The position numbers were made by a program, and so were the translations under genes. A DNA stretch of 64,000 nucleotides. Origin: an uncultured Ignavibacteria bacterium. GTDB taxonomy: Bacteria; Bacteroidota; Ignavibacteria; Ignavibacteriales; Ignavibacteriaceae. The notes below the pieces were generated by a model. It had not been told where the DNA came from and did not search any database. It saw nothing but the letters and a program-made list of their open reading frames with translations. The stretch is from NCBI GenBank assembly GCA_963721075.1, contig CAVRHV010000008.1, positions 8,057 through 72,056 on the forward strand. The letters are read 5' to 3'. Positions 1 through 64,000 of the stretch are shown piece by piece; within the stretch, counting starts at the first letter, position 1, and each line of letters opens with the position of its first letter.

Positions 1-84
1 ACTAATATTGGAAGGGTTATGTTCCCGTTGGTAAGAATTACCGGAAATATTTTTAAGAGGTGCGAAAAAATTTATTCACTCAGA

Positions 85-122
85 AAAAGAGCAGTGTGAA
101 ATTAATCACCTACTGCTCTTTT
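85..122 (-). terminator. putative hairpin terminator overlapping the stop codon of the OmpA/TSP3 gene
   Basis: 10-bp inverted repeat AAAAGAGCAG (85-94) / CTGCTCTTTT (113-122) with an 18-nt loop. On the minus strand the 3' arm runs into a T tract. Confidence 0.3.
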
Positions 123-1543
123 ACAATTACTATTCTGCGGTTTTTTGCTCTTCCTTCCTCGGTCGTATTGTTGGCTACCGGGAATTTATCTCCAAGACCA
201 TAAATCGTAAATTTTGAAGCATCAAGTCCGTGCGAAATGAAATAATAATAGACTGCTTCGGCGCGTTTTGACGACATTGTCCTGATCCATTGTTCAGGAC
301 CCTGGCTGTCCATATGTCCCTCAATCCTCCAGTTCGCATTTGGATTTTTCTTTATCTTAGCCACAATTTCATCCAGTTTTCTGTATGCATCAGGTTTTAT
401 TTCAGCACGGTTGGTATAGAAAATATCGTCTCCCTGAAGGGTGAATGTATCGGAGGCTTGGTTTACAGTCTCTTTTTGCGGAGCTGTTTTTTGTGAATCA
501 GGGGCAACATCAGGACATCCATCGTCGTCCAGATAACCATTTACTGTTTCCGGCTCATTCGGACATTTATCATCTACATCAGGGATCCCGTCATTATCAT
601 TATCAAGATCCGGACACCCATCCTGATCCTGGAATCCATCAAAGTCTTCTGCTTCATTTGGACATTTATCATCTTTGTCTAAAATTCCGTCTCCATCGTT
701 ATCCAGATCGGGACAACCATCATTGTCCTGGAATCCATCAAAATCTTCTGCTTCATTAGGACACTGATCCTTAATATCAGGTATACCATCACCGTCATTA
801 TCGTAATCAGGGCATCCATCCTGATCCTGGAATCCGTCATAATCCTCCGGTTCCTGAGGACATTTATCATCAGCGTCTAAAATGCCGTCGCCGTCTGAGT
901 CCCGGCTGCTTAAGAAAGCATATGAAATTCCAAGTGATACTGTTGAGAAGAAATCTTTATTCTTGCCGAGCGCCTGGTCATCAAGATAATCATTAAATAC
1001 AAAATGCAGAGCCGAATTCAGCTGTAAACTTATCTGCTGGCTGACAGGAATATTTATGCCTGCTTCCGCGTTGAAGCCAAAAGTACTTCTAGCATAAACG
1101 CTGTTCCGGTTATTTATTAAGAGTTGCCCGTTATCATTTTTGGGGCTGAAAGAAATAAACGATAATCCCACTCCAACATAAGGCAGAAAATCCTGAGTTA
1201 CGGCATAAGAATAGAGCAATGAGCCGCTCAGCAAGAATATATCCGTACTGAAAGTCGTGGGTGTTTTAGTTAAGTCCTTTCCCTTCACCGTTGCAATACC
1301 GCCTAAGAGTCTTAATCCAAGTATGTTTTCATCCATCGCTGGAAAAAAATAGGTTGCTGAGAGCACTCCGTTTATGCCCAGCTTTACATCTTTGTAATCG
1401 GTTTTTCCGATTGTTATTCCGCCGGCAGCTGTGCCTAAAAGAGACTGTGAAAAAGGATGAATATCATTCTTGATATAAGATTGAGGGTAGTTTATGAATG
1501 TAATAAACAGAATTAACCCCGCTAACAGTTTCAGTCTGCCCAT
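110..1543 (-). CDS. OmpA-family outer-membrane protein with thrombospondin type-3 (TSP3) calcium-binding repeats
   Basis: Signal-like N-terminus and a beta-barrel-like Gly/aromatic-rich region. Central DxDxDGxxDxxDxCP repeats. C-terminal OmpA_C signature (RIEGHMDSQG...NRRIVIV). Confidence 0.9.
   Translation of the reverse strand: MGRLKLLAGLILFITFINYPQSYIKNDIHPFSQSLLGTAAGGITIGKTDYKDVKLGINGVLSATYFFPAMDENILGLRLLGGIATVKGKDLTKTPTTFSTDIFLLSGSLLYSYAVTQDFLPYVGVGLSFISFSPKNDNGQLLINNRNSVYARSTFGFNAEAGINIPVSQQISLQLNSALHFVFNDYLDDQALGKNKDFFSTVSLGISYAFLSSRDSDGDGILDADDKCPQEPEDYDGFQDQDGCPDYDNDGDGIPDIKDQCPNEAEDFDGFQDNDGCPDLDNDGDGILDKDDKCPNEAEDFDGFQDQDGCPDLDNDNDGIPDVDDKCPNEPETVNGYLDDDGCPDVAPDSQKTAPQKETVNQASDTFTLQGDDIFYTNRAEIKPDAYRKLDEIVAKIKKNPNANWRIEGHMDSQGPEQWIRTMSSKRAEAVYYYFISHGLDASKFTIYGLGDKFPVANNTTEEGRAKNRRIVIVKEQ
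506..901 (-). repeat. coding tandem repeats (TSP3 Asp-rich repeats, about 40-aa super-repeat)
   Basis: Repeated 'DKCPNEAEDFDGFQDQDGCPDLDNDGDGI(L/P)D' units at aa 215-346 of the 477-aa protein. The repetition is also visible at DNA level. Confidence 0.8.
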
Positions 1544-1688
1544 TTTGCACCAATATATATTTTACAATAACTCAACTAGATTTATTTACCCCTTAATTCA
1601 TATAATTCTTATTTGCAATATTCTATTTTTTTGTGAATAAATAAAGCTTTCTCTTGAAATACTATTCCGAACATTCCGGTTTAATCGT

Positions 1689-2778
1689 TTAATCAACTAT
1701 TTTAAATTCAACCCTTCTGTTAAACGCACGGTCTATCGGCGAATCATTTTCACGCAGCGGCCTCTTTTCACCAAATGCCTCTTTGGTGATGCGATCTTTA
1801 CTAACACCATGTGAAACAAGATAATCATAAACCGAATTAACTCTTCTCTCAGATAACTTAATGTTATATTCATCCGAACCGAAACTATCAGTGTGTCCTG
1901 ATATAACCACTTTCATATCCGGGTATTCTTTCAATACATCAAGTGCATGTTCAAGTATCGGATAAGATTCTACACGTATATTAGATTTATCGAAATCGAA
2001 ATTTACATTGAACAGCATCGGCTTTGTACGGTACAGAGTATCCTTCTCTATTTTTACTACAGGAACTTCTTTATACACTGTGTCGGTTACAAAAACTTCT
2101 CTTATACCTTCCGGAGTTTTTTTGCAGATGGTAGAAGGTTCACCCTGTGAAAACTGCCATATAAAGCCTAGTTCAAATGTCATATATGTATCGCCGTTCC
2201 CTCCGAGTATACCTTTATCCTGTTCATTAACGCTGTAATTACCATCCAGCTTGTTATGTGAAACAGTGTGATAATTCATTTCTGCTTTGAGCTTCCACTC
2301 ATCAGACATATTCCAAAATGCACCTAAGCCCAAGATTCACCTGATAGCCTGCTACAAAATCGTTCAGCTCAGGATTAAAAGAATTTTGAGATTTTGAGCC
2401 GATAAATCCCCCTCCGGCCAGTATGAAGGGAGTAAGATCCTCACAAGGTAAAATCGTATATAACAGGTCAAGATCTGCAGCAAAGGCATTAACTTTCTGA
2501 AGATTAGCTATATTTTCCTTGTAATAATAGGATTCCATATGATAGACGCCGCCTTTTAACCTCAGAGAAATATATTCCGAAAAGTTTCTCTCGAAAGACA
2601 AATATCCTCCGAAGTTTGTATTTGCCGAATATCCGTCTCCTGATACACTTACAAACCTGGGATAGGTTGCTCCGAAACCCAAACTCCAGCCGTTGCTGGC
2701 TGGCTGGGAATAATTTTCATTAAATGATAATGCGGTTAAAATAAGAATGAAGAGAAATAAAGAGAATTTCATCGCCAA
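1689..2778 (-). pseudogene. OmpA-like porin (N-terminal beta-barrel plus C-terminal OmpA domain), split by one frame break as assembled
   Basis: ORF 2302-2778 has a signal peptide and barrel and ends '...YQVNLGLRC'. ORF 1689-2333 starts 'LGLGAFWNMSDEWKL' and carries OmpA_C (ISGHTDSFGSDEYN...NRRVEFKIV). The two join cleanly if one base near 2334 is skipped. Confidence 0.7.
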
Positions 2779-3172
2779 TGCCTTTTATGTAGAAGAGTTA
2801 CAATAATTAAAAGATCTTTTTGCGAAGGAATTTCACAATATATGTGCCAAAACGAAACAGGGTAAGCTAAGCTTAATTCTTTAATATTTGCTTGAAAAAC
2901 CTGGATTGTGAGACCCTTGTAATAGATCCCTATTGAACAAAATTCTCAAAATGAAACTTTTACTCAAATGATAGACATTATTACCTGATCCGATTCAATC
3001 AGATTTTGCTCCTTCTTATGCCGGAGTAGTCTCGGGGTTTAAGGCCGAGATGCCAGAGGCCGAACAAAGGCCGAGGAGTAAGTAATTTGTTTAAAGATAT
3101 AGAAAGGTTTTTCGTTTCTTTATTATATAAATTTTAGCTCTCATAAACAAGATTTTCTTTCTATCAGCGATA

Positions 3173-5061
3173 CTACTTCACCAGAAGCATTTTACGGATT
3201 TGTGAATAGTTTCCTGAAGTGAGCCTGTAAAAATATATGCCGCTGGGCAGTGATGAACCATCAAAAGAAATTTCGTATTCGCCCGCACTCATCTCTCTGT
3301 TAAGCAGTACACTGATCTCTCTCCCAAGTACATCATAAATAATGAGTGATGTTTTTTCATAATGCGGAAGAGTAAAACTTATCTTTGTCGATGGATTAAA
3401 AGGATTGGGGTAATTTTGTGCAAGACTGAAATCCAGACTGGAAATTTTCTGATCATCATTACCGGTGACGTTAAAATGTATTTCTTTACTTTTCATTATA
3501 ACCGGATTTTTATCCGCCTCTTCGTACATCCGGCTGAACCTGTTTATGTCCAATGAATTCATTCCGGCAAGGTATTCGGCAACTTCCGGTTTCAGAGTCT
3601 GATAACATACCTCAGCAGTAATATTCATCTCAGATATTTCATTAACCGGTATTCTGTATTTCACAACATCAGTGCCTGTGCCTTCATTCCCGTTAGCTTT
3701 ATTAAAATCAGGGTCATTCACAGCATAACCATATACAGCGGTAGTATCATAACTCGATATGTGATGACTTAAATCCCAGGGGCGGTATTCTGTTATCTTT
3801 GATAAAAGTTGATGCCCTGAGCAGGGTATAGGTTACGTTTCCGTTTATATCTATCGGTACTGCTTCATATACCTGCACTTCATCATCCCGATTTATTACG
3901 TTGTAATGCTTCTCAAATGGAAGATCCATTCCGTTTATCCTGCCTTCAACTGTCCCAGCTTCCCGATTCGAAAATTTTATTATTGTTTTCATCGGAAGCT
4001 TTAAGATGGATCCACATTCTCCTTAAAGGAATTCCGGTCGGAAGTTTGTGTCCTGTTATGTTTTGCAGCTTCACGCTCACGGTCAGCGAATCATTAATCT
4101 GTTCAGCTTCCACATAAAGATTAAGAGAAAGATCTTTAAGATTCCTTTCGGCAAAAGCCAGTGTAGTATCAAAATGACTGGTTTCTGCGGTTACCTGCAG
4201 TGTATCGGGGTAGTCGCGCAGCATCTTCAAAATAAAAGTATTTCCACCGACAAACGTTTCTTTCCAGAAAGGCGATCTGTGTGTAGTGTCCGACTCAGGA
4301 ATTGTGGCAATATCAATAGGATCAAAAATCTTTGGCGAATGGCAGCTTTGACAGGTGACCTGCTGTGCCGGGTAGATACTGTTTTTCCACTCAAGATAGG
4401 GGGTCTGTTCCGGAAAGTCACCGACTATATTGCCTTGCTCATCAAGTGTGGGAGTAAATAAGGTGTGGCATGTCGCGCATAAATCCGAAGTCAGTGATTT
4501 CGGCTCATAAGTAGGAGTATATCCGATAAACTGCTGCATAAAAAATGTATCGGGGTACTCATATGGCCCATAAACCAGACTGTCATCGGTAATTATGTAA
4601 TTACCTGAGTAAGATGACTGCTGCCCGAAGTTCGAAGGATTTATCTGATGGCAGACAGTGCAGCTAACTCCATCATTTGCAAGAGGATCCAGCCTGAGAT
4701 CAGCCATTGTGTATTTGGTGTGACCGTCATATAGAGCCTGGGTATATCCCATCGGAGCATGGCATTTGGTACAAAGCGTCTCAATTGTGTCCTGCAATGA
4801 CGGAAATTCATTCACTTCACCGGAAACCATTGCTCTCCATAAGGGATCTTTGCTGGAATTTGCCATCATAGTTGAACGCCAGTAAGTGGGAGGTGAAATA
4901 TCCACACCATTTAGCGATAATACATCTCCGTTGCCTGTATGGCAGTCGGCACAGTTTCCTGATCCTGAAAATAGAATGGAATTTTCGGTAGGAAGGGGAT
5001 ATTGTCCGAAAGCAGTTCCGATAATAAATTGGATAAGGACCAGAAAGTAAAATATTTTCAT
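3173..5061 (-). pseudogene. multiheme c-type cytochrome with T9SS C-terminal sorting domain, in three frames as assembled
   Basis: Signal peptide. Five CxxCH sites (CADCH, CTKCH, CTVCH, CATCH, CQSCH) in 3946-5061. The continuation '...DNRIPPLGFKSSH' lies in 3747-3992. The tail in 3173-3721 carries 'NYPNPFNPSTKISF...IYDVLGREI'. Frame breaks at about 3946-3992 and 3750-3770. Confidence 0.7.
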
Positions 5062-5377
5062 CAGCAGATTAGGTAATTGTCGAATTACAGGTAAAATATT
5101 TAAGTCTTAGCAAAGATAACAGACAAATTTACATCAATTTGGATTATTGTCGAAAAATCGACGACTGTTTCATTTTAATTATCCGCGTTTTTTAATAAGA
5201 CACGCCATTTTTATATCGGCATATTAATTGTGTCTCAATCCCTGCAATTATTTAGATTTCCGGCAAAAGACGGCATCCGGATGAAAGTGACGTCAATAAT
5301 GTCGGACAGTATTTGTGTATACGATTAATACAGTGTTAAATAAAATAGTTAATAAATAACAAAGAGAGGCAGCAGCA

Positions 5378-5764
5378 ATGTCTATAGGAAAAATTGGTTT
5401 CCTCGAAACCTACGCGCCGGATGATAATGGCGGTGTTATGGGCGCAATTCTTGTCACCGATGCGGATACAAAACCGCTGGAGTTCAGGGTAACGGCTCCG
5501 ATAAAAACTACCAACTTCCAGAAAACTTTATACGGAGACGTTCTTCTTGAGCACATCCTGGTAGAATTAATATCAGTCCCCCTGATAAATGCTCTGAATG
5601 AAGAGATTGATATAATACTGGTAAAAGATAATCTTTTCCTCGGAGCAAATAACAAGCAGGGCGTCAGAGTTGTCAGAGTTTCCGGAGATGACGATTTTCT
5701 GCTAAAACAAGTAAAGGTTCTCAGGAACTCAAGGCCTATAACGGCAGCGGAAAGATGTTCGTAG
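5378..5764 (+). CDS. hypothetical protein (128 aa), first gene of the SNF2/Mrr-like unit
   Basis: ORF preceded by AGAGAGG about 8 nt upstream. I recognise no family. A second open frame (5692-5907) continues to a TAATG junction with the next gene. Confidence 0.5.
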   Translation: MSIGKIGFLETYAPDDNGGVMGAILVTDADTKPLEFRVTAPIKTTNFQKTLYGDVLLEHILVELISVPLINALNEEIDIILVKDNLFLGANNKQGVRVVRVSGDDDFLLKQVKVLRNSRPITAAERCS

Positions 5765-5906
5765 AAACTTCGAAGAAATATGAAGCTGAACTTGGACAAA
5801 TAAAAGATCTCTTAAACGAGGTTGCTGAAAACAGGAATCTCCTTGAGCCCTTCGACCGCTTGAAACAAGCTTGCGAACAGGTCCATTTACAGAAAACAAG
5901 TGACTA

Positions 5907-8558
5907 ATGTACAGAGTCGTAAGGAAGAAGGTCGCAGAATCAGTCAGTAAGCTTGAATTTCCCGAGCATTACGACTGGAATAAATGGCTGAGAGAACCGG
6001 ATACTGATGATTATTATATAGACAACATCTATACATCGGTTCTTGATACGGATAACCTTAATGTCTGGCCTGAACTTCCTTCAACCAGGGGTTACTCATT
6101 TGATCTCCCCAAAGTAAAATATTCAAAAGCCTTTAAACAGCTTAATATCCAGAAACAGAAGAGTAGCAAGGTATTCTTCAGCTTCCCTAAAACTTCTTTA
6201 TCGGAGATAAAGGAAATTCTCCAGGAAGCAGATATTGCGTACTCGCTGTCGGTTTCGGATTCAGGAAAAGGTGCTATCTTTCGTTTAAGCGATGGTAAAC
6301 CTAAAAAGGTTTCCGGGCCTTCGTCTGAAATACTTATCCGTGAGTTTTACCTGCTTGTTCCCAGGCTTTTCAACTTTCCAATGCTGGTGCCCGGAGAGAA
6401 GGTATACTCTATTACCGTCGGACTTAACGATAAGGTTAAAGTTCTGGATCTTCTCTCTAACCTTAAAACAGAGGTAATGAAGGTTGAACTTCTGAATTCC
6501 GATAACATAATAAATCCTTTGAACAAAGCTGAAAACAGGGTAATTGAATTTCAGCCTCTGCAGAAATCTAATTCGGTAAAAAAGGTTGAGGTCGTGCAGC
6601 TGGAAAAACTCCTCGGTTCTATTAAGGATCAGAAAAAGTTGATCAGCAAAGTCGACTTTGGAGAAATTACTGTCGGAGATAAACCTGCTGAATTTAAGAT
6701 CCCGTCAGCTGTAAAAAATAAACTGAAAATACTTTCCGTCAAGAATATCAGGATTGCTGCCCCTAAAGTTAAACAGGGTGTAAAAATAACTGATAAAATC
6801 CTTTCTGAAACGAACGGTTTTTCGTTTAGCAGCCGGCAAGATGTTATCGATGAGAGTAAAGATGTGCTTTCCAGGGACCTTGAAGTCATCCTGCAGCCTG
6901 TAATGAATTTCAGTACAGAGGAAAAAGCAAAGATATACGATTTCCTTTATGACTATCAGAAACCCGCGGCGGATTTCCTTACGGAAAAAGAAAAAGTGCT
7001 TCTCAATGATGAACTCGGTACCGGAAAGACACTCGAGGTTATCGGAGCTCTGCAGATTCTTTTCAGGAAAAAGGATATATCTAATGCATTAATCGTCTGT
7101 CGTAAAGAAGACATTGGATGGGATAAACGAAATCAGTTATTAAGCAGCACAAAGCTAAGCGGATGGTATGATCACCTGCAAAAGTTCTCGCCTTCAATAA
7201 CAGCAAGCATAATTCACGACAATAGTGAGCACGAGTGGAAGGATCCATCAGCTGTTAAAATTATAGATCACAAATTGTTTAGTGAGGCAATTGAGAAAAA
7301 GTTCATATCTCTGAATGAGCTTAATCGCAGAAGCTGTCTTGTGATAGATGAATTAGAAGATTTTCCCGACATAGTACTTGAACCTGCTCCAAAATACCTG
7401 TGGATGCTGAGCGGACTGCCAACTGAAAAATTGAAAGATAAGATAGCCCTGATTGCTAATACCGAAGAACCTGTCGACAGCTTTGGCAGAACGCGGGAAG
7501 AAATTGCAGAAAAATCTCCCGTTAAAATTAAACAGGATTACTGGCTTGAAATGGATTCTGAACAAAGACTGGAATATGAGAAGGCTCTGGAATCCGGAAG
7601 AGAAAAGATTTATGATCTTGTACAGGCAGGCAATCCATTCCTGGTTCAGTCCAATGTATTTACATTAATCCATCAGCTCACTCAGATCGGCAACTTCTAC
7701 GGAAAAAAAGAATCAAGCGTTAAGTCTGATCTGCTTCTGCATCAGGTTAAAAGCATTCAGCAGAGCGGAAAGAAAGTCATGATATACTCACAGTACGACC
7801 GTCAGGGTACACAGAGACTCGAGAAGCTTTTTGCAAAAAACGGTATAAAGTATGTTGTCTATCAAACCGGCATTTCTCTTAAAGAGATGGAAGATGCTGT
7901 GAAAAAATTTGTCAGGGATAAATCCGTTACGGTTTTTCTGGCTGGTATGAAGGCGCTCAACGCCAAATTCAATCTTGATAACGTGCACTATCTGATCCAT
8001 TTTGATCAGTGGTGGAGTCCTGTAACTACCTGGCAGTCAGAGGAAAAGTTAAATTCAACTGAGAATAATAAGACCAGTCTGAATGTATATAACTATTTCA
8101 TCAAGAACAGCATAGATGAAAAAATTCAGATGAAACTTATCGAGAAGGGACTCGATAACAAAAATATGTTCGACCTCCTCAGTTCTGAAGGTATGTATGC
8201 ATTATTCACTAACGAGGACTGGCTTGAAGTACTGGAACTGGTCGAACCTAAAGACCCATCTTCAGTTGAGACAATGAAAAAAGAACATCTCGATTATATT
8301 GTTAACCTTACTACCGACGATTTTTCGCATAAAGTTAAAGCTCTGCTGGGAAGAATAGGATATAAGAATGTCAGCTTTAAAACGGCTTTCAATCCTGATG
8401 AAATGCGATTATACGCATCTACTATTAAAAATTCAGTAGAGGTTAAAGCAGCTGTTCAATGTCTGAATACAAAAGTTGTAACAAGGAAAGCTGTTAAAGA
8501 ATTTACAGAATCTCTTGTTTCAAACACCGAAAAAATGATTCATCTTCACAACAGGTGA
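5907..8558 (+). CDS. SNF2-family helicase-like ATPase with unknown about 340-aa N-terminal region and C-terminal Mrr-like (PD-(D/E)xK) domain. The reading frame probably continues to 8658 after a +1 break near 8538
   Basis: Motif I 'LNDELGTGKTLE', Ia 'ALIVCRKEDIGW', II 'LVIDELED', III 'WMLSGLP', IV 'VMIYSQY', V 'FLAGMKALNAKFNL...HFDQWWSP'. The tail 'LLGRIGYKNV...AAVQCLNTKVVTRKAVKEF' resembles Mrr_cat. Confidence 0.85.
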   Translation: MYRVVRKKVAESVSKLEFPEHYDWNKWLREPDTDDYYIDNIYTSVLDTDNLNVWPELPSTRGYSFDLPKVKYSKAFKQLNIQKQKSSKVFFSFPKTSLSEIKEILQEADIAYSLSVSDSGKGAIFRLSDGKPKKVSGPSSEILIREFYLLVPRLFNFPMLVPGEKVYSITVGLNDKVKVLDLLSNLKTEVMKVELLNSDNIINPLNKAENRVIEFQPLQKSNSVKKVEVVQLEKLLGSIKDQKKLISKVDFGEITVGDKPAEFKIPSAVKNKLKILSVKNIRIAAPKVKQGVKITDKILSETNGFSFSSRQDVIDESKDVLSRDLEVILQPVMNFSTEEKAKIYDFLYDYQKPAADFLTEKEKVLLNDELGTGKTLEVIGALQILFRKKDISNALIVCRKEDIGWDKRNQLLSSTKLSGWYDHLQKFSPSITASIIHDNSEHEWKDPSAVKIIDHKLFSEAIEKKFISLNELNRRSCLVIDELEDFPDIVLEPAPKYLWMLSGLPTEKLKDKIALIANTEEPVDSFGRTREEIAEKSPVKIKQDYWLEMDSEQRLEYEKALESGREKIYDLVQAGNPFLVQSNVFTLIHQLTQIGNFYGKKESSVKSDLLLHQVKSIQQSGKKVMIYSQYDRQGTQRLEKLFAKNGIKYVVYQTGISLKEMEDAVKKFVRDKSVTVFLAGMKALNAKFNLDNVHYLIHFDQWWSPVTTWQSEEKLNSTENNKTSLNVYNYFIKNSIDEKIQMKLIEKGLDNKNMFDLLSSEGMYALFTNEDWLEVLELVEPKDPSSVETMKKEHLDYIVNLTTDDFSHKVKALLGRIGYKNVSFKTAFNPDEMRLYASTIKNSVEVKAAVQCLNTKVVTRKAVKEFTESLVSNTEKMIHLHNR

Positions 8559-8736
8559 AATTGATGAAAAACTGGTAAAAAGTCCCGGAGACGAAAGAAT
8601 TGTGCTCATTAACAAAAACCAGGCAGCTGAATACTTTTACTTATTTAACCTGATTTAAGGTTATCCGCCTCACCCATTATCCCAACCTTCAATTTCTGTT
8701 TCGCTAATCACAAACATTTATTCTTTTCTTTATTTA

Positions 8737-9420
8737 TTGATAATAAAGGATAGAATGATGAGTTTATTTAAGGACAGATATGATGCCGGAAGATTGCTCG
8801 CTTCAGAGTTGAAAAGATTTAAAGAAGAAGATCTAATACTGCTGGCGCTGCCAAGAGGCGGAGTTCCTGTGGCATATGAAGCTGCAAAGAAACTGGGTGC
8901 CCCGCTTGACATTTTTATTGTTAGAAAAATTGGTGTGCCGGGAAGAGAAGAACTCGCTATGGGGGCAATTGCTATAGGCGGGGTGAAAATATTGAACGAT
9001 AATGTCATAAATATACTTAACCTATCCGAAGAAACAATTCAGGATGCAATACAAAAAGAGAAAGTGGAACTTCAGAGAAGAGAAAAAGAGTATCGGGGCA
9101 GCCGTCCTTTCCCAATTATTGAAAACAGAACAGTAGTGCTTATTGATGACGGCCTGGCTACAGGTGCCAGTATGAAAGCAGCAGTTAAAGCTTTAAAGAA
9201 GCATAATCCGAGCAAAATAATTGTTGCTGTTCCGACAGCTTCTGAAGATACCTGCAATGAATTTCAATCGGAAGTTGACGAAATAATCTGCGCTTACACT
9301 CCCGCAGTCTTCAGAGGCGTTAGTGAATGGTATGATGATTTTTCGCAAACGACAGATGAGGAAGTTATGAATCTTCTGGAAGATTCTTATAGAAGAAGAT
9401 ATATCGATGTTAAAGCTTAA
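8737..9420 (+). CDS. phosphoribosyltransferase-family protein
   Basis: 'LALPRGGVPVA...' and the PRPP-binding motif 'VVLIDDGLATGASM'. Confidence 0.85.
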   Translation: MIIKDRMMSLFKDRYDAGRLLASELKRFKEEDLILLALPRGGVPVAYEAAKKLGAPLDIFIVRKIGVPGREELAMGAIAIGGVKILNDNVINILNLSEETIQDAIQKEKVELQRREKEYRGSRPFPIIENRTVVLIDDGLATGASMKAAVKALKKHNPSKIIVAVPTASEDTCNEFQSEVDEIICAYTPAVFRGVSEWYDDFSQTTDEEVMNLLEDSYRRRYIDVKA

Positions 9421-10756
9421 AAAGAAGGAAGATATGAGCAGAATAGAACTGAAAGAAAATACTACTGAGAATATCATAAGTTATGTTGACAATTTTTCAA
9501 CCGATTTGAATAACTATAATGATCTCGATCCTTTGCTGGAAAGAGTGGGCAGTGCACACTATGTTCTGATGGGAGAGGCCTCACACGGAACTCATGAATA
9601 CTATACCTGGAGAACAAAAATTTCAAAAAGACTTATAAATGAGAAAGGCTTCAACTTTATAGCTGTTGAAGGGGACTGGCCCGACTGTTACAGAATGAAC
9701 CGCTATATAAAGAACTATGAAAATTCTGAAAATAATGCTTCTGAGCTTCTATATCACTTTGAAAGATGGCCTTCATGGATGTGGGCGAACTGGGAAATAG
9801 TTGCACTTCTTGAATGGCTGAAAAATTTTAACTCGGGCCGCCAGAAGAAAGTCGGTTTTTACGGACTGGATGTTTACAGTCTTTGGGAATCAATGCAGGT
9901 AATAATTAAATACCTTGAGGATAGCTATCCTCAAGCTGCCGCTTTGGCAAAAGATGCTTACAAATGTTTTGAACCTTATGGTGAGAATGTTGAAAACTAT
10001 GCTATCAAATCACGACTTGTTCCTGAAAGCTGTGAACAGGAGGTCGTTAAATTGCTTACAGATATCAGAAGAAAAATAAAATCATTTGATTCAGACCCTG
10101 AAGGAGCTCTTAACGCAGAGCAAAATGCTTCTGTATTGGTTAATGCTGAAAAGTACTATCGTGCAATGGTAAGCAGCGGACCGGATTCATGGAATATTCG
10201 CGACAACCATATGGCTGACACTCTCGATCGTCTTAAGGATTACTATGGTAAAAATTCAAAATGTATTATCTGGGCACACAATACGCATATCGGTGATGCG
10301 CGTGCTACAGATATGGCCAAGGCAGGAATGAAAAACCTGGGACAGATAGTTCGTGAAAGACACGGTGATGATGACACTGTTCTAATAGGATTCGGCTCTT
10401 ACCAGGGTAATGTTATCGCAGGAGAAGAATGGGGATCGCCTATGGAGGTTATGGATGTCCCTATAGCAAAACAGAACAGTTGGGAAGATATCTTTCATAA
10501 ATCAGGCGATAAAAACAGGCTGCTTATAACTGATGAACTTGAGGATAAAGAAGAAATGTACAGGATACGAGAGCAGAGAGCTATCGGAGTTGTTTATAAC
10601 CCTTCTCGTGAACGTAATGGAAATTATTTGCCCACAGTTTTGCCTGACAGGTATGATGCATTTATCTATCTCGATGAGACTAATGCACTTCACCCGCTGG
10701 AAGAAACTCCGGGTGAAACACTGCACACACCTGATACATATCCATGGGGAATATAA
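9407..10756 (+). CDS. erythromycin esterase family protein (start could be the downstream Met at 9434)
   Basis: N-terminal 'YVLMGEASHGTHEYYTWRTKISKRLINEKGFNFIAVEGDWPD' is typical of the erythromycin-esterase fold family. Overlaps the upstream gene by 14 nt. Confidence 0.8.
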   Translation: MLKLKKKEDMSRIELKENTTENIISYVDNFSTDLNNYNDLDPLLERVGSAHYVLMGEASHGTHEYYTWRTKISKRLINEKGFNFIAVEGDWPDCYRMNRYIKNYENSENNASELLYHFERWPSWMWANWEIVALLEWLKNFNSGRQKKVGFYGLDVYSLWESMQVIIKYLEDSYPQAAALAKDAYKCFEPYGENVENYAIKSRLVPESCEQEVVKLLTDIRRKIKSFDSDPEGALNAEQNASVLVNAEKYYRAMVSSGPDSWNIRDNHMADTLDRLKDYYGKNSKCIIWAHNTHIGDARATDMAKAGMKNLGQIVRERHGDDDTVLIGFGSYQGNVIAGEEWGSPMEVMDVPIAKQNSWEDIFHKSGDKNRLLITDELEDKEEMYRIREQRAIGVVYNPSRERNGNYLPTVLPDRYDAFIYLDETNALHPLEETPGETLHTPDTYPWGI

Positions 10757-10783
10757 ATTATTGCAAATATTCAGGAGGTTAAA

Positions 10784-11065
10784 ATGCTGGCATTTCAGGA
10801 TGAAGAAATAATGAAGGGAGAAAAAAGGATTGCAGAATGGAGATCAAAAATTGTCAGACTCCAGGGCAGGCTTAATAATGCTTCAGATAATATTTCTGAT
10901 CAATTCGTGGATATGCTGCTGAAACTGGATGAAATGAAAATTAAGGTTGAGGAATTAAAGAATCCGGGCAGCACCAACTTTGAAACAATAAGAGATGAGA
11001 TAAATGAAATTGACGGTCACATAGGAAGGGAATATGACAGAATACAAAGAAAATTATATTCATAA
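10784..11065 (+). CDS. hypothetical small coiled-coil protein
   Basis: ORF only, with a charged heptad-like sequence. Sits directly upstream of ppsA. Confidence 0.4.
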   Translation: MLAFQDEEIMKGEKRIAEWRSKIVRLQGRLNNASDNISDQFVDMLLKLDEMKIKVEELKNPGSTNFETIRDEINEIDGHIGREYDRIQRKLYS

Positions 11066-11079
11066 TGGAATTATAAAAT

Positions 11080-13494
11080 ATGGAAGATAGCAGGAAGTTT
11101 ATTCGCTGGCTCGGCAGCCTTAATAAAGATGATGTAAAAGTAGTTGGTGGTAAGAATGCCTCCCTTGGTGAAATGATATCCTCGCTTAAGCATGAAGGTA
11201 TTAAAGTACCCGATGGTTTTGCTACCACTGCAGATGCATACCGCGAATTTCTCAGGCAGAATGAAATGGAAGAAGAAATCAGAGATCTCCTTGAAAAACT
11301 TAGAGGCGATAACTCCAATCTGGCACATACAGGCAGGGAGATCAGGAAATTATTTCAGAAGAATGAGTTCCCTGGTGAGATAAGACAGACCCTATCTAAA
11401 GCATACAGGGATTTGAGTGATTTGTATGAAACTAAAAATGTTGATGTTGCTGTACGAAGCAGCGCTACAGCGGAAGACCTCCCGGATGCAAGCTTTGCTG
11501 GTCAGCAGGAAACTTATCTGAATATTTCAGGGGAGGATGACTTGTTTGAAGCCTGTCGGAATTGCTATGCTTCATTGTTCACTAACAGGGCTATCAGCTA
11601 CAGGAATGAAAAGGGATTTGATCATATGAAGATAGCTCTATCTGTGGGAATTCAGAAAATGGTCAGATCTGATAAAGCAGGTTCGGGGGTAATGTTCACA
11701 CTTGATACCGAAACCGGATTCAGGGATGTGGTGGTAATAAACGCTGCCTGGGGTCTGGGAGAAAATGTTGTTCAGGGCGCTGTTAATCCTGATGAATACC
11801 AGGTATACAAAAAACTTCTTGAGAATAAGGATGCTGTTCCGATTATAGAAAAAAAGCTCGGCGATAAAGAAAAAAAGATGATCTATTCAAGGGGTGATTC
11901 TGGAAACACTAAAAATGTAGAAACTTCAAAGAAGGAACAAAGAAGTTTTGTACTTACGGATGAGGAAATTATTAAACTCGCCAGATGGGCTTCTGTTATT
12001 GAGAAGCATTACAAAACTCCTATGGATATAGAATGGGCTAAAGACAGCAAAATGAAAGAATTATTTATCGTCCAGGCCCGGCCTGAAACAGTGCAGTCGC
12101 AGAAAACATCACAATCTATGAAAGCCTACAAGCTGAATGAGAGAAAAGAACCTATTATTAAAGGCCGCAGCATCGGGGATGCAATTGCCGCAGGAAAGGT
12201 TCTCGTATTAGAAAGCGCCGATGAGATAGATCGTTTTGAGGATGATGCTATACTCGTAACCGGAATGACTGATCCGGACTGGGTGCCGGTGATGAAAAGA
12301 GCCTCGGGTATTATAACCGACTATGGGGGAAGAACTTCACACGCCGCTATTGTCAGTCGCGAACTAGGTATCCCGGCTATCGTTGGTACAGGCGAAGCAA
12401 CTGAAACACTTAAAGATGATCAGCAGGTTACAATGTCATGTGCTGAAGGTGAGAACGGTTTTGTATATGATGGAATATTAGACTTCGAAGTAGAAGATAT
12501 TGAGCTGGGAGAAATACCTGAAACCAAAACCCGTATTCAGATGAATATTGCAAGTCCTTCCGCTTCCTTCAGATGGTGGAGACTTCCTAATGAAGGGATA
12601 GGACTGGCCAGGATGGAGTTTATCATAAATAATATAATAAAGATTCACCCGATGGCACTTGTTCATTACGATGAACTTGAAGATAAAGATGCTAAGAAAA
12701 CGATACGGGAACTTACTAAAGGATTTGAGAATAAGGAAGACTACTTCATCGAGCATCTTTCCAGAGGGATCGCTAAGATAGCTGCGCCTCAGTACCCTCA
12801 TGATGTTGTGGTGAGAATGAGCGACTTTAAAACAAATGAATATGCGCAGCTTATCGGTGGAGAACAGTTTGAACCTGATGAGGAGAATCCGATGCTTGGG
12901 TTCAGAGGCGCCTCGAGATATTACAGCGAGAACTACAGCGAGGGATTCGAACTTGAATGCAGGGCTATTAAAAAGGCCAGAGAAGAGATAGGGTTAACAA
13001 ACATCGTTATAATGATCCCTTTCTGCCGTACACTTGATGAAGCCGATAAAGTTCTGGAAGCTCTTGCAGATAACGGACTGGTGAGGGGACAGGACGGTCT
13101 CAAAATCTTTGTAATGGCAGAAGTGCCTTCTAATATAATACTTGCCGATAAATTTGCACGCCGCTTCGACGGATTCTCGATAGGAAGTAATGATCTGACC
13201 CAGCTTACCCTTGGAGTAGACAGGGATTCATCTATTCTTTCGGGATTATTTGACGAAAGGGAGGAAGCTGTAAAACGGATGATCGAAATGCTTATTCAAA
13301 AAGCACATGAAAATAATACCAAGGTTAGTATATGCGGACAGGCTCCCAGCGATTACCCCGAAGTTGTAGACTTTCTTGTTAAGACCGGGATTGATTCAAT
13401 TTCACTGAACCCTGACAGTGTTCTTGATATGAAAAAGCGTGTGGCTGAACTTGAAAATAAAACTGCAGCACGTGAGGAAGAAGTTGTTCAATAA
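11080..13494 (+). CDS. ppsA: phosphoenolpyruvate synthase (pyruvate, water dikinase)
   Basis: Full-length match to PpsA architecture: 'VGGKNASLGEM', phosphohistidine region 'GGRTSHAAIVSRELGIPAIVG', and C-terminal PEP-utilising TIM barrel 'GSNDLTQLTLGVDRD'. Confidence 0.95.
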   Translation: MEDSRKFIRWLGSLNKDDVKVVGGKNASLGEMISSLKHEGIKVPDGFATTADAYREFLRQNEMEEEIRDLLEKLRGDNSNLAHTGREIRKLFQKNEFPGEIRQTLSKAYRDLSDLYETKNVDVAVRSSATAEDLPDASFAGQQETYLNISGEDDLFEACRNCYASLFTNRAISYRNEKGFDHMKIALSVGIQKMVRSDKAGSGVMFTLDTETGFRDVVVINAAWGLGENVVQGAVNPDEYQVYKKLLENKDAVPIIEKKLGDKEKKMIYSRGDSGNTKNVETSKKEQRSFVLTDEEIIKLARWASVIEKHYKTPMDIEWAKDSKMKELFIVQARPETVQSQKTSQSMKAYKLNERKEPIIKGRSIGDAIAAGKVLVLESADEIDRFEDDAILVTGMTDPDWVPVMKRASGIITDYGGRTSHAAIVSRELGIPAIVGTGEATETLKDDQQVTMSCAEGENGFVYDGILDFEVEDIELGEIPETKTRIQMNIASPSASFRWWRLPNEGIGLARMEFIINNIIKIHPMALVHYDELEDKDAKKTIRELTKGFENKEDYFIEHLSRGIAKIAAPQYPHDVVVRMSDFKTNEYAQLIGGEQFEPDEENPMLGFRGASRYYSENYSEGFELECRAIKKAREEIGLTNIVIMIPFCRTLDEADKVLEALADNGLVRGQDGLKIFVMAEVPSNIILADKFARRFDGFSIGSNDLTQLTLGVDRDSSILSGLFDEREEAVKRMIEMLIQKAHENNTKVSICGQAPSDYPEVVDFLVKTGIDSISLNPDSVLDMKKRVAELENKTAAREEEVVQ

Positions 13495-13502
13495 TCAGAG
13501 GC

Positions 13503-14006
13503 TTATTCTCTCTTCTGCCTTTCGTATTCGTCGGAGCCCGGAATCGGTTTATGTTTTATCGTTATAGTGGTATAGAGTATATAGATTACGATAAGGTTAA
13601 TAATGATGAATATTATCGGTAAAATCCCGGGGTGCCTTGCCAGGTCGTAGATCTCATACGGTAGGTAAATCAAAGATGATATCAATCCTATCCATTTGGC
13701 CCAGTTTGCCTGGTGCCATAATCCATAACCCTCTGCAAATCTTAAGGATGAGTATAGTATTGCAAAAGATGCGATTATAATCAGCAGCGAATCCTTTGGG
13801 TTGGTTATAGCTCCATAGATACTGCTGGTGATTTTTCCCTGGGGACTGTAATTGAACTGGCTGACAAAATATTCAAATTTTTCCTGTATTTTGTTATTTA
13901 AAAGACTGAGTACACCAAACCCGGCTATCAAAACCAGTATTCCTTTTGAAAACTCGAATACCGCAATAGTTTTAAGTGATTTCTCAGATTTAAATAAATT
14001 TCTCAA
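13503..14006 (-). CDS. small integral membrane protein (DUF2127-like)
   Basis: Four predicted TM segments. The N-terminal 'LKTIAVFEFSKGILVLIAGFGVLSL' pattern resembles DUF2127 from memory. Confidence 0.65.
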   Translation of the reverse strand: MRNLFKSEKSLKTIAVFEFSKGILVLIAGFGVLSLLNNKIQEKFEYFVSQFNYSPQGKITSSIYGAITNPKDSLLIIIASFAILYSSLRFAEGYGLWHQANWAKWIGLISSLIYLPYEIYDLARHPGILPIIFIIINLIVIYILYTTITIKHKPIPGSDEYERQKRE

Positions 14007-14343
14007 TGGATTTAGCTGCTTATCTAAGTGTTCATCTGAAAGTTAATAAAAAGGGGCAGGAGTTTAAGTGACTGGGTTAGACAGATCCCGGAGCAAGCAA
14101 TAAGAATACTTTCTCCGGGATTGAAAAATTGGGTGAATCGCTGTTAGTGTTATCTATAATTTGCTGAATAACAGAGGTCTGTGAGAACAGAAGGGTCTGA
14201 AAAGAAAATAGAATTGCCTACAAAAAAAGAAACTTCGTTTTCATATAACTCCCCAGAATTATTCAATGAAAAGATCGTGTGTGTGCTAACTTAAGGAAAA
14301 AAATATCCAGATATAAGAATTTATATTTGTTAAGCCCCTGTAT

Positions 14344-15723
14344 TTAATTTTTTAACTCCTCTTCATGGTAGATAATATTATATTTATTTATGAGTCTGTG
14401 GATTGATCTTCTGTCCAGTCCGCATACCTCTGCGGTCTTCGTTATATTTCCATTATTCTTTTTCAGATGGTGAGTGAGGTATTCGACCTCGAATTTTTCT
14501 AATAACTTTTCTTTTGCTTCTTTGTAGGGAGGATTAAGGAATGATCTGTCGGCGTCACTTTCTTCTCTGGATGCTGGTATCGGAAGGTCAGCTCTTTCAA
14601 CTATGCCGTTTGAGCTGAGGAAATATGCACGACCTATCAGATTCTGAACCTCTCTTACATTTCCCGGCCAGTAATAATTTTTTATAGCTGTTTCGGCTTC
14701 TTTGGAAATGACAGGTACGGGTTTATCGTCGCGTAAACAAAGATCGGCCAGGAAGTGTTTTGCCAGCAGGATAACATCATCCCTTCTTTCCCTCAGAGGA
14801 GGTACATCTATCCTTATTGTATTCAGCCTGTAATACAGATCTTCCCTGAATCTTTTTTCGGCGACTTCTTTTTCAAGGTTTTTATTGGTGGCGGCAATGA
14901 TACGTACATCTATCTCAATCTCATTACTTGCCCCTACTCTGCGGATCTTTCTTTCCTCAAGCATCCTGAGGAGTTTTATCTGAAGTGACAAACTCATATC
15001 GCCGATCTCGTCAAAGAAAAATGTACCCTGGTTCGCAAACTCAAGAAGACCTGGTTTGGTCTTTACAGCCCCGGTGAATGCCCCTCTTTCATGGCCGAAC
15101 AACTCACTCTCAAAAAGATGTTCAGGCAGTGCTCCGCAATTTACGGGCACGAAGGGATTCTTATTCCTTTTACTCATTGTATGAATTGCCCTTGCAATTA
15201 GCTCTTTGCCTGTACCGCTTTCGCCTGTTATAAGAACATTCATATTTCCGGGAGCAATCTTTTTTACATAGCCTATTATCTGCTGCATCTTGCTGCTCTT
15301 ATAGAGAAGTCCCGGTATTTCTGTCCTTACATCTTCATCTTTTAAATCATCCGGCTGTGAACCATTTTGCAGCGCACGCTCAACAGAATCGAACAGTTTC
15401 CTTGAAGTAAATGGTTTCTCCAGAAAATCAAATGCACCGTTCCGCATTGCATCAACGCTGGTTTCAATTGTTCCATATCCGGAAATCATTATAATTTTTG
15501 AATCCGGAAAATTATCCAGGGCTGTTTTAAGAATATCCAGACCGGAATACTCTTTCATTTTAAGATCAGTAATTATAAGATTAAAGCTTTCCTTAGCTAC
15601 TTTATCCATTGCTTTATGATAGTCATCAATCAGCTTTATATCATATTCCTGGTTCCTTGAAAGCAGTTTATTGAGACTATTGAGCATTTCCTGTTCATCA
15701 TCAATAATTAATATTTTTTTCAT
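14344..15723 (-). CDS. sigma-54-dependent response regulator (NtrC family: REC + AAA+ + Fis-type HTH)
   Basis: 'ILIIDDE...DLKM' receiver. 'GESGTGKE' Walker A. 'ESELFGHERGAFTGA' GAFTGA sigma-54 contact loop. C-terminal HTH 'GNITKTAEVCGLDRRSIHRLI'. Confidence 0.92.
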   Translation of the reverse strand: MKKILIIDDEQEMLNSLNKLLSRNQEYDIKLIDDYHKAMDKVAKESFNLIITDLKMKEYSGLDILKTALDNFPDSKIIMISGYGTIETSVDAMRNGAFDFLEKPFTSRKLFDSVERALQNGSQPDDLKDEDVRTEIPGLLYKSSKMQQIIGYVKKIAPGNMNVLITGESGTGKELIARAIHTMSKRNKNPFVPVNCGALPEHLFESELFGHERGAFTGAVKTKPGLLEFANQGTFFFDEIGDMSLSLQIKLLRMLEERKIRRVGASNEIEIDVRIIAATNKNLEKEVAEKRFREDLYYRLNTIRIDVPPLRERRDDVILLAKHFLADLCLRDDKPVPVISKEAETAIKNYYWPGNVREVQNLIGRAYFLSSNGIVERADLPIPASREESDADRSFLNPPYKEAKEKLLEKFEVEYLTHHLKKNNGNITKTAEVCGLDRRSIHRLINKYNIIYHEEELKN

Positions 15724-15725
15724 CT

Positions 15726-17181
15726 TTAATTGCTCTTTCCGTTAAACTTAATTCTGAAGGTAGTCCCTTCTCCTTCATTGCTGACAACAGTTATATCAGC
15801 ATTATGATTTTTACAAATATTTTTAACAATGTAAAGACCAAGACCCGAGCCCTTGCCTCCGGTTTTTGTCGTGAAGAAAGGAGAAAAGATCTGATCTTTG
15901 ATGTTCTCCTTTATTCCGCTTCCACTGTCCTTAACTGAAAGTACATATGAAGAATTTTCAGCATTTAGTGAGATAATCAGACTTCCGTCGCCGTCCATTG
16001 CATCCAGAGAGTTTATCACAAGATTTGTAAGCGCCTGTTCAAGCTGAAGAGCATCTCCGGTTATTATTGCTTTTTCAGGCATTATTGACTTTGACAATTT
16101 AATGTTTTTCTTCTTCAGTATCGGGTTAAGAGTAGTAAGAGTATTTTCAACAACCTCAGAAAGATCTACCTCCCCGAAATTCTTCTCAATTTTTTTACTA
16201 TGCTGAAGTACGTTCTTTGTTATTTCGGATATTTTTTCGGTCTGGCTGAGAATAACGTTTATATCATCCGAATAACCCATAATTTTATTATTCTGTTCGG
16301 CTTCAAATGAAAGGTAATCAGCGCGTGACATAATTATCGCGGTGTGGTTATTAATTTCGTGTGCAGTTTCTGAAGTGAGCTCGCCAAGTGTAATTAGTCT
16401 ATCAGCATGCTGAAGCTGTTCAAAGTGGAGCTTATTTATCTCCTCCTGTGAATCACGAAGTCTGTTCACCATAAGGTTAAAGTTACGGTTAACTGTTCCG
16501 AATTCGTCTTCTCTTTCTACCGCCAGATGAGCCGATAAATTACCCTCCCTTTACCTCTCTCATCGCGAATATTAATTTCTGAAGGGGCTGGTTTATAAAC
16601 GACTGGAAAATGAAATAAAAACCGGCAGTGATAATAAGTAATACTGCAATTCCAAGAAAAATCATATGCCGTGTTCCGGTATAGAACTTTGTCTCAGCCG
16701 GGGTAAGATTCGCTCCGACATCCAGATAGGCAATAATATTTGGGGTATGACAGCTTCGGCATTCAGGCTTATTATAAATCGGGGAAAATGCGTGATACTC
16801 ATTATTCTTAAGCAGATTAATCCTGCCGGATGCAAGTGAATCAGGATTGAGACCAGGATGGATACTCCGAAGTCCCATGCCGATATCTTTCCTGGATGAG
16901 GCATATTTTATCGTGCCGTCAGGACTAATTATTCTGATATGGTCTATTCCCTTCCTTTTGCCGAGATCATCAACCATTGACTGAATATTTTTCTGGTTTC
17001 CCTGCATCATTGCGTTATCGAGGGTATAGTTCATAAGGTTCAGAGTTGTCTCCAGCATCATAACTGAGCGCTGATTGAAATTCTCGCGAAATTGTGAGAT
17101 AAGAAAATATCCCGGGATTACAACGCTTAGAATAATTAAAACAAGAGCAAAGAAAATAAATTTGGTCTTTATGGATTTCAT
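15726..17181 (-). pseudogene. sensor histidine kinase (TM - periplasmic domain with CxxCH - TM - HAMP - HisKA - HATPase), interrupted by one frame break in the HAMP region as assembled
   Basis: ORF 16540-17181 ends '...AMREVKGG*'. Skipping one base at about 16542 continues 'NLSAHLAVEREDEFGTVNRNFNLMVNRL' (HAMP) into ORF 15726-16472, which has 'SETAHEINN' (H-box) and 'GSGLGL' (G2 box). The periplasmic segment contains 'CRSCH'. Confidence 0.8.
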
Positions 17182-17502
17182 ATATATCCCCGAAAAAGTG
17201 CCTTCACTCCTTCAATCTGATTCTGGAAAGTAATTAAATATTAAACAAATCTGAGTTAGAATATTATTGAAAAATTATACAGTTACATTCGAATAAACAC
17301 AGTAATGATAAACTATGCCAAAAAATAATAATGCATTTTTATTCGATTTTATAGGGACATTGATGTCACAGTGGGATATTTCTTTCTCAGTAAAGAGAAG
17401 TTATTCGCATATTAAATAATTTGTTTTGGATAAAAATACGGCAAAAACAGCGAAATTCTTAGAATATGGAGGGGGTTGAGGGGTATCAATCTATTGTAGA
17501 AA

Positions 17503-17517
17503 TGGCATACACATTGA
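17503..17517 (+). promoter_or_regulatory. candidate sigma-54 (-24/-12) promoter
   Basis: TGGCAT-N5-TTGA against consensus TGGCAC-N5-TTGC(A/T). Lies in the divergent region next to an NtrC-type activator. It is only about 13 nt from the annotated ATG and the -12 GC is imperfect. Confidence 0.25.
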
Positions 17518-17530
17518 TATTGCGGGGCTG

Positions 17531-17917
17531 ATGAGAATTGTTACAATTAGTAGTGATACCAGTCTGATAGAGTTGATTGACAAACCCGAAGTCAAGGGAA
17601 AGAATCAACTTCTCGTTTACAACAAAAGCAATGACCTGCTTGATGTGGTCTCATTTATCCATACAAATCATCCTTCGATACTGATCGTAGACGATGATTT
17701 TCTTAAACCCGATACAGCTCATCTCCTGCAAAATGTAAAGAAATTAAATCCCGACATGGCTATCGTATTTATTACCTCAGATTCAGGAATTGAACTGGGT
17801 AAGCAAGTAAGCCAGGTAGGAATACACTTTTATGGCCTGAAGCCTTTAAGTGATAATGAATTAGAAGATTCGATTCGTTCGATTACTAAACTAAAAACAA
17901 CCTTAACTCAATATTAA
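17531..17917 (+). CDS. stand-alone receiver-like (CheY-fold) protein with atypical acidic pocket
   Basis: 'SILIVDDDFLKPD', 'VFITSD' and 'YGLKP' align to REC beta3, beta4 and beta5. The N-terminal DD pair is replaced by 'SSD'. Confidence 0.5.
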   Translation: MRIVTISSDTSLIELIDKPEVKGKNQLLVYNKSNDLLDVVSFIHTNHPSILIVDDDFLKPDTAHLLQNVKKLNPDMAIVFITSDSGIELGKQVSQVGIHFYGLKPLSDNELEDSIRSITKLKTTLTQY

Positions 17918-17932
17918 TCTAATGGGAGAAAA

Positions 17933-19928
17933 GTGATGAAAAAGACGTTGATACTGTTTATGATAGCTTTCAGCACAGTATTACTCTATTCACAGTCTGC
18001 CAAAGTTGTGACATACGGAGTAGATCCCCGTCAGGCGGAAGGAGATAGTACAGATATCTTTGAACTTCCTTATAATGGTCTGACAAACGTTGGTGAAAAT
18101 ACCCAGATGTATCTGGAAGCTATTTTAACCGATGCTACTCTTGATAATCCAACCTGGACTGTAGTAGAACAACCAAATGGTTCTAATCCAGTATTCGGAG
18201 CCAGTGTTAACCTGTCTGACGCAGAACAGGTAATAGAATTCAAACCTGACTTATCAGGTACTTATAAAATTGTTTTTTCAGATGGTTCAGTTTCTTCTGA
18301 TCCTCTGGTAATTAAAGTGGGCTTATATCTCGGATACCAGTATTCTTACCCTGTATTACCGAATCATGCCTGCCAGGATTGCCATGCTGACAAAACAGCA
18401 CAGTGGGAACAGACAGGGCACTATTCAATTTTTGAAGAAGGTTTGAACGGTACCTTAAGCAATCATTATGGACCGACCTGTATAAAATGTCATACAACCG
18501 GTTATGATGCTAATGCAGTTAATAATGGTTTTGATGATTTCGGTTTCGTATTCCCCGATACCTTATTCCCTGGACAATTCGATAATATGGTTGCCCAGTA
18601 TCCTGATGCAATGCTTCGCGCACGTATTCAGTGTGAAAGCTGCCACGGACCAGGAAGTATGCACGTAGGTGCTGCTAATGTAATGTCAGTTACTCTCGAC
18701 GTTCAGAACTGTGCTCTCTGCCACGATGAAGGACACCATGTATATCCGGCTCAATGGAGAGCTTCAGATCATGCTATGTTTGCCAAATCCGGCGGCGAAA
18801 CCAGAGCTTCCTGTGCACAATGTCATGATGGTGCAGGATTTGTTGATTATATCAAAGCAGGAAAAACACCTCCTTCGAGCGACTATTCTGAAGTAACTAA
18901 GATTACCTGTGCAGTCTGCCATGATCCTCACAGTGTTGAGAATCCTCATCAGCTGAGAACAATGACTGCTACTTTAACAAATGGTTATGAAATTACCGGA
19001 GCCGGTAATGGTGCTATCTGTATAAACTGCCACAAAGCCCGTCAGAATGCCGTAGATTATACAAACAATTATCTTAAGTAACTTAAGCACACACTATGGA
19101 CCTCATCATGGTCCCCAGGGTGATTTATTAGTAGGTAAAAATGCTATAACATTCGGTCAGAACATTGAAAGTTCACCGCACTTAGCAGCTACTACCGATG
19201 CATGCGTTAGATGCCATATGTATCCGGCAAGTTCTGATGCAAATGGAAATGTAATCCTGGTAGGTTCACACTCATTCAATATGTCATATGATGGCGTAGA
19301 TAATGTCGCTGCATGCACAGACTGCCACGGTGACTTTGGTCCTAACTTCTCAGATAAGCTTTGCTATATAAACGGTACAGCAGATCTTGACGGCGATGGA
19401 GTTGCTAATGGTCTTCAGATAGAAATTGAAGGCCTGCTTGAACAGCTTCATGATTTACTGCCTCAGGATGGTAATGGTAACGTAGTTATTAACGATTCTT
19501 CTGTAACATTAGCCGAGGCTCAGGCTGCTTATAACTACTTTATGGTAGAAGATGACGGAAGTATGGGCGTACACAATCCAAGATATATATTCGGAATTCT
19601 CAAGGCTTCTATCGAAGCTTTAGGCGGAACAGTAGCTGTTGATTATGCTAAGAGCGATATGCCTGAAGATTTCGTATTGTCACAGAACTATCCTAATCCG
19701 TTCAACCCAACAACTACTATTCAGTATCAGATACCCGAAGGTTCTAATGTAAAAGTAGTTGTTTATGACGCTCTTGGAAAACAGGTAGCCGTTCTGGTTA
19801 ATGAATACCAGGGTGCCGGTTCTTATAAAACAAACTTCAATGCATCTAATCTTGCATCCGGAATCTATTTCTGCAGAATGGAAGCAGGAAGCTTTGTTAA
19901 AGTTAACAAGATGCTTTTACTCAAGTAA
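17933..19928 (+). pseudogene. nine-heme c-type cytochrome with T9SS C-terminal sorting domain (paralogue A). One extra base at about 19076-19079 creates an in-frame TAA
   Basis: Colinear with the intact paralogue at 20117-22087. Has 9 CxxCH (CQDCH, CIKCH, CESCH, CALCH, CAQCH, CAVCH, CINCH, CVRCH, CTDCH). Removing one base restores '...YLNNLSTHYGPHHGPQGD', matching the paralogue's 'YLNNLSTHYGPHHGPQAD'. Tail 'NYPNPFNPTTTIQY'. The likely start is ATG 17936 after GGGAGA. Confidence 0.8.
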
Positions 19929-19962
19929 TATAACTTGAAAATACCTCTGAACTAAGCATACT

Positions 19963-19991
19963 AAGGCTGCTCATTGAGCAGCCTTTTTTTA
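19963..19991 (+). terminator. rho-independent terminator
   Basis: GGCTGCTC (19965-19972) / GAGCAGCC (19976-19983) stem, followed by T7. Confidence 0.8.
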
Positions 19992-20116
19992 TATTCTTCT
20001 GGAACCCACGGTAATATTAATCACACAAACTTCTATCGATTTTTCTGAGATTAACATGCAGATAAATTCAAAATCAATGCAGAATTTAAATAAGAAGCTT
20101 CTTATGGAGACAGGCG

Positions 20117-22087
20117 ATGAAAAAAAAATTGTTACTGTTTATCTTTTTCCTTTCTTCAATACTCATTTTTCCGCAAACCGCACATATTGACACATACGGA
20201 CGCTCCCCTATACAGGTTGATGCCGATTCAACAGATATGTTCAATATACCTTATAATGGTCTTACTAATGTGGGTATATATACGCAAATGTACCTTGAGG
20301 TCAGCATGGATGGTGCGCATTTAACTAATCCGCAGTGGAATGTTATCCAGAAACCCAATGGATCCAATCCTCAATTTGGTACATCAACAAACCTTACCGA
20401 CTCAAATCAGGTAATTATATTTATACCGGATTCCTCGGGAACATATAAAATAGATTTTACAGACGGATCTGTTGCATCTGATACACTTACAATAAATGCA
20501 GGTTTATATTTAGGATATACAGGAGGTATTTTTAAGTGCGGGAGGTGCCACGGTGAAAAGGTGGATGAATGGCAGCAGACCGGTCACTATATGATATTTG
20601 AAGAAGGTCTGAATGGAACTCTCAGCAGCCACTATGGACCCAGCTGTATAAAGTGTCATACTACTGGATATGACGAAAATGCTGATAATAATGGTTTTGA
20701 TGACTTTCCGTTTGTTTTTCCGGATTCTCTCTATCCTGGTGTTTATGACCAGATGGTTGCACAGTATCCTCTGGCAATGCAGCGGGGGAGGATTCAGTGT
20801 GAAAGCTGTCATGGTCCCGGAAGTGAACACTATGGAGCCGCTAATATAATGTCGGTTACTTTAGCAGCTGAAAACTGCGCCTGGTGTCACGACGGCGGAC
20901 ATCATGTTTTCCCCTCACAGTGGAGGATCTCCAAACACGCAACATTTGAACATGGAATGACCAGAGCGGCATGCGCTCAGTGCCATAACGGTGCCGGCTT
21001 CGTGGAATATATTGAATCGGGCAAGCAGCCTATTGCGCAGGATCTTGCAAAGGTTGTACCGATAACCTGTGCAGTTTGCCACGACCCGCATAGTGCTGAG
21101 AATCCTCACCAGCTTAGAACTATGGATGTTACACTTTCTGATGGTGAAACTGTCGAAGGCGGGGGTAATGGTACAATTTGTATGAACTGCCATAAAGCCA
21201 GAGAGGATGCGGTTGAATATACAAACGACTACCTTAATAACTTAAGTACTCATTACGGGCCGCATCATGGCCCGCAGGCAGATATTCTTTCGGCAAAGAA
21301 TGCTGTTACATTTGGACAGAATATTCCCTCATCGCCTCACCTTGCGGCTACGGGTGACGCCTGCGTAACCTGTCATATGTACCCTGGAACGCTGGATCCG
21401 TATGGAGATATAATACTTGTGGGTTCACATACCTTCAGTATGTCACACGACAGCGTTGATAATGTGCAGGCCTGTTCCCCATGTCATGGAGATATAGGAA
21501 ACAGTTTTTCCGATAAGAAGTATTATGTGAATGGAAATGCTGATCTCGACGGTGATGGCGTTGCAAACGGACTACAGATTGAAGTTCAGGGACTTATGAA
21601 TCAGCTTAAGTCAATGCTTCCCCAGGATGGAAACGGTAATGTAGTAGTTAATGATTCATCCGTTACTTTAACACAGGCTCAGGCAGCATACGACTACCTG
21701 ATGGTTGCGGAAGACAGAAGCTACGGTATTCATAACCCGGCTTTCGTATATGGTATTCTGAAAGCTTCAATTGAGGCTCTCGGCGGTGTTGTTGCGGCGG
21801 GAAATGATAATAATCAGCTGCCTCACGATTTTGATCTGGCGCAGAACTATCCTAATCCGTTTAATCCGACTACAACAATAGAGTATAAAGTACCGGAAGC
21901 TTCTAATGTGAAAATTATCGTTTATGATGCACTCGGCAAGCAGGTTGAGGTACTTGTAGACGGTTATCAGAATGCGGGAACATATACACTGAATTTTAAT
22001 GGTTCAAACCTTGCTTCCGGAATATACCTTTGCAGAATGGAGGCAAAAGGTTTTGTCAAGGTTAACAAGATGCTTCTGCTTAAATGA
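20117..22087 (+). CDS. nine-heme c-type cytochrome with T9SS C-terminal sorting domain (paralogue B, intact)
   Basis: Signal peptide. 9 CxxCH (CGRCH, CIKCH, CESCH, CAWCH, CAQCH, CAVCH, CMNCH, CVTCH, CSPCH). C-terminal 'NYPNPFNPTTTIEY...VYDALGKQV'. GGAGA RBS. Confidence 0.9.
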   Translation: MKKKLLLFIFFLSSILIFPQTAHIDTYGRSPIQVDADSTDMFNIPYNGLTNVGIYTQMYLEVSMDGAHLTNPQWNVIQKPNGSNPQFGTSTNLTDSNQVIIFIPDSSGTYKIDFTDGSVASDTLTINAGLYLGYTGGIFKCGRCHGEKVDEWQQTGHYMIFEEGLNGTLSSHYGPSCIKCHTTGYDENADNNGFDDFPFVFPDSLYPGVYDQMVAQYPLAMQRGRIQCESCHGPGSEHYGAANIMSVTLAAENCAWCHDGGHHVFPSQWRISKHATFEHGMTRAACAQCHNGAGFVEYIESGKQPIAQDLAKVVPITCAVCHDPHSAENPHQLRTMDVTLSDGETVEGGGNGTICMNCHKAREDAVEYTNDYLNNLSTHYGPHHGPQADILSAKNAVTFGQNIPSSPHLAATGDACVTCHMYPGTLDPYGDIILVGSHTFSMSHDSVDNVQACSPCHGDIGNSFSDKKYYVNGNADLDGDGVANGLQIEVQGLMNQLKSMLPQDGNGNVVVNDSSVTLTQAQAAYDYLMVAEDRSYGIHNPAFVYGILKASIEALGGVVAAGNDNNQLPHDFDLAQNYPNPFNPTTTIEYKVPEASNVKIIVYDALGKQVEVLVDGYQNAGTYTLNFNGSNLASGIYLCRMEAKGFVKVNKMLLLK

Positions 22088-22095
22088 TTTTATGA

Positions 22096-22123
22096 AAGGC
22101 TGCCAATCAGGCAGCCTTTTTTT
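22096..22123. terminator. bidirectional rho-independent terminator between convergent genes
   Basis: GGCTGCC (22098-22104) / GGCAGCC (22110-22116) stem, flanked by an A-run on the left and T7 on the right. Confidence 0.8.
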
Positions 22124-22649
22124 ACCACTTATTAAAATGTACGCGTTCCGGTTTATATCTCTCGGGCTGTGCCGGTGATTCACCGGGATAACCCATCACT
22201 ACCATTGAAACAGGTACAATATTCTCCGGTAGTTTGAAGAGTTCCTTTATACCTGCCACAATTTCCTCAAACGGATAAATACCTACCCAGACTGCTCCCA
22301 GTCCATATGAATGAGCAGCCAGCAGCAGGTTTTCGGTTGCTGCCGAGATATCCTGTATCAATAAACCTATGTTTTCCTCGAGCTTTCTGTCGCCGCATAC
22401 TATTATCGCATGAGATGCTTCTTTTATCATTTCGGCATGAGATGCGGCTTTGAGAATATCTTCGAATATTTCCTTTTTATCCGCTGCAATAAAGTGCCAT
22501 GGCTGGTAGTCGAACGCTGAAGGCGAATACATTGCGCAATTAATTATCTCTTTAACCAAATCCCCGGAAATTTTTTTATCCTGGAATTTTCTTACGCTTC
22601 TTCGTGTTTTGATTGCTTCTAAAGAGTCCATATTTCTCCCCGAATTCAA
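22122..22649 (-). CDS. nitroreductase-family protein
   Basis: 'IKTRRSVRKFQDKKI' and a typical about 175-aa nitroreductase layout. Confidence 0.85.
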   Translation of the reverse strand: MNSGRNMDSLEAIKTRRSVRKFQDKKISGDLVKEIINCAMYSPSAFDYQPWHFIAADKKEIFEDILKAASHAEMIKEASHAIIVCGDRKLEENIGLLIQDISAATENLLLAAHSYGLGAVWVGIYPFEEIVAGIKELFKLPENIVPVSMVVMGYPGESPAQPERYKPERVHFNKW

Positions 22650-22788
22650 ATTAAATTATTCCTGCACTTCAAATATAACAATCATTAATCATTGATTTTT
22701 AATTCAGAACAGAATAAATTCTTGTTATAAGCAAATATCTCTTCTTACTGAGCTGTTATTATCCATTAAATTTACCGGGGAGGGTATC

Positions 22789-23100
22789 ATGGATAAAAAA
22801 CAAATCATATTTGAGGACCTGCTGAGCCAGCTGGCAGAATGGAATGAAAAGTATTGTGACCTCGTGTCCCGCTGGTCTGAACTGCGTTCTTCAGTTAAAA
22901 CAGATTTCAACGAGTATATAGAAGTTCTTCATCCTGAAATAAAACTTGTTGAAACCAGAATGGCCGGACTTCGGGAAGCCAGGGAGGAAGTCCGTGAAGA
23001 GCTGATACACGGACTTAAAAAAGCCGTTAAGGAACTGCGGGAATCTTATGTCAAAGCATCGCTATCCGGCAGCAGACAGAAAGAAAATATTTTAGCCTGA
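22789..23100 (+). CDS. hypothetical small coiled-coil protein
   Basis: ORF only. Charged helical sequence. Confidence 0.4.
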   Translation: MDKKQIIFEDLLSQLAEWNEKYCDLVSRWSELRSSVKTDFNEYIEVLHPEIKLVETRMAGLREAREEVREELIHGLKKAVKELRESYVKASLSGSRQKENILA

Positions 23101-23105
23101 TCTTC

Positions 23106-24413
23106 TCAATAAATAGCGTCGCCAACAGCTTTTTTAAGCTGGTAGGAACTTAAGATGCTTTTATACAGATTCTGCAGGTAAAAGAATCTTGCCTCGGCCA
23201 GAGATGTTTCAGCATCAAGAAGATCAAGATTTGTCCCGACCCCGCTGTTATAACGACTTTCTGCTCTGCTGACCGTTTGTTTAGCAAAATTAACCTGGGT
23301 TAATGTTGTGTTAAGCTGTTCAAGATTTGAATTAAGACCTGCAGCGGCCTGCTGAACATCGCTTATAATATTTCTTTTAATCGTTGTTATATTCAGCTCT
23401 GAAACATTGGTATTAACTTTGGCTTCGCTTTCCTTATACCGGGTCATAAATCCGTTGAAAATCGGAACTCGTACAGATAATGCAGCTGCCCAGTTTCCTC
23501 GTAATGCATCAAGATTAGGTTCATAGCCGTTTTTAATTCCGTAGCTTAAAGTGGCATTCAGACTCGGCATATCCCCCAGACCCGCAAGGTTCTCCTGAAG
23601 GTGTGAGGTGTTCAGCTGATCTTCGGCGAGCTTCAGTTCCTGCCTTTGCCGGAATGCAGCAGTGATTAATGAATCTGTACTGTTTGCAGGAGATGGAGGA
23701 GAAAAATCTCCTGTTACCGTCAGCGAAGTATCCTGTTCTTTTCCGAGTAACTGCTTAAGAGCTATCTTCTGCTGTTGCAATTGATTTTGCAGCCCTATTT
23801 TTTCGCTCTGCGCCTGCGAAATTCTAACCTGTGTACTTAGTGCGTCATAATCTGTCGCAGAACCGCTCTCAATTCTTTTGTTGGTCACCCCGAGATGAGC
23901 ATTTAACGCAGCTATCTGGGTATCCTTTACCGCAATGCTTTTTTCTAAAAATAATATTGAATAAAATATTTGCAGTGTCTGGTATGACAGGTTCGTTTTA
24001 ACCAGTTCTATATTGTCAGATGCCGACTTTTTATATGAGGAAGCAACATCAACAGAAGCGCTTCTTCTTCCGAAATCATAAAGCTGTTCGTTCAGAACGA
24101 CATTCAGGTTATAGTTATTAGCCGGGGCAAGAACCAGTTTTTCACCTCCGAAATTAAAAGAGGGGAGAGGACCGATCCTTGTATATGATGCCTGTCCCTC
24201 AACATTGGGATAGAAAAAGCTTTTCTGCTGCTCTATACTGTAATCAACGGCTTTCAGTTTTTCCTGCTGCTGTTTTATGAGCGGATAATTATTTATCGTC
24301 AGCTGAATTGCTTCATTCAATGTCAGAGGCTTTTGTAACTGAGCATAGCCCGCAGTTGTTATTAATAAATATGCAGTTATAGAGGAGATTATCTTGAAAT
24401 ATATTCTGTTCAT
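23106..24413 (-). CDS. TolC-family outer-membrane efflux protein
   Basis: Signal peptide, two OEP repeats ('LTLNEAIQLTINNYP...', 'DLLDAETSLAEARF'), and position downstream of MFP/MFS genes. Confidence 0.9.
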   Translation of the reverse strand: MNRIYFKIISSITAYLLITTAGYAQLQKPLTLNEAIQLTINNYPLIKQQQEKLKAVDYSIEQQKSFFYPNVEGQASYTRIGPLPSFNFGGEKLVLAPANNYNLNVVLNEQLYDFGRRSASVDVASSYKKSASDNIELVKTNLSYQTLQIFYSILFLEKSIAVKDTQIAALNAHLGVTNKRIESGSATDYDALSTQVRISQAQSEKIGLQNQLQQQKIALKQLLGKEQDTSLTVTGDFSPPSPANSTDSLITAAFRQRQELKLAEDQLNTSHLQENLAGLGDMPSLNATLSYGIKNGYEPNLDALRGNWAAALSVRVPIFNGFMTRYKESEAKVNTNVSELNITTIKRNIISDVQQAAAGLNSNLEQLNTTLTQVNFAKQTVSRAESRYNSGVGTNLDLLDAETSLAEARFFYLQNLYKSILSSYQLKKAVGDAIY

Positions 24414-24433
24414 TTAATTTCCTGTATTCGTAG

Positions 24434-26033
24434 TTATTCGGTTATCTCAATTTTTTGCGCGTTCTTCTTTTTATGGTATTTAAGAAAGAACAGCGGAATT
24501 AGAATTAATAGTGTTATAAGAGCACCCATAAGAAAGTCATCGTCGATGCCTCTTACGAAAGCCTGTGAAGAGATGTTCTGGATTATTAGTCCTTTTGCTT
24601 TCGCCATAAGCTCCGTGCCGGAACCGCCCGTAGTTTGTTGAACAAAACTTCTCAAACCGTAAAGTGTATGCTGAAAAGCCGTTGATGACTGATCAGCTGC
24701 CTGGCTGAACATAGCCGAATGGAAAATTACTCTCCTTGTAAGGAGAGTACCAAGGATTGCAACTCCAAAACTTCCTCCCACCTGCCTGATAGTATTGAAT
24801 AACCCTGTAGCCTGTGCCATTTTTTCCCGGGAGATATCGTTTATTGCTATCGTGCTTAACGGGATGAACATAAAACCAAGTCCGAAGCCTCTGATTATAA
24901 GGGGAACCATCAGCGTCCAGTACTCGGTGTCAAGAGTCAGATCTTTATAAAGATACATGCTGAGGAATGTCAGAACTATTCCGATGAAGATAGGTATTTT
25001 GGGATTGAGCTTGTCGGTCATCCATCCGGCTACGGGAGACATAAACATCATTATGAGTCCTACCGGTAGAAACATAAGACCAGTCTGGAATGCAGTGTAT
25101 CCGAGCGAATTCTGAAGATACAGGGGAAGCAGAAATGAATTTCCGAAGAAAGCCAGTCCGAATATAAAGAGCATAATATTCGCCATTCCGAAGTTTCGGT
25201 TTTTAAGGATCCTCAGGTCAATTATCGGGTGTTTAACTGTAAGCTCGGTGGTAAGGAAAACCACAAAACTTACGAAGGCGATTCCGAAACAGGTAAGAAT
25301 GAAATTCGATGTCCATCCCCCGGTATTCCAGGAAGCATTGCCGTCAGATAATGCCAGCAGAAGGAATACAAGAAATGTTGTCATCGAAACGAAACCAAGA
25401 AGATCAAATGACCTTGCGCTTTCTGTTTTGTATTCTCTCAGTATTACTAAAGTTGCAAGCATTGCAAAAATCCCGATAGGTACGTTCACATCAAATATTG
25501 CATGCCAGCTGAACGTATCTATTAAATAGCCTCCGAGCAGGGGACCAAGTGAGACAGAAGAAGAAGATGCAATACCCCAGAAACCGAGAGCCATTCCTCT
25601 TTTCTCAGGCGGAAATTCATGCGTTATGATTGACATACCTACCGGCATAATGAAGCCAGCTCCGGCGCCCTGTAGAATCCTGAACATTATCAGCATATTT
25701 TCATTGGAACTGAGAGAGCAGAAGAGCGAACCTGAAGTAAACAGGAACAATCCCAGCAGATACGATTTCTTATGACCCCAGTGATCGGCAATCCAGCCCG
25801 ACGAAGGGAAGAACAACCGCAAAAACCAGCAGGTATGCAGTTAATACCCACTCAATCTTATCGACACTTGTACCGAAAGCCGACATCATTTTGGTCAGTC
25901 CGACGTTCACGATGGTTGCATCAAGCACGGCCATAAACGTCCCGATCATAATGTTGGCAAGGACAAACCACCGGTATGACGGATGATCCTGAAGACCAAG
26001 GCCTCCCGAATTATTTCTGAAATTACCGGCCAT
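24434..26033 (-). pseudogene. DHA2/EmrB-type MFS drug efflux transporter (14-TM class), one frame break near 25805 as assembled
   Basis: ORF 25770-26033 gives 'FMAVLDATIVNVGL...WVLTAYLLVFAVVLP'. ORF 24434-25822 continues 'SSGWIADHWGHKKSYLLGL...'. The join is seamless if one base is skipped. Confidence 0.85.
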
Positions 26034-27033
26034 TATTTTGCTGCCTTAATTTTTACTTCAACAGACATTCCGGGAAGTAGTCTGAAGTCCTTTTTAGAAA
26101 CATTCTCGGGATGAATAGATATTTTTATAGGTATACGCTGGGTAATCTTTGTAAAGTTGCCGGCGGCATTCGAAGGAGGTATCAATGCAAACTGCGAAGC
26201 AGTGTTTGAACCAATCTGCAGAACGTTCCCATCGAACTTATGATCCGGATATGAATCAACATCTATCTCAACATCCGCTCCTTCTTTAATGGCGGCAAGA
26301 TCGGTCTCCTGGAAATCAGCCGTTACCCAGATACTGTCCAGGTTATAGATTGAAAGAATAGGCTGACCGGGCTGCACTACATCACCCTTCAGCACCCACC
26401 TCTTTGCAACAACCCCGCTCATAGGAGAGTATATCTCCGTATTATTCAGCTGCGTATTTATAACATTAAGCTGAGCTTTGGCTGTTCCTATTTTAGTATT
26501 TGCAATATTGAATTCTGCTTTTGCCGCCTCAAGAGCACTCTGTGAATGTTCATACTGCTCTTTGGGAATTATATTTCCTTCGAACTGCTGCTTCGCTCTC
26601 TGAAAGTCCTGCTCAGCTTTGTTAAGGTTAACTTTTGCCAGCTGGATGTTGTCGTTAGCCAGCTTAAGCGCATTAACTGCCTGCTCGCGCTGCGCTATAA
26701 GGTCGGTAGAATCAAGGCGAACCAGCAATTCACCTTTTTGAACATTATCACCTTCGTCTGCATAGAGAGCAGTTACCCTGCCGAGCATTTTAGAGGCCAG
26801 CGAGAGTTTATCACCGTCGATGAATGCATCGTCGGTAGAGACAAATCCCAGTTGTCCCTTATACCAGAACCAGAAGATGACGCCTGCGCTACTATGATAA
26901 AAAACGGTATCCAGATTCTCTTCTGCTTAAATATTGAACCTGATTTTGGCTTTTCTCCATTCAGATTCCTGCCGTCTGCAGGTGTTTTTCCGGCTCCTGT
27001 TTTTAACTGTTCTGTTTCAGTGTTAACTGCCAT
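26033..27033 (-). pseudogene. HlyD/EmrA-type membrane fusion protein, one frame break near 26888 as assembled
   Basis: The N-terminal frame ends '...IPFFIIVA'. The other frame continues 'GVIFWFWYKGQLGFVSTDDAFIDGDKLSLASKMLGRVTALYADEGD...' (classical EmrA lipoyl, hairpin and barrel regions). Its stop overlaps the EmrB start (TAATG). Confidence 0.85.
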
Positions 27034-27066
27034 TTAATTATATTTCTCCTGTTATAAATTTCATGT

Positions 27067-27666
27067 TCAGGCTTTTATACCTTTTATAAATATTTCTACA
27101 AAGACCGACATTTCAACGCTCAGTTCGTCGTAGTTTTCTTTTTCCATCCTGTTATCTTTAATGAACTTTATCATCCTCAGCCTTAGTCCCTGCAGCAGGT
27201 GAAGAAAAGCTATAGTTGTTTCATGCCTGAGCCGGCTTTCAAATTCACCGTTCATTTTCCCTTCATCCAGAATTCTCTGCAGAAGCTGAAGTTCTTTCTT
27301 TTCAAAATCCTCAAACAATTCCTTAAACATCAGCTTAATATCCACAAAGGTGTTCACATTAAGCGTGCTGAGGTTGACCAGTTCATGGAAAAACTCCAGC
27401 CTCTTTTTTACATAGTTCCTGAGCTTATTTCGGCTGATATTTTCGGCAGAAAAGCTTCTCAATTTCTTCCGCAAACAAATTCTGTTCTTTATGATTACCG
27501 ACTTAAACAGATCTTCTTTTGTCGGGAAATAGTAATAAAGTGATGCTTTTCCCATTCCTACATCGGAGGCTATCTCCTCCATCGTAACTTTTGAAAATCC
27601 GTAATGTGCAAAGCGGTTCCTGGCAGCTTCCAGGATTTCATTTTCCTTCAGACTGTTATCATTCAT
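27067..27666 (-). CDS. TetR/AcrR-family transcriptional regulator
   Basis: N-terminal HTH 'FAHYGFSKVTMEEIASDVGMGKASLYYYFPTKEDLF'. Confidence 0.9.
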   Translation of the reverse strand: MNDNSLKENEILEAARNRFAHYGFSKVTMEEIASDVGMGKASLYYYFPTKEDLFKSVIIKNRICLRKKLRSFSAENISRNKLRNYVKKRLEFFHELVNLSTLNVNTFVDIKLMFKELFEDFEKKELQLLQRILDEGKMNGEFESRLRHETTIAFLHLLQGLRLRMIKFIKDNRMEKENYDELSVEMSVFVEIFIKGIKA

Positions 27667-27667
27667 T

Positions 27668-27696
27668 TTTCGACCATTTTACTTGAACGGTCGAAA
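27668..27696. promoter_or_regulatory. inverted repeat immediately upstream of the TetR start (candidate operator)
   Basis: TTTCGACC (27668-27675) / GGTCGAAA (27689-27696). Perfect 8-bp arms with a 13-bp spacer. Confidence 0.35.
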
Positions 27697-27858
27697 ACTT
27701 AACAAAATATTTAATGATCAGCAAGTAATTAACCTGAGCATTGTGCCGCAGGACATAATCGTATCGTGATTGCCGGGCTTAATAGAGAACATCATTTCGT
27801 TAATATTAAATACCGTGACCTGGAAAAGGCTTTTCGGCTGAAGGAAGTAACTATTTAA

Positions 27859-27924
27859 AGCGTATTCAGAGCGTATTCAGAGCGTATTCACAACGTATTC
27901 AGAACGTTTTCAGAGCGTTTTCAG
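27859..27924. repeat. intergenic tandem repeat, 6 x 11 bp
   Basis: AGCGTATTCAG, AGCGTATTCAG, AGCGTATTCAC, AACGTATTCAG, AACGTTTTCAG, AGCGTTTTCAG, read directly. Confidence 0.95.
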
Positions 27925-28190
27925 ATGGTAGTTTGACCGTATTACTGCCCTTTCAGGCAGGCAAAGTAAAATCAGATGATTTTTATGTGTCTGGGATACC
28001 TCAGACGTTTTCGCAGTTCTCCCCCGGTCGGGATTTGTTTCCCAAGAACAGTTTATCTAATTCGCTGATCGTTTCCGGTTCATAAGAAGAGATGGCAGGT
28101 CTTTCCTGATTTAGACCGCATTAAGGTACCGGCCTGAATATTTCGGGCCTTATCAATATATTTGCCATCATCGAATTTTGAAGGATAGAC

Positions 28191-28835
28191 ATGCCCCGGA
28201 TTAAGCATGTAATATGGGACTGGAATGGAACGCTGTTCAATGATGTTGAAGTCTGCAGGCAGATTATAAATGGTATCCTCGTTAGACGTCATCTCAATGA
28301 ACTAACCTTAGAAAGCTACCGGAGTATCTTTACTTTTCCAGTGAAAGATTATTATGGAAAAGCAGGACTGGATTTTTCCAGGTATTCCTTCGAAGTACTG
28401 GGACAGGAATGGATGAATGAATATGAGGTCAGAAAGGGTGAATGCAGCCTGCACGATGGTGCTGTGAATATACTTGAAAGGATTTCAGAAAAAGGAATAG
28501 GGCAGTCGATTCTTTCTGCATACTCTCAGCATTCTCTGGAAGAAATTGTCAAACAATTCGGACTGGATAAATTTTTTTCAAATATGGTGGGTCTCGACCA
28601 TATTTATACTACCAGCAAAATCGATAACGGAAAAGAATTAATGAAAAAACTTGGCAATGGTAAGGGAGAAACCCTTTTCATAGGCGATACTGTTCACGAT
28701 TTTGAAGTAGCTGAGGAAATCGGGGCGGAATGCATACTCATTGCGGGCGGGCATCAGGAAAAAGCAAAGCTCGAAGCCTGCGGCGTGCCGGTGTTTAATA
28801 GTCTTAAAGAAATTCCTCTAAATGAAATCTTATAA
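28191..28835 (+). CDS. HAD-superfamily hydrolase (phosphoglycolate-phosphatase-like), motif I variant DxN
   Basis: 'VIWDWNGTLFND' (motif I with Asn at the second acidic position), 'LSAYS' (motif II-like) and 'FIGDTVHDFEVA' (motif IV). Confidence 0.8.
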   Translation: MPRIKHVIWDWNGTLFNDVEVCRQIINGILVRRHLNELTLESYRSIFTFPVKDYYGKAGLDFSRYSFEVLGQEWMNEYEVRKGECSLHDGAVNILERISEKGIGQSILSAYSQHSLEEIVKQFGLDKFFSNMVGLDHIYTTSKIDNGKELMKKLGNGKGETLFIGDTVHDFEVAEEIGAECILIAGGHQEKAKLEACGVPVFNSLKEIPLNEIL

Positions 28836-29397
28836 TGTAAGCTGCGATGTACCGGAACCGATTCTATTGAACTGCTGGAAGCATCATGCCGGTTTTATTA
28901 AATCGAAAATTGCCGGGTACAGAGAATATTCTCCTTTCCCTCAGAAACTGCTGAGGGAAGAGACCCTGTTAATCGGAGGTTCTTTGATGGATCTGTACCT
29001 TGGAAAAATTACGCCTTCCGGGATTGCCCGATCAATAACAGCATACATGAATAAGCAGAACGTTTCAGAAATAACAAGCTACAGCAAATGGCTCCGGGAG
29101 GAAGGGAAGGATTTCAGAGAGGTTGAAATTGAAGATCACTCAAGATGGACTCTGCGCTTTGGAGAGAGGAAGGGAAGATTCATACATATTCATCCCTCCA
29201 GATATTCGCCGCAGACTATAAGAGTGAGGTCGTCTTCGTTGAAATCTGCTATACTTTTTTGTACCCTGTATAAAGAAGAAACTGAGAATATTCTGACAGG
29301 TGTAAACCGGATCCGAAAGGAGTTCCTCGATCTTCCGCCCTTAAAAAATGTAAAATCGGGATCTGCTCTTTTTGAGTTAGTGAAGATCCTTAGTTAG
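28822..29397 (+). CDS. hypothetical protein
   Basis: ORF overlapping the upstream gene by 14 nt. I recognise no family. Confidence 0.45.
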   Translation: MKSYNVSCDVPEPILLNCWKHHAGFIKSKIAGYREYSPFPQKLLREETLLIGGSLMDLYLGKITPSGIARSITAYMNKQNVSEITSYSKWLREEGKDFREVEIEDHSRWTLRFGERKGRFIHIHPSRYSPQTIRVRSSSLKSAILFCTLYKEETENILTGVNRIRKEFLDLPPLKNVKSGSALFELVKILS

Positions 29398-29633
29398 TCT
29401 GCTTTTCAATATCATTTCAAAAAATATCATTCCCATTTCTGAAAAAAAAAGGAATAAACCACATCATTTTAATGGATTTTTGAAGTTTTTAGGGGGATTT
29501 GAAGGGCACAATCATTGATAAAGCGTGTGTGCTGATCCTTTTTTGATGTACAGCAGGGACTGTTGAAAAGTACAACAGTTCATAAGTTCACTTAAAAACA
29601 TAAAGTTAAAGAATCCCGGAGGCAATTATATAA

Positions 29634-30977
29634 ATGGATGCAGTTCTGCTTGCGCGTCTGCAATTTGCACTTACAGTGGGGTTTCACTTCTTCTTTCCGC
29701 CGATTACTATAGGTTTATCGTGGCTGCTGGTTATAGTTGAAACTATCGGCTGGAAAAGAAAGAACGAGATTTATCAGCAAATAGGGAAATTTTTTGCCAA
29801 ACTGCTTGCCATTACGTTTGCTGTCGGTGTAGCGACAGGTATCGTAATGGAATTTCAGTTCGGCACTAACTGGTCAGAGTATTCAAAATTCGTAGGTGAT
29901 ATATTCGGTGCTCCCCTGGCGGCGGAAGGCGTTTTTGCTTTCTTCCTGGAATCAGGATTTTTAGGACTATACCTTTTTGGAAGAGAGAGAGTATCAAAAG
30001 GAGTCCATTGGTTTTCTGCCCTGATGGTTGCGGTTGGTTCAACGATATCGGCATTCTGGATTATCGTTGCAAACAGCTGGCAGCAGACTCCGGCAGGATT
30101 TATTGTACAGAACGGCAGAGCCGAACTCACCAGCTTCGCCGATGCAGTTTTTAATGCTTCTACTCTCATAAGATTTTTTCACACTTTCGATGCTGCTTTA
30201 ATTGCCGGTGCTTTTTTTATGGCGGGTATCTCTGCCTGGTATCTTCTTAAGAAGAGAAATACCGAAATATTCAGATCATCTCTTAAAACCGCTGTCATCT
30301 TCGGATTGGTAGTCTCATTGCTTGAACTTTTCCCGTTCGGACACGAGCACGCAAAACAGGTGGCTCATACCCAGCCCGAAAAATTTGCCGCAATCGAAGG
30401 TCTTTACACCTCTGCGGAAGGAGCTCCCCTGGTAATGTTTGCTGTTCCTACTACACCTCCTCCCCAGCTTCACGGAACAATCGAGATTCCCGGAATGCTC
30501 AGCTGGATGGCCTTCGGAGATGTTAATGCAAAGATCCCGGGCATAAATGAATTTCCAAAAGAAAATCTTCCGCCGCTCTGGTTAACTTTCGTATCATTCC
30601 ACAACATGGTTGTACTGGGAATCCTGTTCATCCTGATCATGCTCTGGGCCGTATGGTCGCTTTACAGGAAGACGATCTGGGAAAACAAAAAGCTGCTTAA
30701 AGTTTTACTCTGGGCTATACCTTTTCCGCTGTTTGCCTGTCAGCTCGGCTGGATTACAGCTGAGGTTGGCCGACAGCCGTGGATAGTTTATAAACTTTTA
30801 AGAACAAGTGAGGCTGCTTCCATAACTGTCCCGGCCGGTAATATTCTCTTTTCAATAATAATGTTCGGATTGATATACATCGTACTCGGAATTTTATATG
30901 TCTATCTGATTGTAAGGGAAGTTAAACATGGACCTGCCCTTCTTAATACCAAAGGAGAAAAGGAGGTGGCCGCGTAA
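29634..30977 (+). CDS. cydA: cytochrome bd-type quinol oxidase subunit I
   Basis: '[23 protein letters not shown]', '[16 protein letters not shown]' and 'EVGRQPW' are CydA signatures. Confidence 0.95.
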
Positions 30978-31994
30978 TGGACTTAAATACAATATGGTTT
31001 CTTCTTGTTGCAGTTTTGTTGGTCGGCTATGCAATCCTTGACGGATTCGATCTTGGCGTGGGAGTTCTTCATCTTTTCACCAAAAGTGAAGAAGAGAAAA
31101 GAATAAATATTAATGCAATTGGTCCCGTATGGGATGGTAACGAAGTCTGGCTTCTGACCGGCGGCGGTGCCTTGTTTGCTGCCTTCCCGGTAGTTTATGC
31201 CACTGTATTCAGCGGATTTTATCTCGCTTTAATGCTTCTGCTTTTTGCGTTGATCTTCCGCGCTGTTTCTTTTGAGTTCAGAGGTAAGGTTGAAAGTGAA
31301 AGATGGAAAAGAACATGGGATACGGCTTTCGGATCTGGGCAGTTTGCTTCCTGCGGTATTATTCGGTGTAGCGGTAGGAAATATTTTGAGAGGTATTCCT
31401 ATTGATGCAAACGGAATGTTTACCGGTACCTTCTTTACGCTGCTTAATCCTTATTCCATTCTTGTGGGTGTTCTCAGTCTTGTTCTCTTTACGATGCATG
31501 GCTCCATCTATATGACAATGAAGACTTCAGATAAGCATCTGGAAAAAATGAAAAACATTGCACCCCGTTTATGGATAGCATTCGTGTCATTATACGTGCT
31601 CACAACAATATATTCATTTTTTGAAGCAGGATATCTTTTTGAATCAGTATTGAGCAGTCCTTTGTTCTGGATCCTGTTTATTGTAATGCTCGCCGCTGTT
31701 ATTTATATCCCTGTTGCTCTCAAATCGGAAAAGTTCGGGCGCGCATTCTTTGCTTCATCATTAACGATCGCCTGTATGATGGGACTGATGGCAGTCAGTC
31801 TTTTCCCGAGACTTGTGCCCTCACTTACTGACCTGGCAAACAGTCTCACTATTTACAATGCTTCATCAACCGAGAGAACATTGTTTACAATGCTTATTAT
31901 AGCTCTTATAGGAATGCCCTTTGTAATCGGATATACAATATTTATATACAGGGTATTCAAAGGTAAAGTTCAGCTGGGAGAGCATAGCTACTAA
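30977..31994 (+). pseudogene. cydB: cytochrome bd-type quinol oxidase subunit II, one extra base near 31340 as assembled
   Basis: '[12 protein letters not shown]...WDGNEVWLL' is in the first frame. '...TAFGSG' then continues as '[20 protein letters not shown]' in ORF 31272-31994. The start overlaps the cydA stop. Confidence 0.9.
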
Positions 31995-32034
31995 AAGGAA
32001 CTTGATAATTTTATAATAGAATAAAGAGAGAAAG

Positions 32035-33556
<1,522 letters not shown>

Positions 33557-33561
33557 AACAG

Positions 33562-33588
33562 AAGGGTACCTTACAGGTGCCCTTTTTT
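33562..33588. terminator. hairpin plus T-tract between convergent nfnB remnant and NUDIX gene
   Basis: AAGGGTACC / GGTGCCCTT (one G-U position), followed by T6. Confidence 0.55.
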
Positions 33589-34246
33589 ATTTTAGCCTGT
33601 TAACAATCTCTCTGACTAACGCCGCCGTTAATCCCCAAAGCACTCCTTCTTTAAGTTTATAAACATATATCTTTCTTTTTCCCGCCCGCCAGGGGCGATT
33701 GTATTTGTCGGGTAGTTCCAGTTCCTGTGAGGGTAGCAGCTGAACAACATTACCTTTTTCATCTGTATAGTGTGGATGAACAACAAGCTGAACAAAATAT
33801 TCCTCAGGAGGATTATTCTGAAACCATGAAACGGGCACAAGAAATACGCTCTCAACTTCCGATTCATCGAAATCCAGTTCATCGATACTATTTATATCCA
33901 GAATCCCTATACAGGAATCTACTGTCACCCCCATCGGTCCTATTAAAGTATCCAGTATTCCAAGCACCTTTATTTTTTCAATTGCAATTCCAAGTTCTTC
34001 AACTGTTTCCCTTACTGCTGTTTCGGTAAAATTCTTATCAAGTTTCGGATCATACTCACCACCGGGGAAACATATCTCACCCCCCTGACGGATATTGGCT
34101 GCACGCTTCTCGAACAGCAAGTGATATTCTCCCTCAATTAACACAAATGGGATAATTACTGCAGAATTAAAAAATTCATCTTTTCGGAGAATGCCGGGAA
34201 CTTCCGGCAAATTCTCAATCAGTTTATTCAGATCTTTCTGGTTCAT
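33587..34246 (-). CDS. NUDIX hydrolase (CoA-pyrophosphatase-like)
   Basis: Nudix box region 'FPGGEYDPKLDKNFTETAVRETVEELGI'. Confidence 0.85.
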   Translation of the reverse strand: MNQKDLNKLIENLPEVPGILRKDEFFNSAVIIPFVLIEGEYHLLFEKRAANIRQGGEICFPGGEYDPKLDKNFTETAVRETVEELGIAIEKIKVLGILDTLIGPMGVTVDSCIGILDINSIDELDFDESEVESVFLVPVSWFQNNPPEEYFVQLVVHPHYTDEKGNVVQLLPSQELELPDKYNRPWRAGKRKIYVYKLKEGVLWGLTAALVREIVNRLK

Positions 34247-34378
34247 TTTTGGCTCGATATTGATACACTAATTTAAGAAAATATCCATAACCGATTTGCT
34301 GCGAATTTCTCTTTCGTCTGATGACAGGAATCCAACGATCAATTTGTTCCATCGATTTATTATCTTTACTTAAAAGAA

Positions 34379-35071
34379 ATGACACAAAAGGCAGCCGGAA
34401 AAAATATGCTCAGGGAAATACCCATGTTTTCTGAATTATCTGAAGCCCAATTAAAGGAGATAACTTCAGAAAGTACCCGCGTTGCCTTTAATAAACATCA
34501 GATGCTCTTTATGGAGGGTGAACAGTACAGGGGCTTTTATATTCTGATTGAAGGCAGTATAAAGGTATTTAAGGTTTCTAAAGACGGAAGGGAGACGATT
34601 ATCCACCTTGTGAGACCTATGCAGGCCTTTGCGGACATTCCGCTTTTTGAAGGTACGGCCTATCCTGTTTCAGCTGAGGCACTTGAGGATTCGGAGCTGC
34701 TTTTTTTCAACGCTTCAAGGTTTATCGGTCTCCTCGAACGAAACCCGAAGATAAGCTTCCAGATGCTGGCAGGCTTTGCTAAAAGGATGAAGTCGCTCAC
34801 GCAGAAGATTGAAGAACTTTCTTCAAAAGAAGTTACTTCACGACTGGCGAAGTACCTGATCCAGGAAGTTAAAGCAGGCGGAACAGCGAAGCTTCCTGAA
34901 CCATTTATTAAACTCACTGTTTCCCGGAATACTATAGCCGGTTACCTCGGTACAATCACCGAAACCCTCAGCAGATCGCTTAAAAAACTTCAGGACGATG
35001 AGATCATAAGGGTGCAGGGTAAAAAAATCTTCATCAGGGACCTTAAAAAACTAAAAGAAATTTCCTCTTAA
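34379..35071 (+). CDS. Crp/Fnr-family transcriptional regulator
   Basis: cNMP-binding beta-roll ('FMEGEQYRGFYILIEGSIKV...DGRE') and C-terminal HTH 'SRNTIAGYLGTITETLSRSLKKL'. Confidence 0.9.
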   Translation: MTQKAAGKNMLREIPMFSELSEAQLKEITSESTRVAFNKHQMLFMEGEQYRGFYILIEGSIKVFKVSKDGRETIIHLVRPMQAFADIPLFEGTAYPVSAEALEDSELLFFNASRFIGLLERNPKISFQMLAGFAKRMKSLTQKIEELSSKEVTSRLAKYLIQEVKAGGTAKLPEPFIKLTVSRNTIAGYLGTITETLSRSLKKLQDDEIIRVQGKKIFIRDLKKLKEISS

Positions 35072-35099
35072 ACTTTCCTTAATATAAATCGAAGCAAAT

Positions 35100-35113
35100 C
35101 TGACTTAAGTCAA
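35100..35113 (+). promoter_or_regulatory. FNR/Dnr-type box with a correctly spaced -10 element
   Basis: CTGAC-TTAA-GTCAA, 9/10 to TTGAC-N4-GTCAA. The core TGACTTAAGTCA is a perfect 12-bp palindrome. TAAATT at 35136-35141 starts 29.5 bp from the box centre, which is class II (-41.5) geometry. Confidence 0.6.
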
Positions 35114-35177
35114 GGAATTCCTTGCCTGTCTCCTCTAAATTATCTCCCGTAGTTTAAGAATTTTATCCGGAGGATAT

Positions 35178-35414
35178 ATGAACAATAATGTAAAGACACT
35201 CGATGTAAGACCAATCATACCCCGGGAAAAACACCCTTCTATATTTTCAACTTTTGATTCATTGTCAAAAGGTGAAACTCTTCACCTGATCAATGATCAT
35301 GATCCTAAACCCTTGTTTTATGAAATGTCGGCTGAGAGGAGCGGACAGTTTTCTTGGGAGTATATAGAGTCGGGTCCGGAAGTCTGGAAAGTAAACATCA
35401 AAAAAGTGGTTTAG
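35178..35414 (+). CDS. DUF2249-like small protein
   Basis: 'LDVRPIIPREKHPSIFSTFDSLSKGETLHLINDHDPKPL...WEYIESGPEVWKVNIKK' fits the DUF2249 pattern as I recall it. This family is commonly adjacent to NO-response genes. Confidence 0.7.
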   Translation: MNNNVKTLDVRPIIPREKHPSIFSTFDSLSKGETLHLINDHDPKPLFYEMSAERSGQFSWEYIESGPEVWKVNIKKVV

Positions 35415-35423
35415 TTAGCAGCC

Positions 35424-35879
35424 ATGTTTACTACAGTCAGATATTTCATTAAGACCAGCATAGTTTTTCTGATTACCGGAATTCTGACGGGGGTGTATAT
35501 GTCGCTTGCACAGAATGTCTTTCACGCCGGATACGGTATTGAACTGAAGTCCGCACATACGCATATCATTCTTGTCGGTTCAGTTATGATGATGATCATG
35601 GGCGTGGCTCTCTGGTTTTTTCCCAAAGCTCAAAAAGAAGATCAAAAATATGACCCTGATAAGATATTAATATCCTATTGGTTAATGACAGCTTCAACCG
35701 CACTTCGTTTTATCTTTCAGGTTATTGCGGCTTTCATATTTATGGAATGGACCGGCTGGATGATAACGATATTCTCCTTATTCCAGGTAGCTGCCATCAT
35801 TTATTTCTTTTATGCGATCTGGGGAAGGATCAGACCGGTAGGAAGCCATATCAGAGAGGCGAAAGGAGAGAAATTCTAA
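35424..35879 (+). CDS. small 4-TM membrane protein of unknown function
   Basis: Four hydrophobic segments. 'AHTHIILVGSVMMMIMGVALWFFPK' is reminiscent of a heme-copper-oxidase subunit I helix pair. Confidence 0.55.
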   Translation: MFTTVRYFIKTSIVFLITGILTGVYMSLAQNVFHAGYGIELKSAHTHIILVGSVMMMIMGVALWFFPKAQKEDQKYDPDKILISYWLMTASTALRFIFQVIAAFIFMEWTGWMITIFSLFQVAAIIYFFYAIWGRIRPVGSHIREAKGEKF

Positions 35880-36013
35880 ACTAAAATAAACTCATGCGAG
35901 ATAAATCACCCGGTACAGTAGGAAATATGTTTTATTTTATTGCCGGCTCCCGGGAAAGTGAAAAAGAATTGTTTGAGAAAAAATCCTTTAATGAAAAATA
36001 AACAGGTAATCTT

Positions 36014-38293
36014 ATGAATTATAAAAAACTATGGATTGGATTGGGTCTGGTTATAGTGCTTTCTTTCGTTGTACTGGGTTACTTCGGAACTGAGATATAC
36101 CGGAAAGCTCCCCCAATTCCCGAGAAAGTTGTTACATCAAATGGCGAGGTTGTTTTTACAAAAGATGATATACAGAACGGACAGAATGTGTGGCAGTCGA
36201 TGGGAGGACAGGAGATGGGTACCGTATGGGGACATGGTGCTTATATTGCTCCCGACTGGACAGCTGACTGGATCCATCGCGAGGCTATATGGATACTTAA
36301 ATGACAGGGCAGAGAAAAAATATGGGACAAAAATATGATGATCTTGAACCCCGCTTATCAGGCTGAACTAAAAGAAAGTCTTAAAGATGAGTTAAGAAAA
36401 AATACTTACGATGCTTCATCGGGTACGATTACAATTTCTTCCGAAAGAGCAGAAGCTGTTGAGAATGTCGGTAAACATTTTACCTCACTTTTCTCAAACG
36501 ATCCTAAACTTGACCACCTCAGAGAGGTTTATGCTATTCCGAAAAATGCTGTAAAGGATCCGCAGCGTCTCGCAGAACTGAATGCATTCTTCTGGTGGGC
36601 CTCGTGGGCCTGTATTACTAACCGTCCCGGTTCTGATGTTACCTATACCAGCAACTGGCCCGCTGAGGAACTGGTTGGCAATAAACCTGCAGGGATGGTG
36701 GTAGTATGGTCAGTAATAAGTTTTGTTTTATTACTTGCGGGTATCGGGGCACTGGCATGGTACTACGCCGCTTCAAGAAGAAAACAGGAAGAGGAACACC
36801 ACGAAGCTCCTGAATGGGATCCGCTTCTTGCACTTCAGCCTACTCCTTCAATGAAAGCAACTCTTAAGTATTTCTGGATAGTGGGTGCGCTGGTGGTCGC
36901 ACAGGTTCTGTTCGGGGCAATTACGGCTCATTATGGAGTAGAAGGTGCAGGATTCTACGGCATCAAGATCTCCGAGATTATTCCTTATTCTCTTACCAGG
37001 ACCTGGCATCAGCAGCTCGGCATTTTCTGGATTGCCACAGCCTGGCTCGCAACAGGAATTTTTATAGCTCCTGCAGTTTCAGGTTATGAACCGAAATATC
37101 AGCGTGGTCTGGTAAACTTTCTTTTTGTCGCCCTGATAATAATAGTAGGCGGCTCGATGGTTGGAGAGTATCTCGGCGTTCATCAGATGCTGAGCTTTAA
37201 AACTAACTTCTGGTTCGGGCACCAGGGATATGAATATGTAGACCTTGGCAGATTCTGGCAGTCGTTTTTATTAGTAGGTTTGTTCCTGTGGCTGTTCATA
37301 ATGATCAGGGCTATGCGTCCCGCTCTTCAGAAGAAAGATGAGAATAAACACCTGCTGGGATTGTTCCTTATTTCAAGTGTGGCTATTGCTGTATTTTATG
37401 TTGCCGGGTTTATGTGGGGGCAGCATACGAACCTCGCTATTGCCGAATACTGGAGATGGTGGGTTGTTCATCTCTGGGTTGAAGGTTTCTTTGAAGTTTT
37501 CGCAACGGTTGCAATAGCATTCCTCTTCACAAGAATGGGTCTGCTTGGCGTACGATCCGCTACTACTGCAGTTCTTTTCTCAACCTCAATTTTCCTTTCG
37601 GGTGGAATTATCGGAACGTTCCATCATCTTTATTTTACAGGCACCCCGACATCGGTAATGGCCCTCGGCGCAACGTTCAGTGCCCTTGAAGTAGTGCCCC
37701 TCGTTCTGATAGGATTTGAAGCATACGAAAACCTTACGCTCAGCCGTGCCCGTAAATGGGTCGCTTCATATAAATGGCCTATCTATTTCTTCATAGCTGT
37801 GGCCTTCTGGAATCTTGTCGGAGCAGGATTATTCGGATTCCTTATAAATCCTCCTATAGCTCTTTATTATATGCAGGGACTGGAAACAACTCCTGTCCAT
37901 GGTCACGCCGCTCTCTTCGGAGTTTACGGAATGCTTGGACTCGGGTTCATGCTCTTCTGTCTCCGCGGACTCACCCAGCGTTATGTATGGAAGACTAAGA
38001 TTATCGGGCTTTCATTCTGGACGATTAACATCGGTCTCGCCCTTATGATCCTTATAAGTATTCTTCCCGTAGGCTTGATGCAGACCTGGGCAAGTGTTGA
38101 AAAAGGATACTGGTATGCACGTTCAGCCGAATTTAACCAATCGCCGATAGTTGATACACTCAGATGGTTACGGGTAATCGGCGATACGATCTTTGCTTTC
38201 GGTATTCTTGTTATGGGATATTTCGTAGTCGGTTTGAAGACCGGATGGTCAATCACCAAAGAAAGAGATATTGATGGCACAGGAATTTCCTGA
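36014..38293 (+). pseudogene. norZ: quinol-dependent nitric oxide reductase (qNOR, NorZ/NorB single-subunit type), interrupted at 36299-36352 as assembled
   Basis: N-terminus 'KKLWIGLGLVIVLSFVVLGYFGTEIYRKAPPIP...WGHGAYIAPDWTADWIHRE'. Core 'EYWRWWVVHLWVEGFFEVFAT', 'GTFHHLYF' and 'HGHAALFGVYG'. In-frame TGA at 36302-36304. Confidence 0.9.
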
Positions 38294-38321
38294 AGCGGCA
38301 AAGCAGAATTAACCAGAAATA

Positions 38322-39146
38322 TTACTTCATTGACAGCATCCTCAATTGCCTAAACAGATTGGGGATGCTTATACTTCTTACATTCCTCGCATTTAATATC
38401 TGCACAACTTCCTGATGAATTCTCCCGGAAGCTGCAATAGTACTCGTTCCTTTAACAGGATCATTTCCCTGCATATCGGTAATAACTCCACCGGCCCCCC
38501 TGATAACCGGAATCAGAGCCATTGTATCCCATACAGACATAACAGGATCTATCATAATATCGGCAAAGCCTGAGGCAACCAGGTAATAACCATAGCAGTC
38601 GCCCCATCCCCGCATTAGTTTTACCTTTGCGGCAAGCTTCTGTAACCCCTTTTCTGAATTCACACCAAACGATTTAAGATCAGTTATCAATAAAGCTGCT
38701 TCAGCTATATTTCCGCATTCCCGTACCTTTACCGGTTTGTCGTTTAAGATAGTAACAGTTCCGTCACCGATCATAAGCTCATTAAGTATCGGCAGATTTA
38801 TCGCTCCCAGTAATGGACTGCCGTTCCGGAGAAGGGCAATCAGTGTTCCGAAAAGGGGAGTGCCGCTGATAAAACTTTTGGTCCCGTCAATAGGATCCAG
38901 TACCCATTTATATTCGGCACCCGGATTTACTTCTCCGAATTCCTCGCCCAGCAGACCATGATCGGGAAATTCTTTGAGTATAGCCTCTCTGAGAAATTCT
39001 TCCGTCTTTTTATCTGCAATTGTTACCGGAGAATTATCTGCTTTAGTTTCAATCTCAACAGGTAGGCGGTAATAATTTTTTATTATTCCTGCTGATTCCC
39101 CGGCTAAAAATTTAATAAACGGTATTATTTCCTTAGTTGATATCAT
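38322..39146 (-). CDS. inositol monophosphatase / histidinol-phosphatase family protein
   Basis: 'GEE...', 'WVLDPIDGTKSF' and 'WGDCYGY' IMPase motifs. I prefer the start at 'MISTKEI' (39146) over the ORF-track start at 39278, which would add a 44-aa non-homologous extension. Confidence 0.8.
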   Translation of the reverse strand: MISTKEIIPFIKFLAGESAGIIKNYYRLPVEIETKADNSPVTIADKKTEEFLREAILKEFPDHGLLGEEFGEVNPGAEYKWVLDPIDGTKSFISGTPLFGTLIALLRNGSPLLGAINLPILNELMIGDGTVTILNDKPVKVRECGNIAEAALLITDLKSFGVNSEKGLQKLAAKVKLMRGWGDCYGYYLVASGFADIMIDPVMSVWDTMALIPVIRGAGGVITDMQGNDPVKGTSTIAASGRIHQEVVQILNARNVRSISIPNLFRQLRMLSMK

Positions 39147-39300
39147 AAGATTATTTATTTTTTTCGTTAAAATATAAAACAGAGTTTTAACCTGAAAATC
39201 AGAGAAAGGCTTATAGATCATCAGAAATCCGCAGAAGCAGGTATTTAATTGTAAAATATTTATAAGGAGCCTTGACATAAAAGGTTAAATAGACTAAGTT

Positions 39301-39320
39301 CTGGTTAAACGTTTAACCAG
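39301..39320. promoter_or_regulatory. LacI-family operator (perfect 20-bp palindrome)
   Basis: CTGGTTAAAC|GTTTAACCAG has the central CG and the TGnnnAAnCGnTTnnnCA shape typical of LacI/GalR operators. It lies 7 nt upstream of the LacI-family gene. Confidence 0.7.
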
Positions 39321-39326
39321 GTATAA

Positions 39327-40349
39327 ATGAAGCCCACCATAAAAGACATAGCCGAAAAGGCAGGTGTTTCTATAGCCACCGTTTCGTATGTAATTAATAA
39401 TACCAAAAGTATTTCGCCCGAAACAAAAGAGAGAGTTAAAAAGACTATTAAATCACTTCGGTACCAGCCTTCAAAGTCGGCCAGGAGTCTCGCTACCGGT
39501 AAGACAGGTAATATAGGTTTCATTTTAACTGATGACCATTTTCTTAGAAGCGAACCTTTCTACACAAAAATATTTCTAGGGACAGAATTTGAGGCAAGGC
39601 AGGAAGGCTATTATATACTACTTACTTCAGTGAAAAAAAATTTTGATAAAAAAGATATTCTACCACGCTTTGTTAAAAATAAAAGTGTTGACGGAATCAT
39701 AATTGCCGGAAAAATCCCTCATATACTTATTGACAGGTTAGCTTCTTATAAGATCCCCACAGTTTTCGTAGATTATATTCCTGCACATAATGGTTACCCT
39801 CTTGTTCTAATCGATAATATCGACGGCGGATTACAGGCGACTAATCACCTGATTCAACTGGGACATAAAAATATAGCCTTTGTTTCAAGTGATGTTGAAC
39901 ATCCAAGCTTTTCCGACAGGTTAAATGGTTACAAGCAAGCCCTTGAACAGGCTGGTCTGCCTGTTAAATCAAACCTAATCTTTACCAGGTCAGCTTATGA
40001 GGGCAGGCATGCAGGCATTGACCTTGCCGCACGATTGTTTACTAAGAATAAAGATGTTACTGCCGTATTTGCGGGTAATGATACTCTAGCTATAGGAGTT
40101 ATGCATTACCTTAGAACAAACGGTTACAGGATCCCCGATGATGTTTCAGTAATAGGATTCGATGGTATAGAAGCAGATCTTTTACTTGACCCTCCTCTTT
40201 CCACTATCAGTGTTCCCAAAGTAGAGCTGGGGGTGGAAGCACTAAAATTATTGGCAAACTCTTTAAAGAATAAAAAAACTTTACCAAAAAAAATTGTAGT
40301 TCCTGTTGAATTAACCATCAGAAAATCTACTTCATTCTGTAAATCTTAA
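39327..40349 (+). CDS. LacI-family transcriptional regulator
   Basis: 'TIKDIAEKAGVSIATVSYVINN' HTH and a periplasmic-binding-protein-like effector domain. Confidence 0.92.
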   Translation: MKPTIKDIAEKAGVSIATVSYVINNTKSISPETKERVKKTIKSLRYQPSKSARSLATGKTGNIGFILTDDHFLRSEPFYTKIFLGTEFEARQEGYYILLTSVKKNFDKKDILPRFVKNKSVDGIIIAGKIPHILIDRLASYKIPTVFVDYIPAHNGYPLVLIDNIDGGLQATNHLIQLGHKNIAFVSSDVEHPSFSDRLNGYKQALEQAGLPVKSNLIFTRSAYEGRHAGIDLAARLFTKNKDVTAVFAGNDTLAIGVMHYLRTNGYRIPDDVSVIGFDGIEADLLLDPPLSTISVPKVELGVEALKLLANSLKNKKTLPKKIVVPVELTIRKSTSFCKS

Positions 40350-40358
40350 TGAGAAAAT

Positions 40359-41369
40359 ATGCTGGCGGCATTATTTACCGGCAATAAAAACATAATCGTA
40401 GAAGATTACCAACTCCCCTCTCTGCGGAAAGATGAGCTACTGATCAAAGTAGCCTGCTGCGGTGTATGCGGTACTGATAGACATATCTACGAAGGCAAAG
40501 CCCCATCAAGTATTCCTGTTATTCTTGGTCATGAATTCAGCGGGATAATTGCAGAAACGGGTAATAATGATTCTGAATTCAGCGTGGGCAGCCATGTAGC
40601 CGTTAATCCTAATATTCATTGCGGATACTGCGATTATTGTAAAATTGGAAAAATAAATTTTTGCGAAAATCATAAAGCACTTGGGGTCACATTAAATGGA
40701 GGATTTGCAGAATATGTAATTGTTCCGAAATCACAGGTTTATATGCTCCCCGGTGACTTTGATCTTTCGTTTGCTTCGTTCGCAGAACCTCTCTCGTGCT
40801 GTCTTAGGGGAATACAGCATGCGGATATCAAACCGGGAAATAAGGTTGTTGTTATCGGTGGGGGTACAATAGGATTAATAATGGTGCAGCTGGCCAAAAA
40901 TGCAGGTGCGGCTGACGTTACTCTTGTGGAACCAGATGCTTCCAAGCGGCTTACAGGGATAGAACTTGGTGCGGATTTCGCGTATGATCCTTTCGAGCCC
41001 GATCTTGATCTTAAAATAAAGGATAACCAGCCTTCCCGGATTGATGTAATTATTGAATGTGTAGGGAAGAGTGAAACGGTAGAGCATGCCGTACGACTTG
41101 CGGGAAAGGGCACAAAGATAGTAATATTCGGCCTTGCTCCTTCAGATCATGAAGTTACATTCAACCTGCAGTATTTATTCAGGAACGAGATCCTGATTTT
41201 TAACTCCTATCTGAATCCATTTACTTTTGCTCCGGCAGTTGATCTGCTGGCAGCAGGAAAAGTTAATGTCCGGAACCTTATTTCCGAGAGAATTACGTTA
41301 AACGAAATTCACAGCATTTTTCACAATAGTTCGAATAGCAGTATTAAACAACAAATAATATACAATTAA
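40359..41369 (+). CDS. zinc-dependent medium-chain alcohol/polyol dehydrogenase
   Basis: 'CGVCGTDRHIYEG', 'GHEFSGII', structural-Zn 'CGYCDYCKIGKINFC' and 'VVVIGGGTIGL'. Confidence 0.9.
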   Translation: MLAALFTGNKNIIVEDYQLPSLRKDELLIKVACCGVCGTDRHIYEGKAPSSIPVILGHEFSGIIAETGNNDSEFSVGSHVAVNPNIHCGYCDYCKIGKINFCENHKALGVTLNGGFAEYVIVPKSQVYMLPGDFDLSFASFAEPLSCCLRGIQHADIKPGNKVVVIGGGTIGLIMVQLAKNAGAADVTLVEPDASKRLTGIELGADFAYDPFEPDLDLKIKDNQPSRIDVIIECVGKSETVEHAVRLAGKGTKIVIFGLAPSDHEVTFNLQYLFRNEILIFNSYLNPFTFAPAVDLLAAGKVNVRNLISERITLNEIHSIFHNSSNSSIKQQIIYN

Positions 41370-41383
41370 CAACCGGAGGTTCT

Positions 41384-43945
41384 ATGAAAGGTGTCAATAC
41401 AGTCATACGATGGTGGGTGGGATTTCTATCCATCATTCTTTTCCAATCGGCTTTGTTCGCTCAAAGCGGTATAAACGATATAGGCGGCTTTGAGCAGACC
41501 CTGCCCTCATACTGGAATATGACGTCAGCCCCTTCAGGTGCAACACTAACCTGGGCAACTGACGAATATCGTTCAATGGGTAAATCGCTGAAGATTGAAA
41601 AAACAGCCACAACAGACTCAGCTATGTGGCAATCGGATAATATGGTTGACCTCTGGTCGCAGAGACATTATGCTAATGTCGATATAAAGCTCGGAATGTA
41701 CTATATGACCTCAGGGGTAAATACCAATCCTGTCAATGAGGATGAGAAGTGGTATGTAGCTTATACATTCTATGACAGCTTAGATGCTGTGATAGGAGAA
41801 AAGAAATTTGAGCTGGATCAGAGCGTAGCCAGCACGAGCGGCTGGGTAGCAGATACCACAGCAATAGGAGAAGTTATACTACCGGAGGATGCATTCAAGA
41901 CGATCATCAGGTTTGTAGGAGGAAAGAATGCAACCGGAACCGTATGGACAGATGACTATATATTCGTAGGAAGAAACGGAGGTTGGGCAGGACAGGACTG
42001 GAACACAGCAGTAGGAGTGCCGACAGGCTGGTTCTACTGGCTGCCGCCGATCGGAGGAAATGATGGCGTATTAAATGCAGGATATGAAAATACAGTTGTT
42101 ACTGATGAGTATGCACATACAGGTAATTATTCGCTTAAATTTGATATTCCTGAAGGTTCGCATGACGGCTTTGTCGGAACAATTAAATATGCTCTTGATG
42201 ATGCACAGCCGGGCGATGTTCTGAGAATAAGTGTCTGGGTTAAGGGCGCTAATCTGGAGCCCGATTCTGTAATTGCAGTAGGTGATGCCTGGAGTGTTTC
42301 ACTTACAGCAATCTACCATACTACTATGGGAAATAATGCAGGGTTCGGAGATTATGCAGCCAGCCCTGACATCCCGCTCCAGTTCCCTCAAGCTACTGAA
42401 TTCGATTGGAGAAAGTTTTATGTCGATGTAACAATACCGGATCCTCCGGCTGGTGAGACAGCAAAATCGATTTCAGTAAGACTTCATCCTCTCGGCAGAT
42501 TCTCAGGTACTGTCTGGATGGATGATCTCCATATTGAAAAACTGGATCTTCCGGATCTCAATTCTATCGGAAGTTTCGAACAGGATCTTCCTTCATACTG
42601 GAATAAAGGTTCTGAGCCTGAGAATTCAACACTAACCTGGGCAACTGACGAATATCGTTCAATGGGTAAATCGCTGAAGATTGAAAAAACAGCCACAACA
42701 GACTCAGCTATGTGGCAATCGGATAATATGGTTGACCTCTGGTCGCAGAGACATTATGCTAATGTCGATATAAAGCTCGGAATGTACTATATGACCTCAG
42801 GGGTAAATACCAATCCTGTCAATGAGGATGAGAAGTGGTATGTAGCTTATACATTCTATGACAGCTTAGATGCTGTGATAGGAGAAAAGAAATTTGAGCT
42901 GGATCAGAGTGTAGCCAGCACGAGCGGCTGGGTAGCAGATACCACAGCAATAGGAGAAGTTATACTACCGGAGGATGCATTCAAGACGATCATCAGGTTT
43001 GTAGGAGGAAAGAATGCAACCGGAACCGTATGGACAGATGACTATATATTCGTAGGAAGAAACGGAGGCTGGGCAGGACAGGACTGGAACACAGCAGTAG
43101 GAGTGCCGACAGGCTGGTTCTACTGGCTGCCGCCGGTCGGAGGAAATGATGGTGTATTAAATGCAGGATATGAAAATACAGTTGTAACTGATGAATATGC
43201 ATACGATGGAAATTACTCGCTTAAATTTGATATCCCTGTCGGATCGCATGACGGCTTTGTGGGAACCAAAAAATTTACACTTGGTGATATTCAGCCAGGA
43301 GATGCGATAAGAGTAAGTGTCTGGGTTAAGGGCGCTAATCTGGAGCCCGATTCCGCAATTGCAGTAGGTGATGCCTGGAGTGTTTCACTTACAGCAATCT
43401 ACCATACTACTATGGGAAATAATGCAGGGTTCGGAGATTATGCAGCCAGCCCTGACGTACCACTCGAGTTCCCATATGCAACTGAGTTTGATTGGATGCA
43501 GTATCATGTTGATTTGATTGTGCCTGATCCCCCGGCTGGAGAAACGGCAAAGGCAATTTCAGTCAGATTACATCCGCTTGGAAGATTTTCCGGTACTGTA
43601 TGGATGGATTTACTTGAGGTAACAAAGGTTCCCGTCGGAGTTACCGAAGGAAAAGAATTCCAGCCTGTATCGTATAATTTATTCCAGAATTATCCGAACC
43701 CGTTCAATCCCACTACTATCATAAGCTACTCAATACCTAAAGTATCTCACGTTACTTTGAAGATATATGATATACTGGGTAGAGAGGTTAAAACTTTGGT
43801 GAGCGCTGATCAGAATAATGGAATCCATAGAGTTCAATGGAATGGAGACAATAACTATGGAACCAGAGTTTCCAGCGGTATATACCTCTACAGGATTGAA
43901 GCAGGTGATTTCATACAAACGAAGAAAATGATCCTGATTAAATAA
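41384..43945 (+). CDS. secreted surface protein made of two about 362-aa tandem modules (CBM-like jelly-roll suspected) plus a T9SS C-terminal sorting domain
   Basis: Signal peptide. Internal duplication. Tail 'NYPNPFNPTTIISY...IYDILGREV'. Confidence 0.85.
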   Translation: MKGVNTVIRWWVGFLSIILFQSALFAQSGINDIGGFEQTLPSYWNMTSAPSGATLTWATDEYRSMGKSLKIEKTATTDSAMWQSDNMVDLWSQRHYANVDIKLGMYYMTSGVNTNPVNEDEKWYVAYTFYDSLDAVIGEKKFELDQSVASTSGWVADTTAIGEVILPEDAFKTIIRFVGGKNATGTVWTDDYIFVGRNGGWAGQDWNTAVGVPTGWFYWLPPIGGNDGVLNAGYENTVVTDEYAHTGNYSLKFDIPEGSHDGFVGTIKYALDDAQPGDVLRISVWVKGANLEPDSVIAVGDAWSVSLTAIYHTTMGNNAGFGDYAASPDIPLQFPQATEFDWRKFYVDVTIPDPPAGETAKSISVRLHPLGRFSGTVWMDDLHIEKLDLPDLNSIGSFEQDLPSYWNKGSEPENSTLTWATDEYRSMGKSLKIEKTATTDSAMWQSDNMVDLWSQRHYANVDIKLGMYYMTSGVNTNPVNEDEKWYVAYTFYDSLDAVIGEKKFELDQSVASTSGWVADTTAIGEVILPEDAFKTIIRFVGGKNATGTVWTDDYIFVGRNGGWAGQDWNTAVGVPTGWFYWLPPVGGNDGVLNAGYENTVVTDEYAYDGNYSLKFDIPVGSHDGFVGTKKFTLGDIQPGDAIRVSVWVKGANLEPDSAIAVGDAWSVSLTAIYHTTMGNNAGFGDYAASPDVPLEFPYATEFDWMQYHVDLIVPDPPAGETAKAISVRLHPLGRFSGTVWMDLLEVTKVPVGVTEGKEFQPVSYNLFQNYPNPFNPTTIISYSIPKVSHVTLKIYDILGREVKTLVSADQNNGIHRVQWNGDNNYGTRVSSGIYLYRIEAGDFIQTKKMILIK
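41470..43630 (+). repeat. intragenic tandem duplication, period 1086 bp
   Basis: 41541... and 42627... read identically for hundreds of bases. I saw only three substitutions in the first about 520 bp. Divergence increases toward the 3' part of each unit. Confidence 0.9.
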
Positions 43946-43997
43946 CGACATATGTCGCCTCAGAAAAGATTAAATTAACAAAAAACTGAGGTGATAA

Positions 43998-44843
43998 ATG
44001 AATTTAAGAAGAAGCTTAATAAACAGACAGCAAATAAAAAGTTCGGAAGGAGAGTTCATCTGGGAATTAGAAAACTCATATGAACTCTCTCCGAAGTTAA
44101 GTTCATTAATACTAATAACAGCCAAAGAATGTTTAATAAGGGAGAATAATTTAAGAGAAGGACAAATAGAAGTTACAGTAATCGGGATAGAGGAAAGATC
44201 GGGAAAAGTAATAGAGAAGATGGAAAAGAAAAGAGTTAGGTTGACGATTGATAACGGTATAGAAGACCTGGAAGTTTTAAGGGAAAATGGAAGAGTAGAG
44301 CTGCGGAGAGTAAGGCTGCAGAGGATAAGCCAGGAAGCGATAGAACAGGAAGGAGTCGTAAGTCAAGAAGATTTATCCAAATATTTAGGATGCACAGTAA
44401 GGACTATTCAAAGAGATATAAGGATTATAAAAAAAGAAGGAATAGAAGTAGTAACCAGAGGATATATTCATAATATAGGCAGATGCCAGACACATAAAGT
44501 AAAAATAATAAGTATGATGTTAGATGGGATGACCTATAGTGAAATAAAACTAAGATCCAGACATTCGATAGGAGCAATAAAGAGATACATAGAAAGTTTT
44601 ACAAAAGTCGTAATGGCACAAAAAAAAGGGATATACAGAGTAAAAGATATAAGTGCAGTAACGGGTTTAAGTGAGGGATTAGTAAAACAGTACGTTGAGT
44701 TGCTGAAGGAAAGCAAAAAAGACAAAACAAGGAGAGAGAATCTCAAGCTATTGATAGAAAGAAACAGTTATAGAGAGCATATAAAAAAAACTGTAAAGAA
44801 GCATTCAGAGCCTCTGGCAGCTATGATGGGAGGCTTGTTATGA
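43998..44843 (+). CDS. multi-HTH protein of unknown function (DUF1670-like by recollection)
   Basis: Strong SD GAGGTGAT. HTH-like segments 'SQEDLSKYLGCTVRTIQRDIRIIKKEG', 'MTYSEIKLRSRHSIGAIKRYIESF' and 'VKDISAVTGLSEGLVKQYVELL'. Confidence 0.75.
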   Translation: MNLRRSLINRQQIKSSEGEFIWELENSYELSPKLSSLILITAKECLIRENNLREGQIEVTVIGIEERSGKVIEKMEKKRVRLTIDNGIEDLEVLRENGRVELRRVRLQRISQEAIEQEGVVSQEDLSKYLGCTVRTIQRDIRIIKKEGIEVVTRGYIHNIGRCQTHKVKIISMMLDGMTYSEIKLRSRHSIGAIKRYIESFTKVVMAQKKGIYRVKDISAVTGLSEGLVKQYVELLKESKKDKTRRENLKLLIERNSYREHIKKTVKKHSEPLAAMMGGLL

Positions 44844-45439
44844 GTTTAAATCAGACAAGAGATAGGTATGAAAGCATAAACAAAAGGAATTTTCATCAGG
44901 CAATAGTAAACCTGCTGGAGAATGAATATAAGATACTGGGGTCAAGAAAAGTACTGGATATGCTGGCAGACGATATAGAAGATCTGCACAGGGAATATTA
45001 TCCGGTAAGCAACCAGGTAGGGATCGGAGAAATAGTTTTCAGAACGACGAAGGATGATGGTCAACGACAGAATTATGGTAAGAAGACGGAAGATTATGCG
45101 GCAGTGACAGTAGTACTTCCACTGATAACCGAAGAAGATGTAGAAAGAAGAATCTTCTATAAGAAGGGAGACCGTAACAGTAATTATAAACACCGGGAAG
45201 CAAGAGATATAGAGACAATGGTAAGGTTGCTGAAGGCCGCCAAGGCACAGGGAGGATTACTAAGCGGAGCAGAGCTGAGTGTTTTAATGAATAGAAGCCT
45301 GACTTCAATAAGGAAATATTTAGATGCTTACAGAACAAAAACCGGAGAGATACTTCCATTGAAAGGATATGTGCTGGACCAGGGAAGTTTACCGACACAT
45401 AAAGGAATCATAATAAGTTTATATGAGCAGGTTAAGTAA
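44840..45439 (+). CDS. HTH protein of unknown function, paralogous to the C-terminal half of the preceding gene
   Basis: ATGA start/stop overlap. GGGAGG SD. 'LSGAELSVLMNRSLTSIRKYLDAYRTKTGEILPLKGYVLDQGSLPTHKGIIISL'. Confidence 0.75.
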   Translation: MSLNQTRDRYESINKRNFHQAIVNLLENEYKILGSRKVLDMLADDIEDLHREYYPVSNQVGIGEIVFRTTKDDGQRQNYGKKTEDYAAVTVVLPLITEEDVERRIFYKKGDRNSNYKHREARDIETMVRLLKAAKAQGGLLSGAELSVLMNRSLTSIRKYLDAYRTKTGEILPLKGYVLDQGSLPTHKGIIISLYEQVK

Positions 45440-45451
45440 GAAATGTAGTTA

Positions 45452-45486
45452 AGGGTGCTGATTATTCAGCACCCTATGTTTTTATT
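45452..45486 (+). terminator. hairpin terminator after the cassette
   Basis: AGGGTGCTG (45452-45460) / CAGCACCCT (45467-45475), followed by ATGTTTTTAT. Confidence 0.6.
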
Positions 45487-45526
45487 CACGATGTAGTTAA
45501 TTAATCTTTTATTCAGGAAAAAACAG

Positions 45527-48229
45527 GTGGATGTAATGTTCACTACGAATAACCATATTAAAAGACTGGTGTCGGTTCTGTCCGTGTTAATATGCATGAC
45601 AGCTAGTCAGGTCTTCGCAGGTACAACCGGCAAGATCTCCGGCAAAATTATTGATAAAAGCACGGGCGAAGCATTAATAGGTGCAAATGTTCTGATTGTA
45701 GGCACTTCGATGGGATCATCATCAGACATTGACGGAAATTATTTTATTCTGAATATCCCTCCGGGAGAATACCAGGTAAAAGCCTCAATGATCGGCTACG
45801 CTTCTGTTACTTTTGAACATGTAAAAGTATCAGTTGATCAGACTACCAAAATAGATTTTGAACTTAACCCCGAATCAATTGAACTCGAGAATGTGGTAGT
45901 AACGGCGGAGAAACCGATTGTAAGAAAAGACCTTACTTCAACTGAACAGACAGTGAGCGGTGACGATATCTCTATGCTTCCTCTTGAAGACGTTGCATCG
46001 GTTGTTAACCTTCAGGCCGGAGTTATTAACGGCCATTTCAGGGGCGGCAGGAGTGATGAAGTCCGTTACCTGATAGACGGTGTGCCGGTAAATGATGTTT
46101 ATTCGGGACAATCATCCCTTTCGGCAGAGGTTAACAGTATTCAGGAAGTCCAGGTTCTCGTAGGAACTTTTAATGCTGAATACGGTGATGCACAATCCGG
46201 TGTGGTTAACCAGGTAACAAAGATTGCCGGAGACAAACTTACAGGAAATATTTCTGCATACACAGGTGATTATGTCAGCTCTCATACAGGGATATTTCAG
46301 TACATAAATCATATAAGTCCAAACGATGTTTATGATTTGGAAGGAAATCTTAGCGGTCCTGTCCCGGGCATTGGAAACCTGTTAAAGTTTTTTGTTTCGG
46401 GAAGATACAATCGCGATCAGGGTTATATCTATGGACACAGGATATTTAACCCCCAGGACTCCTCTAACTTTTCGGCTAATGATCCTGCTGACTGGTATGT
46501 CGGCGCTACAGGTGATAAAGCTTATGTTCCTATGAATTACAGTCATAGGCTGTCCCTTCAGGGTAAACTGAGCATAAATGTCGGCAGTGGAAGAGGAATA
46601 GTATTAACCGGACTTTACCAGGACAATCAGTATAAAGATTATAATCATCTTTACCAGTTGAACCCTGACGGCGATTATAAAAAATTCCAGAAGAGTATAC
46701 TGGGAATAGCAAGTTACACCTTTTTGTTAAGCAATTCTGCTTTTATAGATTTATCGGCCTCGGCATTGCAGTCTGAGTATAAACAGTATGTTTATCAGAA
46801 TCCTCTTGACCAGCGCTATGTTAATCCGGATAGAAAAAAAGATGTCAGCGGCGACGCTTTTTATACCGGAGGTACGGAGAACTGGCATTTTAATCATACG
46901 ACAACAAGTTTAACCGGGAAGGCTGATTTTTCATGGCAGATTGATAATATTAATCAGATAAAAACAGGTGTTGAGTTTACACGTCACGATCTGAAGTACG
47001 AGGACTTTCAGATAATAATCGATGCAACTTCAAATTTCAAACCTATGCTTCCATCACCCGGAGCTTTTAATTACAACACTTATCATGCAAATCCATATCA
47101 GGCGGCCTGGTACATTCAGGACAAGATTGAGATCGATTATCTTATTGTTAATGCCGGAGTAAGGTTCGACTACTTTGAGCCAGATGGACAGTACCTTAAG
47201 AACCCCAACAAAATAAACGAACTTGATGAGCTTCAGCCTCCGTTCCCTGATTCATTAATGGTGAATGCCTCAGCCAAGTATCAGTTTAGTCCAAGAATAG
47301 GAATCTCATACCCGATCTCAGATCAGGGAGCTATACACATATCATACGGTCATTTCTTCCAGATACCCCCGTTTGAGAACCTGTACCGAAATCCTAATTT
47401 CAGAATTCCTCTTACCGGTGATTTTCCCGAAAATATCGGCAATGTAATAGGTAACGCCGATCTTAAACCGCAGCAGACAATAATGTATGAGATTGGTCTG
47501 CAGCAGGCTCTGACAAATGATCTCGGAATGACTATAACCGGTTATTATAAAGATATAAGGAACCTGCTGGGAACAGAAATATATATCAAGAATGAATTCA
47601 GAAAATTCAGTAAGCTGGTAAACAGGGATTATGGATCCGTAAAGGGAATTACCCTGTCACTGGAGAAGAGGTTCAGTGGTGGATTAGGCGCTGCAATAGA
47701 TTATACTTTCCAGGTGGCCAAAGGAAGTGCTTCTGATCCTAATGCAGCTTTTAATAATGCTCAGGCAAATCCTCCTATCGAAGCAAACAAACAGCTTGTG
47801 CCTCTTGACTGGGATGGAAGACATACTCTCAGGTTCACACTAACTCTGGGTGAGCCCGGGAATTATATTGCCAGCTTTATCGGCCGGCTCGGATCGGGTC
47901 TGCCATATACGCCGTCCCTGCAGAATCAAAGAACAGGACTGGAAAACAGCGATAACAAACCACCTTATTATGATGTCGATGTATACCTGACAAAATACAT
48001 TGATATTGCGGGACAGCAGTTCTCGATTTTTGCAAAAGTTTACAACCTTTTCGATACCCTGAATGAGAATGATGTATTCGGTGATACAGGCAGAGCAGGA
48101 TATACATTGGAGCTTACAAGAAACCAGGCTCCTCCCAGAGGTGTTAATACCATCCAGGAATATTTTACAAGACCCGATTTTTATTCAGCGCCCAGGCAGA
48201 TTGTTATCGGGGCGGAAGTATCATTTTAG
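45527..48229 (+). CDS. TonB-dependent outer-membrane receptor with N-terminal carboxypeptidase-regulatory-like domain (start may be ATG 45536)
   Basis: 'GKISGKIIDKSTGEALIGANVLIVGT...DGNYFILNIPPGEY', the plug 'VVVTAEKPIV...', barrel repeats and a terminal aromatic '...GAEVSF'. Confidence 0.92.
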   Translation: MDVMFTTNNHIKRLVSVLSVLICMTASQVFAGTTGKISGKIIDKSTGEALIGANVLIVGTSMGSSSDIDGNYFILNIPPGEYQVKASMIGYASVTFEHVKVSVDQTTKIDFELNPESIELENVVVTAEKPIVRKDLTSTEQTVSGDDISMLPLEDVASVVNLQAGVINGHFRGGRSDEVRYLIDGVPVNDVYSGQSSLSAEVNSIQEVQVLVGTFNAEYGDAQSGVVNQVTKIAGDKLTGNISAYTGDYVSSHTGIFQYINHISPNDVYDLEGNLSGPVPGIGNLLKFFVSGRYNRDQGYIYGHRIFNPQDSSNFSANDPADWYVGATGDKAYVPMNYSHRLSLQGKLSINVGSGRGIVLTGLYQDNQYKDYNHLYQLNPDGDYKKFQKSILGIASYTFLLSNSAFIDLSASALQSEYKQYVYQNPLDQRYVNPDRKKDVSGDAFYTGGTENWHFNHTTTSLTGKADFSWQIDNINQIKTGVEFTRHDLKYEDFQIIIDATSNFKPMLPSPGAFNYNTYHANPYQAAWYIQDKIEIDYLIVNAGVRFDYFEPDGQYLKNPNKINELDELQPPFPDSLMVNASAKYQFSPRIGISYPISDQGAIHISYGHFFQIPPFENLYRNPNFRIPLTGDFPENIGNVIGNADLKPQQTIMYEIGLQQALTNDLGMTITGYYKDIRNLLGTEIYIKNEFRKFSKLVNRDYGSVKGITLSLEKRFSGGLGAAIDYTFQVAKGSASDPNAAFNNAQANPPIEANKQLVPLDWDGRHTLRFTLTLGEPGNYIASFIGRLGSGLPYTPSLQNQRTGLENSDNKPPYYDVDVYLTKYIDIAGQQFSIFAKVYNLFDTLNENDVFGDTGRAGYTLELTRNQAPPRGVNTIQEYFTRPDFYSAPRQIVIGAEVSF

Positions 48230-48252
48230 CCGATTTTTTTATTGGAGTAAGA

Positions 48253-51200
48253 ATGTTATTAAAAAGAATTAATACCAGCTTAATAATTCTGATTACAGTT
48301 TTCCTGATCTATCCCTGTCTTGTTTTCGGTCAGAGGATTGTTGATAAAAACAAAGGCGATCATAACCAGACGAAAAAGGGCTTTATGGATGGAAATCTAG
48401 CTGCTACTGTTTATTATAATTTCGGTGAAGTAGCAGACTGGGAAAATGAACCAAGCAGGAGCGGCGTCTGGCCCAAAGGAACCAACCACACATATGTGGA
48501 CGGTGTTGCTATTATAGTGCAGGCTGAAGCACAAGACCCTGCCGGAAATCTCATTCATCCGCTTGAAACAAATTATTATGAGTTCACCCGTTATGATCCT
48601 TCAACAGGAGTAACATACGGCTGGTGGCCCCTTCCGGGTTATTCCAATCCATATAACAGCTCACCTGCCCGCAGCGATGATGCATCTACCTGGCCGACAA
48701 CATGGCCTGACAGACCTGCCGACTGGAATAATAGCTGGAATGGTTTTTTCGGTAAAGGAGTATTTAATGCAGATGTAGAAACGTATTTCGTCTTTGATGA
48801 TGACGAAGATCGCCAATATTTGCTCGAACATAATTTTCACCCGGATGCCGATGACCCGACAAGAGGAGGACTAGGTATGCAGGTGCGAGCAAGAGGATTT
48901 CAGTGGTCGCAGGTACTCGCTGAGGATGCAATTTTCTGGTATTATGAGATAACTAATATGGGTACATATGATTACCCGAAAACTTTATTCGCACAGTATG
49001 TGGACTGGGGGATTGGAGGACACGACAACTCCTCTAATAATGCAGGTGATTACAATGAACTTCTGGATATATCATATGCCTGGTCAACAGTACCGTTTGG
49101 AAGTCCGGGCAACTGGACACCCGTGGGTTATGCCGGCTATGCATTCCTTGAAAGTCCCGGTGTACCTGATGACAATATAGATAACGATCAGGACGGACCC
49201 ACAGACGAGAAGAGAGATAACCTCGCAGTTAATTTTATTAATTCTCCTGACCAGGATCCATTTTTAAGAAATCCCTTACAGGATACTTTAAAATTTTCAG
49301 CTTTCTACGGATACTCATGGAGACCTCACTGGGATGCCGATGAGAATGCTAACTGGAGATCTTTTTTTGATTTGAATGAAAATGGTGTCTGGGATGAAGG
49401 AGAAGCGCTTCGGGATGATGTTGGAACCGACGGAATCGGTCCGTATGATGAGGGTTATACCGGACCTGATCCTGACGGTACGGAAGGGAACGGCCGGCCC
49501 GACCAGGGAGAACCGAATTTTGGAGTTCTCGATAAAGATGAATCCGATCAGCTAGGTCTTACCGGATTCGCAATTTATCCTGTCCACCAGTATGAACTTG
49601 ATAATGATGAAGAAAACTGGCAGGTGCTGTCTGCATTACCTTCACCGCACGGGCAGATTCTTGAGAACGTCAACCTTGCCAATTACTTTTCAAGCTATTT
49701 GTTCAGTATGAACGGCCGCAATACGTATTCAGCAATTACAGGGCAGAATGAAGAAACAGGTGAAACCGAAAGATTTTCGATGTCGATGATCTTCGGAATA
49801 AATACAAGCGATATTTTCAGGAGAAAGAAAACAGTTCAGCAGATTTATAATGCTAATTATAGATTTGCAAAACCTCCTGAAAAACCAATTCTTACTGCGG
49901 TACCGGGTGATCATAAAGTCACTTTGTACTGGGATGATCGGGCTGAGAAAACTTTTGACGAATTTTATCAGAGAATAAATTTTGAAGGCTATAGAGTATA
50001 TCGTTCTACTGAACCTAATTTCCTTGAGGATAAGATCATTACAGATGCATACGGTAAACCAATATACAGGTCCCCGATTGCACAGTTTGACCTTGTTGAC
50101 GGAGTAACGGGACTTCATCCTATTGATGTGAACGGTGCAAAATTCTATCTGGGAGATGATTCCGGATTAAAGCATTCATTCATAGATACTACTGTACAGA
50201 ATGGCCAGACATATTATTATGCTGTTGCAGCTTACGATAAGGGATTTGAAACTGTAACAATAGAAGGGAATTTCGAAGGAATTCCTCCTTCAGAAACAAC
50301 CACTATCCTGAAAAAGGATATAAGCGGGAATATTACTACAGATATAAACACTGCGGTGGTAACTCCAAGAGCCCCGGCAGCAGGTTATATCGCGCCGGAA
50401 ATACAATCATTTGAAGGCAGTGGTCCGGGTACGGGAAAGATATCTATTTCTATACTTAACCCTGATTCCATAAAAAATAATAATACGTATAGACTGGAAT
50501 TTTATGACAACGCTCCTTATCACAATTCCGCACATCCGGATTATTCAGTTATCAATGCTGTCACCAACGATACATTACTAAACAAAAAGAATATAAAAGG
50601 AGTTAACGAACAGTCCCCTGTACTCGACGGATTTACTATCGATATTAAAAGTGATACAGTTGTCAGCATTGATTATGATAAATCAGACTGGAAATCAGGA
50701 AACAGCAACTATGTTGTACAGCTTGGATTTGATTCCCGTTTTGCGCCGGCCTATTCTGGTAAGAAAATTAATTACCCGGCGGATTATGAGATCACGTTCA
50801 CTGAACCCGGACAGGGAGATCTTTCGTTCCCTGCTACATCGTTCAGTAATCCTATACAATCAAACATAATTGTAAAAAATGTCACCGAGAACAATGAGCA
50901 CTTTCAATTTATTTTCCGCGATCAAAATCACGATGAACTTTTTAATGCAGGCGATGCCATTTTCTTTGTTTTTGGTGATTCGCTTGGTGCGCCGGCAACA
51001 GGATTTTCAAATCTTCACGTTAGCTGGTCCGTTACTCTGTTTAAGGATACTTCAATAGCAGAGGAAGATCAAAAACCTCCCCAGCCGGGGGATGTCTACA
51101 GTTTTGTGAATACGAAGCCATTCCGTGACGGTGAGTTTTATGAGTTCAAAACTAAAGCACAGGGACTCGATAAATCGCAGGCGGCAAAAGATCTTGCTAA

Positions 51201-51504
51201 TATCGCAGTCGTTCCAAATCCATATGTCGGCGCTGCTTCCTGGGAACCGGCAACTGTAGAGGTTGGCAGAGGAGAAAGAAGAATTTTCTTCATTCATCTG
51301 CCCCAGGAGTGTACTATCAGAATTTATACTATAAGCGGAAAACTTGTAAATACCATACAGCATAACAGTACGATTTCGGACGGGCAGGAAGTCTGGGATC
51401 TTGTATCGAAGGATGGAATGGATATTGCCTTCGGGGTTTATGCATTTCATGTCACTGCACCCGGAATTGGAGAGTACATTGGAAAATTTGCGGTAATAAA
51501 ATAA
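48253..51504 (+). CDS. 1083-aa secreted protein of unknown function with Asp-rich Ca-binding-like loops, an FN3-like module and a T9SS-type C-terminal domain
   Basis: Signal peptide. 'DNDQDGPTDEKRD' and 'GTDGIGPYDEGYTGPDPDGTEGNGRPDQGEPNFGVLDKDESDQLGLTGF'. 'VTLYWDD...EGYRVYRS...YYYAVAAYDKG'. Tail 'VVPNPYVG...IRIYTISGKLV...GVYAFHV...KFAVIK'. Confidence 0.85.
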   Translation: MLLKRINTSLIILITVFLIYPCLVFGQRIVDKNKGDHNQTKKGFMDGNLAATVYYNFGEVADWENEPSRSGVWPKGTNHTYVDGVAIIVQAEAQDPAGNLIHPLETNYYEFTRYDPSTGVTYGWWPLPGYSNPYNSSPARSDDASTWPTTWPDRPADWNNSWNGFFGKGVFNADVETYFVFDDDEDRQYLLEHNFHPDADDPTRGGLGMQVRARGFQWSQVLAEDAIFWYYEITNMGTYDYPKTLFAQYVDWGIGGHDNSSNNAGDYNELLDISYAWSTVPFGSPGNWTPVGYAGYAFLESPGVPDDNIDNDQDGPTDEKRDNLAVNFINSPDQDPFLRNPLQDTLKFSAFYGYSWRPHWDADENANWRSFFDLNENGVWDEGEALRDDVGTDGIGPYDEGYTGPDPDGTEGNGRPDQGEPNFGVLDKDESDQLGLTGFAIYPVHQYELDNDEENWQVLSALPSPHGQILENVNLANYFSSYLFSMNGRNTYSAITGQNEETGETERFSMSMIFGINTSDIFRRKKTVQQIYNANYRFAKPPEKPILTAVPGDHKVTLYWDDRAEKTFDEFYQRINFEGYRVYRSTEPNFLEDKIITDAYGKPIYRSPIAQFDLVDGVTGLHPIDVNGAKFYLGDDSGLKHSFIDTTVQNGQTYYYAVAAYDKGFETVTIEGNFEGIPPSETTTILKKDISGNITTDINTAVVTPRAPAAGYIAPEIQSFEGSGPGTGKISISILNPDSIKNNNTYRLEFYDNAPYHNSAHPDYSVINAVTNDTLLNKKNIKGVNEQSPVLDGFTIDIKSDTVVSIDYDKSDWKSGNSNYVVQLGFDSRFAPAYSGKKINYPADYEITFTEPGQGDLSFPATSFSNPIQSNIIVKNVTENNEHFQFIFRDQNHDELFNAGDAIFFVFGDSLGAPATGFSNLHVSWSVTLFKDTSIAEEDQKPPQPGDVYSFVNTKPFRDGEFYEFKTKAQGLDKSQAAKDLANIAVVPNPYVGAASWEPATVEVGRGERRIFFIHLPQECTIRIYTISGKLVNTIQHNSTISDGQEVWDLVSKDGMDIAFGVYAFHVTAPGIGEYIGKFAVIK

Positions 51505-51537
51505 TGAGATCTTTCAAATTTATTGCAAGAGGATGCC

Positions 51538-52575
51538 ATGCGTAATCTGTCTCATTTAACAATGATTTTAATAGCGCTGATTTGTTTATTCAGCGAAAGG
51601 GATATCTATTCCCAAAATGTTTCAAAGACCGGTACCACTGCAGCTGCATTCCTTGAGATAGGGGTTGGAGCTGCGGCGAACGGAATGGGCGGTGCATTCG
51701 TCGGCCGTGCTGATGACGCTTCAGCGCTTTACTGGAATGTCGCGGGTATTGCCTCCAGATCCCGCAACGAAGTAGTGCTGGTTCATACGAACTGGATTGC
51801 AGATACCAGGTTTGATTTTGCAGGTTTGGTTCTGAATCTGGGTGACTTCGGAAATATCGGGTTGAGCTTTACATCGCTATCTATGTCTGACATGAAGGTG
51901 AGAACTGTCCAACAGCCGGAGGGAACTGGGGAATATTTCAGTGCCGGTGATATTGCAGTCGGGCTTTCATATGCAAGATATCTTACCGACAGATTTTCGG
52001 TAGGTCTTACAGCAAAATATATTCAGCAGTCTATCTGGCATATGAATGCTACCGCTTTTGCGATCGATGCAGGAACCATTTTCAGAACCGATCTTCTTGG
52101 CGGTCTAACCATAGGAGCCGTACTGTCAAATTTTGGAACACCTATGCGCATGCAGGGCAGGGATGCAAGATATTTTATCAGGGTTGATGAAACGAAGCAG
52201 GGATCGAACGACAATATACCTGTGAATATAGATCTTGATTCCTGGGATCTTCCGCTCTATTTCCAGATTGGTGTTTCTACACCTGTATTAAATGAAGATG
52301 ATTATAAAATGTATGTATCTGCTGATGCCCTTGTTCCGAATAACGACTACCAGAGCCTGAATGTGGGCGCGGAATTTACCTTTATGGATATTTTATCTCT
52401 TCGGGGCGGGTATAATTCTTTGTTCCTGAAAGATTCTGAAGGAGGTTTATCGCTCGGGGTAGGAGTAAATTCGCAGATGCTTTTGAGTGTAGCCACCGTT
52501 TATTTCGATTATGCTTTCAGAGATTTCGGACGACTCGATAATGTACATAATTTTTCAATCGGAATAAGGTTTTAA
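51538..52575 (+). CDS. PorV/PorQ (UPF0164)-family outer-membrane beta-barrel protein
   Basis: 'GTTAAAFLEIGVGAAANGMGGAFVGRADDASALYWNVAGIA' is the family's N-terminal signature. Alternating barrel pattern with terminal 'FSIGIRF'. ATG 51538 follows AAGAGGA. The ORF-track start is 51523. Confidence 0.75.
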   Translation: MRNLSHLTMILIALICLFSERDIYSQNVSKTGTTAAAFLEIGVGAAANGMGGAFVGRADDASALYWNVAGIASRSRNEVVLVHTNWIADTRFDFAGLVLNLGDFGNIGLSFTSLSMSDMKVRTVQQPEGTGEYFSAGDIAVGLSYARYLTDRFSVGLTAKYIQQSIWHMNATAFAIDAGTIFRTDLLGGLTIGAVLSNFGTPMRMQGRDARYFIRVDETKQGSNDNIPVNIDLDSWDLPLYFQIGVSTPVLNEDDYKMYVSADALVPNNDYQSLNVGAEFTFMDILSLRGGYNSLFLKDSEGGLSLGVGVNSQMLLSVATVYFDYAFRDFGRLDNVHNFSIGIRF

Positions 52576-52606
52576 TCCGGATTCTATTTTCACGTAAGTT
52601 CTCGAT

Positions 52607-54127
52607 ATGAAAACGAAAATTTTCTTACTCCTGATTTTTCTGTGTAACGCGGTTTTTATATGTGCTCAGGATCTGTTTCTTGAATCAAAACAGGATAGCG
52701 TTGGTAAGGAGGATATTGTAGCGCAGGTTGATACAATTAAGATAACTGCAGAGGAGTTTTATTATTCTTACGAGTTTGGTCCGGCCTTTCCTAAAAGAGA
52801 AAAGAATTCAAAGTCTGTTCATTTAAAATATCTTATTAATGAAAAACTTCTTGCACTGGAAGGCTATAAAACCGGTGTAATGGAGCAGAATGACGTACAG
52901 GGTATGTATAATGACTATAAAGCGGATCTGGCTTCCGAGGAAATGTTCAGACAGGAAATTCTTCCGGATGTTAAGATCACTAAGGATGAAATAGACAGGG
53001 TCACTGAAAAAAAGCTTATAGAATATGATATAAGATGGCTCTATAGCCGCGATGAAAATTCCGCGGCAGGTCTGCTGAAGAAATTAAAAAATGGGGCATC
53101 ATTTGATTCATTATTCAACGGGCAGCTCAATGATTCTGTTTTTATTAACGACAGGAAGATGACCGGCACTTTATATGATATATATATGAAGAATCCTCTT
53201 CTCGCCGGCATCCTCGATACTCTGCAGGCCGGAATTATTCCTCCTCCGATTCATACTGATGACGGATGGTATATTATAAAGGTTGATAATATTCAGAGAA
53301 GTCTTATCAATGGCGAAGCTGAAATTAATAAACTGAGGTCGGAATCTGAAGAGGGAATTAAGAAAAGTAAAATGGGGATAAAGTCGGATGAATTCATTAA
53401 AGGTCTTTTCGATAAAGAAAATCCGGTAATTAAGCGTGATGCATTTAATCTGTTAAGATCCTACCTGGGAAAATTTGTACTGCCGTCTGAGAAGTATCAG
53501 GAATGGGGACTCGAGGGAAAACTGGATTCAGCTTTGTCGGCATTGGGTCTCAAACGAGGCGACAAATATCCAGGAATAATACTGGTCACAGGATCGGTTT
53601 ATGAATATTCGCTGGACGATTTTATTGAATGGTACAGGGACAGGTCGGAGTATATTAAGTTTTCCGAAGATGATTTAAACAGTTTCTCATATTCTCTGGA
53701 AAATCTGGTCTGGATTATGGCGAGAGACAGGATGCTGGCAAAGACAGCGGAGAATAAAGGCTATACTAAATCTCCCTGGGTCAAAAAACAGACATCCTGG
53801 TGGAGAGATAAGATAGCATATAGTGCTTACCGGAACAAACTGGAAAAATCTATTGCTCTTAACTCAGATGAAATTAAGTTGATAAAGGAGAATAAAAAAT
53901 CAAAATCAGATATTATGAGTGAAGAGCTTTCGAAGAAAGTACTTCATAAGGTCCTTCAGCTCAGACAGGAGCATAAGGTTATTATTAACAAAGACATACT
54001 TGATAAAATTAAGGTCTCATCTGAAAACGACAGGAAAGCCATCGACATTTATTTTATTAAAAGAGGCAACTTGATACCAAGAACATTGTATCCCTCTATA
54101 GATAATGACTGGATCAGCTGGGAATAA
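52607..54127 (+). CDS. SurA/parvulin-like periplasmic chaperone or peptidyl-prolyl isomerase (weak)
   Basis: Signal peptide. The 'LQAGIIPPPIHTDDGWYIIKVDNI' segment resembles the end of a parvulin domain. The rest is helical and Lys/Glu-rich. Confidence 0.5.
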   Translation: MKTKIFLLLIFLCNAVFICAQDLFLESKQDSVGKEDIVAQVDTIKITAEEFYYSYEFGPAFPKREKNSKSVHLKYLINEKLLALEGYKTGVMEQNDVQGMYNDYKADLASEEMFRQEILPDVKITKDEIDRVTEKKLIEYDIRWLYSRDENSAAGLLKKLKNGASFDSLFNGQLNDSVFINDRKMTGTLYDIYMKNPLLAGILDTLQAGIIPPPIHTDDGWYIIKVDNIQRSLINGEAEINKLRSESEEGIKKSKMGIKSDEFIKGLFDKENPVIKRDAFNLLRSYLGKFVLPSEKYQEWGLEGKLDSALSALGLKRGDKYPGIILVTGSVYEYSLDDFIEWYRDRSEYIKFSEDDLNSFSYSLENLVWIMARDRMLAKTAENKGYTKSPWVKKQTSWWRDKIAYSAYRNKLEKSIALNSDEIKLIKENKKSKSDIMSEELSKKVLHKVLQLRQEHKVIINKDILDKIKVSSENDRKAIDIYFIKRGNLIPRTLYPSIDNDWISWE

Positions 54128-54130
54128 TTA

Positions 54131-55417
54131 ATGAAGATCCCCTTAATTATAATTTTTAGTCTGGTTCTGCTCTCTTTGAATAGCTGCAGCAGCGATAAAA
54201 AAAATGAAAATCGCCTTCTTTACTGGTGTTCTAATAACTCAGATGAAATAAGTTTTGCAAAGGTACGTACTGCAGAATGGAACAGCGGCAGACCTGAACT
54301 CCCTGTTAAATTTCAGCCTGTTCCTGAGGGACGATCAAGTGAAGAGATCATTCTTGCTGCGGTTGTGGGCAATACTACTCCGGATATTTATTCTAATATG
54401 TGGCAGGGGGATGTTGAAGCCTATGCCCAGGCAGGTGTACTGGTCGCACTCGATACCCTGGCAGGCTTCATGGATTTTATGTACAGCAGATGTGATAGTT
54501 CTGTGATTGAAGAAATCACTTCACAGGATGGACATATATACCAGATTCCGTGGAAAATAAATCCTATCATGCTTATATATAATGTTAATATAATTAACAA
54601 CCTCGGATTGAAAAATCCTCCGCAAACCTATGATCAGTTCTTTGACGCATCAAAGAAATTTCAGAAGGACATCAATGGCGACGGTTATGTTGACAGGTGG
54701 TTCGGATACTCGGAGGTACTTGTTACCTGGTGGCAGAGATTTTTTGATTTTTATCCCCTTTATCTTGGCGCTTCCGGCGGAGCACCTCTGGTTAAAGATG
54801 ATAAAGCTGTTTTTGATAATAAATATGCGGTTGAAGTATTCAGGTTTCTTCAGACTTTATATAAGAAAAAATACTTTGCAAAAGAACAACTGTCAGCCAG
54901 GCAGGATCCTTTTTTGTCGGGCGTAATTGCCTCACGTTTTACCGGACCCTGGGAAATCGCTCACGCCGAAAAATATAAACCTGAAGGGTTTATTTATGAT
55001 TACACAACTCTGCCTGTGCCCGATGACCATAAAGGTCCTGTCTATACATACGGCGATCCGAAGAACATTGTAATCTTTAAAAGCTGTAAAGATCCGGCGG
55101 CTGCATGGGATTATATTAAAACACTGATAAATAAAGAAGGGGATTTGAAGCTCCTGGAATTAACCAACCAGCTTCCCAGGCGTAAGGATCTGGAGAAAGA
55201 TCCTTTTTTCAGCAGCTATTTCAGTAAAAATCCAAAGATGAAAGTATTTGCGGAAGAGGCAAGGTACGTAAAAGGCACAGATGCATCGCCCGTACTGAAA
55301 GAAGTTTTCGATTTAATCTCACAGGAATATGAAGCGTGTGTCGTTTACGGTCAGAAGACTCCTGAACAGGCGGTCAAAGATGCCGCTGATGCAGTAAATT
55401 TATTGTTTATAAAATAA
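54131..55417 (+). CDS. ABC sugar transporter substrate-binding lipoprotein (family 1 SBP)
   Basis: Lipobox 'LSLNSCSS'. Typical SBP_bac_1 length and pattern. Followed by two permeases. Confidence 0.88.
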   Translation: MKIPLIIIFSLVLLSLNSCSSDKKNENRLLYWCSNNSDEISFAKVRTAEWNSGRPELPVKFQPVPEGRSSEEIILAAVVGNTTPDIYSNMWQGDVEAYAQAGVLVALDTLAGFMDFMYSRCDSSVIEEITSQDGHIYQIPWKINPIMLIYNVNIINNLGLKNPPQTYDQFFDASKKFQKDINGDGYVDRWFGYSEVLVTWWQRFFDFYPLYLGASGGAPLVKDDKAVFDNKYAVEVFRFLQTLYKKKYFAKEQLSARQDPFLSGVIASRFTGPWEIAHAEKYKPEGFIYDYTTLPVPDDHKGPVYTYGDPKNIVIFKSCKDPAAAWDYIKTLINKEGDLKLLELTNQLPRRKDLEKDPFFSSYFSKNPKMKVFAEEARYVKGTDASPVLKEVFDLISQEYEACVVYGQKTPEQAVKDAADAVNLLFIK

Positions 55418-55426
55418 AATACAGGA

Positions 55427-56287
55427 ATGAGTAACAGAAAAAAAATATTACCTTACCTGCTTGTTTCACCCTATATAATACACTTCCTGCTGTTTGTTTC
55501 GTTCCCTGTGGTCTTTTCGATAATTCTAACATTCCACAAATGGAATATAATTTCTCCGATGGAGTATTCAGGAATTACGAATTATGTTAAATTGTTTGCC
55601 GATAAAACGTTTTTCAAATCAATCTTTAATACACTTATATTCCTCGTCATTCATATTCCATTGCAGATTATTGTTGCGCTCTTTCTTGCTGAAGTCTTAA
55701 ATCAGAATATTAGACTGCGGGGACTTTTTCGGGGGGCGTTTTTCCTGCCTGTTATAGTTTCAGGTGTAGTTGTGTCAATGTTGTGGCAGCAATTATACGG
55801 CTTCGATACCGGTCTGCTTAACAGACTGCTGACATCTATAGGCCTTGATAAGGTCGGCTGGCTGATCGATCCCAAAATAGCTATGCCTTCGATTGCACTG
55901 ATGGCGACATGGAAAAATGTCGGGCTCTATATAATTTTATTCCTGGTAGGACTCCAGACAGTCCCTGTACAATATTATGAGGCCGCTGATCTCGAAGGAG
56001 CCTCTCATTTTCAGAAATTCTTTAAGATCACCCTTCCCATGATAAATCCTACGATATTTATGGTAGTTATTCTTTCAACTATCGGAGGCTTTTCATTATT
56101 TATTGAACCATATATAATGACGGGCGGGGGACCCTTGAACAGTACGGTATCGGCGGTACTTTATATCTACAAACAGGGCTTCTTTTATTACCATATGGGA
56201 TATGCTGCTACACTGGGATTGTTCTTTGCATTGATCATTCTTGCGGTTGTGGTAATTCAGAAAAAGTTCATAGAGAAAAACAATTGA
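55427..56287 (+). CDS. carbohydrate ABC transporter permease
   Basis: Six TM segments and the EAA loop 'YYEAADLEGASHFQKFFKITLPM'. Confidence 0.92.
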   Translation: MSNRKKILPYLLVSPYIIHFLLFVSFPVVFSIILTFHKWNIISPMEYSGITNYVKLFADKTFFKSIFNTLIFLVIHIPLQIIVALFLAEVLNQNIRLRGLFRGAFFLPVIVSGVVVSMLWQQLYGFDTGLLNRLLTSIGLDKVGWLIDPKIAMPSIALMATWKNVGLYIILFLVGLQTVPVQYYEAADLEGASHFQKFFKITLPMINPTIFMVVILSTIGGFSLFIEPYIMTGGGPLNSTVSAVLYIYKQGFFYYHMGYAATLGLFFALIILAVVVIQKKFIEKNN

Positions 56288-57102
56288 AATATCTTAAAAA
56301 AATATTGTTCTATGCTGCACTGACTATCAGTGCACTGACCTTTGTTTATCCATTCTACTGGATGGTAATGGGTTCATTCTCGCCTGAAAAAGAAATCGGA
56401 AGTCTTACTTTCCTGCCGGATTCAGTGACTTTGAGCAGCTATTCACAGATGTTTGACAAGATACCGATAGGCGGAGCATTTGTGAACAGTATGATCGTTT
56501 CTCTGTCTATCACTATCGGAGTGCTTGTTTTTGGATCAATGATCGGATATGCCCTGGCAAAGCTTACCTTCAGGGGAAGAGAGCTAATATTTTATATAAT
56601 CATTTTTACCATGACGCTGCCTTTCCAGATAACGCTTATACCACAGTACATAATTATGGTAAAATTCGGATGGATTGATACATATCTTGCACTTATAGTC
56701 CCGTACCTCATCAATGCCCTGAGCATAATTATGTTCAGGCAGTATTTCAAGACGATACCCGACAGCCTGATAGATGCCGCAAGGATAGACGGCTGTAATG
56801 AGCTTCAGATAATATTCAGGATATTATGGCCTAATTCGATGCCCGCTATAATAACGATAGCAATTATTACTTTTATGGCTTCGTGGAATGAAGTGCTCTG
56901 GCCTTTGATTGTTATCCGCGATGAAAGTTTAATGACTATGCCCCAGCTTGTTACACTCTTTTCTGTGGGAGGCAGAGCGGACTCACAGCTTGGTGTCAAA
57001 CTTGCTTCGGCAGTAATGCTTGCCCTGCCGATAGTACTGGCGTATCTGTTCTTCCAGAAATATTTCATACAAAGTATGACTTCAACAGGGTTAAAGGAAT
57101 AA
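56284..57102 (+). CDS. carbohydrate ABC transporter permease (TTG start)
   Basis: EAA loop 'LIDAARIDGCNELQIFRILWP...'. 4-nt overlap with the upstream permease gene. Confidence 0.92.
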   Translation: MKYLKKILFYAALTISALTFVYPFYWMVMGSFSPEKEIGSLTFLPDSVTLSSYSQMFDKIPIGGAFVNSMIVSLSITIGVLVFGSMIGYALAKLTFRGRELIFYIIIFTMTLPFQITLIPQYIIMVKFGWIDTYLALIVPYLINALSIIMFRQYFKTIPDSLIDAARIDGCNELQIIFRILWPNSMPAIITIAIITFMASWNEVLWPLIVIRDESLMTMPQLVTLFSVGGRADSQLGVKLASAVMLALPIVLAYLFFQKYFIQSMTSTGLKE

Positions 57103-57199
57103 AATAATTATGCTACTTAATAATTCAAAAACAGGAACTCAGAGTCCTGAAGCAGATAGGTTTGACAAGAGCAAAATGGAAAAACAAGGAGTATCATTA

Positions 57200-58105
57200 A
57201 TGAATAAGATAGTTAAGTATGAGGGTAACCCAATACTGACGAATAGAGATGTTCCGTTTAGGGTTAATTCGATTTTTAATGCAGGTGCGGTTAAAATAGG
57301 GGATCGTTATCTGCTGCTTTGCAGAACAGAGATGCCAGATGGGAGGTCCTCTTTTACCCTGGCTGAGAGTACTGATGGAATAAAATTTATGGTTGCAGAT
57401 AAACCTTGCCTTACGCCGCGCGATCACAAGGATTTTTTTGAATATGTTGAATGGGGAATTGAAGATCCGAGGATTATCCCCATTGACGGCAGTTATTATA
57501 TTACTTACACCGGTTACTCTCAATATCAGCCGCTTGTTATGCTTGCTGAAACAAATGATTTCAAAAGCTTTATCGTACATGGACCGATCAGTGAACCATC
57601 CAACAAAGACTGCTCTTTTTTTCCTGAAAAGATAGACGGCTATTATTGGAAAGTTGACAGACCCTCTGCCGGAAATCGAAAAGATATATGGATCAGCAAA
57701 AGTCCCGATCTTATTCACTGGGGCTCGCCGCGTGTTTTGATGCAGCCGCTTCCCGGAACATGGGAAGCCGATAAAATTGGTTCTTCGAGTAATCCGGTTC
57801 GGACAGAAGAAGGGTGGCTGATGCTTTATCATGGAGTACGGGAGTTTCCTGCCAGCTCAATCTATAAACTTGGAGTTGTTCTGCTTGATTTGGAAAAACC
57901 CTGGGTTGTAAAAGGAAGAAGCCGGGAACCGATTATTTTTCCTGATCATGATTATGAAAGAACGGGAGATGTTATGAATGTGGTGTTTTCCAATGGCTGG
58001 ATATCCGAACCGGATGGTAAACTAAAAATTTACTACTCAGGTGCAGATACTAACGTAAGCCTTGCGGTTACATCGAAAGAATACCTGGTGTCTTTATGTA
58101 TATAA
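57200..58105 (+). CDS. GH130-family glycoside phosphorylase/hydrolase (beta-mannoside-acting family)
   Basis: 'YEGNPILT...NAGAVKIGDRYLLLCR', 'GIEDPRI', 'YYITYTGYS', 'NKDCSFFPEK' and 'GWLMLYHGV...YKLGVVLLDLEKP'. ATG 57200 follows AAGGAG at 8-nt spacing. The ORF-track start is 57110. Confidence 0.85.
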   Translation: MNKIVKYEGNPILTNRDVPFRVNSIFNAGAVKIGDRYLLLCRTEMPDGRSSFTLAESTDGIKFMVADKPCLTPRDHKDFFEYVEWGIEDPRIIPIDGSYYITYTGYSQYQPLVMLAETNDFKSFIVHGPISEPSNKDCSFFPEKIDGYYWKVDRPSAGNRKDIWISKSPDLIHWGSPRVLMQPLPGTWEADKIGSSSNPVRTEEGWLMLYHGVREFPASSIYKLGVVLLDLEKPWVVKGRSREPIIFPDHDYERTGDVMNVVFSNGWISEPDGKLKIYYSGADTNVSLAVTSKEYLVSLCI

Positions 58106-59397
58106 AAATAATTAAAGTTAGATTTTTACTTTTAACTGTCTCCACTTTGTTTCTGTTTTCTTCCTGCGAATCTGCAAATGAACAGATGCAGAGTAAAGAT
58201 TCGCTGGTAAACTCAGCTCACCTTGACTCTCTTTACGAGCAGATAAATGTTAATGATAAAGTTATGGGAATTATCCACATATACAGCGATTATCCATCAT
58301 ATAAATGGGTCTCTGATGATGATGAAGGAGCTGCCTGCGTTGACGATGCTGCCCGTGCTGCGGTTTTTTACCTCAAAGAGTATGATTTAAGAAAAGATAC
58401 TGCAGCACTTGTAAAGGCTGAAAAACTAATTGAATTCTTGCTGTTTATGCAGTCGGATAACGGCTTTTTCTATAATTTCATTTTTGACGATAATACTATA
58501 AACAAGACTCACAAAAATAGTATTAATATTGCAGGCTGGTGGAGTTGGCGCGCAATGTGGGCTCTTTCTGAAGGTTATAGAATACTTAAAGAAATTGACC
58601 CGGATTTGTCCGGCAGGATAGCTGCGTCTTTAGGCAAAGCAGTAAATGCAGCAGAAAAATCTTTTCCGGTTGAGCAGAAAACAAGGAGTGTAGAAGGTGT
58701 AGAAATTCCTGAATGGCTGCCTGATGAAAGTGCCTCAGACCAGGCTGCGGTTCTCTTGCTTGCTTTCTTAAATGTATTTGAGCAGACTAAGGATTCTGTA
58801 GTTCTCAGGTATGCCGATACATTATGCGATGGTATCCTTCTTATGCAGAAAGGTGGCTCTGAAGAAATTCCGTACGGTGCTTTCCTGAGCTGGCAGAATA
58901 TCTGGCATGCCTACGGAAGCAGCCAGTCATATGCGCTGTTAAAGGCTTCCCGAATATTAAAAAGAACTGACATTCGGTCTGCTGCAATTAAGGAGATTAA
59001 TTTCTTTTATGATTATCTGCTGAAAAAGAATTTTCTCAACAGTTTTGAAATTACAAAAGCAGGAAGCAGCTATAATTTCTCTAAGGAGGAAAGATTTTCA
59101 CAGATAGCTTACGGGATAAGACCTATGATATTTTCATGCCTGGAGGCATTCTCATTAACAGGCGACTCAGCCTTTTATTCCAAAGCTGCAAAGATAGCTG
59201 GCTGGTTTTTCGGTCAAAATCCTGCAAATACCCGGATGTACAATCCTTCTAACGGAATTTGTTTTGACGGCATAAATTCTGCCGATGAAGTCAATTTAAA
59301 TTCCGGAGCGGAATCTACAATAGAAGCCCTGCTCTCGATGCAGATGCTTGAACAATATGGATTAAGCAATAGTATTATCAAACAAAGATTGGAATAA
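58096..59397 (+). CDS. lipoprotein of unknown function (helical, possibly (alpha/alpha)-toroid)
   Basis: Lipobox 'LFSSCES'. Trp/Ala-rich helices ('GWWSWRAMWALSEGY'). I recognise no family. Confidence 0.55.
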   Translation: MYIKIIKVRFLLLTVSTLFLFSSCESANEQMQSKDSLVNSAHLDSLYEQINVNDKVMGIIHIYSDYPSYKWVSDDDEGAACVDDAARAAVFYLKEYDLRKDTAALVKAEKLIEFLLFMQSDNGFFYNFIFDDNTINKTHKNSINIAGWWSWRAMWALSEGYRILKEIDPDLSGRIAASLGKAVNAAEKSFPVEQKTRSVEGVEIPEWLPDESASDQAAVLLLAFLNVFEQTKDSVVLRYADTLCDGILLMQKGGSEEIPYGAFLSWQNIWHAYGSSQSYALLKASRILKRTDIRSAAIKEINFFYDYLLKKNFLNSFEITKAGSSYNFSKEERFSQIAYGIRPMIFSCLEAFSLTGDSAFYSKAAKIAGWFFGQNPANTRMYNPSNGICFDGINSADEVNLNSGAESTIEALLSMQMLEQYGLSNSIIKQRLE

Positions 59398-59404
59398 TCT
59401 GAAA

Positions 59405-60862
59405 ATGATAGTGGAAAAGACCCGGCTGCTTTTAAAACCAGACCCTGAAAAAGTACTGCTCCGTCCTCTTGAGCCTTCATCCGTAAACCAAAAGATGAAC
59501 ATCATTAATAGATTGCTGAATCTCACTGAACAGGATGTAAAAAATGAGCTGGATAAGATCAACATCGAATTTAAGAACAGGCACAGGAATACAGAGGATT
59601 TCTTTCTGAAACGTTATAACCAGGTCGCTTCTTATTTTCCGGATAAGAAGGAGTTTAGCAGAGAACGGAAACTTCTTGCCGGCGCTATATTTTCAATGGA
59701 ATATTCTCTCGAGTCAGCTGCACTGTTCAATCCTTCAATTGTTTGGGATCCTGATCAGTCGGGACTCCAGGACGGAAGCAGAAGGTATATACTGAGTCTG
59801 CGTGCAGTTGGTGAAGGTCATATATCCTCGATCGTGTTTCGCACAGGGATTATCGACAGTAATAATAAAATAACGGTTGATGATCCTGCCCGTTTTGTTT
59901 CCGCGCCGGTATCAACAGCTAACCCGGTGTATGAAAAGGAATTGTTCATTAGGAAAATAGAGACTCTTAATTTAGGCGGTGAATTTTCTGGAAAGATTCT
60001 CGGGAGTCTTGGGAACACTTTTACGCTCAATGAGCTTGAGATTGCATTTAAACGAATCCTGTCGGATCCGAATTATGCCGGTAAAAATAACGCTGAAGCT
60101 GCCGAAGAAATTTTGTCTTTTAGCCGTTCAGAATATGAAATATTCTACAATGAAGAAATACCTTTAAGTGAAAGGATCATTTTTCCGGGAAGCCCGGCGG
60201 AATCCAACGGGGTAGAAGATGCACGGTTTGTTGGATTTACCGGAGAAGACGGCAGTATATCATTCTATGCTACATATACAGCTTACAACGGGAAGAAGAT
60301 CCAGTCGCAGCTCCTTGAAACAAAAGATTTCCTGCACTTCAGGATAAACAAAATTTTTGGATCTGAGGCCAGGAATAAAGGAATGGCATTATTTCCCCGG
60401 AAAGTAAACGGGAAGTATGTTATGCTTTCGAGACAGGATAATGAGAATAATTACATAATGTATTCAGATGATCTGCTTTTCTGGAACTCAAAAAAGTTAT
60501 TATCCGAACCTGCCTTTACCTGGGAGATGGTGCAGCAGGGAAACTGCGGATCTCCGGTCGAAACGGAAAAAGGGTGGCTGGTGCTGACACACGGGGTGGG
60601 ACCTGTGAGGAAATACTGCATTGGGGCAATGCTGCTTGATATCGATGATCCCGGAAAGGTAATCGGACGGCTTAAAGATCCTCTTATATATGCCGATGAA
60701 AAGGAAAGAGAGGGGTATGTACCTAATGTGGTTTACAGCTGCGGAAGTATTGTAAAAGGCAACGATTTGATCATTCCATATGCAGTATCTGATTATGCGG
60801 GCAGCTTTGCAAAGGTCAGTCTGTCGGCTCTTTTAAATGAATTAACATCTGAAAGAGGTTAA
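59405..60862 (+). CDS. GH130-fold protein with about 190-aa N-terminal extension
   Basis: 'GVEDARFV', 'YATYTAYNG', 'NKGMALFPRKVNGKYVML', 'GWLVLTHGVGPVRKYCIGAMLLDIDDP' and 'YVPNVVYSCG'. Confidence 0.8.
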   Translation: MIVEKTRLLLKPDPEKVLLRPLEPSSVNQKMNIINRLLNLTEQDVKNELDKINIEFKNRHRNTEDFFLKRYNQVASYFPDKKEFSRERKLLAGAIFSMEYSLESAALFNPSIVWDPDQSGLQDGSRRYILSLRAVGEGHISSIVFRTGIIDSNNKITVDDPARFVSAPVSTANPVYEKELFIRKIETLNLGGEFSGKILGSLGNTFTLNELEIAFKRILSDPNYAGKNNAEAAEEILSFSRSEYEIFYNEEIPLSERIIFPGSPAESNGVEDARFVGFTGEDGSISFYATYTAYNGKKIQSQLLETKDFLHFRINKIFGSEARNKGMALFPRKVNGKYVMLSRQDNENNYIMYSDDLLFWNSKKLLSEPAFTWEMVQQGNCGSPVETEKGWLVLTHGVGPVRKYCIGAMLLDIDDPGKVIGRLKDPLIYADEKEREGYVPNVVYSCGSIVKGNDLIIPYAVSDYAGSFAKVSLSALLNELTSERG

Positions 60863-60863
60863 C

Positions 60864-63427
60864 ATGTTAAAGAATTTACTGAAATTTTTATTGCCGGTTT
60901 TTGTGCTTGTACTTGTGAATTCCTCTGCCTGCAGGGGACAGATATCGGACGACAGGCTAAAAGTTGATTATAGCGGAGACGCAAAGATTGAAGTAGGCGG
61001 ACCTTTTGCGGGAATTGAACTTCACCATAGTTCACCCCTTCTTCAGAGGATCAGTTTCTTTTACCCGGTGGCAAATAGTCTTGATGAAAGTACTGATTAC
61101 TGGAAACGCGATACTTCTTTTATTATGCAGCTTGGTCTTAAAGTGGGTAACGGTCCAAAGGAGTTCATAGGTCGGGAACCATTTGAATTTACTTTGACAC
61201 CTTACTCAGTTGTATTTCATAAGGAGGATGACGAGAAAACTGTTAAAGTCTCTTATACCTTTGCGGGTTCAAAACCTGCGATGGTTATTAAATATGAAAT
61301 TATAAATAAAAAAAAGGAAAATACTCCTTTCGAATTCTATACGGATCTTGAGACTGCGTTAAGGACCAGTCATTCATTTAATTTTATTAATAATGCATGG
61401 ACTGAATACGACAGCAGCAATTCTGCAGTCTTCACAAATTTTGATGATCCGCAAACACAGAAAGCACAGATCATTATTATTAATGCAGGTGAAAAACCTG
61501 CCTCCTTCAGTACCGCAAGTTCTCTTACGGGATTAACTAATCCCGGTAATGATTGGATGACCCTGGAAAAATTAGATAATAAATTTATACCCCGGGAGAA
61601 TCAAAGCCGTCCTGCAGCTAAATTCCTTTACCGTAAAACTCTCAAACCCGGTGAAACCATGACTGTTGTGCAGGTCATAGGCATGTGCAGACAGGACGAA
61701 GGAAAAGAACTCGCAGATTATCTTAGTAAGAATTATCAAAAAGAAGTTAATAATTATGAGCAGGCGGTACTGAACAAAGTTTATAAAGGAACGGAACTTA
61801 GATCGGGCGATTCTGTAATAGATAAATCGGTTTCCTGGGCTAAAGCAATTCTCGAGGTAAATACACATTATATAGACGGCGAATTTACCCCGATGCCCTG
61901 TCCGGCCGAGTATAATTTTTACTTTACTCACGACGTACTTAAAACTGATCTGGCCGCGGTGAATTTTGATACTGCAAGGGTTAAAAGGGATCTGGACTTT
62001 ATTATCCGGCATGCTGATGAAGATAAGATCATTCCTCATGCGTATTACTGGAAGGACAGTGCCTTTGTTACCGAGTATGCGGCACATGACAACTGGAATA
62101 ACTTCTGGCTGATTATAGTCTCCGGAACATATCTTCGTCATTCTGGCGACACGACATTTGTAAGGACTCTTTATCCCTATATACAGAAGAGCCTGAAGCA
62201 GGCGCTTATGACCAAAGGTGACGATGACTTGATGTGGTCGAATATGCCTGACTGGTGGGACATAGGCAAGATCTATGGCCAGAGAACATATATGACCGTG
62301 CTGGCCATTAAAGCTATCAGAGAATATAATTTCATTTCTTCGGTTCTGGGAAATAACATTAATCAACTGCCCGAGTATGAATCTATGGCCGACCGAATGC
62401 AGCACCAATTGAATGCAAAGCTCTGGGATGACAGTCTTAAATATCTTATAAATTATTACGAACCTGGCAAAAAAGATACGCACTACTACATTGGTTCACT
62501 TCTGGCAGCACATTACGGTCTGCTGAGTAAAGAGAGGACGGATGAGCTTGTAGAGACTGCGGGTAAAAAGCTGCTCGATGAAAAGGTTGGTATTTATAAT
62601 GTTTTCCCCATGGATTTTGATAAGCTTGGAAGCTACCTGAAGTTTGTCGGGAATGAAGCGGGAGATCCGTTCCTTTATGCCAACGGCGGAATATGGCCTC
62701 ACGGAAATGCCTGGTATGCACTGGCCCTCATGGCTGATGGAAAAAAGGATAAAGCGTATTCATTTATCAGGAACATAATGACAATCGACGGCGTTATGGA
62801 AGGCCCGAACGGACAGCCGGCTATGTACGAAGTCAGGGATGGAAATTACAACGATCCCGCTGCATATGGAACAGTTGATAAGCCGCAGTTCCTCTGGGCC
62901 GCCGGCTGGTATCTTTATTCATTGTACCATCTGTTTGCGGTTCAGGAAAATGAATGGAACATACATCTTGACCCGTATAATCCGGGTGAAACCCCTGTTT
63001 TAATGGATCTCTACACTAGCGGAAGTCTGGCTGAATTAAATGTAACAGGCAGCGGAAAATATTTAAAAAGATACTCTACGACGGGAAAGAATTGCCCACA
63101 GCAGTCATTCCATATAGTGGAAAATTTAAACATATAGCATTAGAGACAGGTGTGCCTTCATCGCCCTACCTTGCAGACTGCCGGTCGCAGCTTGAGTCAG
63201 CCGGGTACGATGCCGGTTCAGGTGTGCTCAACCTGACGCTCAGAAGTTTTCCCGGGCATGCTGATATGGTCACTGTTATAACACCTGCAAAACCTTCCGG
63301 GGTATTTGTTGATGGTCAGCAGTTAATTGAACAGCCTGAGGTAACCGAAAGCGACGGAGTATATAGTATCAGCTTTGGATTCACATTCAAAAATACGGAA
63401 GCAGAAATTAGAATGGAGTTTGAATAA
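60864..63427 (+). pseudogene. (alpha/alpha)6-barrel glycoside hydrolase (GDE_C/GH63-like clan). One base appears missing in the A-run 63065-63069 as assembled
   Basis: 'LYANGGIWPHGNAWYALAL' and 'PQFLWAAGWYLYS'. Frame change from '...VTGSGKYLK' to 'KILYDGKELPTAVIPYSGKF...' (ORF 63092-63427). Confidence 0.75.
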
Positions 63428-63434
63428 TTTTAGA

Positions 63435-64000
63435 ATGAGTAAAAAGTATTACCTGCATGATAATTGGAGTGTTAAAGTTACGAGCAGCCCGCAAGGGGAA
63501 AAGGACTTTCCAGGCAAAAAACTAAAGAACTGGATTCCTGCTGAAGTTCCCGGAACAATCCATACTGACTTGCTGAATGCCGACATTATTGATAATCCTT
63601 TTAAAGAACGGAATGAATTTAATTATAACTGGATAACCAGAAGCGCGTGGACATACAGAACAGAATTTAAATATCCCGAAGGACTCAGCAGAAGTTCTAT
63701 AATAAAATTAGTTTTTGAAGGGCTTGATACTGCCGCAGACATATTCCTCAATCATAAATTAATCGGCCGTACCGAGAATATGTTTGTTAAATATGAATTT
63801 AATGTTGACCAGGTTTTGAATTCAGGCAGAAATGTCCTTGAGTTAAGATTTGAGTCGCCGCTTGAGCTGGCTGTTAAGCGTGAAAAAGAATACGGAAAAC
63901 TCTCGACTGCAAAAGATTCCTTCAGGGTTTATATAAGAAAGGCTCAGTATTCATTCGGGTGGGACTGGGGACCCTCTTATCCAACAACCGGAATCTGGCG
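63435..64000 (+). CDS. GH2 beta-mannosidase, 5' part (runs off the window)
   Basis: 'WSVKV...WIPAEVPGTIHTDLLNADIIDNPFKERNEFNYNWI...WTYRTEF...LVFEGLDTAADIFLNHKLIG...NMF' is the standard N-terminal pattern of bacterial beta-mannosidases. Confidence 0.8.
   Translation, partial: MSKKYYLHDNWSVKVTSSPQGEKDFPGKKLKNWIPAEVPGTIHTDLLNADIIDNPFKERNEFNYNWITRSAWTYRTEFKYPEGLSRSSIIKLVFEGLDTAADIFLNHKLIGRTENMFVKYEFNVDQVLNSGRNVLELRFESPLELAVKREKEYGKLSTAKDSFRVYIRKAQYSFGWDWGPSYPTTGIW

Follow-up and report, generated by a model that had tools for sequence, protein, structure and literature searches.

A gene pair of an Ignavibacteria bacterium couples a catalytically eroded SNF2-Mrr protein to a small partner with a predicted RNase-H-like fold

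A stretch of 64,000 nucleotides from an uncultured Ignavibacteria bacterium (contig CAVRHV010000008.1; hereafter the window) carries, at positions 5378-8658, two genes that belong to a widespread, uncharacterised two-gene module of which catalytically intact versions are common. Once two frameshifts are repaired, the forward strand encodes a small protein of 174 aa (5378..5907) and a large protein of 916 aa (5907..8658), the latter joining a SNF2-like ATPase core to an Mrr-like domain; three open reading frames (ORFs) had been counted there on first reading. In the intact parent class, every ATPase motif is canonical. In the branch found in Ignavibacteriota, motif III, the arginines of motif VI and the residues of the nuclease site have all been lost, and in many of its lineages Walker A and/or Walker B as well. 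We put at roughly 0.6 the probability that the window pair derives from an uncharacterised module whose large subunit has the SNF2 and Mrr architecture of ZorD, and that it is no longer catalytic but kept for binding or scaffolding.

The pairing of the two genes was scored where a small gene lies directly upstream on the same strand and encodes both the core motif D..P.EFR.T...Q..LYG and a C-terminal EPF.R motif. Pairs so defined were found in the repaired window, 14 genome loci, loci L015-L019 and L021-L024 and the P0210 contig, and in 75/80 metagenome loci. The small gene is immediately upstream of the large one in 14/14 genome loci, directly upstream in distant eroded-class members whose other neighbours differ, and directly upstream in 4 + 75 intact-class loci, the sole five exceptions having no upstream DNA. 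The genomes holding the 75 catalytically intact relatives with an upstream small gene range in GC from 27 to 71%. Conservation of the genes as a unit, which an earlier note drawn from the sequence alone had proposed to check, holds in every locus examined.

Motifs were counted in 132 near-full-length representatives, 53 of the intact class and 79 of the eroded class. Walker A (G.GK[TS]) is kept in 53/53 intact and 33/79 eroded representatives, the Asp-Glu of Walker B in 50/53 and 36/79, and motif III in 47/53 and 0/79. The first arginine of motif VI is kept in 53/53 intact against 11/79 eroded representatives, where lysine takes its place in 30/79, and the second in 53/53 against 1/79. For the Mrr domain, D.G.D is kept in 28/30 and 0/69, and the lysine in 27/30 and 2/69. 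The eroded class comprises at least 79 clusters sharing these motif losses. One split of a neighbour-joining tree parts it from the intact class, save one intermediate sequence; the tree was midpoint-rooted, and calling the eroded class a derived clade assumes that the canonical motifs are ancestral. All eroded-class members that carry organism names are Ignavibacteriota, a restriction resting on the minority of sequences so named. About half of the intact class has an intact Mrr nuclease; others carry a different C-terminal domain or have none, and among relatives this domain is swapped between Mrr, a HEPN-like domain and DnaJ.

In the window protein, the two-lobe ATPase core occupies aa 346-760 (6942..8186, + strand), as delimited by Pfam, a profile match to 1z63 and hhalign. 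Helicase_C scores 37.9 bits (cut-off 23.5) and SNF2-rel_dom 30.1 bits (cut-off 24.9), the latter over aa 350-443 only, compared with 163-173 bits in intact relatives. With hhalign, the window family aligns to the intact relatives over 571 columns covering the SNF2 core and Mrr domain (probability 100, E 1.5e-87), and its best solved homologue in the ATPase core is 1z63 (E 5e-16), aligned from Walker A through motif VI. The motif order previously read in this protein (GTGKT, LVIDELED, LSGLP, IYSQY, HFDQWWSP) is present in the uninterrupted ORF of 883 aa (5907..8558, +). Walker A, GTGKT, is intact in the sequence and in the orthologue alignment (aa 371-375, 7017..7031, +). Motif II, DELE (aa 481-484, 7347..7358, +), contains the Walker B Asp-Glu in the sequence and by hhalign, and its listing as a departure from the family does not stand: ZorD and SsoRad54 both read DEAQ here, so ZorD is also without the His, and ATP-dependent DNA degradation by ZorD needs its DEAQ box (PMC11946911). 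Motif III reads SGLP, outside the pattern [ST]G[ST]P. The motif VI remnant, QSEEKLNSTENNK (aa 710-722, 8034..8072, +), was located through alignments to 1z63 and the intact relatives, in which QSEEKLNSTEN stands opposite QATDRVYRIGQ and QAEDRaHRxGQ, respectively. Lysine replaces the first arginine, and the second arginine and GQ are both missing, bearing out the report of a motif VI devoid of Arg. Of the SNF2 hallmarks, Walker A and B are therefore present, while motif III and the two-arginine motif VI are absent. The same alignments were used to look for catalytic residues at shifted positions, which would have made the earlier manual alignment wrong, and gave no sign of them. The SSO1653 Rad54-like core from Sulfolobus (1z63) differs from the window protein in reading DEAQ, TGTP and QATDRVYRIGQ for DELE, SGLP and QSEEKLNSTEN, and it has no Mrr domain, N-terminal signature or small partner. 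RapA is not matched either: the window protein had no hit to NCBIfam PRK04914, a model whose cut-off is 576 bits and on which intact relatives reach 34-60 bits.

The Mrr-like C-terminal domain, of the PD-(D/E)xK fold, spans aa about 800-916 (8304..8658, +; Pfam and hhalign). Mrr_cat scores 20.3 bits in Pfam, just below the cut-off of 21; homology is established by hhalign, in which the domain aligns over its full length, at probability 100, to relatives scoring 83-96 bits on Mrr_cat. Opposite the two DGGxD aspartates of the intact relatives stand P830 and R834 (8406-8408), and opposite the QxK lysine stands L853 (8463-8465), in agreement with the change of the catalytic Lys to Leu read earlier; neither the catalytic Asp nor the Q/ExK lysine of Mrr_cat is found. 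An Mrr_cat layout had been ascribed to the 883-aa protein, and the domain is indeed there, but two of the strings cited for it, FIFTTGE... and IVLINKNQAAEYF, lie in the +1 frame at 8539-8658.

At its other end, the large protein opens with a signature, MYRxVRKKVAESVSKL...W.KWLR.P (aa 1-31, 5907..5999, +), in which M1, R6, K8, A10, S14, W27, L28, R29 and P31 are invariant among orthologues; many catalytically intact relatives open with a similar R.K.A..VSK[IL]..P. A Lys-rich region follows (aa 32-345, 6000..6941, +; lysine 12.8%). The first 340 or so residues had earlier been called unrecognisable, and a Pfam search likewise matched the first 345 aa to no family. The AlphaFold2 model of this N-terminal region is unusable (pLDDT 40, pTM 0.14).

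The small protein is the more conserved of the two and nearly invariant. In 14 genomes, its identity is 92-100%, compared with 58-88% for the large protein, and it is still 62% identical where the large protein is down to about 28%. No matching family was found for it in Pfam, NCBIfam, PADLOC or PHROGs. Its N-terminal domain (aa 1-106, 5378..5695, +) is modelled by AlphaFold2 as beta-beta-beta-alpha-beta-alpha-beta, an RNase-H-like fold (pLDDT 82.6, pTM 0.81), and is connected by a variable linker to a C-terminal helical hairpin with the motif EPFxRL..A..QVH (5755..5904, +), whose helices span residues 131-150 and 155-173 of the model. P156, F157, R159 and A163 are invariant in the intact and eroded classes alike. 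In Foldseek, the best match is Endonuclease V (E 1e-4, probability 1.0), followed by PIWI (E 3e-3) and RNase H, with SPARDA and SPARTA chains also among the matches. The likeness to Endonuclease V (Nfi) and Argonaute PIWI is one of fold, an RNase-H-like core, and the small protein differs from them in its core of ~105 aa, the absence of a MID domain and the extra hairpin. Against E. coli Nfi, hhalign gives a probability of 0.16, with no kinship at the sequence level. Residues E10, E58, H59, E63, D78 and D84 vary little or not at all across the eroded class but do vary in the partners of intact enzymes. Among them, E10, E58, E63 and D84 are fixed acidic residues of the eroded class whose positions topologically resemble the RNase H active site; the one on beta-strand 1, at position 10, is not conserved in the partners of intact enzymes. 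Membership in the Endonuclease V family was rejected on the lack of a Pfam or NCBIfam match, the hhalign value and this variability.

Taken together, these features suggest that the small and large proteins form a complex, in which the large subunit would no longer cut DNA and probably would no longer translocate. It may still bind ATP in the window's lineage, because Walker A and B are intact there, and would now be a DNA-binding or scaffolding partner of the small subunit; the pair would serve a housekeeping role rather than act as a mobile defence gene. Unlikely, in our estimate, is a complex that is still enzymatic, with the large subunit a slow or partner-activated ATPase in which Lys713 replaces the arginine finger, and cleavage of DNA or RNA moved to the small subunit. 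The preserved Walker motifs of the window's lineage speak for it, as do the lysine at the first-arginine position in 30/79 eroded representatives and the fold that the small protein shares with the nucleases Endonuclease V and RNase H; given the acidic residues that the small protein has fixed in the eroded class, the complex as a whole may still be a nuclease. However, that invariance may merely mirror the narrow taxonomic range of the alignment, Endonuclease V is unrelated at the sequence level, and motif III is lost in 79/79. Moreover, many eroded members have no Walker A at all (for example PRSNI or VVDNI) and keep the small partner, and ATP use is therefore not a conserved function of the family as a whole.

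A non-catalytic module kept for binding is also in keeping with selection on the locus. Both genes are under strong purifying selection: the large gene has a dN/dS of 0.05-0.08 and the small gene one of 0-0.04. Synteny with the upstream cytochrome gene extends to close relatives, and the other neighbours are a phosphoribosyltransferase-like ORF (named from sequence alone) and a PEP synthase-like gene. The unit had been described as richer in AT and Lys than its surroundings. The lysine content stands (11.7%, the highest among 40 ORFs), whereas the AT excess does not (GC 0.396 vs 0.410 +/- 0.015 in stretches of equal length), and neither composition nor synteny fits a foreign AT-rich island. 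Low dN/dS, synteny and a composition that is not foreign together argue against decay of the large gene.

The TAATG overlap of stop and start codons noticed between the genes is real (5905-5909) and recurs in relatives, and the two genes form a translationally coupled operon. Coupling was rightly proposed earlier, though to one or more small upstream ORFs: there is a single 174-aa gene, in which 5 inserted nucleotides, TTTTC at ~5695-5699 as mapped against L015, give rise to the separate ORFs 5378-5764 and 5755-5907. Its homologues are single proteins of 172-181 aa, and once repaired it encodes exactly the protein of L015 (dN 0). The large gene carries one inserted nucleotide, the G at 8537, so that its ORF stops at 8558 and the final 39 codons fall in the +1 frame (8539-8658); orthologues of 910-921 aa are intact, among them P0001, a 916-aa version 99% identical to the window protein. 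The earlier note had missed both frameshifts, the single RNase-H-like partner and the widespread catalytically intact pairs. A relative at 96.1% nucleotide identity has both genes intact (174 and 916 aa), and compared with it, the window carries unbalanced indels at 5695 and 8537, and further ones at 2328, 3758 and 3948 that fall within the OmpA-like and cytochrome genes nearby. Because neighbouring genes are broken in the same way, the frameshifts are most likely assembly errors; they could also be real, very recent mutations. Upstream, the intergenic region (5062..5377, +) was aligned with its counterparts (16 upstream regions in all) and contains blocks kept only within the window's own lineage, namely CGGCATATTAATTG (5217-5230), TGACGTCA-N4-TGTCGGACA (5288-5308) and GAGAGG with a conserved spacer before the ATG (5364-5377). 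These blocks are absent at the distant loci compared, and the region has no Rfam match.

Frameshifts in both genes of the operon and eroded catalytic motifs are what a decaying defence gene or pseudogene, with real frameshifts at 5695 and 8537 and an operon being lost in this genome, would display. Such decay, one of the two origins offered by the earlier note, seems improbable: the orthologues in 15 other genomes are full length and intact, comparison with the nearest relative gives a dN/dS of 0.05 in the large gene and a dN of 0 in the small one, 1-nt indels of the same kind in the OmpA-like and cytochrome genes point to errors of the assembly consensus, and the motif erosion is old and common to the whole family. 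Its other suggestion, a domesticated, non-catalytic module, fits both this old, family-wide erosion of the two catalytic signatures and the low dN/dS.

Of the systems known, the type I Zorya effector ZorD comes closest in architecture, with an N-terminal domain, a SNF2 ATPase and a C-terminal Mrr-like region as in the window protein. PADLOC ZorD models ('SWI2/SNF2 helicase, Mrr-like nuclease') are the best or second-best matches of intact relatives (234-250 bits), and one of them (203-212 bits in intact relatives) aligns through the Mrr part. Structure 8qy7 is a weak PDB match of the window family's profile (E 1.8e-6); 8QY7 and 8QYC are ZorD, the depositors' name being only 'DEAD/DEAH box helicase'. 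Unlike ZorD, the window protein has neither arginine fingers nor nuclease residues, and its partner is a 174-aa RNase-H-fold protein matched by no PADLOC model, whereas ZorD acts together with ZorA, ZorB and ZorC, all three of them missing from the window locus. In NCBIfam, the ZorD model did not match the window protein and gave intact relatives 133-140 bits against a cut-off of 1500; membership in type I Zorya was rejected on this ground and on the absence of ZorA/B/C nearby. HmaA is a Snf2 helicase with a C-terminal PD-(D/E)xK nickase (PMC11232893). The window protein joins the same two parts, and intact relatives score 59-95 bits on PADLOC HmaA, a similarity lower than that to ZorD or DpdE. 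HmaA depends on its nuclease for defence, and HmaB and HmaC are encoded alongside it, while the window locus has neither gene and its nuclease site is dead. Against PADLOC defence models, the window protein itself gave only weak C-lobe matches (<=42 bits); on these and on the absence of cognate partners, membership in Hma, Dpd and DISARM (HmaA, DpdE, DrmD) was rejected, and a search for methylase, dpd or drm genes came up empty in the window as well as in related loci. By analogy, the pair also recalls SPARDA-type short Argonaute pairs, in which an RNase-H-fold protein that lacks the canonical catalytic residues accompanies a PD-(D/E)xK partner. It differs from them in having no MID or APAZ and no evidence of guide binding, and in an effector built on a SNF2 ATPase, so the resemblance may serve as a lead, with no membership claimed.

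It is very unlikely that the pair still works as a phage defence like Zorya ZorD, Hma or Dpd. Intact relatives do reach 234-250 bits on PADLOC ZorD models and on DpdE, some of them adjoin an integrase or PIN, DUF4145 and AAA_14 genes, and C-terminal domains are swapped among relatives. Against this, the window protein has only faint C-lobe matches and none to NCBIfam ZorD, its nuclease residues are gone, ZorA/B/C, HmaB/C and dpd genes are absent nearby, and the locus lies amid housekeeping genes, in synteny with the gene upstream of it.

Fusions of SNF2 to a nuclease are familiar as effectors of phage defence (ZorD, HmaA). In the eroded class this architecture persists, apparently phylum-wide, under strong selection and with neither active site left, and no description of a bacterial SNF2 pseudoenzyme was found in the literature searched. 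The locus also reveals a partner family with an RNase-H-like fold, absent from the databases named above. A more far-reaching version of the non-catalytic reading is possible and put forward tentatively: Ignavibacteriota may have converted a nuclease module driven by ATP into a two-protein complex devoid of enzymatic activity but with a core cellular role, such as nucleoid organisation, transcription or repair signalling, in which the near-invariant RNase-H-fold subunit would be the functional centre and the pseudo-SNF2/pseudo-Mrr protein its DNA-binding scaffold. The intact parent, whose output domain can be Mrr, HEPN-like or DnaJ, would then be an undescribed widespread system in its own right. 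The intact and dead versions offer a natural comparison of which parts of the machine matter without catalysis, and could also show what the small subunit senses or binds.

Three co-directional ORFs of 128, 50 and 883 aa are listed on the + strand of the window, at 5378-5764, 5755-5907 and 5907-8558. The earlier note had read them as an SNF2-like ATPase fused to an Mrr-like nuclease fold and preceded by small upstream ORF(s); that observation is real, and its gene model needs correction. The SNF2 motif strings that it quoted all lie inside the 883-aa ORF, whereas the quoted C-terminal strings (FIFTTGE..., IVLINKNQAAEYF) lie outside it and are found in the +1 frame at 8539-8658, so a frameshift interrupts the large gene near 8537. 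The 128-aa ORF has homologues of 172-181 aa, which match it over the first 106 residues only and whose C-termini match the 50-aa ORF. The upstream partner therefore stands, as one gene rather than separate small ORFs. In L015, a contig with 96.1% nucleotide identity to the window, proteins of 174 aa and 916 aa are both intact. Compared with L015, the operon of the window has gained two insertions, one of 5 nt at about 5695 and one of 1 nt at 8537, and unbalanced indels of 1 nt also lie at 2328, 3758 and 3948, a total of five frameshifting indels in 9.5 kb, across four genes. The last three split the neighbouring OmpA-like gene (1689-2772, broken at about 2328) and cytochrome/Por_Secre_tail gene (3173-5061, broken at about 3758 and about 3948), which in L015 encode 360 aa and 628 aa, respectively. 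Because these five indels fall in four genes, and yet against L015 the large gene has a dN/dS of 0.05 and the small gene a dN of 0, assembly error is the economical reading, and the window has the look of an assembly rich in indels. Programmed frameshifting was ruled out, since every homologue is in frame. At 17936-19928 a paralogue, about 630 aa long, is split as well, between 19081 and 19218, and its orthologue in the related contig L003 is intact.

On the repaired 916-aa protein, Pfam detects Helicase_C (37.9 bits), SNF2-rel_dom (30.1 bits, spanning aa 350-443 only) and Mrr_cat (20.3 bits; cut-off 21), and PADLOC and NCBIfam give weak matches only, to the C-terminal ATPase lobe (DpdE, DrmD, SCO1167 family). 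The family profile matches the Rad54-like SNF2 core of Sulfolobus, 1z63 (E 5e-16). In that alignment QATDRVYRIGQ of 1z63 stands opposite qaeekinssen, and the proposed departure of motif VI from the SNF2 consensus thus holds. The reading of motif II as departing from the family, with DELE rather than DExH, has no weight, because motif II keeps its Asp-Glu pair and the corresponding sequence is DEAQ in 1z63 and in ZorD alike (for ZorD, PMC11946911). Loss of the catalytic Mrr lysine is upheld by hhalign between the window's family and intact relatives with canonical motifs, which places L853 opposite their lysine, and P830 and R834 opposite their DGGxD aspartates. A shifted nuclease site, with PD...E845-V-K847 serving as PD-(D/E)xK, is excluded by hmmalign and hhalign against the intact relatives, since the catalytic positions fall at P830/R834/L853, with the catalytic Asp and Lys aligned to R834 and L853 by both methods. 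E845, which intact relatives share, is an unremarkable residue of the upstream strand. The N-terminal 345 aa gave a low-confidence AlphaFold2 model (pLDDT 40, pTM 0.14; 12-sequence alignment).

Word-index protein searches returned only about 20 close relatives of 910-966 aa, conserved end to end (alignment A1), and missed distant members known from gene context, so the family came into view only with an exhaustive profile search. Over 1.84 billion cluster representatives, this search gave 289 clusters at E <= 1e-30, and alignment of the best 150 of them to the family model revealed two classes among near-full-length representatives, one intact (n=53) and one eroded (n=79), the window's protein falling in the latter. 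Walker A is kept in 53/53 intact and 33/79 eroded proteins, the DE pair of Walker B in 50/53 and 36/79, and motif III in 47/53 and 0/79. For motif VI, the first Arg is found in all 53 intact proteins and 11 of the 79 eroded ones (Lys in 30), and the second in 53/53 and 1/79. Within the Mrr domain, D.G.D is present in 28/30 intact and 0/69 eroded sequences and the Lys in 27/30 and 2/69 (hydrophobic in 59). The classes align with each other through SNF2 core and Mrr domain (hhalign probability 100, E 1.5e-87, 571 columns), and one split of a neighbour-joining tree sets the 53 intact sequences plus one intermediate against 78 eroded. Eroded-class sequences with organism names are all from Ignavibacteriota, except two short-contig MAG bins otherwise labelled. 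Many intact-class proteins share the N-terminal start R.K.A..VSK[IL]..P. In L017, a 1.46-Mb Ignavibacteria contig, the large-gene homologue (8538-11555) is broken just past Walker A by TAATAG, two consecutive in-frame stops, and is called as two genes, of 469 aa and 510 aa. The break may be real, or it may be an artefact of sequencing.

Two readings had been offered for the eroded signatures, a decayed defence gene or a domesticated, non-catalytic module. Decay is unsupported: dN/dS is 0.05-0.08 for the large gene (versus four relatives) and 0-0.04 for the small gene, and all parts of the large protein are conserved, with mean identities of 72% in the Mrr-like domain and 78% in the N-terminal signature. 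Domestication is supported by the lost catalytic residues combined with strong purifying selection. The operon had also been thought more AT- and Lys-rich than its surroundings, which is true of lysine (11.7%, the highest among 40 ORFs) but not of AT (GC 0.396 versus 0.410 +/- 0.015 in equally sized windows). Of the 14 species-level genomes, 12 have the same cytochrome gene upstream (of the other two loci, the L011 contig is cut short upstream and L009 has no match), and the downstream genes vary among the 14. More distant Ignavibacteriota carry the pair beside other housekeeping neighbours (FeoAB with Fur, SpoU methylase, hydrogenase subunits). The pair has a vertical-looking inheritance, and the large gene is neither decaying nor foreign.

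All the eroded-class loci examined have the small gene directly upstream of the large gene, and in many its stop codon overlaps the next start; the small gene holds the same position in four intact-class loci (hmmsearch E 1e-28 to 1e-48). A metagenome scan with the intact-class large-protein alignment gave 534 confirmed stretches, from which 80 loci of 27% to 71% GC were kept; in 75/80 the partner lies immediately upstream in the same orientation, and the remaining 5 have no upstream DNA. The small ORF and SNF2 gene are thus a conserved unit across all three sets. The C-terminal domain of the intact class varies, being Mrr, DnaJ, Swt1-like HEPN, unassigned or absent. Among intact-class loci, Mrr is replaced by DnaJ (51 bits) in L066 (2754-5363), by Swt1-like HEPN (25 bits, just below cut-off) in L104 (983-3430), and by domains without a Pfam match in L094 (4578-7253) and L088 (758-3463), the small partner being kept in each. 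Intact-class neighbourhoods are mixed, with an integrase near one locus, PIN, DUF4145 and AAA_14 genes near another, and housekeeping-like genes, in part judged by eye only, near others. At the intact-class locus L022 (GCA_002402275.1; 13617-14018 and neighbours), the surrounding genes are archaeal-flavoured (tRNA-Thr_ED domain, GHMP kinase by AA_kinase, UbiA), and a GreA/GreB gene is also present. Judging from these neighbours, the two-gene module may reach beyond bacteria.

The small protein is 92-100% identical across genomes in which the large protein is at 58-88%, and it keeps 62% identity even where that of the large protein is about 28% and Walker A is wholly lost. It has no family in Pfam, NCBIfam, PADLOC or PHROGs, no sequence-level link in a PDB profile search and none to E. 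coli Nfi by hhalign. Its AlphaFold2 model (86 sequences; pLDDT 82.6, pTM 0.81) has a beta-beta-beta-alpha-beta-alpha-beta core (residues 1-102), joined through a variable linker to a helical hairpin (131-173). Foldseek places Endonuclease V at the top in both PDB (E 1e-4) and a viral library (E 8e-4), with PIWI domains and RNase H next. Residues kept in both classes are G22, L25, D28, P33, E35, F36, R37, T39, Q48, L51, Y52, G53, L56, L64, P68 and L69, and the C-terminal P156, F157, R159 and A163 are invariant in a nine-sequence alignment covering both. An acidic residue on beta-strand 1 is typical of RNase H nucleases. This position is Glu in 85/86 Ignavibacteriota proteins and variable in partners of intact enzymes, so the ancestral small protein looks like an RNase-H-fold subunit of a non-canonical and probably non-catalytic kind. 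Two other positions differ between the partner sets: position 21 (window 5438-5440) is Arg in 72/74 intact-class partners and Met in 83/86 Ignavibacteriota partners, and position 97 (about 5666-5668) is Pro in 67/74 and Arg in 86/86.

Upstream of the small gene, three noncoding blocks are kept in about 16 related genomes despite divergence elsewhere in the spacer: CGGCATATTAATTG at 5217-5230, the palindrome TGACGTCA followed by TGTCGGACA at 5288-5308, and GAGAGGCAGCAGCA at 5364-5377, ahead of the ATG. Distant loci lack these blocks. Rfam gave no match on this region, and promoter and terminator scans gave hits no more numerous than in shuffled sequence. The blocks may combine a promoter with an operator, or form a leader.

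Among PADLOC models, the intact relatives score best on ZorD (234-250 bits; model title 'SWI2/SNF2 helicase, Mrr-like nuclease') and on DpdE. Their best NCBIfam families are 'pilus expression-regulating Snf2' and SCO1167, and all the NCBIfam scores fall far under curated cut-offs. ZorD is an autoinhibited ATP-dependent nuclease requiring ZorA, ZorB and ZorC (PMC11946911), and HmaA, a Snf2 protein bearing a nickase at its C-terminus, acts with HmaB and HmaC (PMC11232893). At the window's pair, ZorA, ZorB and ZorC are absent, as are HmaB and HmaC, and neither Zorya nor Hma has a small RNase-H-fold partner. Literature searches turned up nothing relevant, either on SNF2 proteins of Ignavibacteria or on SNF2 pseudoenzymes of bacteria. 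The large protein is homologous to SNF2 and Mrr, has lost catalytic residues of both, is under strong purifying selection and is strictly paired. It is inferred to form a complex with the small protein, in which the large subunit would have lost DNA cleavage and probably translocation, and in the window's lineage may still bind ATP. Such a complex would act by binding, in a housekeeping role. More widely, the outcome is a two-gene module not described before, with a putative enzymatically silent branch in Ignavibacteriota.

Follow-up and report, generated by a model that had tools for sequence, protein, structure and literature searches.

The window, as we call the whole 64-kb stretch of Ignavibacteria DNA that was analysed, holds two tandem genes for nonaheme c-type cytochromes (gene 1 and gene 2) that both end in a type-A sorting domain of a type IX secretion system (T9SS; Table 1). 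The first-pass annotation described them as colinear paralogues of roughly 70% identity with nine CxxCH sites each, and this agrees with our comparison: an alignment of 663 columns shows 67.6% identity between the proteins, and the DNA sequences are 67.5% identical. The nine CxxCH sites of gene 2 lie at residues 141, 177, 228, 254, 286, 318, 355, 416, and 453, while gene 1, with one base removed, encodes 664 aa with nine sites at colinear positions. A database protein (P0001) shows 100% identity to the gene 2 product. Only one further gene of the window has more than one CxxCH, and chance is ruled out for the multiheme pattern of both genes. This further gene, the third and broken T9SS multiheme cytochrome of the first pass, is indeed split, and has an intact orthologue of 631 aa in L003 (PF18962 43.9 bits). 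Its heme part shares only 24% identity with gene 2, which places the gene in another family.

Table 1 Positions of the cytochrome genes, their parts and associated features in the window
Feature	Position	Strand	Evidence or remark
Third T9SS-tailed cytochrome	3173..5061	-	five CxxCH; split into three frames; tail 47.8 bits
Sigma-54-dependent response regulator (receiver + AAA+ + HTH_8)	14344..15723	-	PF00158 242.5 bits, PF00072 84.7 bits
Sensor histidine kinase	15726..17181	-	one CxxCH (CRSCH) in predicted periplasmic domain; split by one-base insertion at 16543
Near-palindrome GGGACATTGATGTCAC, candidate activator binding site	17354..17369	+	same motif in L001, L002
Weak sigma-54-like -24/-12 element TGGCATACACATTGA	17503..17517	+	identical in L001, L002
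Small receiver-like protein	17531..17917	+	128 aa; PF00072 29.5 bits, just below cut-off 30.2
Gene 1, paralogous nonaheme T9SS cytochrome, split in assembly	17933..19928	+	ORFs 17933..19081 and 19218..19928
Gene 1 lesion, one-base insertion AAG[T]AAC	19076..19081	+	TAA stop and +1 frameshift; alignment with L001, L002
Gene 1 T9SS type-A C-terminal domain	19689..19913	+	residues 586-660 of reconstructed protein; PF18962, TIGR04183
Terminator-like hairpin between genes 1 and 2	19963..19985	+	10-bp stem, 6 GC pairs, T run
Gene 2, nonaheme c-type cytochrome with T9SS type-A C-terminal domain	20117..22087	+	single intact ORF, 656 aa
Gene 2 signal peptide	20117..20173	+	residues 1-19; MKKKLLLFIFFLSSILIFP followed by Q, predicted cut before Q20
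Gene 2 N-terminal Ig/PKD-like beta-sandwich	20177..20503	+	residues 21-129; all-beta in AF2 model
Gene 2 heme core and C-terminal three-helix bundle	20510..21796	+	residues 141-457 (nine CxxCH) and ~486-554; profile/fold matches
Gene 2 T9SS type-A C-terminal domain	21833..22075	+	residues 573-653; HMMs match 578-652; seven predicted beta strands (AF2)
Fourth T9SS type-A cargo gene	41384..43945	+	853 aa, no hemes; TIGR04183 47.7 bits, PF18962 30.6 bits
PorV/PorQ-family outer-membrane protein	51523..52575	+	NF033709 208.4 bits (cut-off 90); PF19572 34.2 bits

Gene 2 is intact but gene 1 is not; its frameshift near 19078 was overlooked in the first pass. In comparison to its orthologues gene 1 carries an extra base at this site ('CTTAAG[T]AAC'), the first ORF ends at the TAA at 19079-19081, and the remainder, up to 19928, is read in the +1 frame; tblastn places the switch of reading frame at 19074-19075. 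The true start is likely the ATG at 17936. At the site of the lesion the orthologues read YL(K/R/N/D)NLS, and both paralogues are intact in the related genomes L001 and L002. As given, the sequence formally reads as a pseudogene, the deposited 96-kb contig has the same break, with a 236-aa fragment (P0275) called there, and the inserted base lies outside any long homopolymer. Nevertheless, it is unlikely, though worth keeping in mind for the status of gene 1 only, that gene 1 is truly a pseudogene in the organism and gene 2 alone is functional. The 284 codons beyond the break are open and 95.8% identical to the orthologue, and intact orthologues are known at 94% (P0025) and 97.4% identity (P0273). 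Furthermore, frameshifts split 8 of about 24 compared genes of the window, among them cydB and genes for the histidine kinase, an MFS transporter, an HlyD-family protein, and a helicase, a rate consistent with consensus indel errors. An assembly or consensus error is thus the likelier cause of the break.

Both proteins start with MKKK and a hydrophobic stretch and look Sec-type, as the signal peptides of the first pass require. For gene 2 the cut is predicted ahead of Q20, a residue that does not vary among 69 homologues; the Q-rule reportedly holds for 77% of the signal peptides of Ignavibacterium album (PMC5837995). The AF2 model of full-length gene 2 (pLDDT 88.4) bears out the beta-rich N-terminal module, put at about 125 aa in the first pass. 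Foldseek searches with this module returned only Ig-like, filamin, and S-layer domains (E>=3e-3), and the equivalent region of distant relatives matches PKD models.

The closest solved relatives of the heme core are OcwA and OmhA, followed by NrfA. In profile searches against the PDB, E values were 4.4e-16 for OcwA (6i5b), 1.2e-9 for OmhA (6qvm), and 1.2e-9 for NrfA. Foldseek searches with a core-only AF2 model (pLDDT 89.5, pTM 0.86) gave E values of 4.4e-8 for OcwA (405 columns, TM 0.49), 4e-7 for OmhA (TM 0.52), and ~1e-2 for NrfA, the resemblance to OcwA being remote at 19% identity and a TM of about 0.5. OcwA (TherJR_2595, Thermincola potens) is a cell-surface terminal reductase with a heme domain plus a bundle of three helices, and it delivers electrons to solid acceptors, shuttles, and nitrite (PMC6703420). 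Like OcwA, the products of genes 1 and 2 have nine c-type hemes, all at CxxCH sites, and a globular heme domain to which a three-helix bundle is joined C-terminally. In contrast to them, OcwA comes from a Gram-positive host and has neither a T9SS tail nor an N-terminal Ig/PKD-like domain. Hemes 2 and 5 of OcwA have open sites, and its heme 9 is a His-Met heme. OmhA of Carboxydothermus ferrireducens, related in profile and fold, is a predicted secreted cytochrome upregulated on ferrihydrite (PMC7829351) and is linked to ferrihydrite respiration, but it has eleven hemes, lacks a T9SS tail, and is, as its PDB entry is titled, a Gram-positive S-layer protein. Since cell-surface iron reductases are the closest solved relatives, the cytochromes probably pass electrons to extracellular materials.

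The core also falls in the superfamily of NrfA, octaheme nitrite reductases, and OcwA. Homology to the pentaheme and octaheme nitrite reductases covers the C-terminal hemes and helices (NrfA 2j7a, E 1.2e-9, profile positions 424-578), although the present cytochromes differ from these enzymes in their extra hemes, N-terminal Ig-like domain, and T9SS tail. One homologue (P0060) bears the source name 'ammonia-forming cytochrome c nitrite reductase subunit c552', and nitrite and hydroxylamine are also substrates of OcwA (PMC6703420). The proteins could accordingly be exported redox enzymes for soluble substrates such as nitrite, hydroxylamine, or other oxyanions, perhaps in detoxification, rather than mineral or electrode reductases. 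We consider this distinctly unlikely. The CxxCK catalytic heme of the nitrite reductases is absent from all 69 homologues, and Cytochrom_C552 (Pfam) matches with 20.1 bits against a cut-off of 24.1. In the 69 homologues ten His outside the heme motifs are conserved and three Met are invariant, which would suffice as ligands for all nine hemes and for six-coordinate hemes. A catalytic role may nonetheless be retained, since heme ligation is unreadable in a heme-free model. The nitrite turnover of OcwA is very slow (kcat 1 per minute; PMC6703420), and export would bring no obvious benefit for oxyanions that already reach the periplasm.

The direction of electron flow is not fixed by the sequence. 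Multiheme chains are in principle reversible, and the cytochrome bd oxidase and NorB-type nitric oxide reductase encoded in the same window are possible sinks for electrons that would be taken up from Fe(II), from cathodes, or, in interspecies electron transfer, from partner cells. Such inward transfer appears improbable, however, as OcwA and OmhA, the nearest characterised relatives, serve the reduction of external acceptors, and no Cyc2-like or MtoA-like gene was found nearby. In line with outward transfer, Ignavibacteria have many multiheme cytochromes, occur on anodes according to published reports, and become more numerous in wastewater plants dosed with Fe(III) (PMC7399161, PMC11495043).

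The assignment of the C-terminus to the type-A T9SS sorting domains was confirmed by HMM searches, in which both proteins exceed the curated cut-offs of PF18962 (gene 2 41.8 bits, gene 1 47.0 bits, cut-off 27) and TIGR04183 (39.9 and 47.7 bits, cut-off 23). The tail of gene 2 is located at the very end of the protein, and AF2 predicts a seven-strand beta-sandwich for it. Fifteen tail residues are invariant across the 69 homologues, down to 48% identity (in gene 2 N577, P579-P584, G607, G621, S634, G635, Y637, K651, M652). It is very improbable that the tail is unused for secretion, T9SS being absent or the tail inactive, and that the proteins are periplasmic electron carriers. Although no core T9SS gene (porK/L/M/N, sov/sprA, porU) showed up in the 64-kb window, conservation of the tail exceeds the protein average, and 117 of the 120 closest homologues keep its motif. 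The window has four genes with the tail and, in addition, a PorV/PorQ-family gene. Tail-bearing ORFs also abound in the fetched loci of related genomes, though it was by this motif that the loci had been chosen. The PorV/PorQ-family gene is the sole T9SS-associated component of the window and stays under the equivalog cut-offs for both PorV (70.5 vs 250 bits) and PorQ (90.8 vs 220 bits). None of seven large tail-bearing ORFs of the related loci is PorU. In Ignavibacteriota, T9SS has been proposed from genomic and BLAST evidence (PMC11285876, PMC5837995).

The family of the core is large (407 clusters at E<=1e-30), and tandem arrays and 18-heme fusions recur among the homologues. Of the best 150 of the 407 cluster representatives, 69 have the T9SS tail, more distant relatives often being without it; among the other 81, 10 have a lipobox and 11 another C-terminal motif. 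This distribution by lineage would fit lineage-specific localisation and a role at the surface. As the first-pass annotation stated, the tail implies export across the outer membrane, but surface attachment does not follow from the tail alone. The fates of T9SS cargo differ between Flavobacterium and Porphyromonas, and release into the medium is as possible as attachment.

We therefore favour, with moderate confidence, the interpretation that the two genes code for nonaheme c-type cytochromes of the OcwA type, which are T9SS cargo and do redox work outside the cell. Architecture, HMM membership, fold relationship, and tail conservation are the observations on which this interpretation builds, and from them we infer export steps, final location, and substrates as follows. 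The proteins would be exported by Sec with cleavage of the signal peptide ahead of Q20, and would fold in the periplasm, where the nine hemes are covalently loaded. T9SS would then recognise the C-terminal beta-sandwich and move the folded holo-protein over the outer membrane, where the tail would be cut off and the protein anchored at the cell surface or released. Outside, the heme chain may exchange electrons with Fe(III) or Mn(IV) minerals, humics, shuttles, or electrodes, and some soluble oxyanions may also be acted on, as by OcwA. The route of extracellular electron transfer proposed in the first pass gains independent support from OcwA and OmhA, but not as a replacement of the porin-cytochrome conduit. 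T9SS could take the place of T2SS in positioning the cytochrome but would not itself conduct electrons over the outer membrane, so that a separate conduit would still be required. No gene for a porin-cytochrome, a periplasmic cytochrome, or a quinol dehydrogenase lies beside the cytochromes, here or in eight related loci inspected.

A four-gene arrangement of kinase, sigma-54 regulator, receiver-like gene, and cytochrome is common to this lineage and a Calditrichaceae-labelled MAG. The receiver-like gene stops 16 bases ahead of the gene 1 ORF. In L001, L002, and the Calditrichaceae-labelled L085/L086 the same gene is found ahead of the cytochrome, and the regulator adjoins the kinase. The receiver-like proteins of the two lineages share 26% identity (E 4e-12). 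The kinase orthologue in L001 is intact (484 aa, CRNCH at 141), while the L085 kinase is 37% identical and has CHTCH at 144. From this gene order we infer that the adjacent, putatively heme-containing sensor kinase and the sigma-54 activator probably control cytochrome expression. Sigma-54-like matches in the window number 36 against 39 expected by chance, and therefore the element ahead of the receiver-like gene is not significant alone; in the same intergenic region L085 has TGGCAC-N5-ATGT. The near-palindrome recurs in L085 as two copies of GGG(A/G)CA-N4-TGTCCC.

MtrC and OmcA, the outer-membrane decahemes of Shewanella, play the role proposed here, namely that of a multiheme terminal reductase exposed at the surface of a diderm cell. 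PF22113 (MtrC/MtrF domain II/IV) matches with 42.4 bits (gene 2) and 53.5 bits against a cut-off of 30, whereas membership in TIGR03507 fails (21 vs 209.3 bits). The present cytochromes differ from MtrC and OmcA in having nine hemes instead of ten, a signal peptide of the SPase I type (Q at +1) instead of a lipobox, and a T9SS export tag instead of lipoprotein export via T2SS, and no MtrAB-like genes adjoin them. With T9SS type-A cargo such as gingipains, Flavobacterium ChiA, and the CBM-containing glycoside hydrolases of Melioribacter, whose CAZymes were reported with a TIGR04183-type tail (PMC3534657), they share the order of Sec signal peptide, functional domains, and terminal TIGR04183. 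In contrast to characterised T9SS cargo, the protein to be moved is here a redox protein covalently loaded with nine hemes. In a rough sample from loci chosen for the tail motif, 1 of roughly 120 ORFs with the tail was multiheme. The open-access papers searched contain no link between T9SS and multiheme cytochromes, and no description of a nine-heme T9SS cargo was found in them. If our interpretation is correct, T9SS would be an export route so far undescribed for multiheme cytochromes.

The tandem cytochrome genes of the window, gene 1 and gene 2, are colinear paralogues with 67.6% identity in protein and 67.5% in DNA, close to the roughly 70% estimated by eye in the first-pass annotation, and each carries nine CxxCH sites at colinear positions (gene 1 after reconstruction). 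All features ascribed to the two paralogues proved to be real, but the description of gene 1 as a single ORF was not borne out, since it is frameshifted here. Throughout the window, in all six frames, more than one CxxCH occurs only in these two genes and in a third cytochrome gene, which had rightly been read as a broken multiheme cytochrome addressed to secretion by the type IX system (T9SS): it has the tail, five hemes, and frame switches detectable by tblastn. With five hemes and 24% identity it was rejected as a further paralogue of the pair.

Deleting one base of 'CTTAAG[T]AAC' restores gene 1 to 664 aa. Alignment to the related contigs L001 and L002 revealed a single extra base in gene 1 and a second one that breaks the neighbouring histidine kinase gene. 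Taken at face value, the stop codon would make gene 1 a real pseudogene, and the public record has the same break, with a 236-aa fragment (P0275) on a 96,344-bp contig shared with P0001, the database protein exactly matching gene 2. Downstream of the break 284 codons are open and 95.8% identical to the orthologue, and intact orthologues exist (P0025, 94% identity; P0273, 97.4% identity). By tblastn against orthologous proteins, frame switches affect 8 of about 24 window genes compared, namely gene 1, cydB, the gene of the third cytochrome (with two switches) and those encoding the kinase, an MFS transporter, an HlyD-family protein, a helicase and a protein of 176 aa. Since frameshifts split so many of the compared genes, we favour indel errors in the assembly over gene decay; the gene 1 break is probably a consensus indel error and a real pseudogene is unlikely. 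Programmed +1 frameshifting at 'AAG TAA C' was rejected, because the orthologues lack the extra base, seven other window genes are split similarly, and the P-site tRNA would be unable to re-pair after the slip. The broken genes of this assembly should not be taken as biology.

Positions of genes and sequence features, in the window unless a related locus is named
Feature	Position	Strand	Remarks
Gene 1, nonaheme cytochrome	17933..19928	+	Two frames: 17933 up to the TAA stop (19079-19081), remainder in the +1 frame to 19928
Extra base in gene 1	19078
Gene 2, nonaheme cytochrome	20117..22087	+	Unbroken ORF, 656 aa
Terminator-like hairpin	19963-19985		Strong, 10-bp stem and T run, between gene 1 and gene 2
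Third cytochrome	3173..5061	-
Extra base in histidine kinase gene	16543
Frameshift-split regions besides gene 1	3173-5061, 5378-5904, 8524-8655, 15726-17181, 24437-26033, 26036-27033, 30977-31991
Recurring module: kinase, sigma-54 activator, atypical receiver-like protein, T9SS cytochrome	14344-17917; L001 6439-9982; L085 6301-9921
Near-palindrome GGGACA-N4-TGTC(C/A)C	17354-17369		Upstream of the receiver-like gene; one copy here, two in the Calditrichaceae-labelled locus
TGGCA(C/T) -24-like element	17503-17517		Present in both lineages, upstream of the receiver-like gene
Near-palindrome and -24-like elements of L085	9300, 9389, 9480
Cytochrome bd oxidase genes	within 29634-31994		Downstream; cydB split
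NorB-type nitric oxide reductase gene	within 35424-38293		Downstream; N-terminal part seemingly a separate ORF
Gene for 853-aa protein	41384..43945		Type-A tail
Cluster around PorV/PorQ-family gene	45527-54127
PorV/PorQ-family gene	51523..52575		NF033709 208.4 bits, cut-off 90; does not reach the equivalog cut-offs of PorV and PorQ
Arrays of T9SS nonaheme genes	L088 238-6968; L089 5195-14720		Other Ignavibacteria
T9SS-type tail in Heimdallarchaeota-labelled MAG	L081 1969-3540

The N-terminus of gene 2 reads by inspection as a Sec signal peptide (MKKK and a hydrophobic core followed by an invariant Q20), without a lipobox Cys near the cleavage region. This fits the Q-rule, which reportedly applies to 77% of the signal peptides of Ignavibacterium album (PMC5837995). 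Residues 21-129 correspond to an Ig/PKD-like sandwich, so both the signal peptide and the beta-rich N-terminal module noted in the first-pass annotation were recovered. In the heme core the motif Cys and His columns of all nine CxxCH sites show either no variation or at least 99% conservation among 69 aligned homologues, which also share ten conserved non-motif His and three invariant Met.

By sequence profile the heme core matches OcwA of Thermincola potens (6i5b_A) in five collinear segments (E 4.4e-16, 61.5 bits). Further profile matches, both with E 1.2e-9, are to the undecaheme OmhA of Carboxydothermus ferrireducens (6qvm) and to NrfA in its C-terminal half. OcwA was likewise the top Foldseek match of the core-only model (pLDDT 89.5, pTM 0.86), with E 4.4e-8 and probability 1.00 over 405 columns (TM 0.49/0.44), followed by OmhA (E 4e-7, TM 0.52) and, far behind, NrfA (about 1e-2). 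With the full-length gene 2 model Foldseek returned matches to Ig-like domains only and did not recover OcwA. OcwA is a nonaheme terminal reductase on the T. potens surface that consists of a heme domain plus a bundle of three helices and reduces solid acceptors and shuttles and, at a slow rate, nitrite (PMC6703420). Nine covalent heme sites are common to OcwA and both genes, and the modelled gene 2 shares its fold, a globular heme domain followed by a C-terminal three-helix bundle; three long terminal helices are present in the full-length as well as the core-only model. In its ligation pattern OcwA has two hemes with an open site and one His-Met heme; in the family, conserved His and Met residues are there as candidate ligands. 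OmhA is a predicted secreted cytochrome upregulated on ferrihydrite, and OcwA falls within a clade of Gram-negative bacterial nonahemes (PMC7829351), in or near which the family of gene 1 and gene 2 may be placed.

Two other identities were rejected. NrfA has a catalytic heme ligated by the lysine of CxxCK, whereas this motif is absent from 69 of 69 aligned homologues, and PF02335 stays below its cut-off in gene 1 (20.1 vs 24.1 bits) and is not listed for gene 2. The source name of P0060, a nine-heme, tail-bearing homologue called 'ammonia-forming cytochrome c nitrite reductase subunit c552', therefore looks like over-annotation. The decaheme proteins OmcA and MtrC carry a lipoprotein signal peptide with a lipobox, unlike gene 1 and gene 2; TIGR03507 scores 21 bits against a cut-off of 209.3, and only the generic domain model PF22113 passes.

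An HMM check of the Por_Secre_tail upheld the type-A T9SS sorting signal in both genes, with PF18962 at 41.8 bits for gene 2 and 47.0 for gene 1 (cut-off 27) and TIGR04183 at 39.9 and 47.7 bits, respectively (cut-off 23). The matches reach residue 652 of 656 in gene 2 and 660 of 664 in gene 1, four residues from the C-terminus. In the AF2 model of gene 2 (mean pLDDT 88.4, pTM 0.75) seven beta strands are predicted at residues 573-653, behind a low-confidence linker at 563-566. T9SS tails form a compact seven-strand Ig-like beta-sandwich of 3+4 strands (PMC11285876), with which the predicted fold agrees. Alignment of the 69 homologues, with identity down to 48%, shows 15 invariant tail residues.

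In a survey of how often the tail accompanies such cytochromes, the motif N[YF]PNPF[NS]P lies near the C-terminus in 117 of the 120 closest database homologues, the other three looking like fragments by length. Of the 150 best representatives of the core, 69 end in the tail and the remaining 81 have none there. These representatives come from a search of 1.84 billion cluster representatives in which the query was the core without the tail; the family comprised 407 clusters for E<=1e-30, 1352 for E<=1e-10 and 2346 for E<=1e-3. Tail-bearing members have named sources in Ignavibacteriaceae, Ignavibacterium, Melioribacteraceae, Calditrichaceae, KSB1 and Bacteroidota; tail-less relatives occur, among the matches listed, in MAGs labelled Deltaproteobacteria and Chromatiaceae. 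Ten of the 81 tail-less proteins have a lipobox, 11 have an 'F[YF]RV...P' C-terminal motif and several others are fragments. The same heme module with different address tags by lineage fits a surface role. Among tail-less relatives the ending '...F[YF]RV(x)3-5P' recurs and others end in 'DYP..LRGPV...W..Y' (representatives with such motifs are P0123, P0155, P0159, P0179, P0185, P0187, P0200, P0214, P0218, P0241, P0247 and P0263); both endings are possible candidates for further signals, specific to a lineage, that serve sorting or anchoring.

Six proteins of 1055-1098 aa (P0013, P0033, P0047, P0062, P0067, P0085) combine two nonaheme cores with a single tail and are the 18-heme fused counterpart of the tandem gene pair. 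In loci chosen by the tail motif alone, at least four hemes were found in 1 of about 120 tail-bearing ORFs; in this rough sample multiheme proteins appear to be rare within T9SS cargo. A profile scan of genome contigs with the family alignment listed mostly unrelated T9SS cargo, matched via the tail pattern NYPNPFNP. A 4.7-kb contig of a 'Candidatus Heimdallarchaeota' MAG (L081) encodes a T9SS-type tail 46% identical to residues 529-656 and is probably of bacterial origin and mis-binned.

L001 and L002 also have the tandem pair, with both genes intact, and the four-gene module recurs in a Calditrichaceae-labelled MAG (L085, L086). In this lineage and in that MAG a 128-129-aa receiver-like gene precedes the cytochrome, and a sensor kinase and a sigma-54 activator form a divergent pair facing it. 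In each lineage the predicted periplasmic domain of the kinase has one CxxCH at an equivalent position (residue 141 in L001, 144 in L085, at 37% identity overall), and this conservation suggests that the kinase is a possible heme-c sensor. A sigma-54 promoter scan of the window gave 36 matches where 39 were expected, which alone is chance level; the -24-like element is a weak lead, backed by its position and the shared palindrome. Due to the terminator-like hairpin between them, gene 1 and gene 2 may be transcribed separately. In two loci of other Ignavibacteria (L088, L089) two to three tandem T9SS nonaheme genes are followed by a GH9 cellulase gene, itself T9SS-tailed in L088, with further cellulase and esterase genes nearby; a link of these arrays to polysaccharide breakdown is possible. 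The bd oxidase and NorB genes of the window would also give the organism oxygen- and NO-linked respiration.

Four genes of the window bear a type-A tail, namely the tandem pair, the five-heme gene and the gene for the 853-aa protein, and T9SS may be present in Ignavibacteriota (PMC11285876; PMC5837995). The PorV/PorQ-family gene is clustered with genes for TonB-dependent receptor-like and solute-binding proteins and for proteins of 1083 and 506 aa, neither with a family match; it may belong to a substrate-uptake locus rather than to the core secretion machinery. Seven large tail-bearing ORFs of related loci gave no match to PorU, and a 3090-aa ORF gave none to SprA.

The best-supported reading is a scheme of five steps, in which export, location and electron supply are inferred. 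The cytochrome would be exported by Sec, receive its hemes and fold in the periplasm, pass as folded holo-protein through the T9SS, lose its tail, and exchange electrons outside the cell. T9SS handles folded cargo. The tail had been taken to imply export across the outer membrane and surface attachment; a type-A tail predicts the former but not necessarily the latter, and release is possible. Similarly, the T9SS was proposed as a route for extracellular electron transfer, which is apt insofar as it places the cytochrome outside the cell; the passage of electrons through the outer membrane lies beyond the T9SS and still requires a separate conduit. Ignavibacteria have been reported to possess OmbB-like porin-cytochrome clusters (PMC7399161). 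The 64-kb window contains no porin-cytochrome cluster, and in the eight loci inspected no adjacent porin-cytochrome or periplasmic cytochrome partner was found, except in L085, where a tail-less multiheme protein of 578 aa is encoded near the cytochrome. Altogether the interpretation is partly supported, a sensible and well-marked hypothesis of wide ecological reach that extends known principles and overturns none.

Members of the family are already in public databases, automatically named 'T9SS type A sorting domain-containing protein' or 'hypothetical protein'. In the searchable open-access papers we found none linking multiheme or c-type cytochromes with T9SS; an earlier mention in subscription-only articles is possible. 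The Melioribacter genome paper links the tail to CAZymes only (PMC3534657), and the Melioribacter multi-omics paper is silent on secretion or sorting, extracellular, outer-membrane or surface location, multiheme proteins, ferrihydrite and porins. For MAGs of Bacteroidota, taken to include Ignavibacteria, a 2024 survey predicts multiheme proteins that are extracellular or sit in the outer membrane, without mentioning T9SS (PMC11495043). The new aspect would be a putative OcwA-type surface reductase that bears a T9SS address.

Anodes, iron-rich sediments and Fe(III)-dosed wastewater plants commonly harbour Ignavibacteria and related bacteria, and to our knowledge their access to external acceptors has so far been discussed only via porin-cytochrome genes. 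The 407 clusters at E<=1e-30 provide a concrete candidate family of terminal reductases that these bacteria would secrete or bear on their surface, with nine CxxCH and a TIGR04183 tail as a handle. We tentatively propose, as a view that is conceivable yet somewhat short of probable, that T9SS is the standard means by which the FCB group (labels Ignavibacteria, Calditrichaceae, KSB1 and Bacteroidota) places terminal electron-transfer cytochromes outside the cell: OcwA-type nonaheme modules, single, in tandem or fused to 18 hemes, would leave the cell in folded, heme-loaded form and become attached to its surface, and their expression would be under the control of a heme-c sensor kinase and a sigma-54 activator dedicated to them. 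If this is true, T9SS would join the lipoprotein/T2SS route and anchoring in the Gram-positive wall or S-layer as a third way of export that serves extracellular respiration, its cargo range would include large cofactor-loaded redox proteins, and one ancestral cytochrome module would have been fitted with differing lineage-specific address tags.

Follow-up and report, generated by a model that had tools for sequence, protein, structure and literature searches.

How two tandem modules of one reading frame can be nearly identical in one part and clearly diverged in another is the question raised by a gene of an uncultured Ignavibacteria bacterium (assembly GCA_963721075.1, contig CAVRHV010000008.1). 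The gene lies in a window of 64,000 nt, the whole stretch of DNA that was analysed, and all coordinates refer to this window (Table 1). A sequence-only reading had described an intragenic tandem duplication of 1086 bp in a T9SS surface protein, with an identity decreasing from 5' to 3', and had offered as causes either a gene conversion still active in the 5' half or diversifying selection on the 3' sub-domain.

Gene product, predicted fold and glycan locus

A Zn-dependent alcohol dehydrogenase (ADH) gene ends 15 nt upstream of the module gene. The N-terminus of the gene product, MKGVNTVIRWWVGFLSIILFQSALFAQS, resembles a signal peptide by eye; residues 1-30 comprise this putative signal peptide only, without an additional N-terminal domain. 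The C-terminus matches the sorting domain families TIGR04183 (E 1.1e-12, 47.7 bits at a cut-off of 23, residues 770-850) and PF18962 (E 4e-7). As far as tested, these two matches bear out the earlier assignment as T9SS surface protein. The locus also contains a gene of the PorV/PorQ family (NF033709, E 2e-61).

An AF2 model of the module (pLDDT 88.5, pTM 0.86) comprises two beta-sandwiches. The best Foldseek match was the tandem CBM22 of Xyn10C (4xup, E 1.6e-11). Further matches were SGBP-B of B. thetaiotaomicron (7kwb, E 9e-10), 2zey (CBM16, E 1e-5) and 2y6j (CBM4-2, E 6e-5); CBM27 also matched. The single domains yielded matches with a target-normalised TM of ~0.6. Searches of the module against the Pfam CBM families and of PDB sequences against a profile of 22 module sequences gave no match at E values up to 1, and NCBIfam and Pfam searches returned no family for the 362-aa module itself. 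The CBM4/9/22-like fold suggested by the sequence-only reading is supported at the level of the fold by the model and the Foldseek matches: as modelled, each module consists of two CBM4/16/22-like beta-sandwiches.

The locus is LacI-controlled. Besides a TonB-dependent receptor and an ABC sugar transporter, it encodes two members of GH130, a GH94-like protein and one member of GH2; no SusD-like family turned up among the neighbours. In relatives, the TonB-dependent receptor gene directly follows the module gene; in the window only, a private insertion of 1.5 kb separates the two. The non-catalytic protein is probably attached to the cell surface after predicted T9SS export. Fold and genomic context suggest the surface capture of a glycan as most likely function, the glycan possibly containing beta-mannosides.

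Identity mosaic between the two modules

The 1086-nt repeat was detected by a repeat search and by a self-comparison profile at offset 1086 along the gene. The offset profile verified the period and the two in-frame modules of 362 codons. Tandem Repeats Finder reported nothing, its longest period being 500.

Table 1. Features of the module gene and its downstream neighbour in the window
Feature	Position	Partner in module 2	Strand	Details
Module gene (ORF)	41384-43945		+	853 aa; putative signal peptide, modules 1 and 2, then the C-terminal T9SS type A sorting domain
Module 1	41474-42559		+	362 codons, in frame
Module 1, domain A	41474-41971			sub-structure by AF2 model
Module 1, linker	41972-42073			conserved; sub-structure by AF2 model
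Module 1, domain B	42074-42541			sub-structure by AF2 model
Diverged 5' module edge	41474-41540	42560-42626	+	28 differences in 67 nt, most diverged stretch
Exact repeat	41541-41840	42627-42926		gives the 1086-nt period
Converted tract 1	41541-42099	42627-43185	+	4 differences in 559 nt; dS 0.033, dN 0.002
Unconverted island (B var1)	42100-42227	43186-43313	+	codons 210-252
Converted tract 2	42228-42370	43314-43456	+	mid domain B; 2 differences in 143 nt
Diverged 3' edge (B var2) and junction	42371-42559	43457-43645	+	
Module 2	42560-43645		+	362 codons, in frame; module 1 sub-structure shifted by 1086 nt
T9SS type A sorting domain	43691-43933		+	residues 770-850
TonB-dependent receptor gene	45527-48229			

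Tract 1 covers domain A for the most part and extends through the linker to the first residues of domain B. Its substitutions are located at 41824, 41983, 42050 and 42067, and dense differences follow from 42100 onward. An earlier count of three substitutions over 520 nt from 41541 was exact (41824, 41983 and 42050). Both differences in tract 2 fall into the adjacent codons 265-266. The last 12 module codons depend on the position, leading from module 1 into the next module and from module 2 into the sorting domain. Domain A and the linker are 99.3% identical between the modules, domain B and the edges 58-80%. The peptides WRKFYVDVTI and WMQYHVDLIV, named earlier as an example of the divergence, were both found in the sequence.

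The clustering of the differences was compared with a randomisation, in which the 128 differences were scattered over the 1086 sites in 100,000 trials. The longest identical run was 283-286 nt, against a mean of 43 and a maximum of 117 nt in the randomised data. Four or fewer differences in 559 nt have a probability of 5e-25 by chance. The inter-module profile is a mosaic of two converted tracts, not a smooth gradient. Of the proposed 5'-to-3' decrease, the non-uniformity stands; a monotonic course does not, as the module start is diverged and tract 2 lies inside the 3' part.

Probable conversion and positional orthology among relatives

The comparison covered 77 public loci and 12 relatives that whole-genome searches had retrieved. 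Genes with one, two and three modules occur across the Ignavibacteriales, also among species within Melioribacter. A comparison of copy number in related genomes had been proposed with the duplication, and the module number indeed differs between species. Sliding identity of module 1 against module 2 revealed a tract of ~100% in the same place in eight of the 12 two-module genomes; the remaining four showed merely 80-90% over the core position. Among the multi-module genes of public genomes, the last two modules share a near-identical tract of 200 nt or more in 31 of 44; it starts within codons 1-40 in 27 and ends at codons 201-260 in 20 of these 31. The equivalent of the diverged 5' module edge is converted as well in some relatives. 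Genes with three modules often show complete identity of modules 1 and 2, the difference being confined to the second half of domain B in module 3; this is the pattern predicted by an unequal exchange located in domain A. The repeat is also the exact place at which many short-read assemblies break.

In the core tree (IQ-TREE), the module pairs within a genome were sisters at 99-100 support in seven of nine genomes of the genus. An arrangement with all modules 1 together was rejected by the AU test (p 1.7e-61). Species-specific core substitutions are common to both modules; the relative G012 has G012-specific residues in both of its modules. Nei-Gojobori estimates, also used for the B-variable segments, yielded a core dS of 0.033 within the genome versus ~1.4 between species. 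The tree of the diverged part (IQ-TREE) contained a module-1 clade of eight genomes (87/100) and a module-2 clade of six (94/96). Here, the AU test rejected a pairing by genome, with module 1 of G000 placed beside module 2 (p 9e-55). Three independent positional clades were present in the domain B tree, and the B parts of modules 1 and 2 were sisters within the genome in G010 only. Given this positional orthology outside the tract, seen in the module-1 and module-2 clades and the AU test, the duplication predates speciation. The phylogenetic discordance points to gene conversion or unequal exchange that has recurred independently of lineage and spans domain A and the linker. The earlier proposal of ongoing conversion over the 5' half is strongly supported by genome-wise sister pairs of the core and by the shared species-specific substitutions, and conversion appears to recur in many species.

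The best explanation, held with high confidence, is an ancient duplication with a core homogenised by recurrent conversion and with domain B loops and junctions kept position-specific under purifying selection. The internal duplication is older than the radiation of the genus and present in several Ignavibacteriales families. Homologous recombination between the tandem modules would repeatedly overwrite one copy over domain A and the linker, leaving the copy number unchanged. Such overwriting would hold the core at ~99-100% identity in each genome and allow free divergence between species. An unequal version of the same recombination would account for the one-module and three-module genes. The edges of the array escape overwriting, namely the first ~23 module codons and, above all, the second half of domain B in the last module. 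This escape may in part be an edge effect, as is common in tandem arrays, together with the recombination barrier from divergence itself, and in part purifying selection on the domain B loop cluster (codons 210-252) and the junction residues. Within this explanation, we infer the recombination mechanism, the glycan binding and the reason for the escape of domain B.

The tract boundary may instead be purely neutral, set by edges without flanking homology and by mismatches that block recombination, with no selection for a distinct last B domain. The selective constraint on B var1 has exceptions: tracts extend into domain B in several lineages (G010/L043, L049, L016, L094, L047 and L057), and at the order-wide scale B domains cluster by lineage, not by position; a neutral effect of edges and divergence barrier could therefore explain much of the boundary. 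Also in line with it, the array is diverged at either outer edge (module start and end of the last module), tract ends range from codon ~178 to ~313 between species, and fixed position-specific residues are nearly absent from B var2. As a complete account it is nevertheless doubtful, as the island of codons 210-252 has converted tracts on either side in the window gene. Across 10 genomes, the island contains six fixed or nearly fixed position-specific residues (H215Y, T216D, Y239F, D242x, A244I/V and V249A/N; fixed at 215, 242, 244 and 249), against none in 186 core codons. Most of them are located in two loops of domain B. The cross-position dN of the B-variable segments is 0.195 versus an orthologous dN of 0.08-0.09, and in the island it is twice the orthologous value. 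Diversifying (positive) selection as driving force of the divergence in the last ~400 bp of the module, the second proposal of the sequence-only reading, is improbable. It would agree with the concentration of amino-acid differences in domain B, partly in loops. The inter-module dN/dS of 0.19 at codons 210-252 and 0.06 at codons 300-357 indicates purifying selection and contradicts it, as does the conservation of module-1-type and module-2-type residues among species. With a dS of 0.87 and above 3 in the two diverged segments, the divergence is old. The divergence is either retained under purifying selection or just left unconverted, and is not a product of rapid diversification.

Three further readings concern the identity of the core. 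An independent recent duplication in each species, or loss followed by re-duplication, would fit the relatives with one, two or three modules and the fully identical modules 1 and 2 of three-module genes, which resemble a recent duplication by unequal exchange. It is very improbable, since the 3' parts and junctions are positional orthologues across the two-module genes of the genus; re-duplication of a whole module would erase this orthology, and only a replacement restricted to the core, that is conversion, fits. An artefact of assembly or polishing, by which a repeat of a metagenome-assembled genome was collapsed or cross-polished, is suggested by the breaks of short-read assemblies at the repeat and hardly credible otherwise: architecture, tract position and species-specific cores recur in dozens of independent assemblies, among them contigs of 0.5-5.9 Mb and the cultured isolate Melioribacter sp. 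OK-6-Me, which has three modules. Cross-polishing is unable to raise ~80% identity to 100%, and in the window four core differences persist between the copies, within an intact reading frame. Nucleotide-level purifying selection on the core, as might stem from an overlapping gene or from an RNA or regulatory element embedded in it, has nothing specific in its favour; in the linker (codons ~170-200), even the DNA sequence is conserved across families. This reading is the least credible and is rejected by the between-species core dS of ~1.4, as fast as in neighbouring genes or faster (0.99 for the adjacent ADH gene).

Comparison with known systems

Partial gene conversion with selection-limited tracts is classical in globin, opsin and RH genes and in bacterial tuf and rRNA copies. 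As in such concerted evolution, the paralogues are closer within a genome than the orthologues between genomes over a defined tract, and the flanks stay orthologous. Unlike in the classical cases, the paralogues are modules in one reading frame, and homogenisation of the same tract has apparently taken place independently in dozens of species across the order. The module gene is a clear yet not unprecedented case of concerted evolution inside a single bacterial gene. It represents a clean natural experiment, in which one domain evolves in concert and its neighbour by position, in one reading frame and replicated in dozens of species. This replication of the concerted versus positional pattern makes it a good system for studies on the tract lengths of intragenic conversion in bacteria and on the divergence barrier to recombination. 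A naive reading of the near-identity as recent duplication would be wrong, which is relevant to the dating of duplications in metagenome-assembled genomes.

The best structural match of the module, CBM22-1/CBM22-2 of Xyn10C from Paenibacillus barcinonensis (4xup), likewise consists of two consecutive CBM-type beta-sandwiches. The module differs from the Xyn10C CBM22 and from CBM16, CBM4-2 and CBM27 by an identity of 13-16%, by the lack of a Pfam CBM match and in that it is not appended to a catalytic domain. With the surface glycan-binding proteins (SGBPs) of Bacteroidota polysaccharide utilization loci (PULs), e.g. SGBP-B (7kwb), the protein shares a non-catalytic architecture of multiple beta-sandwiches and a gene position near a TonB-dependent receptor in a glycan locus. 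It carries a T9SS C-terminal domain instead of a lipoprotein signal, and it has no SusD partner among its neighbours. Judged by its modelled fold, the module flags a probable new CBM-like family in SusD-less glycan loci of Ignavibacteriota. The family of 362-aa modules lacks a Pfam model, and short-read assemblies routinely break in it. Literature searches on the module family, or on gene conversion in proteins of the T9SS or of Ignavibacteria, yielded no specific hit.

Tandem domains with identical DNA are known from Periscope Proteins and other bacterial surface proteins (SasG, Rib/alpha C, Sgo0707 SHIRT arrays) (Whelan et al., 2021, PMC8201768). The module protein resembles them in a repeat number that varies between related genomes, here from one to three among species. 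It may also resemble them as a surface protein of tandem folded domains with high DNA identity, an identity proposed to enable intragenic recombination. In contrast to Periscope Proteins, its unit is large, with 362 aa and two CBM-like domains, is present in one to three copies only (two in the window gene) and is homogenised only in part, over domain A and the linker. A Periscope trait is a rod that projects a distinct distal domain; no extra N-terminal domain is present in the gene product. The Ignavibacteria protein is without an N-terminal ligand-binding head, and the repeats themselves look like binding domains. Further differences are the predicted T9SS export and the environmental Ignavibacteria lineage. 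It is conceivable, though rather unlikely, that domain A is selected for DNA identity as such. A fast switching of the module number among one, two and three would then act as a 'rheostat' of avidity or reach for glycan capture on environmental bacteria with a T9SS, and the last B domain would be protected by a distinct anchor-proximal or ligand-specific role. If true, this would extend the principle of the Periscope Proteins to a new CBM-like family and to free-living Ignavibacteriota.

Module layout, predicted fold and genomic context

The gene for the T9SS surface protein carries two tandem modules, m1 and m2, each composed of domain A, a linker and domain B. A repeat search of the window yielded an exact direct repeat of 300 nt (41541-41840 = 42627-42926) with a spacing of 1086 nt. 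The modules differ at 128 positions, which are distributed very unevenly. A sequence-only reading had counted three substitutions in about 520 bp from 41541, which is exact by direct comparison, and the module peptides it quoted are present in the gene. The monotonic 5'-to-3' gradient it described was not recovered. Comparison at an offset of 1086 nt gives a mosaic, with two near-identical tracts between three diverged stretches. The longest identical run between m1 and m2 is about 285 nt, against a mean of 43 and a maximum of 117 nt in 1e5 random placements of 128 differences. With 128 differences between the modules, a 559-nt stretch would hold no more than four by chance with a probability of 5e-25.

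Coordinates of the T9SS-protein gene, its modules and tracts, and the downstream gene set
Feature	Position	Strand	Remarks
T9SS-protein ORF	41384-43945	+	853 aa
Module 1	41474-42559	+	362 codons, in frame; gene self-comparison at offset 1086 nt
Module 2	42560-43645	+	362 codons, in frame; gene self-comparison at offset 1086 nt
Diverged stretch at module start	41474-41540	+	28 differences in 67 nt
Near-identical tract 1	41541-42099	+	4 differences: 41824, 41983, 42050, 42067
Diverged island	42100-42227	+	about 30 differences
Near-identical tract 2	42228-42370	+	2 differences
Diverged module end	42371-42559	+	holds the rest of the 128 differences
ABC sugar transporter and GH genes	54131-63998		3' of the receptor module
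First GH130 gene	57110-58105		
Second GH130 gene	59405-60862		
GH94-like gene	60864-63137		
GH2 gene, start	63375 onward		

The protein ends in a type A T9SS sorting domain (CTD; TIGR04183, E 1e-12; PF18962, E 4e-7), in agreement with the assignment to T9SS by the sequence-only reading, and begins with what reads as a signal peptide. No family in Pfam, NCBIfam or the PDB sequences covers the modules. An AlphaFold2 model of module 1 only, from an alignment of 109 module sequences (window and public loci), is confident (pLDDT 88.5, pTM 0.86). It contains two beta-sandwich domains, A (residues 1-166) and B (about 201-356), connected by the very conserved linker GWAGQDWNTAVGVPTGWFYWLPPIGGNDG. In Foldseek searches against the PDB, the model matched the tandem CBM22-1/CBM22-2 of Xyn10C (4xup, E 1.6e-11) and the surface glycan-binding protein B of Bacteroides thetaiotaomicron (7kwb, E 9e-10). 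CBM16, CBM4-2, CBM27 and CBM61 were matched with E 1e-5 to 3e-4 and a target-normalised TM of about 0.6 for a single domain. A CBM4/9/22-like fold had been suspected, and CBM22, CBM4-2 and CBM16 are among these matches. Two beta-sandwiches per module together with the CBM matches lead to the predicted architecture A1-B1-A2-B2-CTD, comprising four CBM-like domains without a catalytic domain.

A LacI regulator and a Zn-dependent dehydrogenase are encoded upstream of the gene. Downstream, a TonB-dependent receptor, a 1083-aa protein and a PorV/PorQ-family barrel are followed by an ABC sugar transporter, two GH130, a GH94-like and a GH2 gene; this last set suggests a beta-mannoside or phosphorolytic glycan pathway. 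Fold and context point to surface glycan capture as the putative role of the protein, the ligand possibly being a beta-mannoside-containing glycan. Two DUF1670 ORFs (43998-44843 and 44840-45439; window 43946-45440) are missing in the relatives L031, L033 and L035, in which the stop of the T9SS gene runs straight into the TonB receptor region. They therefore represent an insertion private to the window genome, directly 3' of the repeat-bearing gene.

Concerted evolution of the module core

The duplication is old, so that a description as a recent event would mislead in this family; its core (domain A and linker) has recently been overwritten, in each lineage on its own. In G012, the closest relative, the first half of both modules carries the same species-specific residues, and the second half shows m1-type and m2-type peptides as in the window. 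Sliding m1-versus-m2 identity in a DNA alignment of 26 modules (A2) is about 100% over columns about 100-600 in 8 of 12 genomes, including two from another family, and 80-90% in the remaining four. In the core ML tree, modules pair by genome (7 of 9 pairs at 99-100 support), and the label 'module 1' requires nine changes, the maximum. The ML tree of the diverged part groups by position, with an m1 clade (8 genomes, 87/100) and an m2 clade (6 genomes, 94/96). The sole exception, G010, has a further-reaching tract. AU tests rejected 'all module 1 together' for the core (p 1.7e-61) and 'G000 module 1 with module 2', for the window genome, in the diverged part (p 9e-55). The earlier proposal of gene conversion over the 5' half is strongly supported by this pairing and by synonymous divergence: m1 and m2 of the window differ in the core by dS 0.033 and dN 0.002 (Nei-Gojobori), against a core dS of about 1.4 between orthologues of the genus. 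In G009, each module has a distinct core type, and other genomes carry either type in both modules, which weakly suggests conversion in both directions.

Nucleotide-level constraint is ruled out as the cause of the identity, since the core diverges freely between genomes at dS about 1.4, and the neighbouring dehydrogenase gene has a dS of 0.99 between the window and G012. Contigs of short-read assemblies frequently stop inside the repeat; such ends are expected for a true near-identical repeat. Against an assembly artefact, the same pattern with species-specific cores occurs in dozens of assemblies made independently, an isolate and very long contigs among them. In the window, four core sites still differ between the copies, the reading frame is intact and the genome holds two module copies only.

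Contigs ending in the repeat were found at L037, L050, L054, L056, L058, L062, L065, L067, L071, L074, L076, L077, L083, L087, L100, L102 and L104, and the assembly of the isolate Rosettibacter primus is among those affected. In public metagenome-assembled genomes, members of the gene family are thus systematically cut short or split, and copy number is under-reported.

Divergence in domain B

A codon-threaded comparison of the last two modules in 44 multi-module genes yielded a near-identical tract of at least 200 nt in 31, the longest of about 1070 nt. The tract starts within codons 1-40 in 27 of these 31 genes and ends at codons 201-260 in 20, just past the linker and within the first strands of domain B. 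The 13 genes without a long tract show 55-85% identity throughout, the unconverted baseline.

Diversifying selection on the 3' sub-domain, another earlier suggestion, finds no sign in domain B, as dN/dS between the window modules is 0.19 (codons 210-252) and 0.06 (codons 300-357). Residues differing consistently between internal and last modules across 10 genomes of the clade lie in codons 210-252 (H215Y, T216D, Y239F, D242x, A244I/V, V249A/N), mostly in two domain B loops. The only other site is the last 12 codons, the junction to the next module or, in the last module, to the sorting domain. None was found among the 186 core codons. In the B-variable segments, dN is 0.195 across positions, roughly double the 0.08-0.09 between orthologues. 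In the window, converted tracts lie on either side of the island at codons 210-252, a position that speaks for selection against its conversion. At the 3' edge (codons 300-357), hardly any positional residues are fixed, and the divergence is better explained by an edge effect of the tandem array plus a recombination barrier from divergence. Protection of domain B is not absolute: it has also been converted in several lineages, and the order-wide tree sorts B domains by lineage, grouping by position being confined to three shallower groups.

The window (42139-42228, 43129-43400) and G012 (L031) are much more alike at the start of domain B than in the background, with 92-97% DNA identity and dS 0.15-0.24, in contrast to 0.99 for the ADH gene and about 1.4 for the domain A core. 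This similarity occurs in both modules, yet is specific to the pair. Domain B segments may have recombined between lineages, or local synonymous constraint may account for it.

Copy number and known systems

A whole-genome search detected the two-module gene in nine further genomes of the genus, one with a broken second module and one with the gene split over contigs at the repeat. The gene is missing in 6 of 16 genomes of the window's own genus (g1), making the locus accessory within the genus. It is present in other families of the order, and single-module genes of about 499 aa also exist. Protein-database lengths of about 490, 850 and 1230 aa correspond to one, two and three modules, and proteins of these lengths were seen across Ignavibacteriaceae, Melioribacteraceae, Kryptonia, KSB1 and others. 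Copy-number variation among relatives, raised earlier, thus spans one to three modules. Most of the 77 related public loci come from metagenome-assembled genomes of Ignavibacteriota, and many lie on contigs of 0.1-5.9 Mb; among the sources are the isolates Melioribacter sp. OK-6-Me (three modules) and Rosettibacter primus.

Genes with three modules often show no difference between m1 and m2 over their full length; the last module alone stands out, by the second half of its domain B, as would be predicted from an unequal exchange within domain A of a two-module gene. L044, a single-module gene inside a two-module clade, falls in an unresolved fork with last-type domain B (m2 of L040 and L041), a position compatible with a reciprocal deletion product. 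L019 (G043, other family; 223-2571) contains at least two modules, and a third begins where the contig ends. Its complete modules are a shortened variant, each lacking about 25-30 residues of domain A (profile positions about 51-80). Frameshifts or a stop break one module in L034 (G014; 7583-8050 and neighbours), and broken modules also occur in L045, L048, L061, L063, L081, L090, L091 and L101. Pseudogenisation or homopolymer errors of long reads may account for the breaks.

A literature search found no description of this CBM-like module family, or of such behaviour in Ignavibacteria or T9SS cargo. For the Periscope Proteins, surface proteins such as SasG, Rib/alpha C and the SHIRT arrays, it has been proposed that the high DNA identity of their tandem domains allows intragenic recombination (PMC8201768). 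Like them, the T9SS protein, probably also at the cell surface, has tandem domains that vary in number and are kept almost DNA-identical, here over domain A and the linker; the pattern also fits classical partial conversion of duplicated genes. Unlike in these systems, a large two-domain CBM-like module serves as the repeat unit, homogenised in part only and present in one to three copies; the protein has no separate distal head domain, and its host is an environmental T9SS-bearing lineage.

Follow-up and report, generated by a model that had tools for sequence, protein, structure and literature searches.

A cassette of two overlapping genes stands between the LacI-ADH-surface-protein block and the TonB-dependent receptor genes in the 64,000-nt stretch of DNA that we analyzed (hereafter the window). 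Its two ORFs (281 and 199 aa) overlap by ATGA and are preceded by Shine-Dalgarno sites (GAGGTGAT for ORF1 and GGGAGG for ORF2), as an earlier, sequence-only reading of this DNA had described (Table 1). That reading also expected the domain DUF1670, and both ORFs indeed match PF07900 above its gathering score of 25 bits: ORF1 with 155 bits (E 2.3e-45) and ORF2 with 98.6 bits (E 4.5e-28), the latter over profile positions 1-160 of 220 because ORF2 is truncated. The gene directly upstream codes for an 853-aa protein with a Por_Secre_tail domain (PF18962; approximately 43691-43933, E 1.9e-8 with residues translated from 43550-43945), whose final A+TAA (43942-43945) is supplied by the cassette itself. 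No second copy was found in the window, and no known RNA families were found within the cassette. Exact-sequence look-ups with ORF1, ORF2 and the 853-aa protein gave no recorded match.

Table 1. Features of the DUF1670 cassette and its insertion site, in window coordinates.
Feature	Position	Strand	Basis
Target gene, 853-aa surface protein with T9SS C-terminal sorting domain	41384..43945	+	ORF; PF18962
AA, first two bases of the last (Lys) codon of the host gene, directly left of the element	43940..43941	+	junction tables
Left terminal inverted repeat, ATAA-CGACATATGTCG-CCT	43942..43960	+	homology among copies with unrelated flanks starts here; matches, in inverted form, the right end of full-length copies
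Terminal palindrome of 12 nt within the left repeat, CGACAT/ATGTCG	43946..43957	+	pairing across 43 variants
Fold-back stem-loop, 5' UTR	43953..43996	+	folding energy, covariation
ORF1, 281 aa, DUF1670 with HTH_11, intact	43998..44843	+	ORF, Pfam; 99% identical to P0001
ORF2, DUF1670, 199 aa after truncation (267 aa when complete)	44840..45439	+	Pfam; other copies
Truncation point	45431..45432	.	shared sequence of full-length copies ends here in the window
AAGTAA, in-frame stop of truncated ORF2; probably the displaced Lys-stop of the host gene	45434..45439	+	inference from right junctions of full-length copies
Intrinsic terminator, 10-bp stem and T run; probably the original terminator of the 853-aa gene	45452..45475	+	only one of its kind in the window

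Comparison with more than 100 related loci showed that the complete element is approximately 1.73 kb long and consists of terminal inverted repeats of about 20 nt, a 5' UTR and two overlapping paralogous DUF1670 genes (281 and 267 aa), which fill it and are its only cargo, with no recognisable transposase. One full-length element spans 4945-6676 of locus L001, and a near-identical full-length counterpart of the window copy was found elsewhere (L117). At least six copies with 99.1-99.7% identity were present in the MAG CAVXRO01 and three with approximately 99% identity in CAVYUP01, in both cases with unrelated flanks that could not be aligned. Near-identical copies that share their ends and have unrelated flanks in one genome are what is generally expected of an insertion sequence, and they show that the DUF1670 element is multi-copy and has been recently active. 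Furthermore, most homologues lie on contigs of just 1-3 kb, the signature of repeats that break assemblies, and the family accounts for recurrent contig breaks and for orphan contigs of 1.7-2 kb in soil and sediment metagenomes. ORF1 was intact in 92 of the 107 copies, and the pair architecture was retained together with the CGACAWWTGTCG hairpin down to 39-44% protein identity. The family is small, previously undescribed and hosted by Ignavibacteria-like bacteria; our literature searches on DUF1670, PF07900, insertion sequences of Ignavibacteria and T9SS-targeted elements returned nothing relevant. A phage or plasmid module was discarded, as neither IMG/VR nor PLSDB contained relatives of the element and PHROGs gave only HTH noise. 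A MITE or REPIN, which would have no coding capacity, was also discarded, because two conserved ORFs fill the element.

All these data indicate that window positions 43942-45431 are very probably a 3'-truncated and no longer mobile copy of a site-specific, insertion-sequence-like mobile element of approximately 1.73 kb, a confidence that applies to the identity of the feature alone and is separate from the question of catalysis by the DUF1670 pair. Homology of the window to every other copy ends at 45431, whereas some 20 full-length copies all run on with common sequence, so the true right end is absent here. The missing part comprises the final 242 bp, with the C-terminus of ORF2 and the right inverted repeat, which makes this copy an immobile relic instead of the complete unit that had been assumed. 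Accordingly, only 44840-45431 of ORF2 is derived from the element; the ORF2 of other copies extends about 70 residues further, and the final codons in the window (GTT AAG TAA) do not belong to the element. The AARTAR of the target follows the right end of full-length copies, and only TT separates AAGTAA from the break in the window, which is why we read it as probably the Lys-stop of the host gene. Likewise, the terminator of the target gene lies just past the right end of other insertions, and the one found here was probably pushed downstream by the insertion.

The ends of the element are sharply defined and common to more than 100 loci: terminal inverted repeats of 20 nt that read ATAR-CGACAWWTGTCG-CCT, with ATAG(T/G)GCCATTTGGCACCT and AT(A/T)ACGACAT(A/T)TGTCGCCT found at both ends of full-length copies. 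The window copy retains the left repeat only. Each repeat contains a 12-nt palindrome; in that of the left repeat, 93.5% of cells were paired across 43 variants, compared with 6-58% in slid controls, with compensatory changes at two pairs; the motif also occurs in DUF1670 pairs that are just 39-44% identical in protein. The loop bases of the left hairpin vary freely (AA, TT, AT), and the stems and outer flanks behave as double-stranded inverted repeats. These ends differ from those previously suggested, an imperfect inverted repeat (15 of 16 positions) at 43964-43979 and 45496-45510 whose perfect core is only 10 nt. Among 31 comparable inverted pairs in 2.1 kb this repeat comes 18th, and the pattern is within chance expectation. 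Its left arm is the loop of the conserved 5'-UTR stem-loop, its right arm is host DNA outside the element, and no other copy carries the pair. The search for further copies that the same reading had called for did find copies with shared ends, without those termini. Since the proposed termini are not element ends, the TCAG target duplication suggested beside them also fails; TCAG and the CCT noted outside both repeats are absent from other copies and can be attributed to chance. The direct repeat of 10 bp that had been described, ATGTAGTTAA, was confirmed at 45443 and 45491 and is only marginally out of the ordinary, with two matches reached in 5 of 100 shuffles.

Identical dinucleotides flank both junctions of full-length copies, in general AA, and they co-vary between left and right (50 AA/AA, 2 AG/AG, 0 mixed; Fisher p = 7.5e-4), although the copies are related sequences, so that junction statistics overstate their independence even with distinct flanks. 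This 2-nt identity would fit either a 2-bp staggered cut with duplication or a crossover dinucleotide like that of serine recombinases; neither circle junctions and excision products nor an empty orthologous site were recovered. A longer target duplication of 5-6 bp (AAATA) was dropped, because the 6-mers at the two junctions disagree at positions 3 and 6 in many copies from a single family. AAG was found in none of the 63 left 6-mers, compared with 18 of 57 at the right junction and 7 of 22 uninserted CTD genes (p = 3e-7 and 3e-5), and its frequency at the right junction did not differ from that at native CTD gene ends (p = 1.0).

The element inserts within the last sense codon, after its second base (AA^RTAR), in genes for T9SS C-terminal-domain (CTD) proteins. 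Among 91 distinct left flanks, 75 were at least 30 nt long and approximately 71 of these end in the CTD tail ..KKM.L.K and stop, placing the insertion in the last codon of a CTD gene, in the orientation of that gene and upstream of its terminator. PF18962 was confirmed on five upstream proteins, and the tail of the 853-aa protein (...TKKMILIK and stop) agrees with the consensus of the 75 flanks. The left tip of the element (ATAA or ATAG) rebuilds the Lys codon and the stop, leaving the host protein unchanged. The conserved last codons of many T9SS cargo genes serve as harmless landing pads, with the split codon repaired, which is an unusual choice of target. One distant relative (L115) does not adjoin a CTD gene, so the target preference may be lineage-specific. 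This target had gone unseen in the sequence-only reading.

Between the left end and ORF1, the arm TGTCGCCTCAG (43953-43963) pairs with CTGAGGTGATA (43986-43996), which contains the Shine-Dalgarno site of ORF1, forming a stem of 11 bp; the predicted fold also pairs 43949-43951 with the ORF1 AUG, and in the loop there is a TAAATT box (43971-43976) that hardly varies. The predicted RNA structure has an MFE of -16.9 kcal/mol (z = -4.9), and 90.5% of cells were paired across copies, compared with 33-47% when the arms were slid, with double changes in 3 pairs (15 cells). A GC-rich relative with 34% identity has a different, perfect 11-bp stem at the equivalent place. This covarying stem would hide the ribosome-binding site and start codon of ORF1 in read-through RNA.

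The coding strand is conspicuously rich in purines, unlike its flanks, as had been noticed by eye. GC skew was 0.29-0.42 and AT skew 0.24-0.38 across 43750-45500, compared with mostly -0.1 to 0.2 in the flanks, and purines occupied 73% and 66% of third codon positions in ORF1 and ORF2 of the window copy, compared with 44-50% in five neighbouring genes. Across intact copies the values were 74% (n=92) and 66% (n=53), respectively, compared with approximately 45-50% in host genes. Purine loading of third positions persists despite a dS of about 1.3 and is lower in distant relatives (0.57-0.64). A purine-loaded sense strand appears to be a conserved property of the family, which could equally stem from selection for low expression or from avoidance of Rho loading.

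Both ORFs are under strong purifying selection, with dN/dS across copies of 0.12 for ORF1 and 0.077 for ORF2 (dS ~1.3). The AlphaFold2 model of ORF1 (pLDDT 77) consists of three helices, a beta-hairpin, a long helix and three HTH/winged-helix units, and both models (pLDDT 73-77) are helical HTH arrays with one beta-hairpin. Pfam and NCBIfam returned only DUF1670 and HTH models and no transposase or recombinase domain, the PDB sequence search was empty, and Foldseek with both models gave nothing better than E 0.08; together with PHROGs and PADLOC, these searches yielded nothing catalytic, and similarity was limited to HTH/winged-helix units. The absence of recognisable recombinase motifs that had been reported from inspection therefore holds in Pfam, NCBIfam, PDB and Foldseek. 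A DDE (RNase H-fold) transposase was rejected because there was no rve/DDE match in Pfam or NCBIfam and no Foldseek match, the models are helical HTH arrays and, of the acidic residues, only D90 is nearly invariant across distant family members. Serine recombinases, including IS607, were rejected for lack of a PF00239 match and a best resolvase Foldseek E of 0.34; conservation of the N-terminal Ser/Thr that follows K14 does not extend to ORF2 or to some distant members. There was no Pfam, NCBIfam or PDB match to tyrosine recombinases (Phage_integrase, R-H-R-Y) and no Y1_Tnp match to the IS200/IS605 HUH Y1 transposase, whose assignment is further at odds with ends that are inverted repeats, and both were rejected. 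The conserved H189 and R196-Y197 fall in a predicted HTH recognition helix. Natural fusions of two or three DUF1670 domains exist and make up the long family members; no fusion of DUF1670 to a known enzyme domain was found.

We propose that the two DUF1670 proteins, each with three HTH/winged-helix units behind a small N-terminal domain, would act together and bind the palindromic ends and the conserved target DNA, ...AAGAAGATG.T..T..TGAA (also written ...AAGAAGATGATTTTGATGAAATAA). Transcripts reading through from the host gene would fold the 11-bp stem that masks the ORF1 Shine-Dalgarno site and AUG, and so would not turn the element on; those initiated in the loop, at the TAAATT(T/A) box, would escape sequestration. 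In our estimate, the chance that the DUF1670 proteins themselves perform breakage and joining falls just short of even. The fuller model, which we put forward tentatively, is that the pair may constitute a new class of transposase or site-specific recombinase, HTH arrays with a small N-terminal domain lacking a known catalytic fold, in which a heterodimer would recognise the palindromic ends and the ends of T9SS sorting-domain genes and insert with a 2-nt stagger in the last codon, the tip of the element repairing that codon.

A serious competing possibility, to which we give somewhat under an even chance, is that the element is protein-coding and non-autonomous, and that cutting and joining are done by a recombinase or transposase whose gene lies in another part of the genome, with the DUF1670 pair only recognising end and target or regulating, like target selectors of the TnsD/TniQ type or recombination directionality factors. 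Candidate partners would be a Xer-like tyrosine recombinase, a serine recombinase or an HUH TnpA/RAYT of the IS200/IS605 type acting on the terminal hairpins. Both proteins do resemble pure DNA binders with no nuclease or recombinase fold, the short palindromes at the ends can form hairpins, and separate 23-nt solo-hairpin derivatives are present at CTD gene ends; oriented insertion adjacent to a short fixed sequence, duplicating no more than 2 nt, also recalls hairpin-dependent or site-specific systems. However, no candidate partner was found in any of approximately 120 loci, every terminal-hairpin motif in the DNA of the collected loci belongs to a DUF1670 element, and no other cargo was found there between identical hairpin ends. 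In addition, strong purifying selection keeps both ORFs intact in every lineage, and the pair is accompanied by the hairpin down to 39% identity, as the element's own machinery would, with ends that are true inverted repeats beyond the palindrome, unlike those of IS200/IS605.

Movement as single-stranded DNA or via an RNA intermediate is improbable in our view. Purine loading would then be a by-product or a requirement, giving a strand without competing structure except the terminal hairpins, which is consistent with the third-position purines maintained at high dS, the hairpins at both ends and the strict polarity of insertion. Against it stand the absence of HUH, reverse transcriptase or Rep domains, the free flipping of loop bases at ends that act as double-stranded inverted repeats, and the weaker purine bias of distant relatives, with other causes of the bias equally possible. 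We regard it as very unlikely that the cassette is an immobile, horizontally acquired pair of transcription regulators for the surrounding glycan-utilisation locus, with its other occurrences due to gene-family expansion. Its HTH-rich proteins and its position within that locus would suit such a role, but this reading is contradicted by the copies with 99-99.7% identical DNA, sharp common ends and unrelated flanks in one genome, the 91 distinct insertion flanks, almost all of which mark one and the same codon in unrelated CTD genes, the terminal inverted repeats, the truncation of ORF2 in the window copy and a third-position composition foreign to the host. The sequence-only reading, whose observations were partly confirmed and whose interpretation is partly supported, had offered this regulatory pair as an alternative, which is not needed; its other proposal was a compact selfish element, mobilised in trans or by an enzyme that goes unrecognised, and this is supported by the multi-copy family, the defined ends and the near-identical copies in unrelated flanks.

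If the DUF1670 pair does transpose the element, the element would define a new family of insertion sequences, the pair might represent a new enzyme for DNA breakage and joining, and DUF1670, for which we found no functional annotation or literature, would gain a function. A compact two-protein system with sequence- and orientation-specific integration would also be of practical interest for engineering Bacteroidota and Ignavibacteriota.

Among known systems, the element is similar to IS30, IS630/Tc1 and IS1397/ISKpn1 (the latter in REP sequences) in being small and multi-copy, with inverted repeats, a 2-nt flanking repeat and a strong target preference, and to IS10 and IS50 in the fold-back sequestration of a ribosome-binding site, that of the transposase in those elements, against read-through. 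However, sequence-specific DDE insertion sequences encode an RNase H-fold transposase, a domain and fold that the DUF1670 proteins do not show, and they carry one transposase or an OrfA/OrfB frameshift pair instead of two paralogous ORFs. Junctions that share a dinucleotide and no longer duplication would be compatible with the crossover of IS607 and other serine-recombinase elements, and the top Foldseek matches of ORF2 were the Tn3 and gamma-delta resolvases, although these were weak and not significant (E 0.34, TM 0.13-0.20). Unlike serine recombinases, DUF1670 has no Resolvase Pfam match and no N-terminal serine conserved across the family, and its predicted N-terminal domain is three helices and a beta-hairpin, not the alpha/beta fold of resolvases. 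Hairpin ends, strict polarity, a short fixed adjacent sequence, almost no duplication and hairpin-only derivatives are shared with IS200/IS605, its TnpA-less derivatives and REP/RAYT systems; unlike these, the DUF1670 element lacks an HUH Y1 transposase, its inverted repeats extend past the hairpin and the orientation of its loop is not conserved.

Bacterial group II introns of the same genomes were found in the same Lys-stop of CTD genes (AART^AR; L017, L095, L031 and L077), 1-2 bases from the DUF1670 insertion point. They belong to the ribozyme/reverse-transcriptase retroelements and are unrelated in sequence to the DUF1670 element, and this is a convergent use of one harbour. Lastly, Tn7 inserted at attTn7 by the TnsD pathway also apparently uses a conserved 3' coding end as a landmark, is oriented, does not alter the host protein and sits upstream of the terminator, in a 'safe harbour'. 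No homology of the element proteins to Tns proteins was found with Pfam and NCBIfam. Tn7 is about 14 kb long, encodes TnsABCDE with known catalytic folds, generates a 5-bp duplication and uses one site per genome, downstream of glmS, whereas the DUF1670 element is 1.73 kb long, encodes two HTH proteins, inserts inside the last codon and rebuilds it, and can use many T9SS cargo genes per genome.

The DUF1670 cassette is a multi-copy, recently active element bounded by terminal repeats. Further copies, which the sequence-only reading had proposed to look for, were found at 30 loci in a one-genome-per-species scan, nearly all in Ignavibacteria or 'Bacteroidetes' MAGs, and several occurred within single MAGs: six in CAVXRO01 (99.1-99.7% identity) and three in CAVYUP01 (~99%), compared over ~1.77 kb and lying in unrelated flanks. 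A metagenome scan added 80 more loci, mainly complete contigs of 1.1-3 kb, and protein searches returned hundreds of homologues whose longest contigs were 1-3 kb; this is the pattern of assembly-breaking repeats. The complete element at locus L001 has ORF1 (281 aa) and ORF2 (267 aa) as its sole genes. Full-length copies end in ~20-nt inverted repeats, left ATAA-CGACATATGTCG-CCT and right AGG-CGACAAATGTCG-TAAT then AGT in the window family, and left ATAG-TGCCATTTGGCA-CCT and right AGG-TGCCAAATGGCC-CTAT then AGT in a second family. Within each terminal repeat lies a 12-nt palindrome; its stem shows covariation from one family to another (93.5% of cells paired vs 6-58% in slid controls), and every instance of this motif in all DNA examined was part of a DUF1670 element.

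Insertion in the ends of T9SS cargo genes (CTD genes, coding for surface proteins with a C-terminal sorting domain) is site- and orientation-specific, with 2-nt flanking identity. About 71 of the 75 left flanks of at least 30 nt (91 distinct flanks overall) finish in ...KKM(I/V)L(M/L/I)K-stop. PF18962, the T9SS sorting domain, was detected in the 853-aa protein of the window (E 1.9e-8) and four other upstream proteins, as well as in a precomputed annotation. The element always has the orientation of the CTD gene, whose own terminator comes after the right end. The exceptions to the CTD-tail flank are L017 and L095, with a group II intron between gene and element, L105, with a mini-element, and degraded copies; L115, one of the pairs 39-44% identical to the window's, does not adjoin a CTD gene.

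The 6-mer that precedes the left palindrome is fixed per family (AAATAA or AAATAG; AAG in 0 of 63), and the 6-mer right of ...TAATAGT differs among same-family copies in one genome (AAATAA, AAATAG, AAGTAG, AAGTAA, AAATGA, AAGTGA). AAG was present in 18 of 57 right 6-mers and in 7 of 22 uninserted CTD genes (p = 1.0), whereas the left side differed from both the right (p = 3e-7) and the native sites (p = 3e-5), which indicates that the Lys-stop on the right comes from the target gene and that the ATAR on the left is element sequence. Furthermore, positions 1-2 of the 6-mer co-vary across junctions (50 AA/AA, 2 AG/AG, no mixed pairs; p = 7.5e-4), placing the insertion point between bases 2 and 3 of the last sense codon (AA^RTAR) with a 2-nt repeat on each side. 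The element tip restores Lys and stop, so the host protein is unaltered. The lower frequency of TGA stops at occupied sites (3/57 vs 6/22 uninserted; p = 0.012) hints that TA is required after the cut.

Three uninserted T9SS-tail genes in the window are examples of empty targets, with tails ..KMLLVK or ..KMLLLK before the stop and ends AAGTAG, AAGTAA and AAATGA. Group II introns (Rfam RF02005, RF00029) also lie within the Lys-stop of CTD genes, at AART^AR; they and the DUF1670 element are unrelated mobile elements that use a common site. Some CTD genes end in a 23-nt solo hairpin, AAATAA-GGAA(G/A)AT(C/T)TTCC-TAATAGT-AAATAG, or in a second type, TATCA..TGATAC-TAACTAT, which may be either footprints left by deletion or derivatives in miniature form, since they carry the end signature of the element without its genes. 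The 853-aa gene itself carries two directly repeated segments of at least 300 nt, 100% identical and spaced 1,086 nt apart, which are either a very recent internal domain-block duplication or an assembly artefact.

The window copy is a relic. Its homology with other copies starts at ~43920-43945 and ends at 45431 in every copy, 8 nt short of the ORF2 stop, and past this point all other copies share further sequence absent from the window; it is therefore 3'-truncated, keeping 1,490 of 1,732 bp, and cannot move by its own ends. Its ORF1 shares 99% identity with the ORF1 of the full-length copy P0001/L117. The break is followed by TT, AAGTAA and a unique terminator; AAGTAA would be the displaced Lys-stop of the host gene, and the deletion would thus end at most 2 nt from the right tip of the element, with loss of the right repeat. 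Truncation or internal deletion is common among copies elsewhere (L018, L022-L030, L025, L053). In deletion derivatives (L053 at ~1327; the window at 45431) one endpoint tends to lie at or a few bases from the right hairpin or right tip, which could reflect aberrant end-directed events and not random deletion. The inverted repeat that the sequence-only reading took for the cassette ends (43964-43979 and 45496-45510) does not mark them: its perfect core is just 10 nt, 31 comparable inverted pairs, this one included, occur within 2.1 kb, and the match does not exceed chance expectation; its right arm is host DNA beyond the end of homology, and its left arm forms the loop of a stem-loop in the 5' UTR. 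The 10-bp direct repeat ATGTAGTTAA (45443-45452 and 45491-45500) is present and brackets the terminator as described, but it is marginally above chance and outside the element as other copies define it.

Both overlapping genes were found as first read, with the ATGA overlap and both Shine-Dalgarno sites, and the anticipated DUF1670 was recovered by Pfam search (PF07900; E 2.3e-45 in ORF1, 4.5e-28 in ORF2). For ORF1 there are further hits to HTH_11 and other helix-turn-helix models, the DUF1670 match of ORF2 ends at profile position 160 of 220, and an NCBIfam search of both gave nothing beyond this. With 27% identity across 66 residues, ORF1 and ORF2 are distant paralogues. The Shine-Dalgarno site of ORF2 falls within the conserved ORF1 C-terminus (AAMMGGL), which together with the overlap implies translational coupling. 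Joint action of the two proteins is supported by natural fusions in this small family (958 clusters at 50% identity, E < 1e-3; most members 260-290 aa): a few members on 3-7 kb contigs are 2x (P0289, P0314, P0333; 532-546 aa) or 3x (P0272, P0278, P0298, P0368; 930-952 aa) DUF1670 proteins with DUF1670 and HTH domains only, fused versions of the gene pair. Pairs at 39-44% identity to the window's still have both the overlap of the two genes and the CGACATTTGTCG hairpin. Purifying selection is strong (median dN/dS 0.12 for ORF1 and 0.077 for ORF2 at dS ~1.3), and 92 of 107 loci have an intact ORF1.

The coding strand is purine-rich, as had been noticed by eye (GC skew 0.29-0.42 and AT skew 0.24-0.38 over 43750-45500). 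Third codon positions of the window ORF1 hold A 0.52, G 0.22, T 0.17 and C 0.10, against A 0.24-0.31 and T 0.31-0.39 in five neighbouring genes. This purine loading is conserved, with 74% third-position purines in intact copies of ORF1 (n=92) and 66% of ORF2 (n=53), and is less pronounced in distant relatives. In the stretch from the left palindrome to the ORF1 start, TGTCGCCTCAG pairs with CTGAGGTGATA, an arm that includes the Shine-Dalgarno site of ORF1, and the predicted fold (-16.9 kcal/mol, z = -4.9) adds pairing of CAU with the ORF1 AUG. The stem is paired in 90.5% of cells over 43 variants (33-47% when slid), with compensatory changes in three pairs; in a relative (34% protein identity; 58% GC) the same place is taken by a different, perfect 11-bp stem. 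The loop carries a nearly invariant TAAATT box. IS10 and IS50 keep read-through transcripts untranslated, and by analogy read-through from the host gene may leave ORF1 untranslated, while transcripts starting inside the loop would be translatable.

Coordinates of the element, its sites and neighbouring features (window positions unless a locus is named)
Feature	Position	Strand	Remarks
ORF1	43998-44843	same as ORF2	281 aa; GAGGTGAT ahead of start
ORF2	44840-45439	same as ORF1	199 aa; GGGAGG ahead of start
Insertion point	AA 43940-43941		element start 43942
Element, part kept	43942-45431
5'-UTR stem arms	43953-43963; 43986-43996		TGTCGCCTCAG; CTGAGGTGATA
Terminator	45452-45475
Direct repeat, 853-aa gene	41541-41840; 42627-42926
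Uninserted T9SS-tail gene	3173-3832	-
Uninserted T9SS-tail gene	19056-19928	+
Uninserted T9SS-tail gene	20090-22087	+
Complete element	L001 4945-6676		1,732 bp
Group II intron	L017 ~2937-4944		element-borne Lys-stop, directly ahead of left hairpin
Group II intron	L095 ~175-1081		element-borne Lys-stop, directly ahead of left hairpin
Group II introns	right flanks of L031, L077		native Lys-stop right of element
Solo hairpin	L007 6677-6712
Solo hairpin	L025 ~4773	-
Solo hairpins	L010 right flank; L105 left flank
rve/HTH_28 gene	L111 5675-6901	-	directly after DUF1670 pair

Regarding the enzyme, the AlphaFold2 models (pLDDT 77 and 73) consist of three helices, a beta-hairpin and a long helix, then three HTH/winged-helix units. 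Foldseek against the PDB with both models gave HTH arrays only (best E 0.08), Tn3 and gamma-delta resolvase at E 0.34 being not significant, and PDB sequence, PHROGs and PADLOC searches with ORF1 and ORF2 gave HTH noise at most. The residues nearly invariant in distant members (K14, G55, G69, D90, R109, Q117, D125, T136, R154, G155, G161, H166, H189, Y197, F201, S225, Y232) form no DDE triad and show no evident recombinase motif of a known kind, in agreement with the first reading. In L111, the gene following the pair (ORF2 shortened to 246 aa) has faint rve (integrase core) and HTH_28 matches and probably marks an unrelated insertion sequence landed in the right end of the element.

The DUF1670 pair would bind both the conserved target and the element's palindromic ends. 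We see nearly an even chance that the transposition chemistry is also intrinsic to the pair; that a host enzyme supplies it is a serious possibility, to which we give only a slightly lower chance. The junctions fit a cut with a 2-bp stagger as well as a crossover of the serine-recombinase type. No mention of DUF1670 or PF07900 was found in the literature searched, and no relatives of the element among viral contigs and plasmids. By membership tests the element belongs with none of the DDE, serine, tyrosine or HUH enzymes. We class it as an insertion sequence, with a substantial chance that its enzyme is categorically new. In its behaviour it resembles target-specific insertion sequences, and Tn7 at attTn7.
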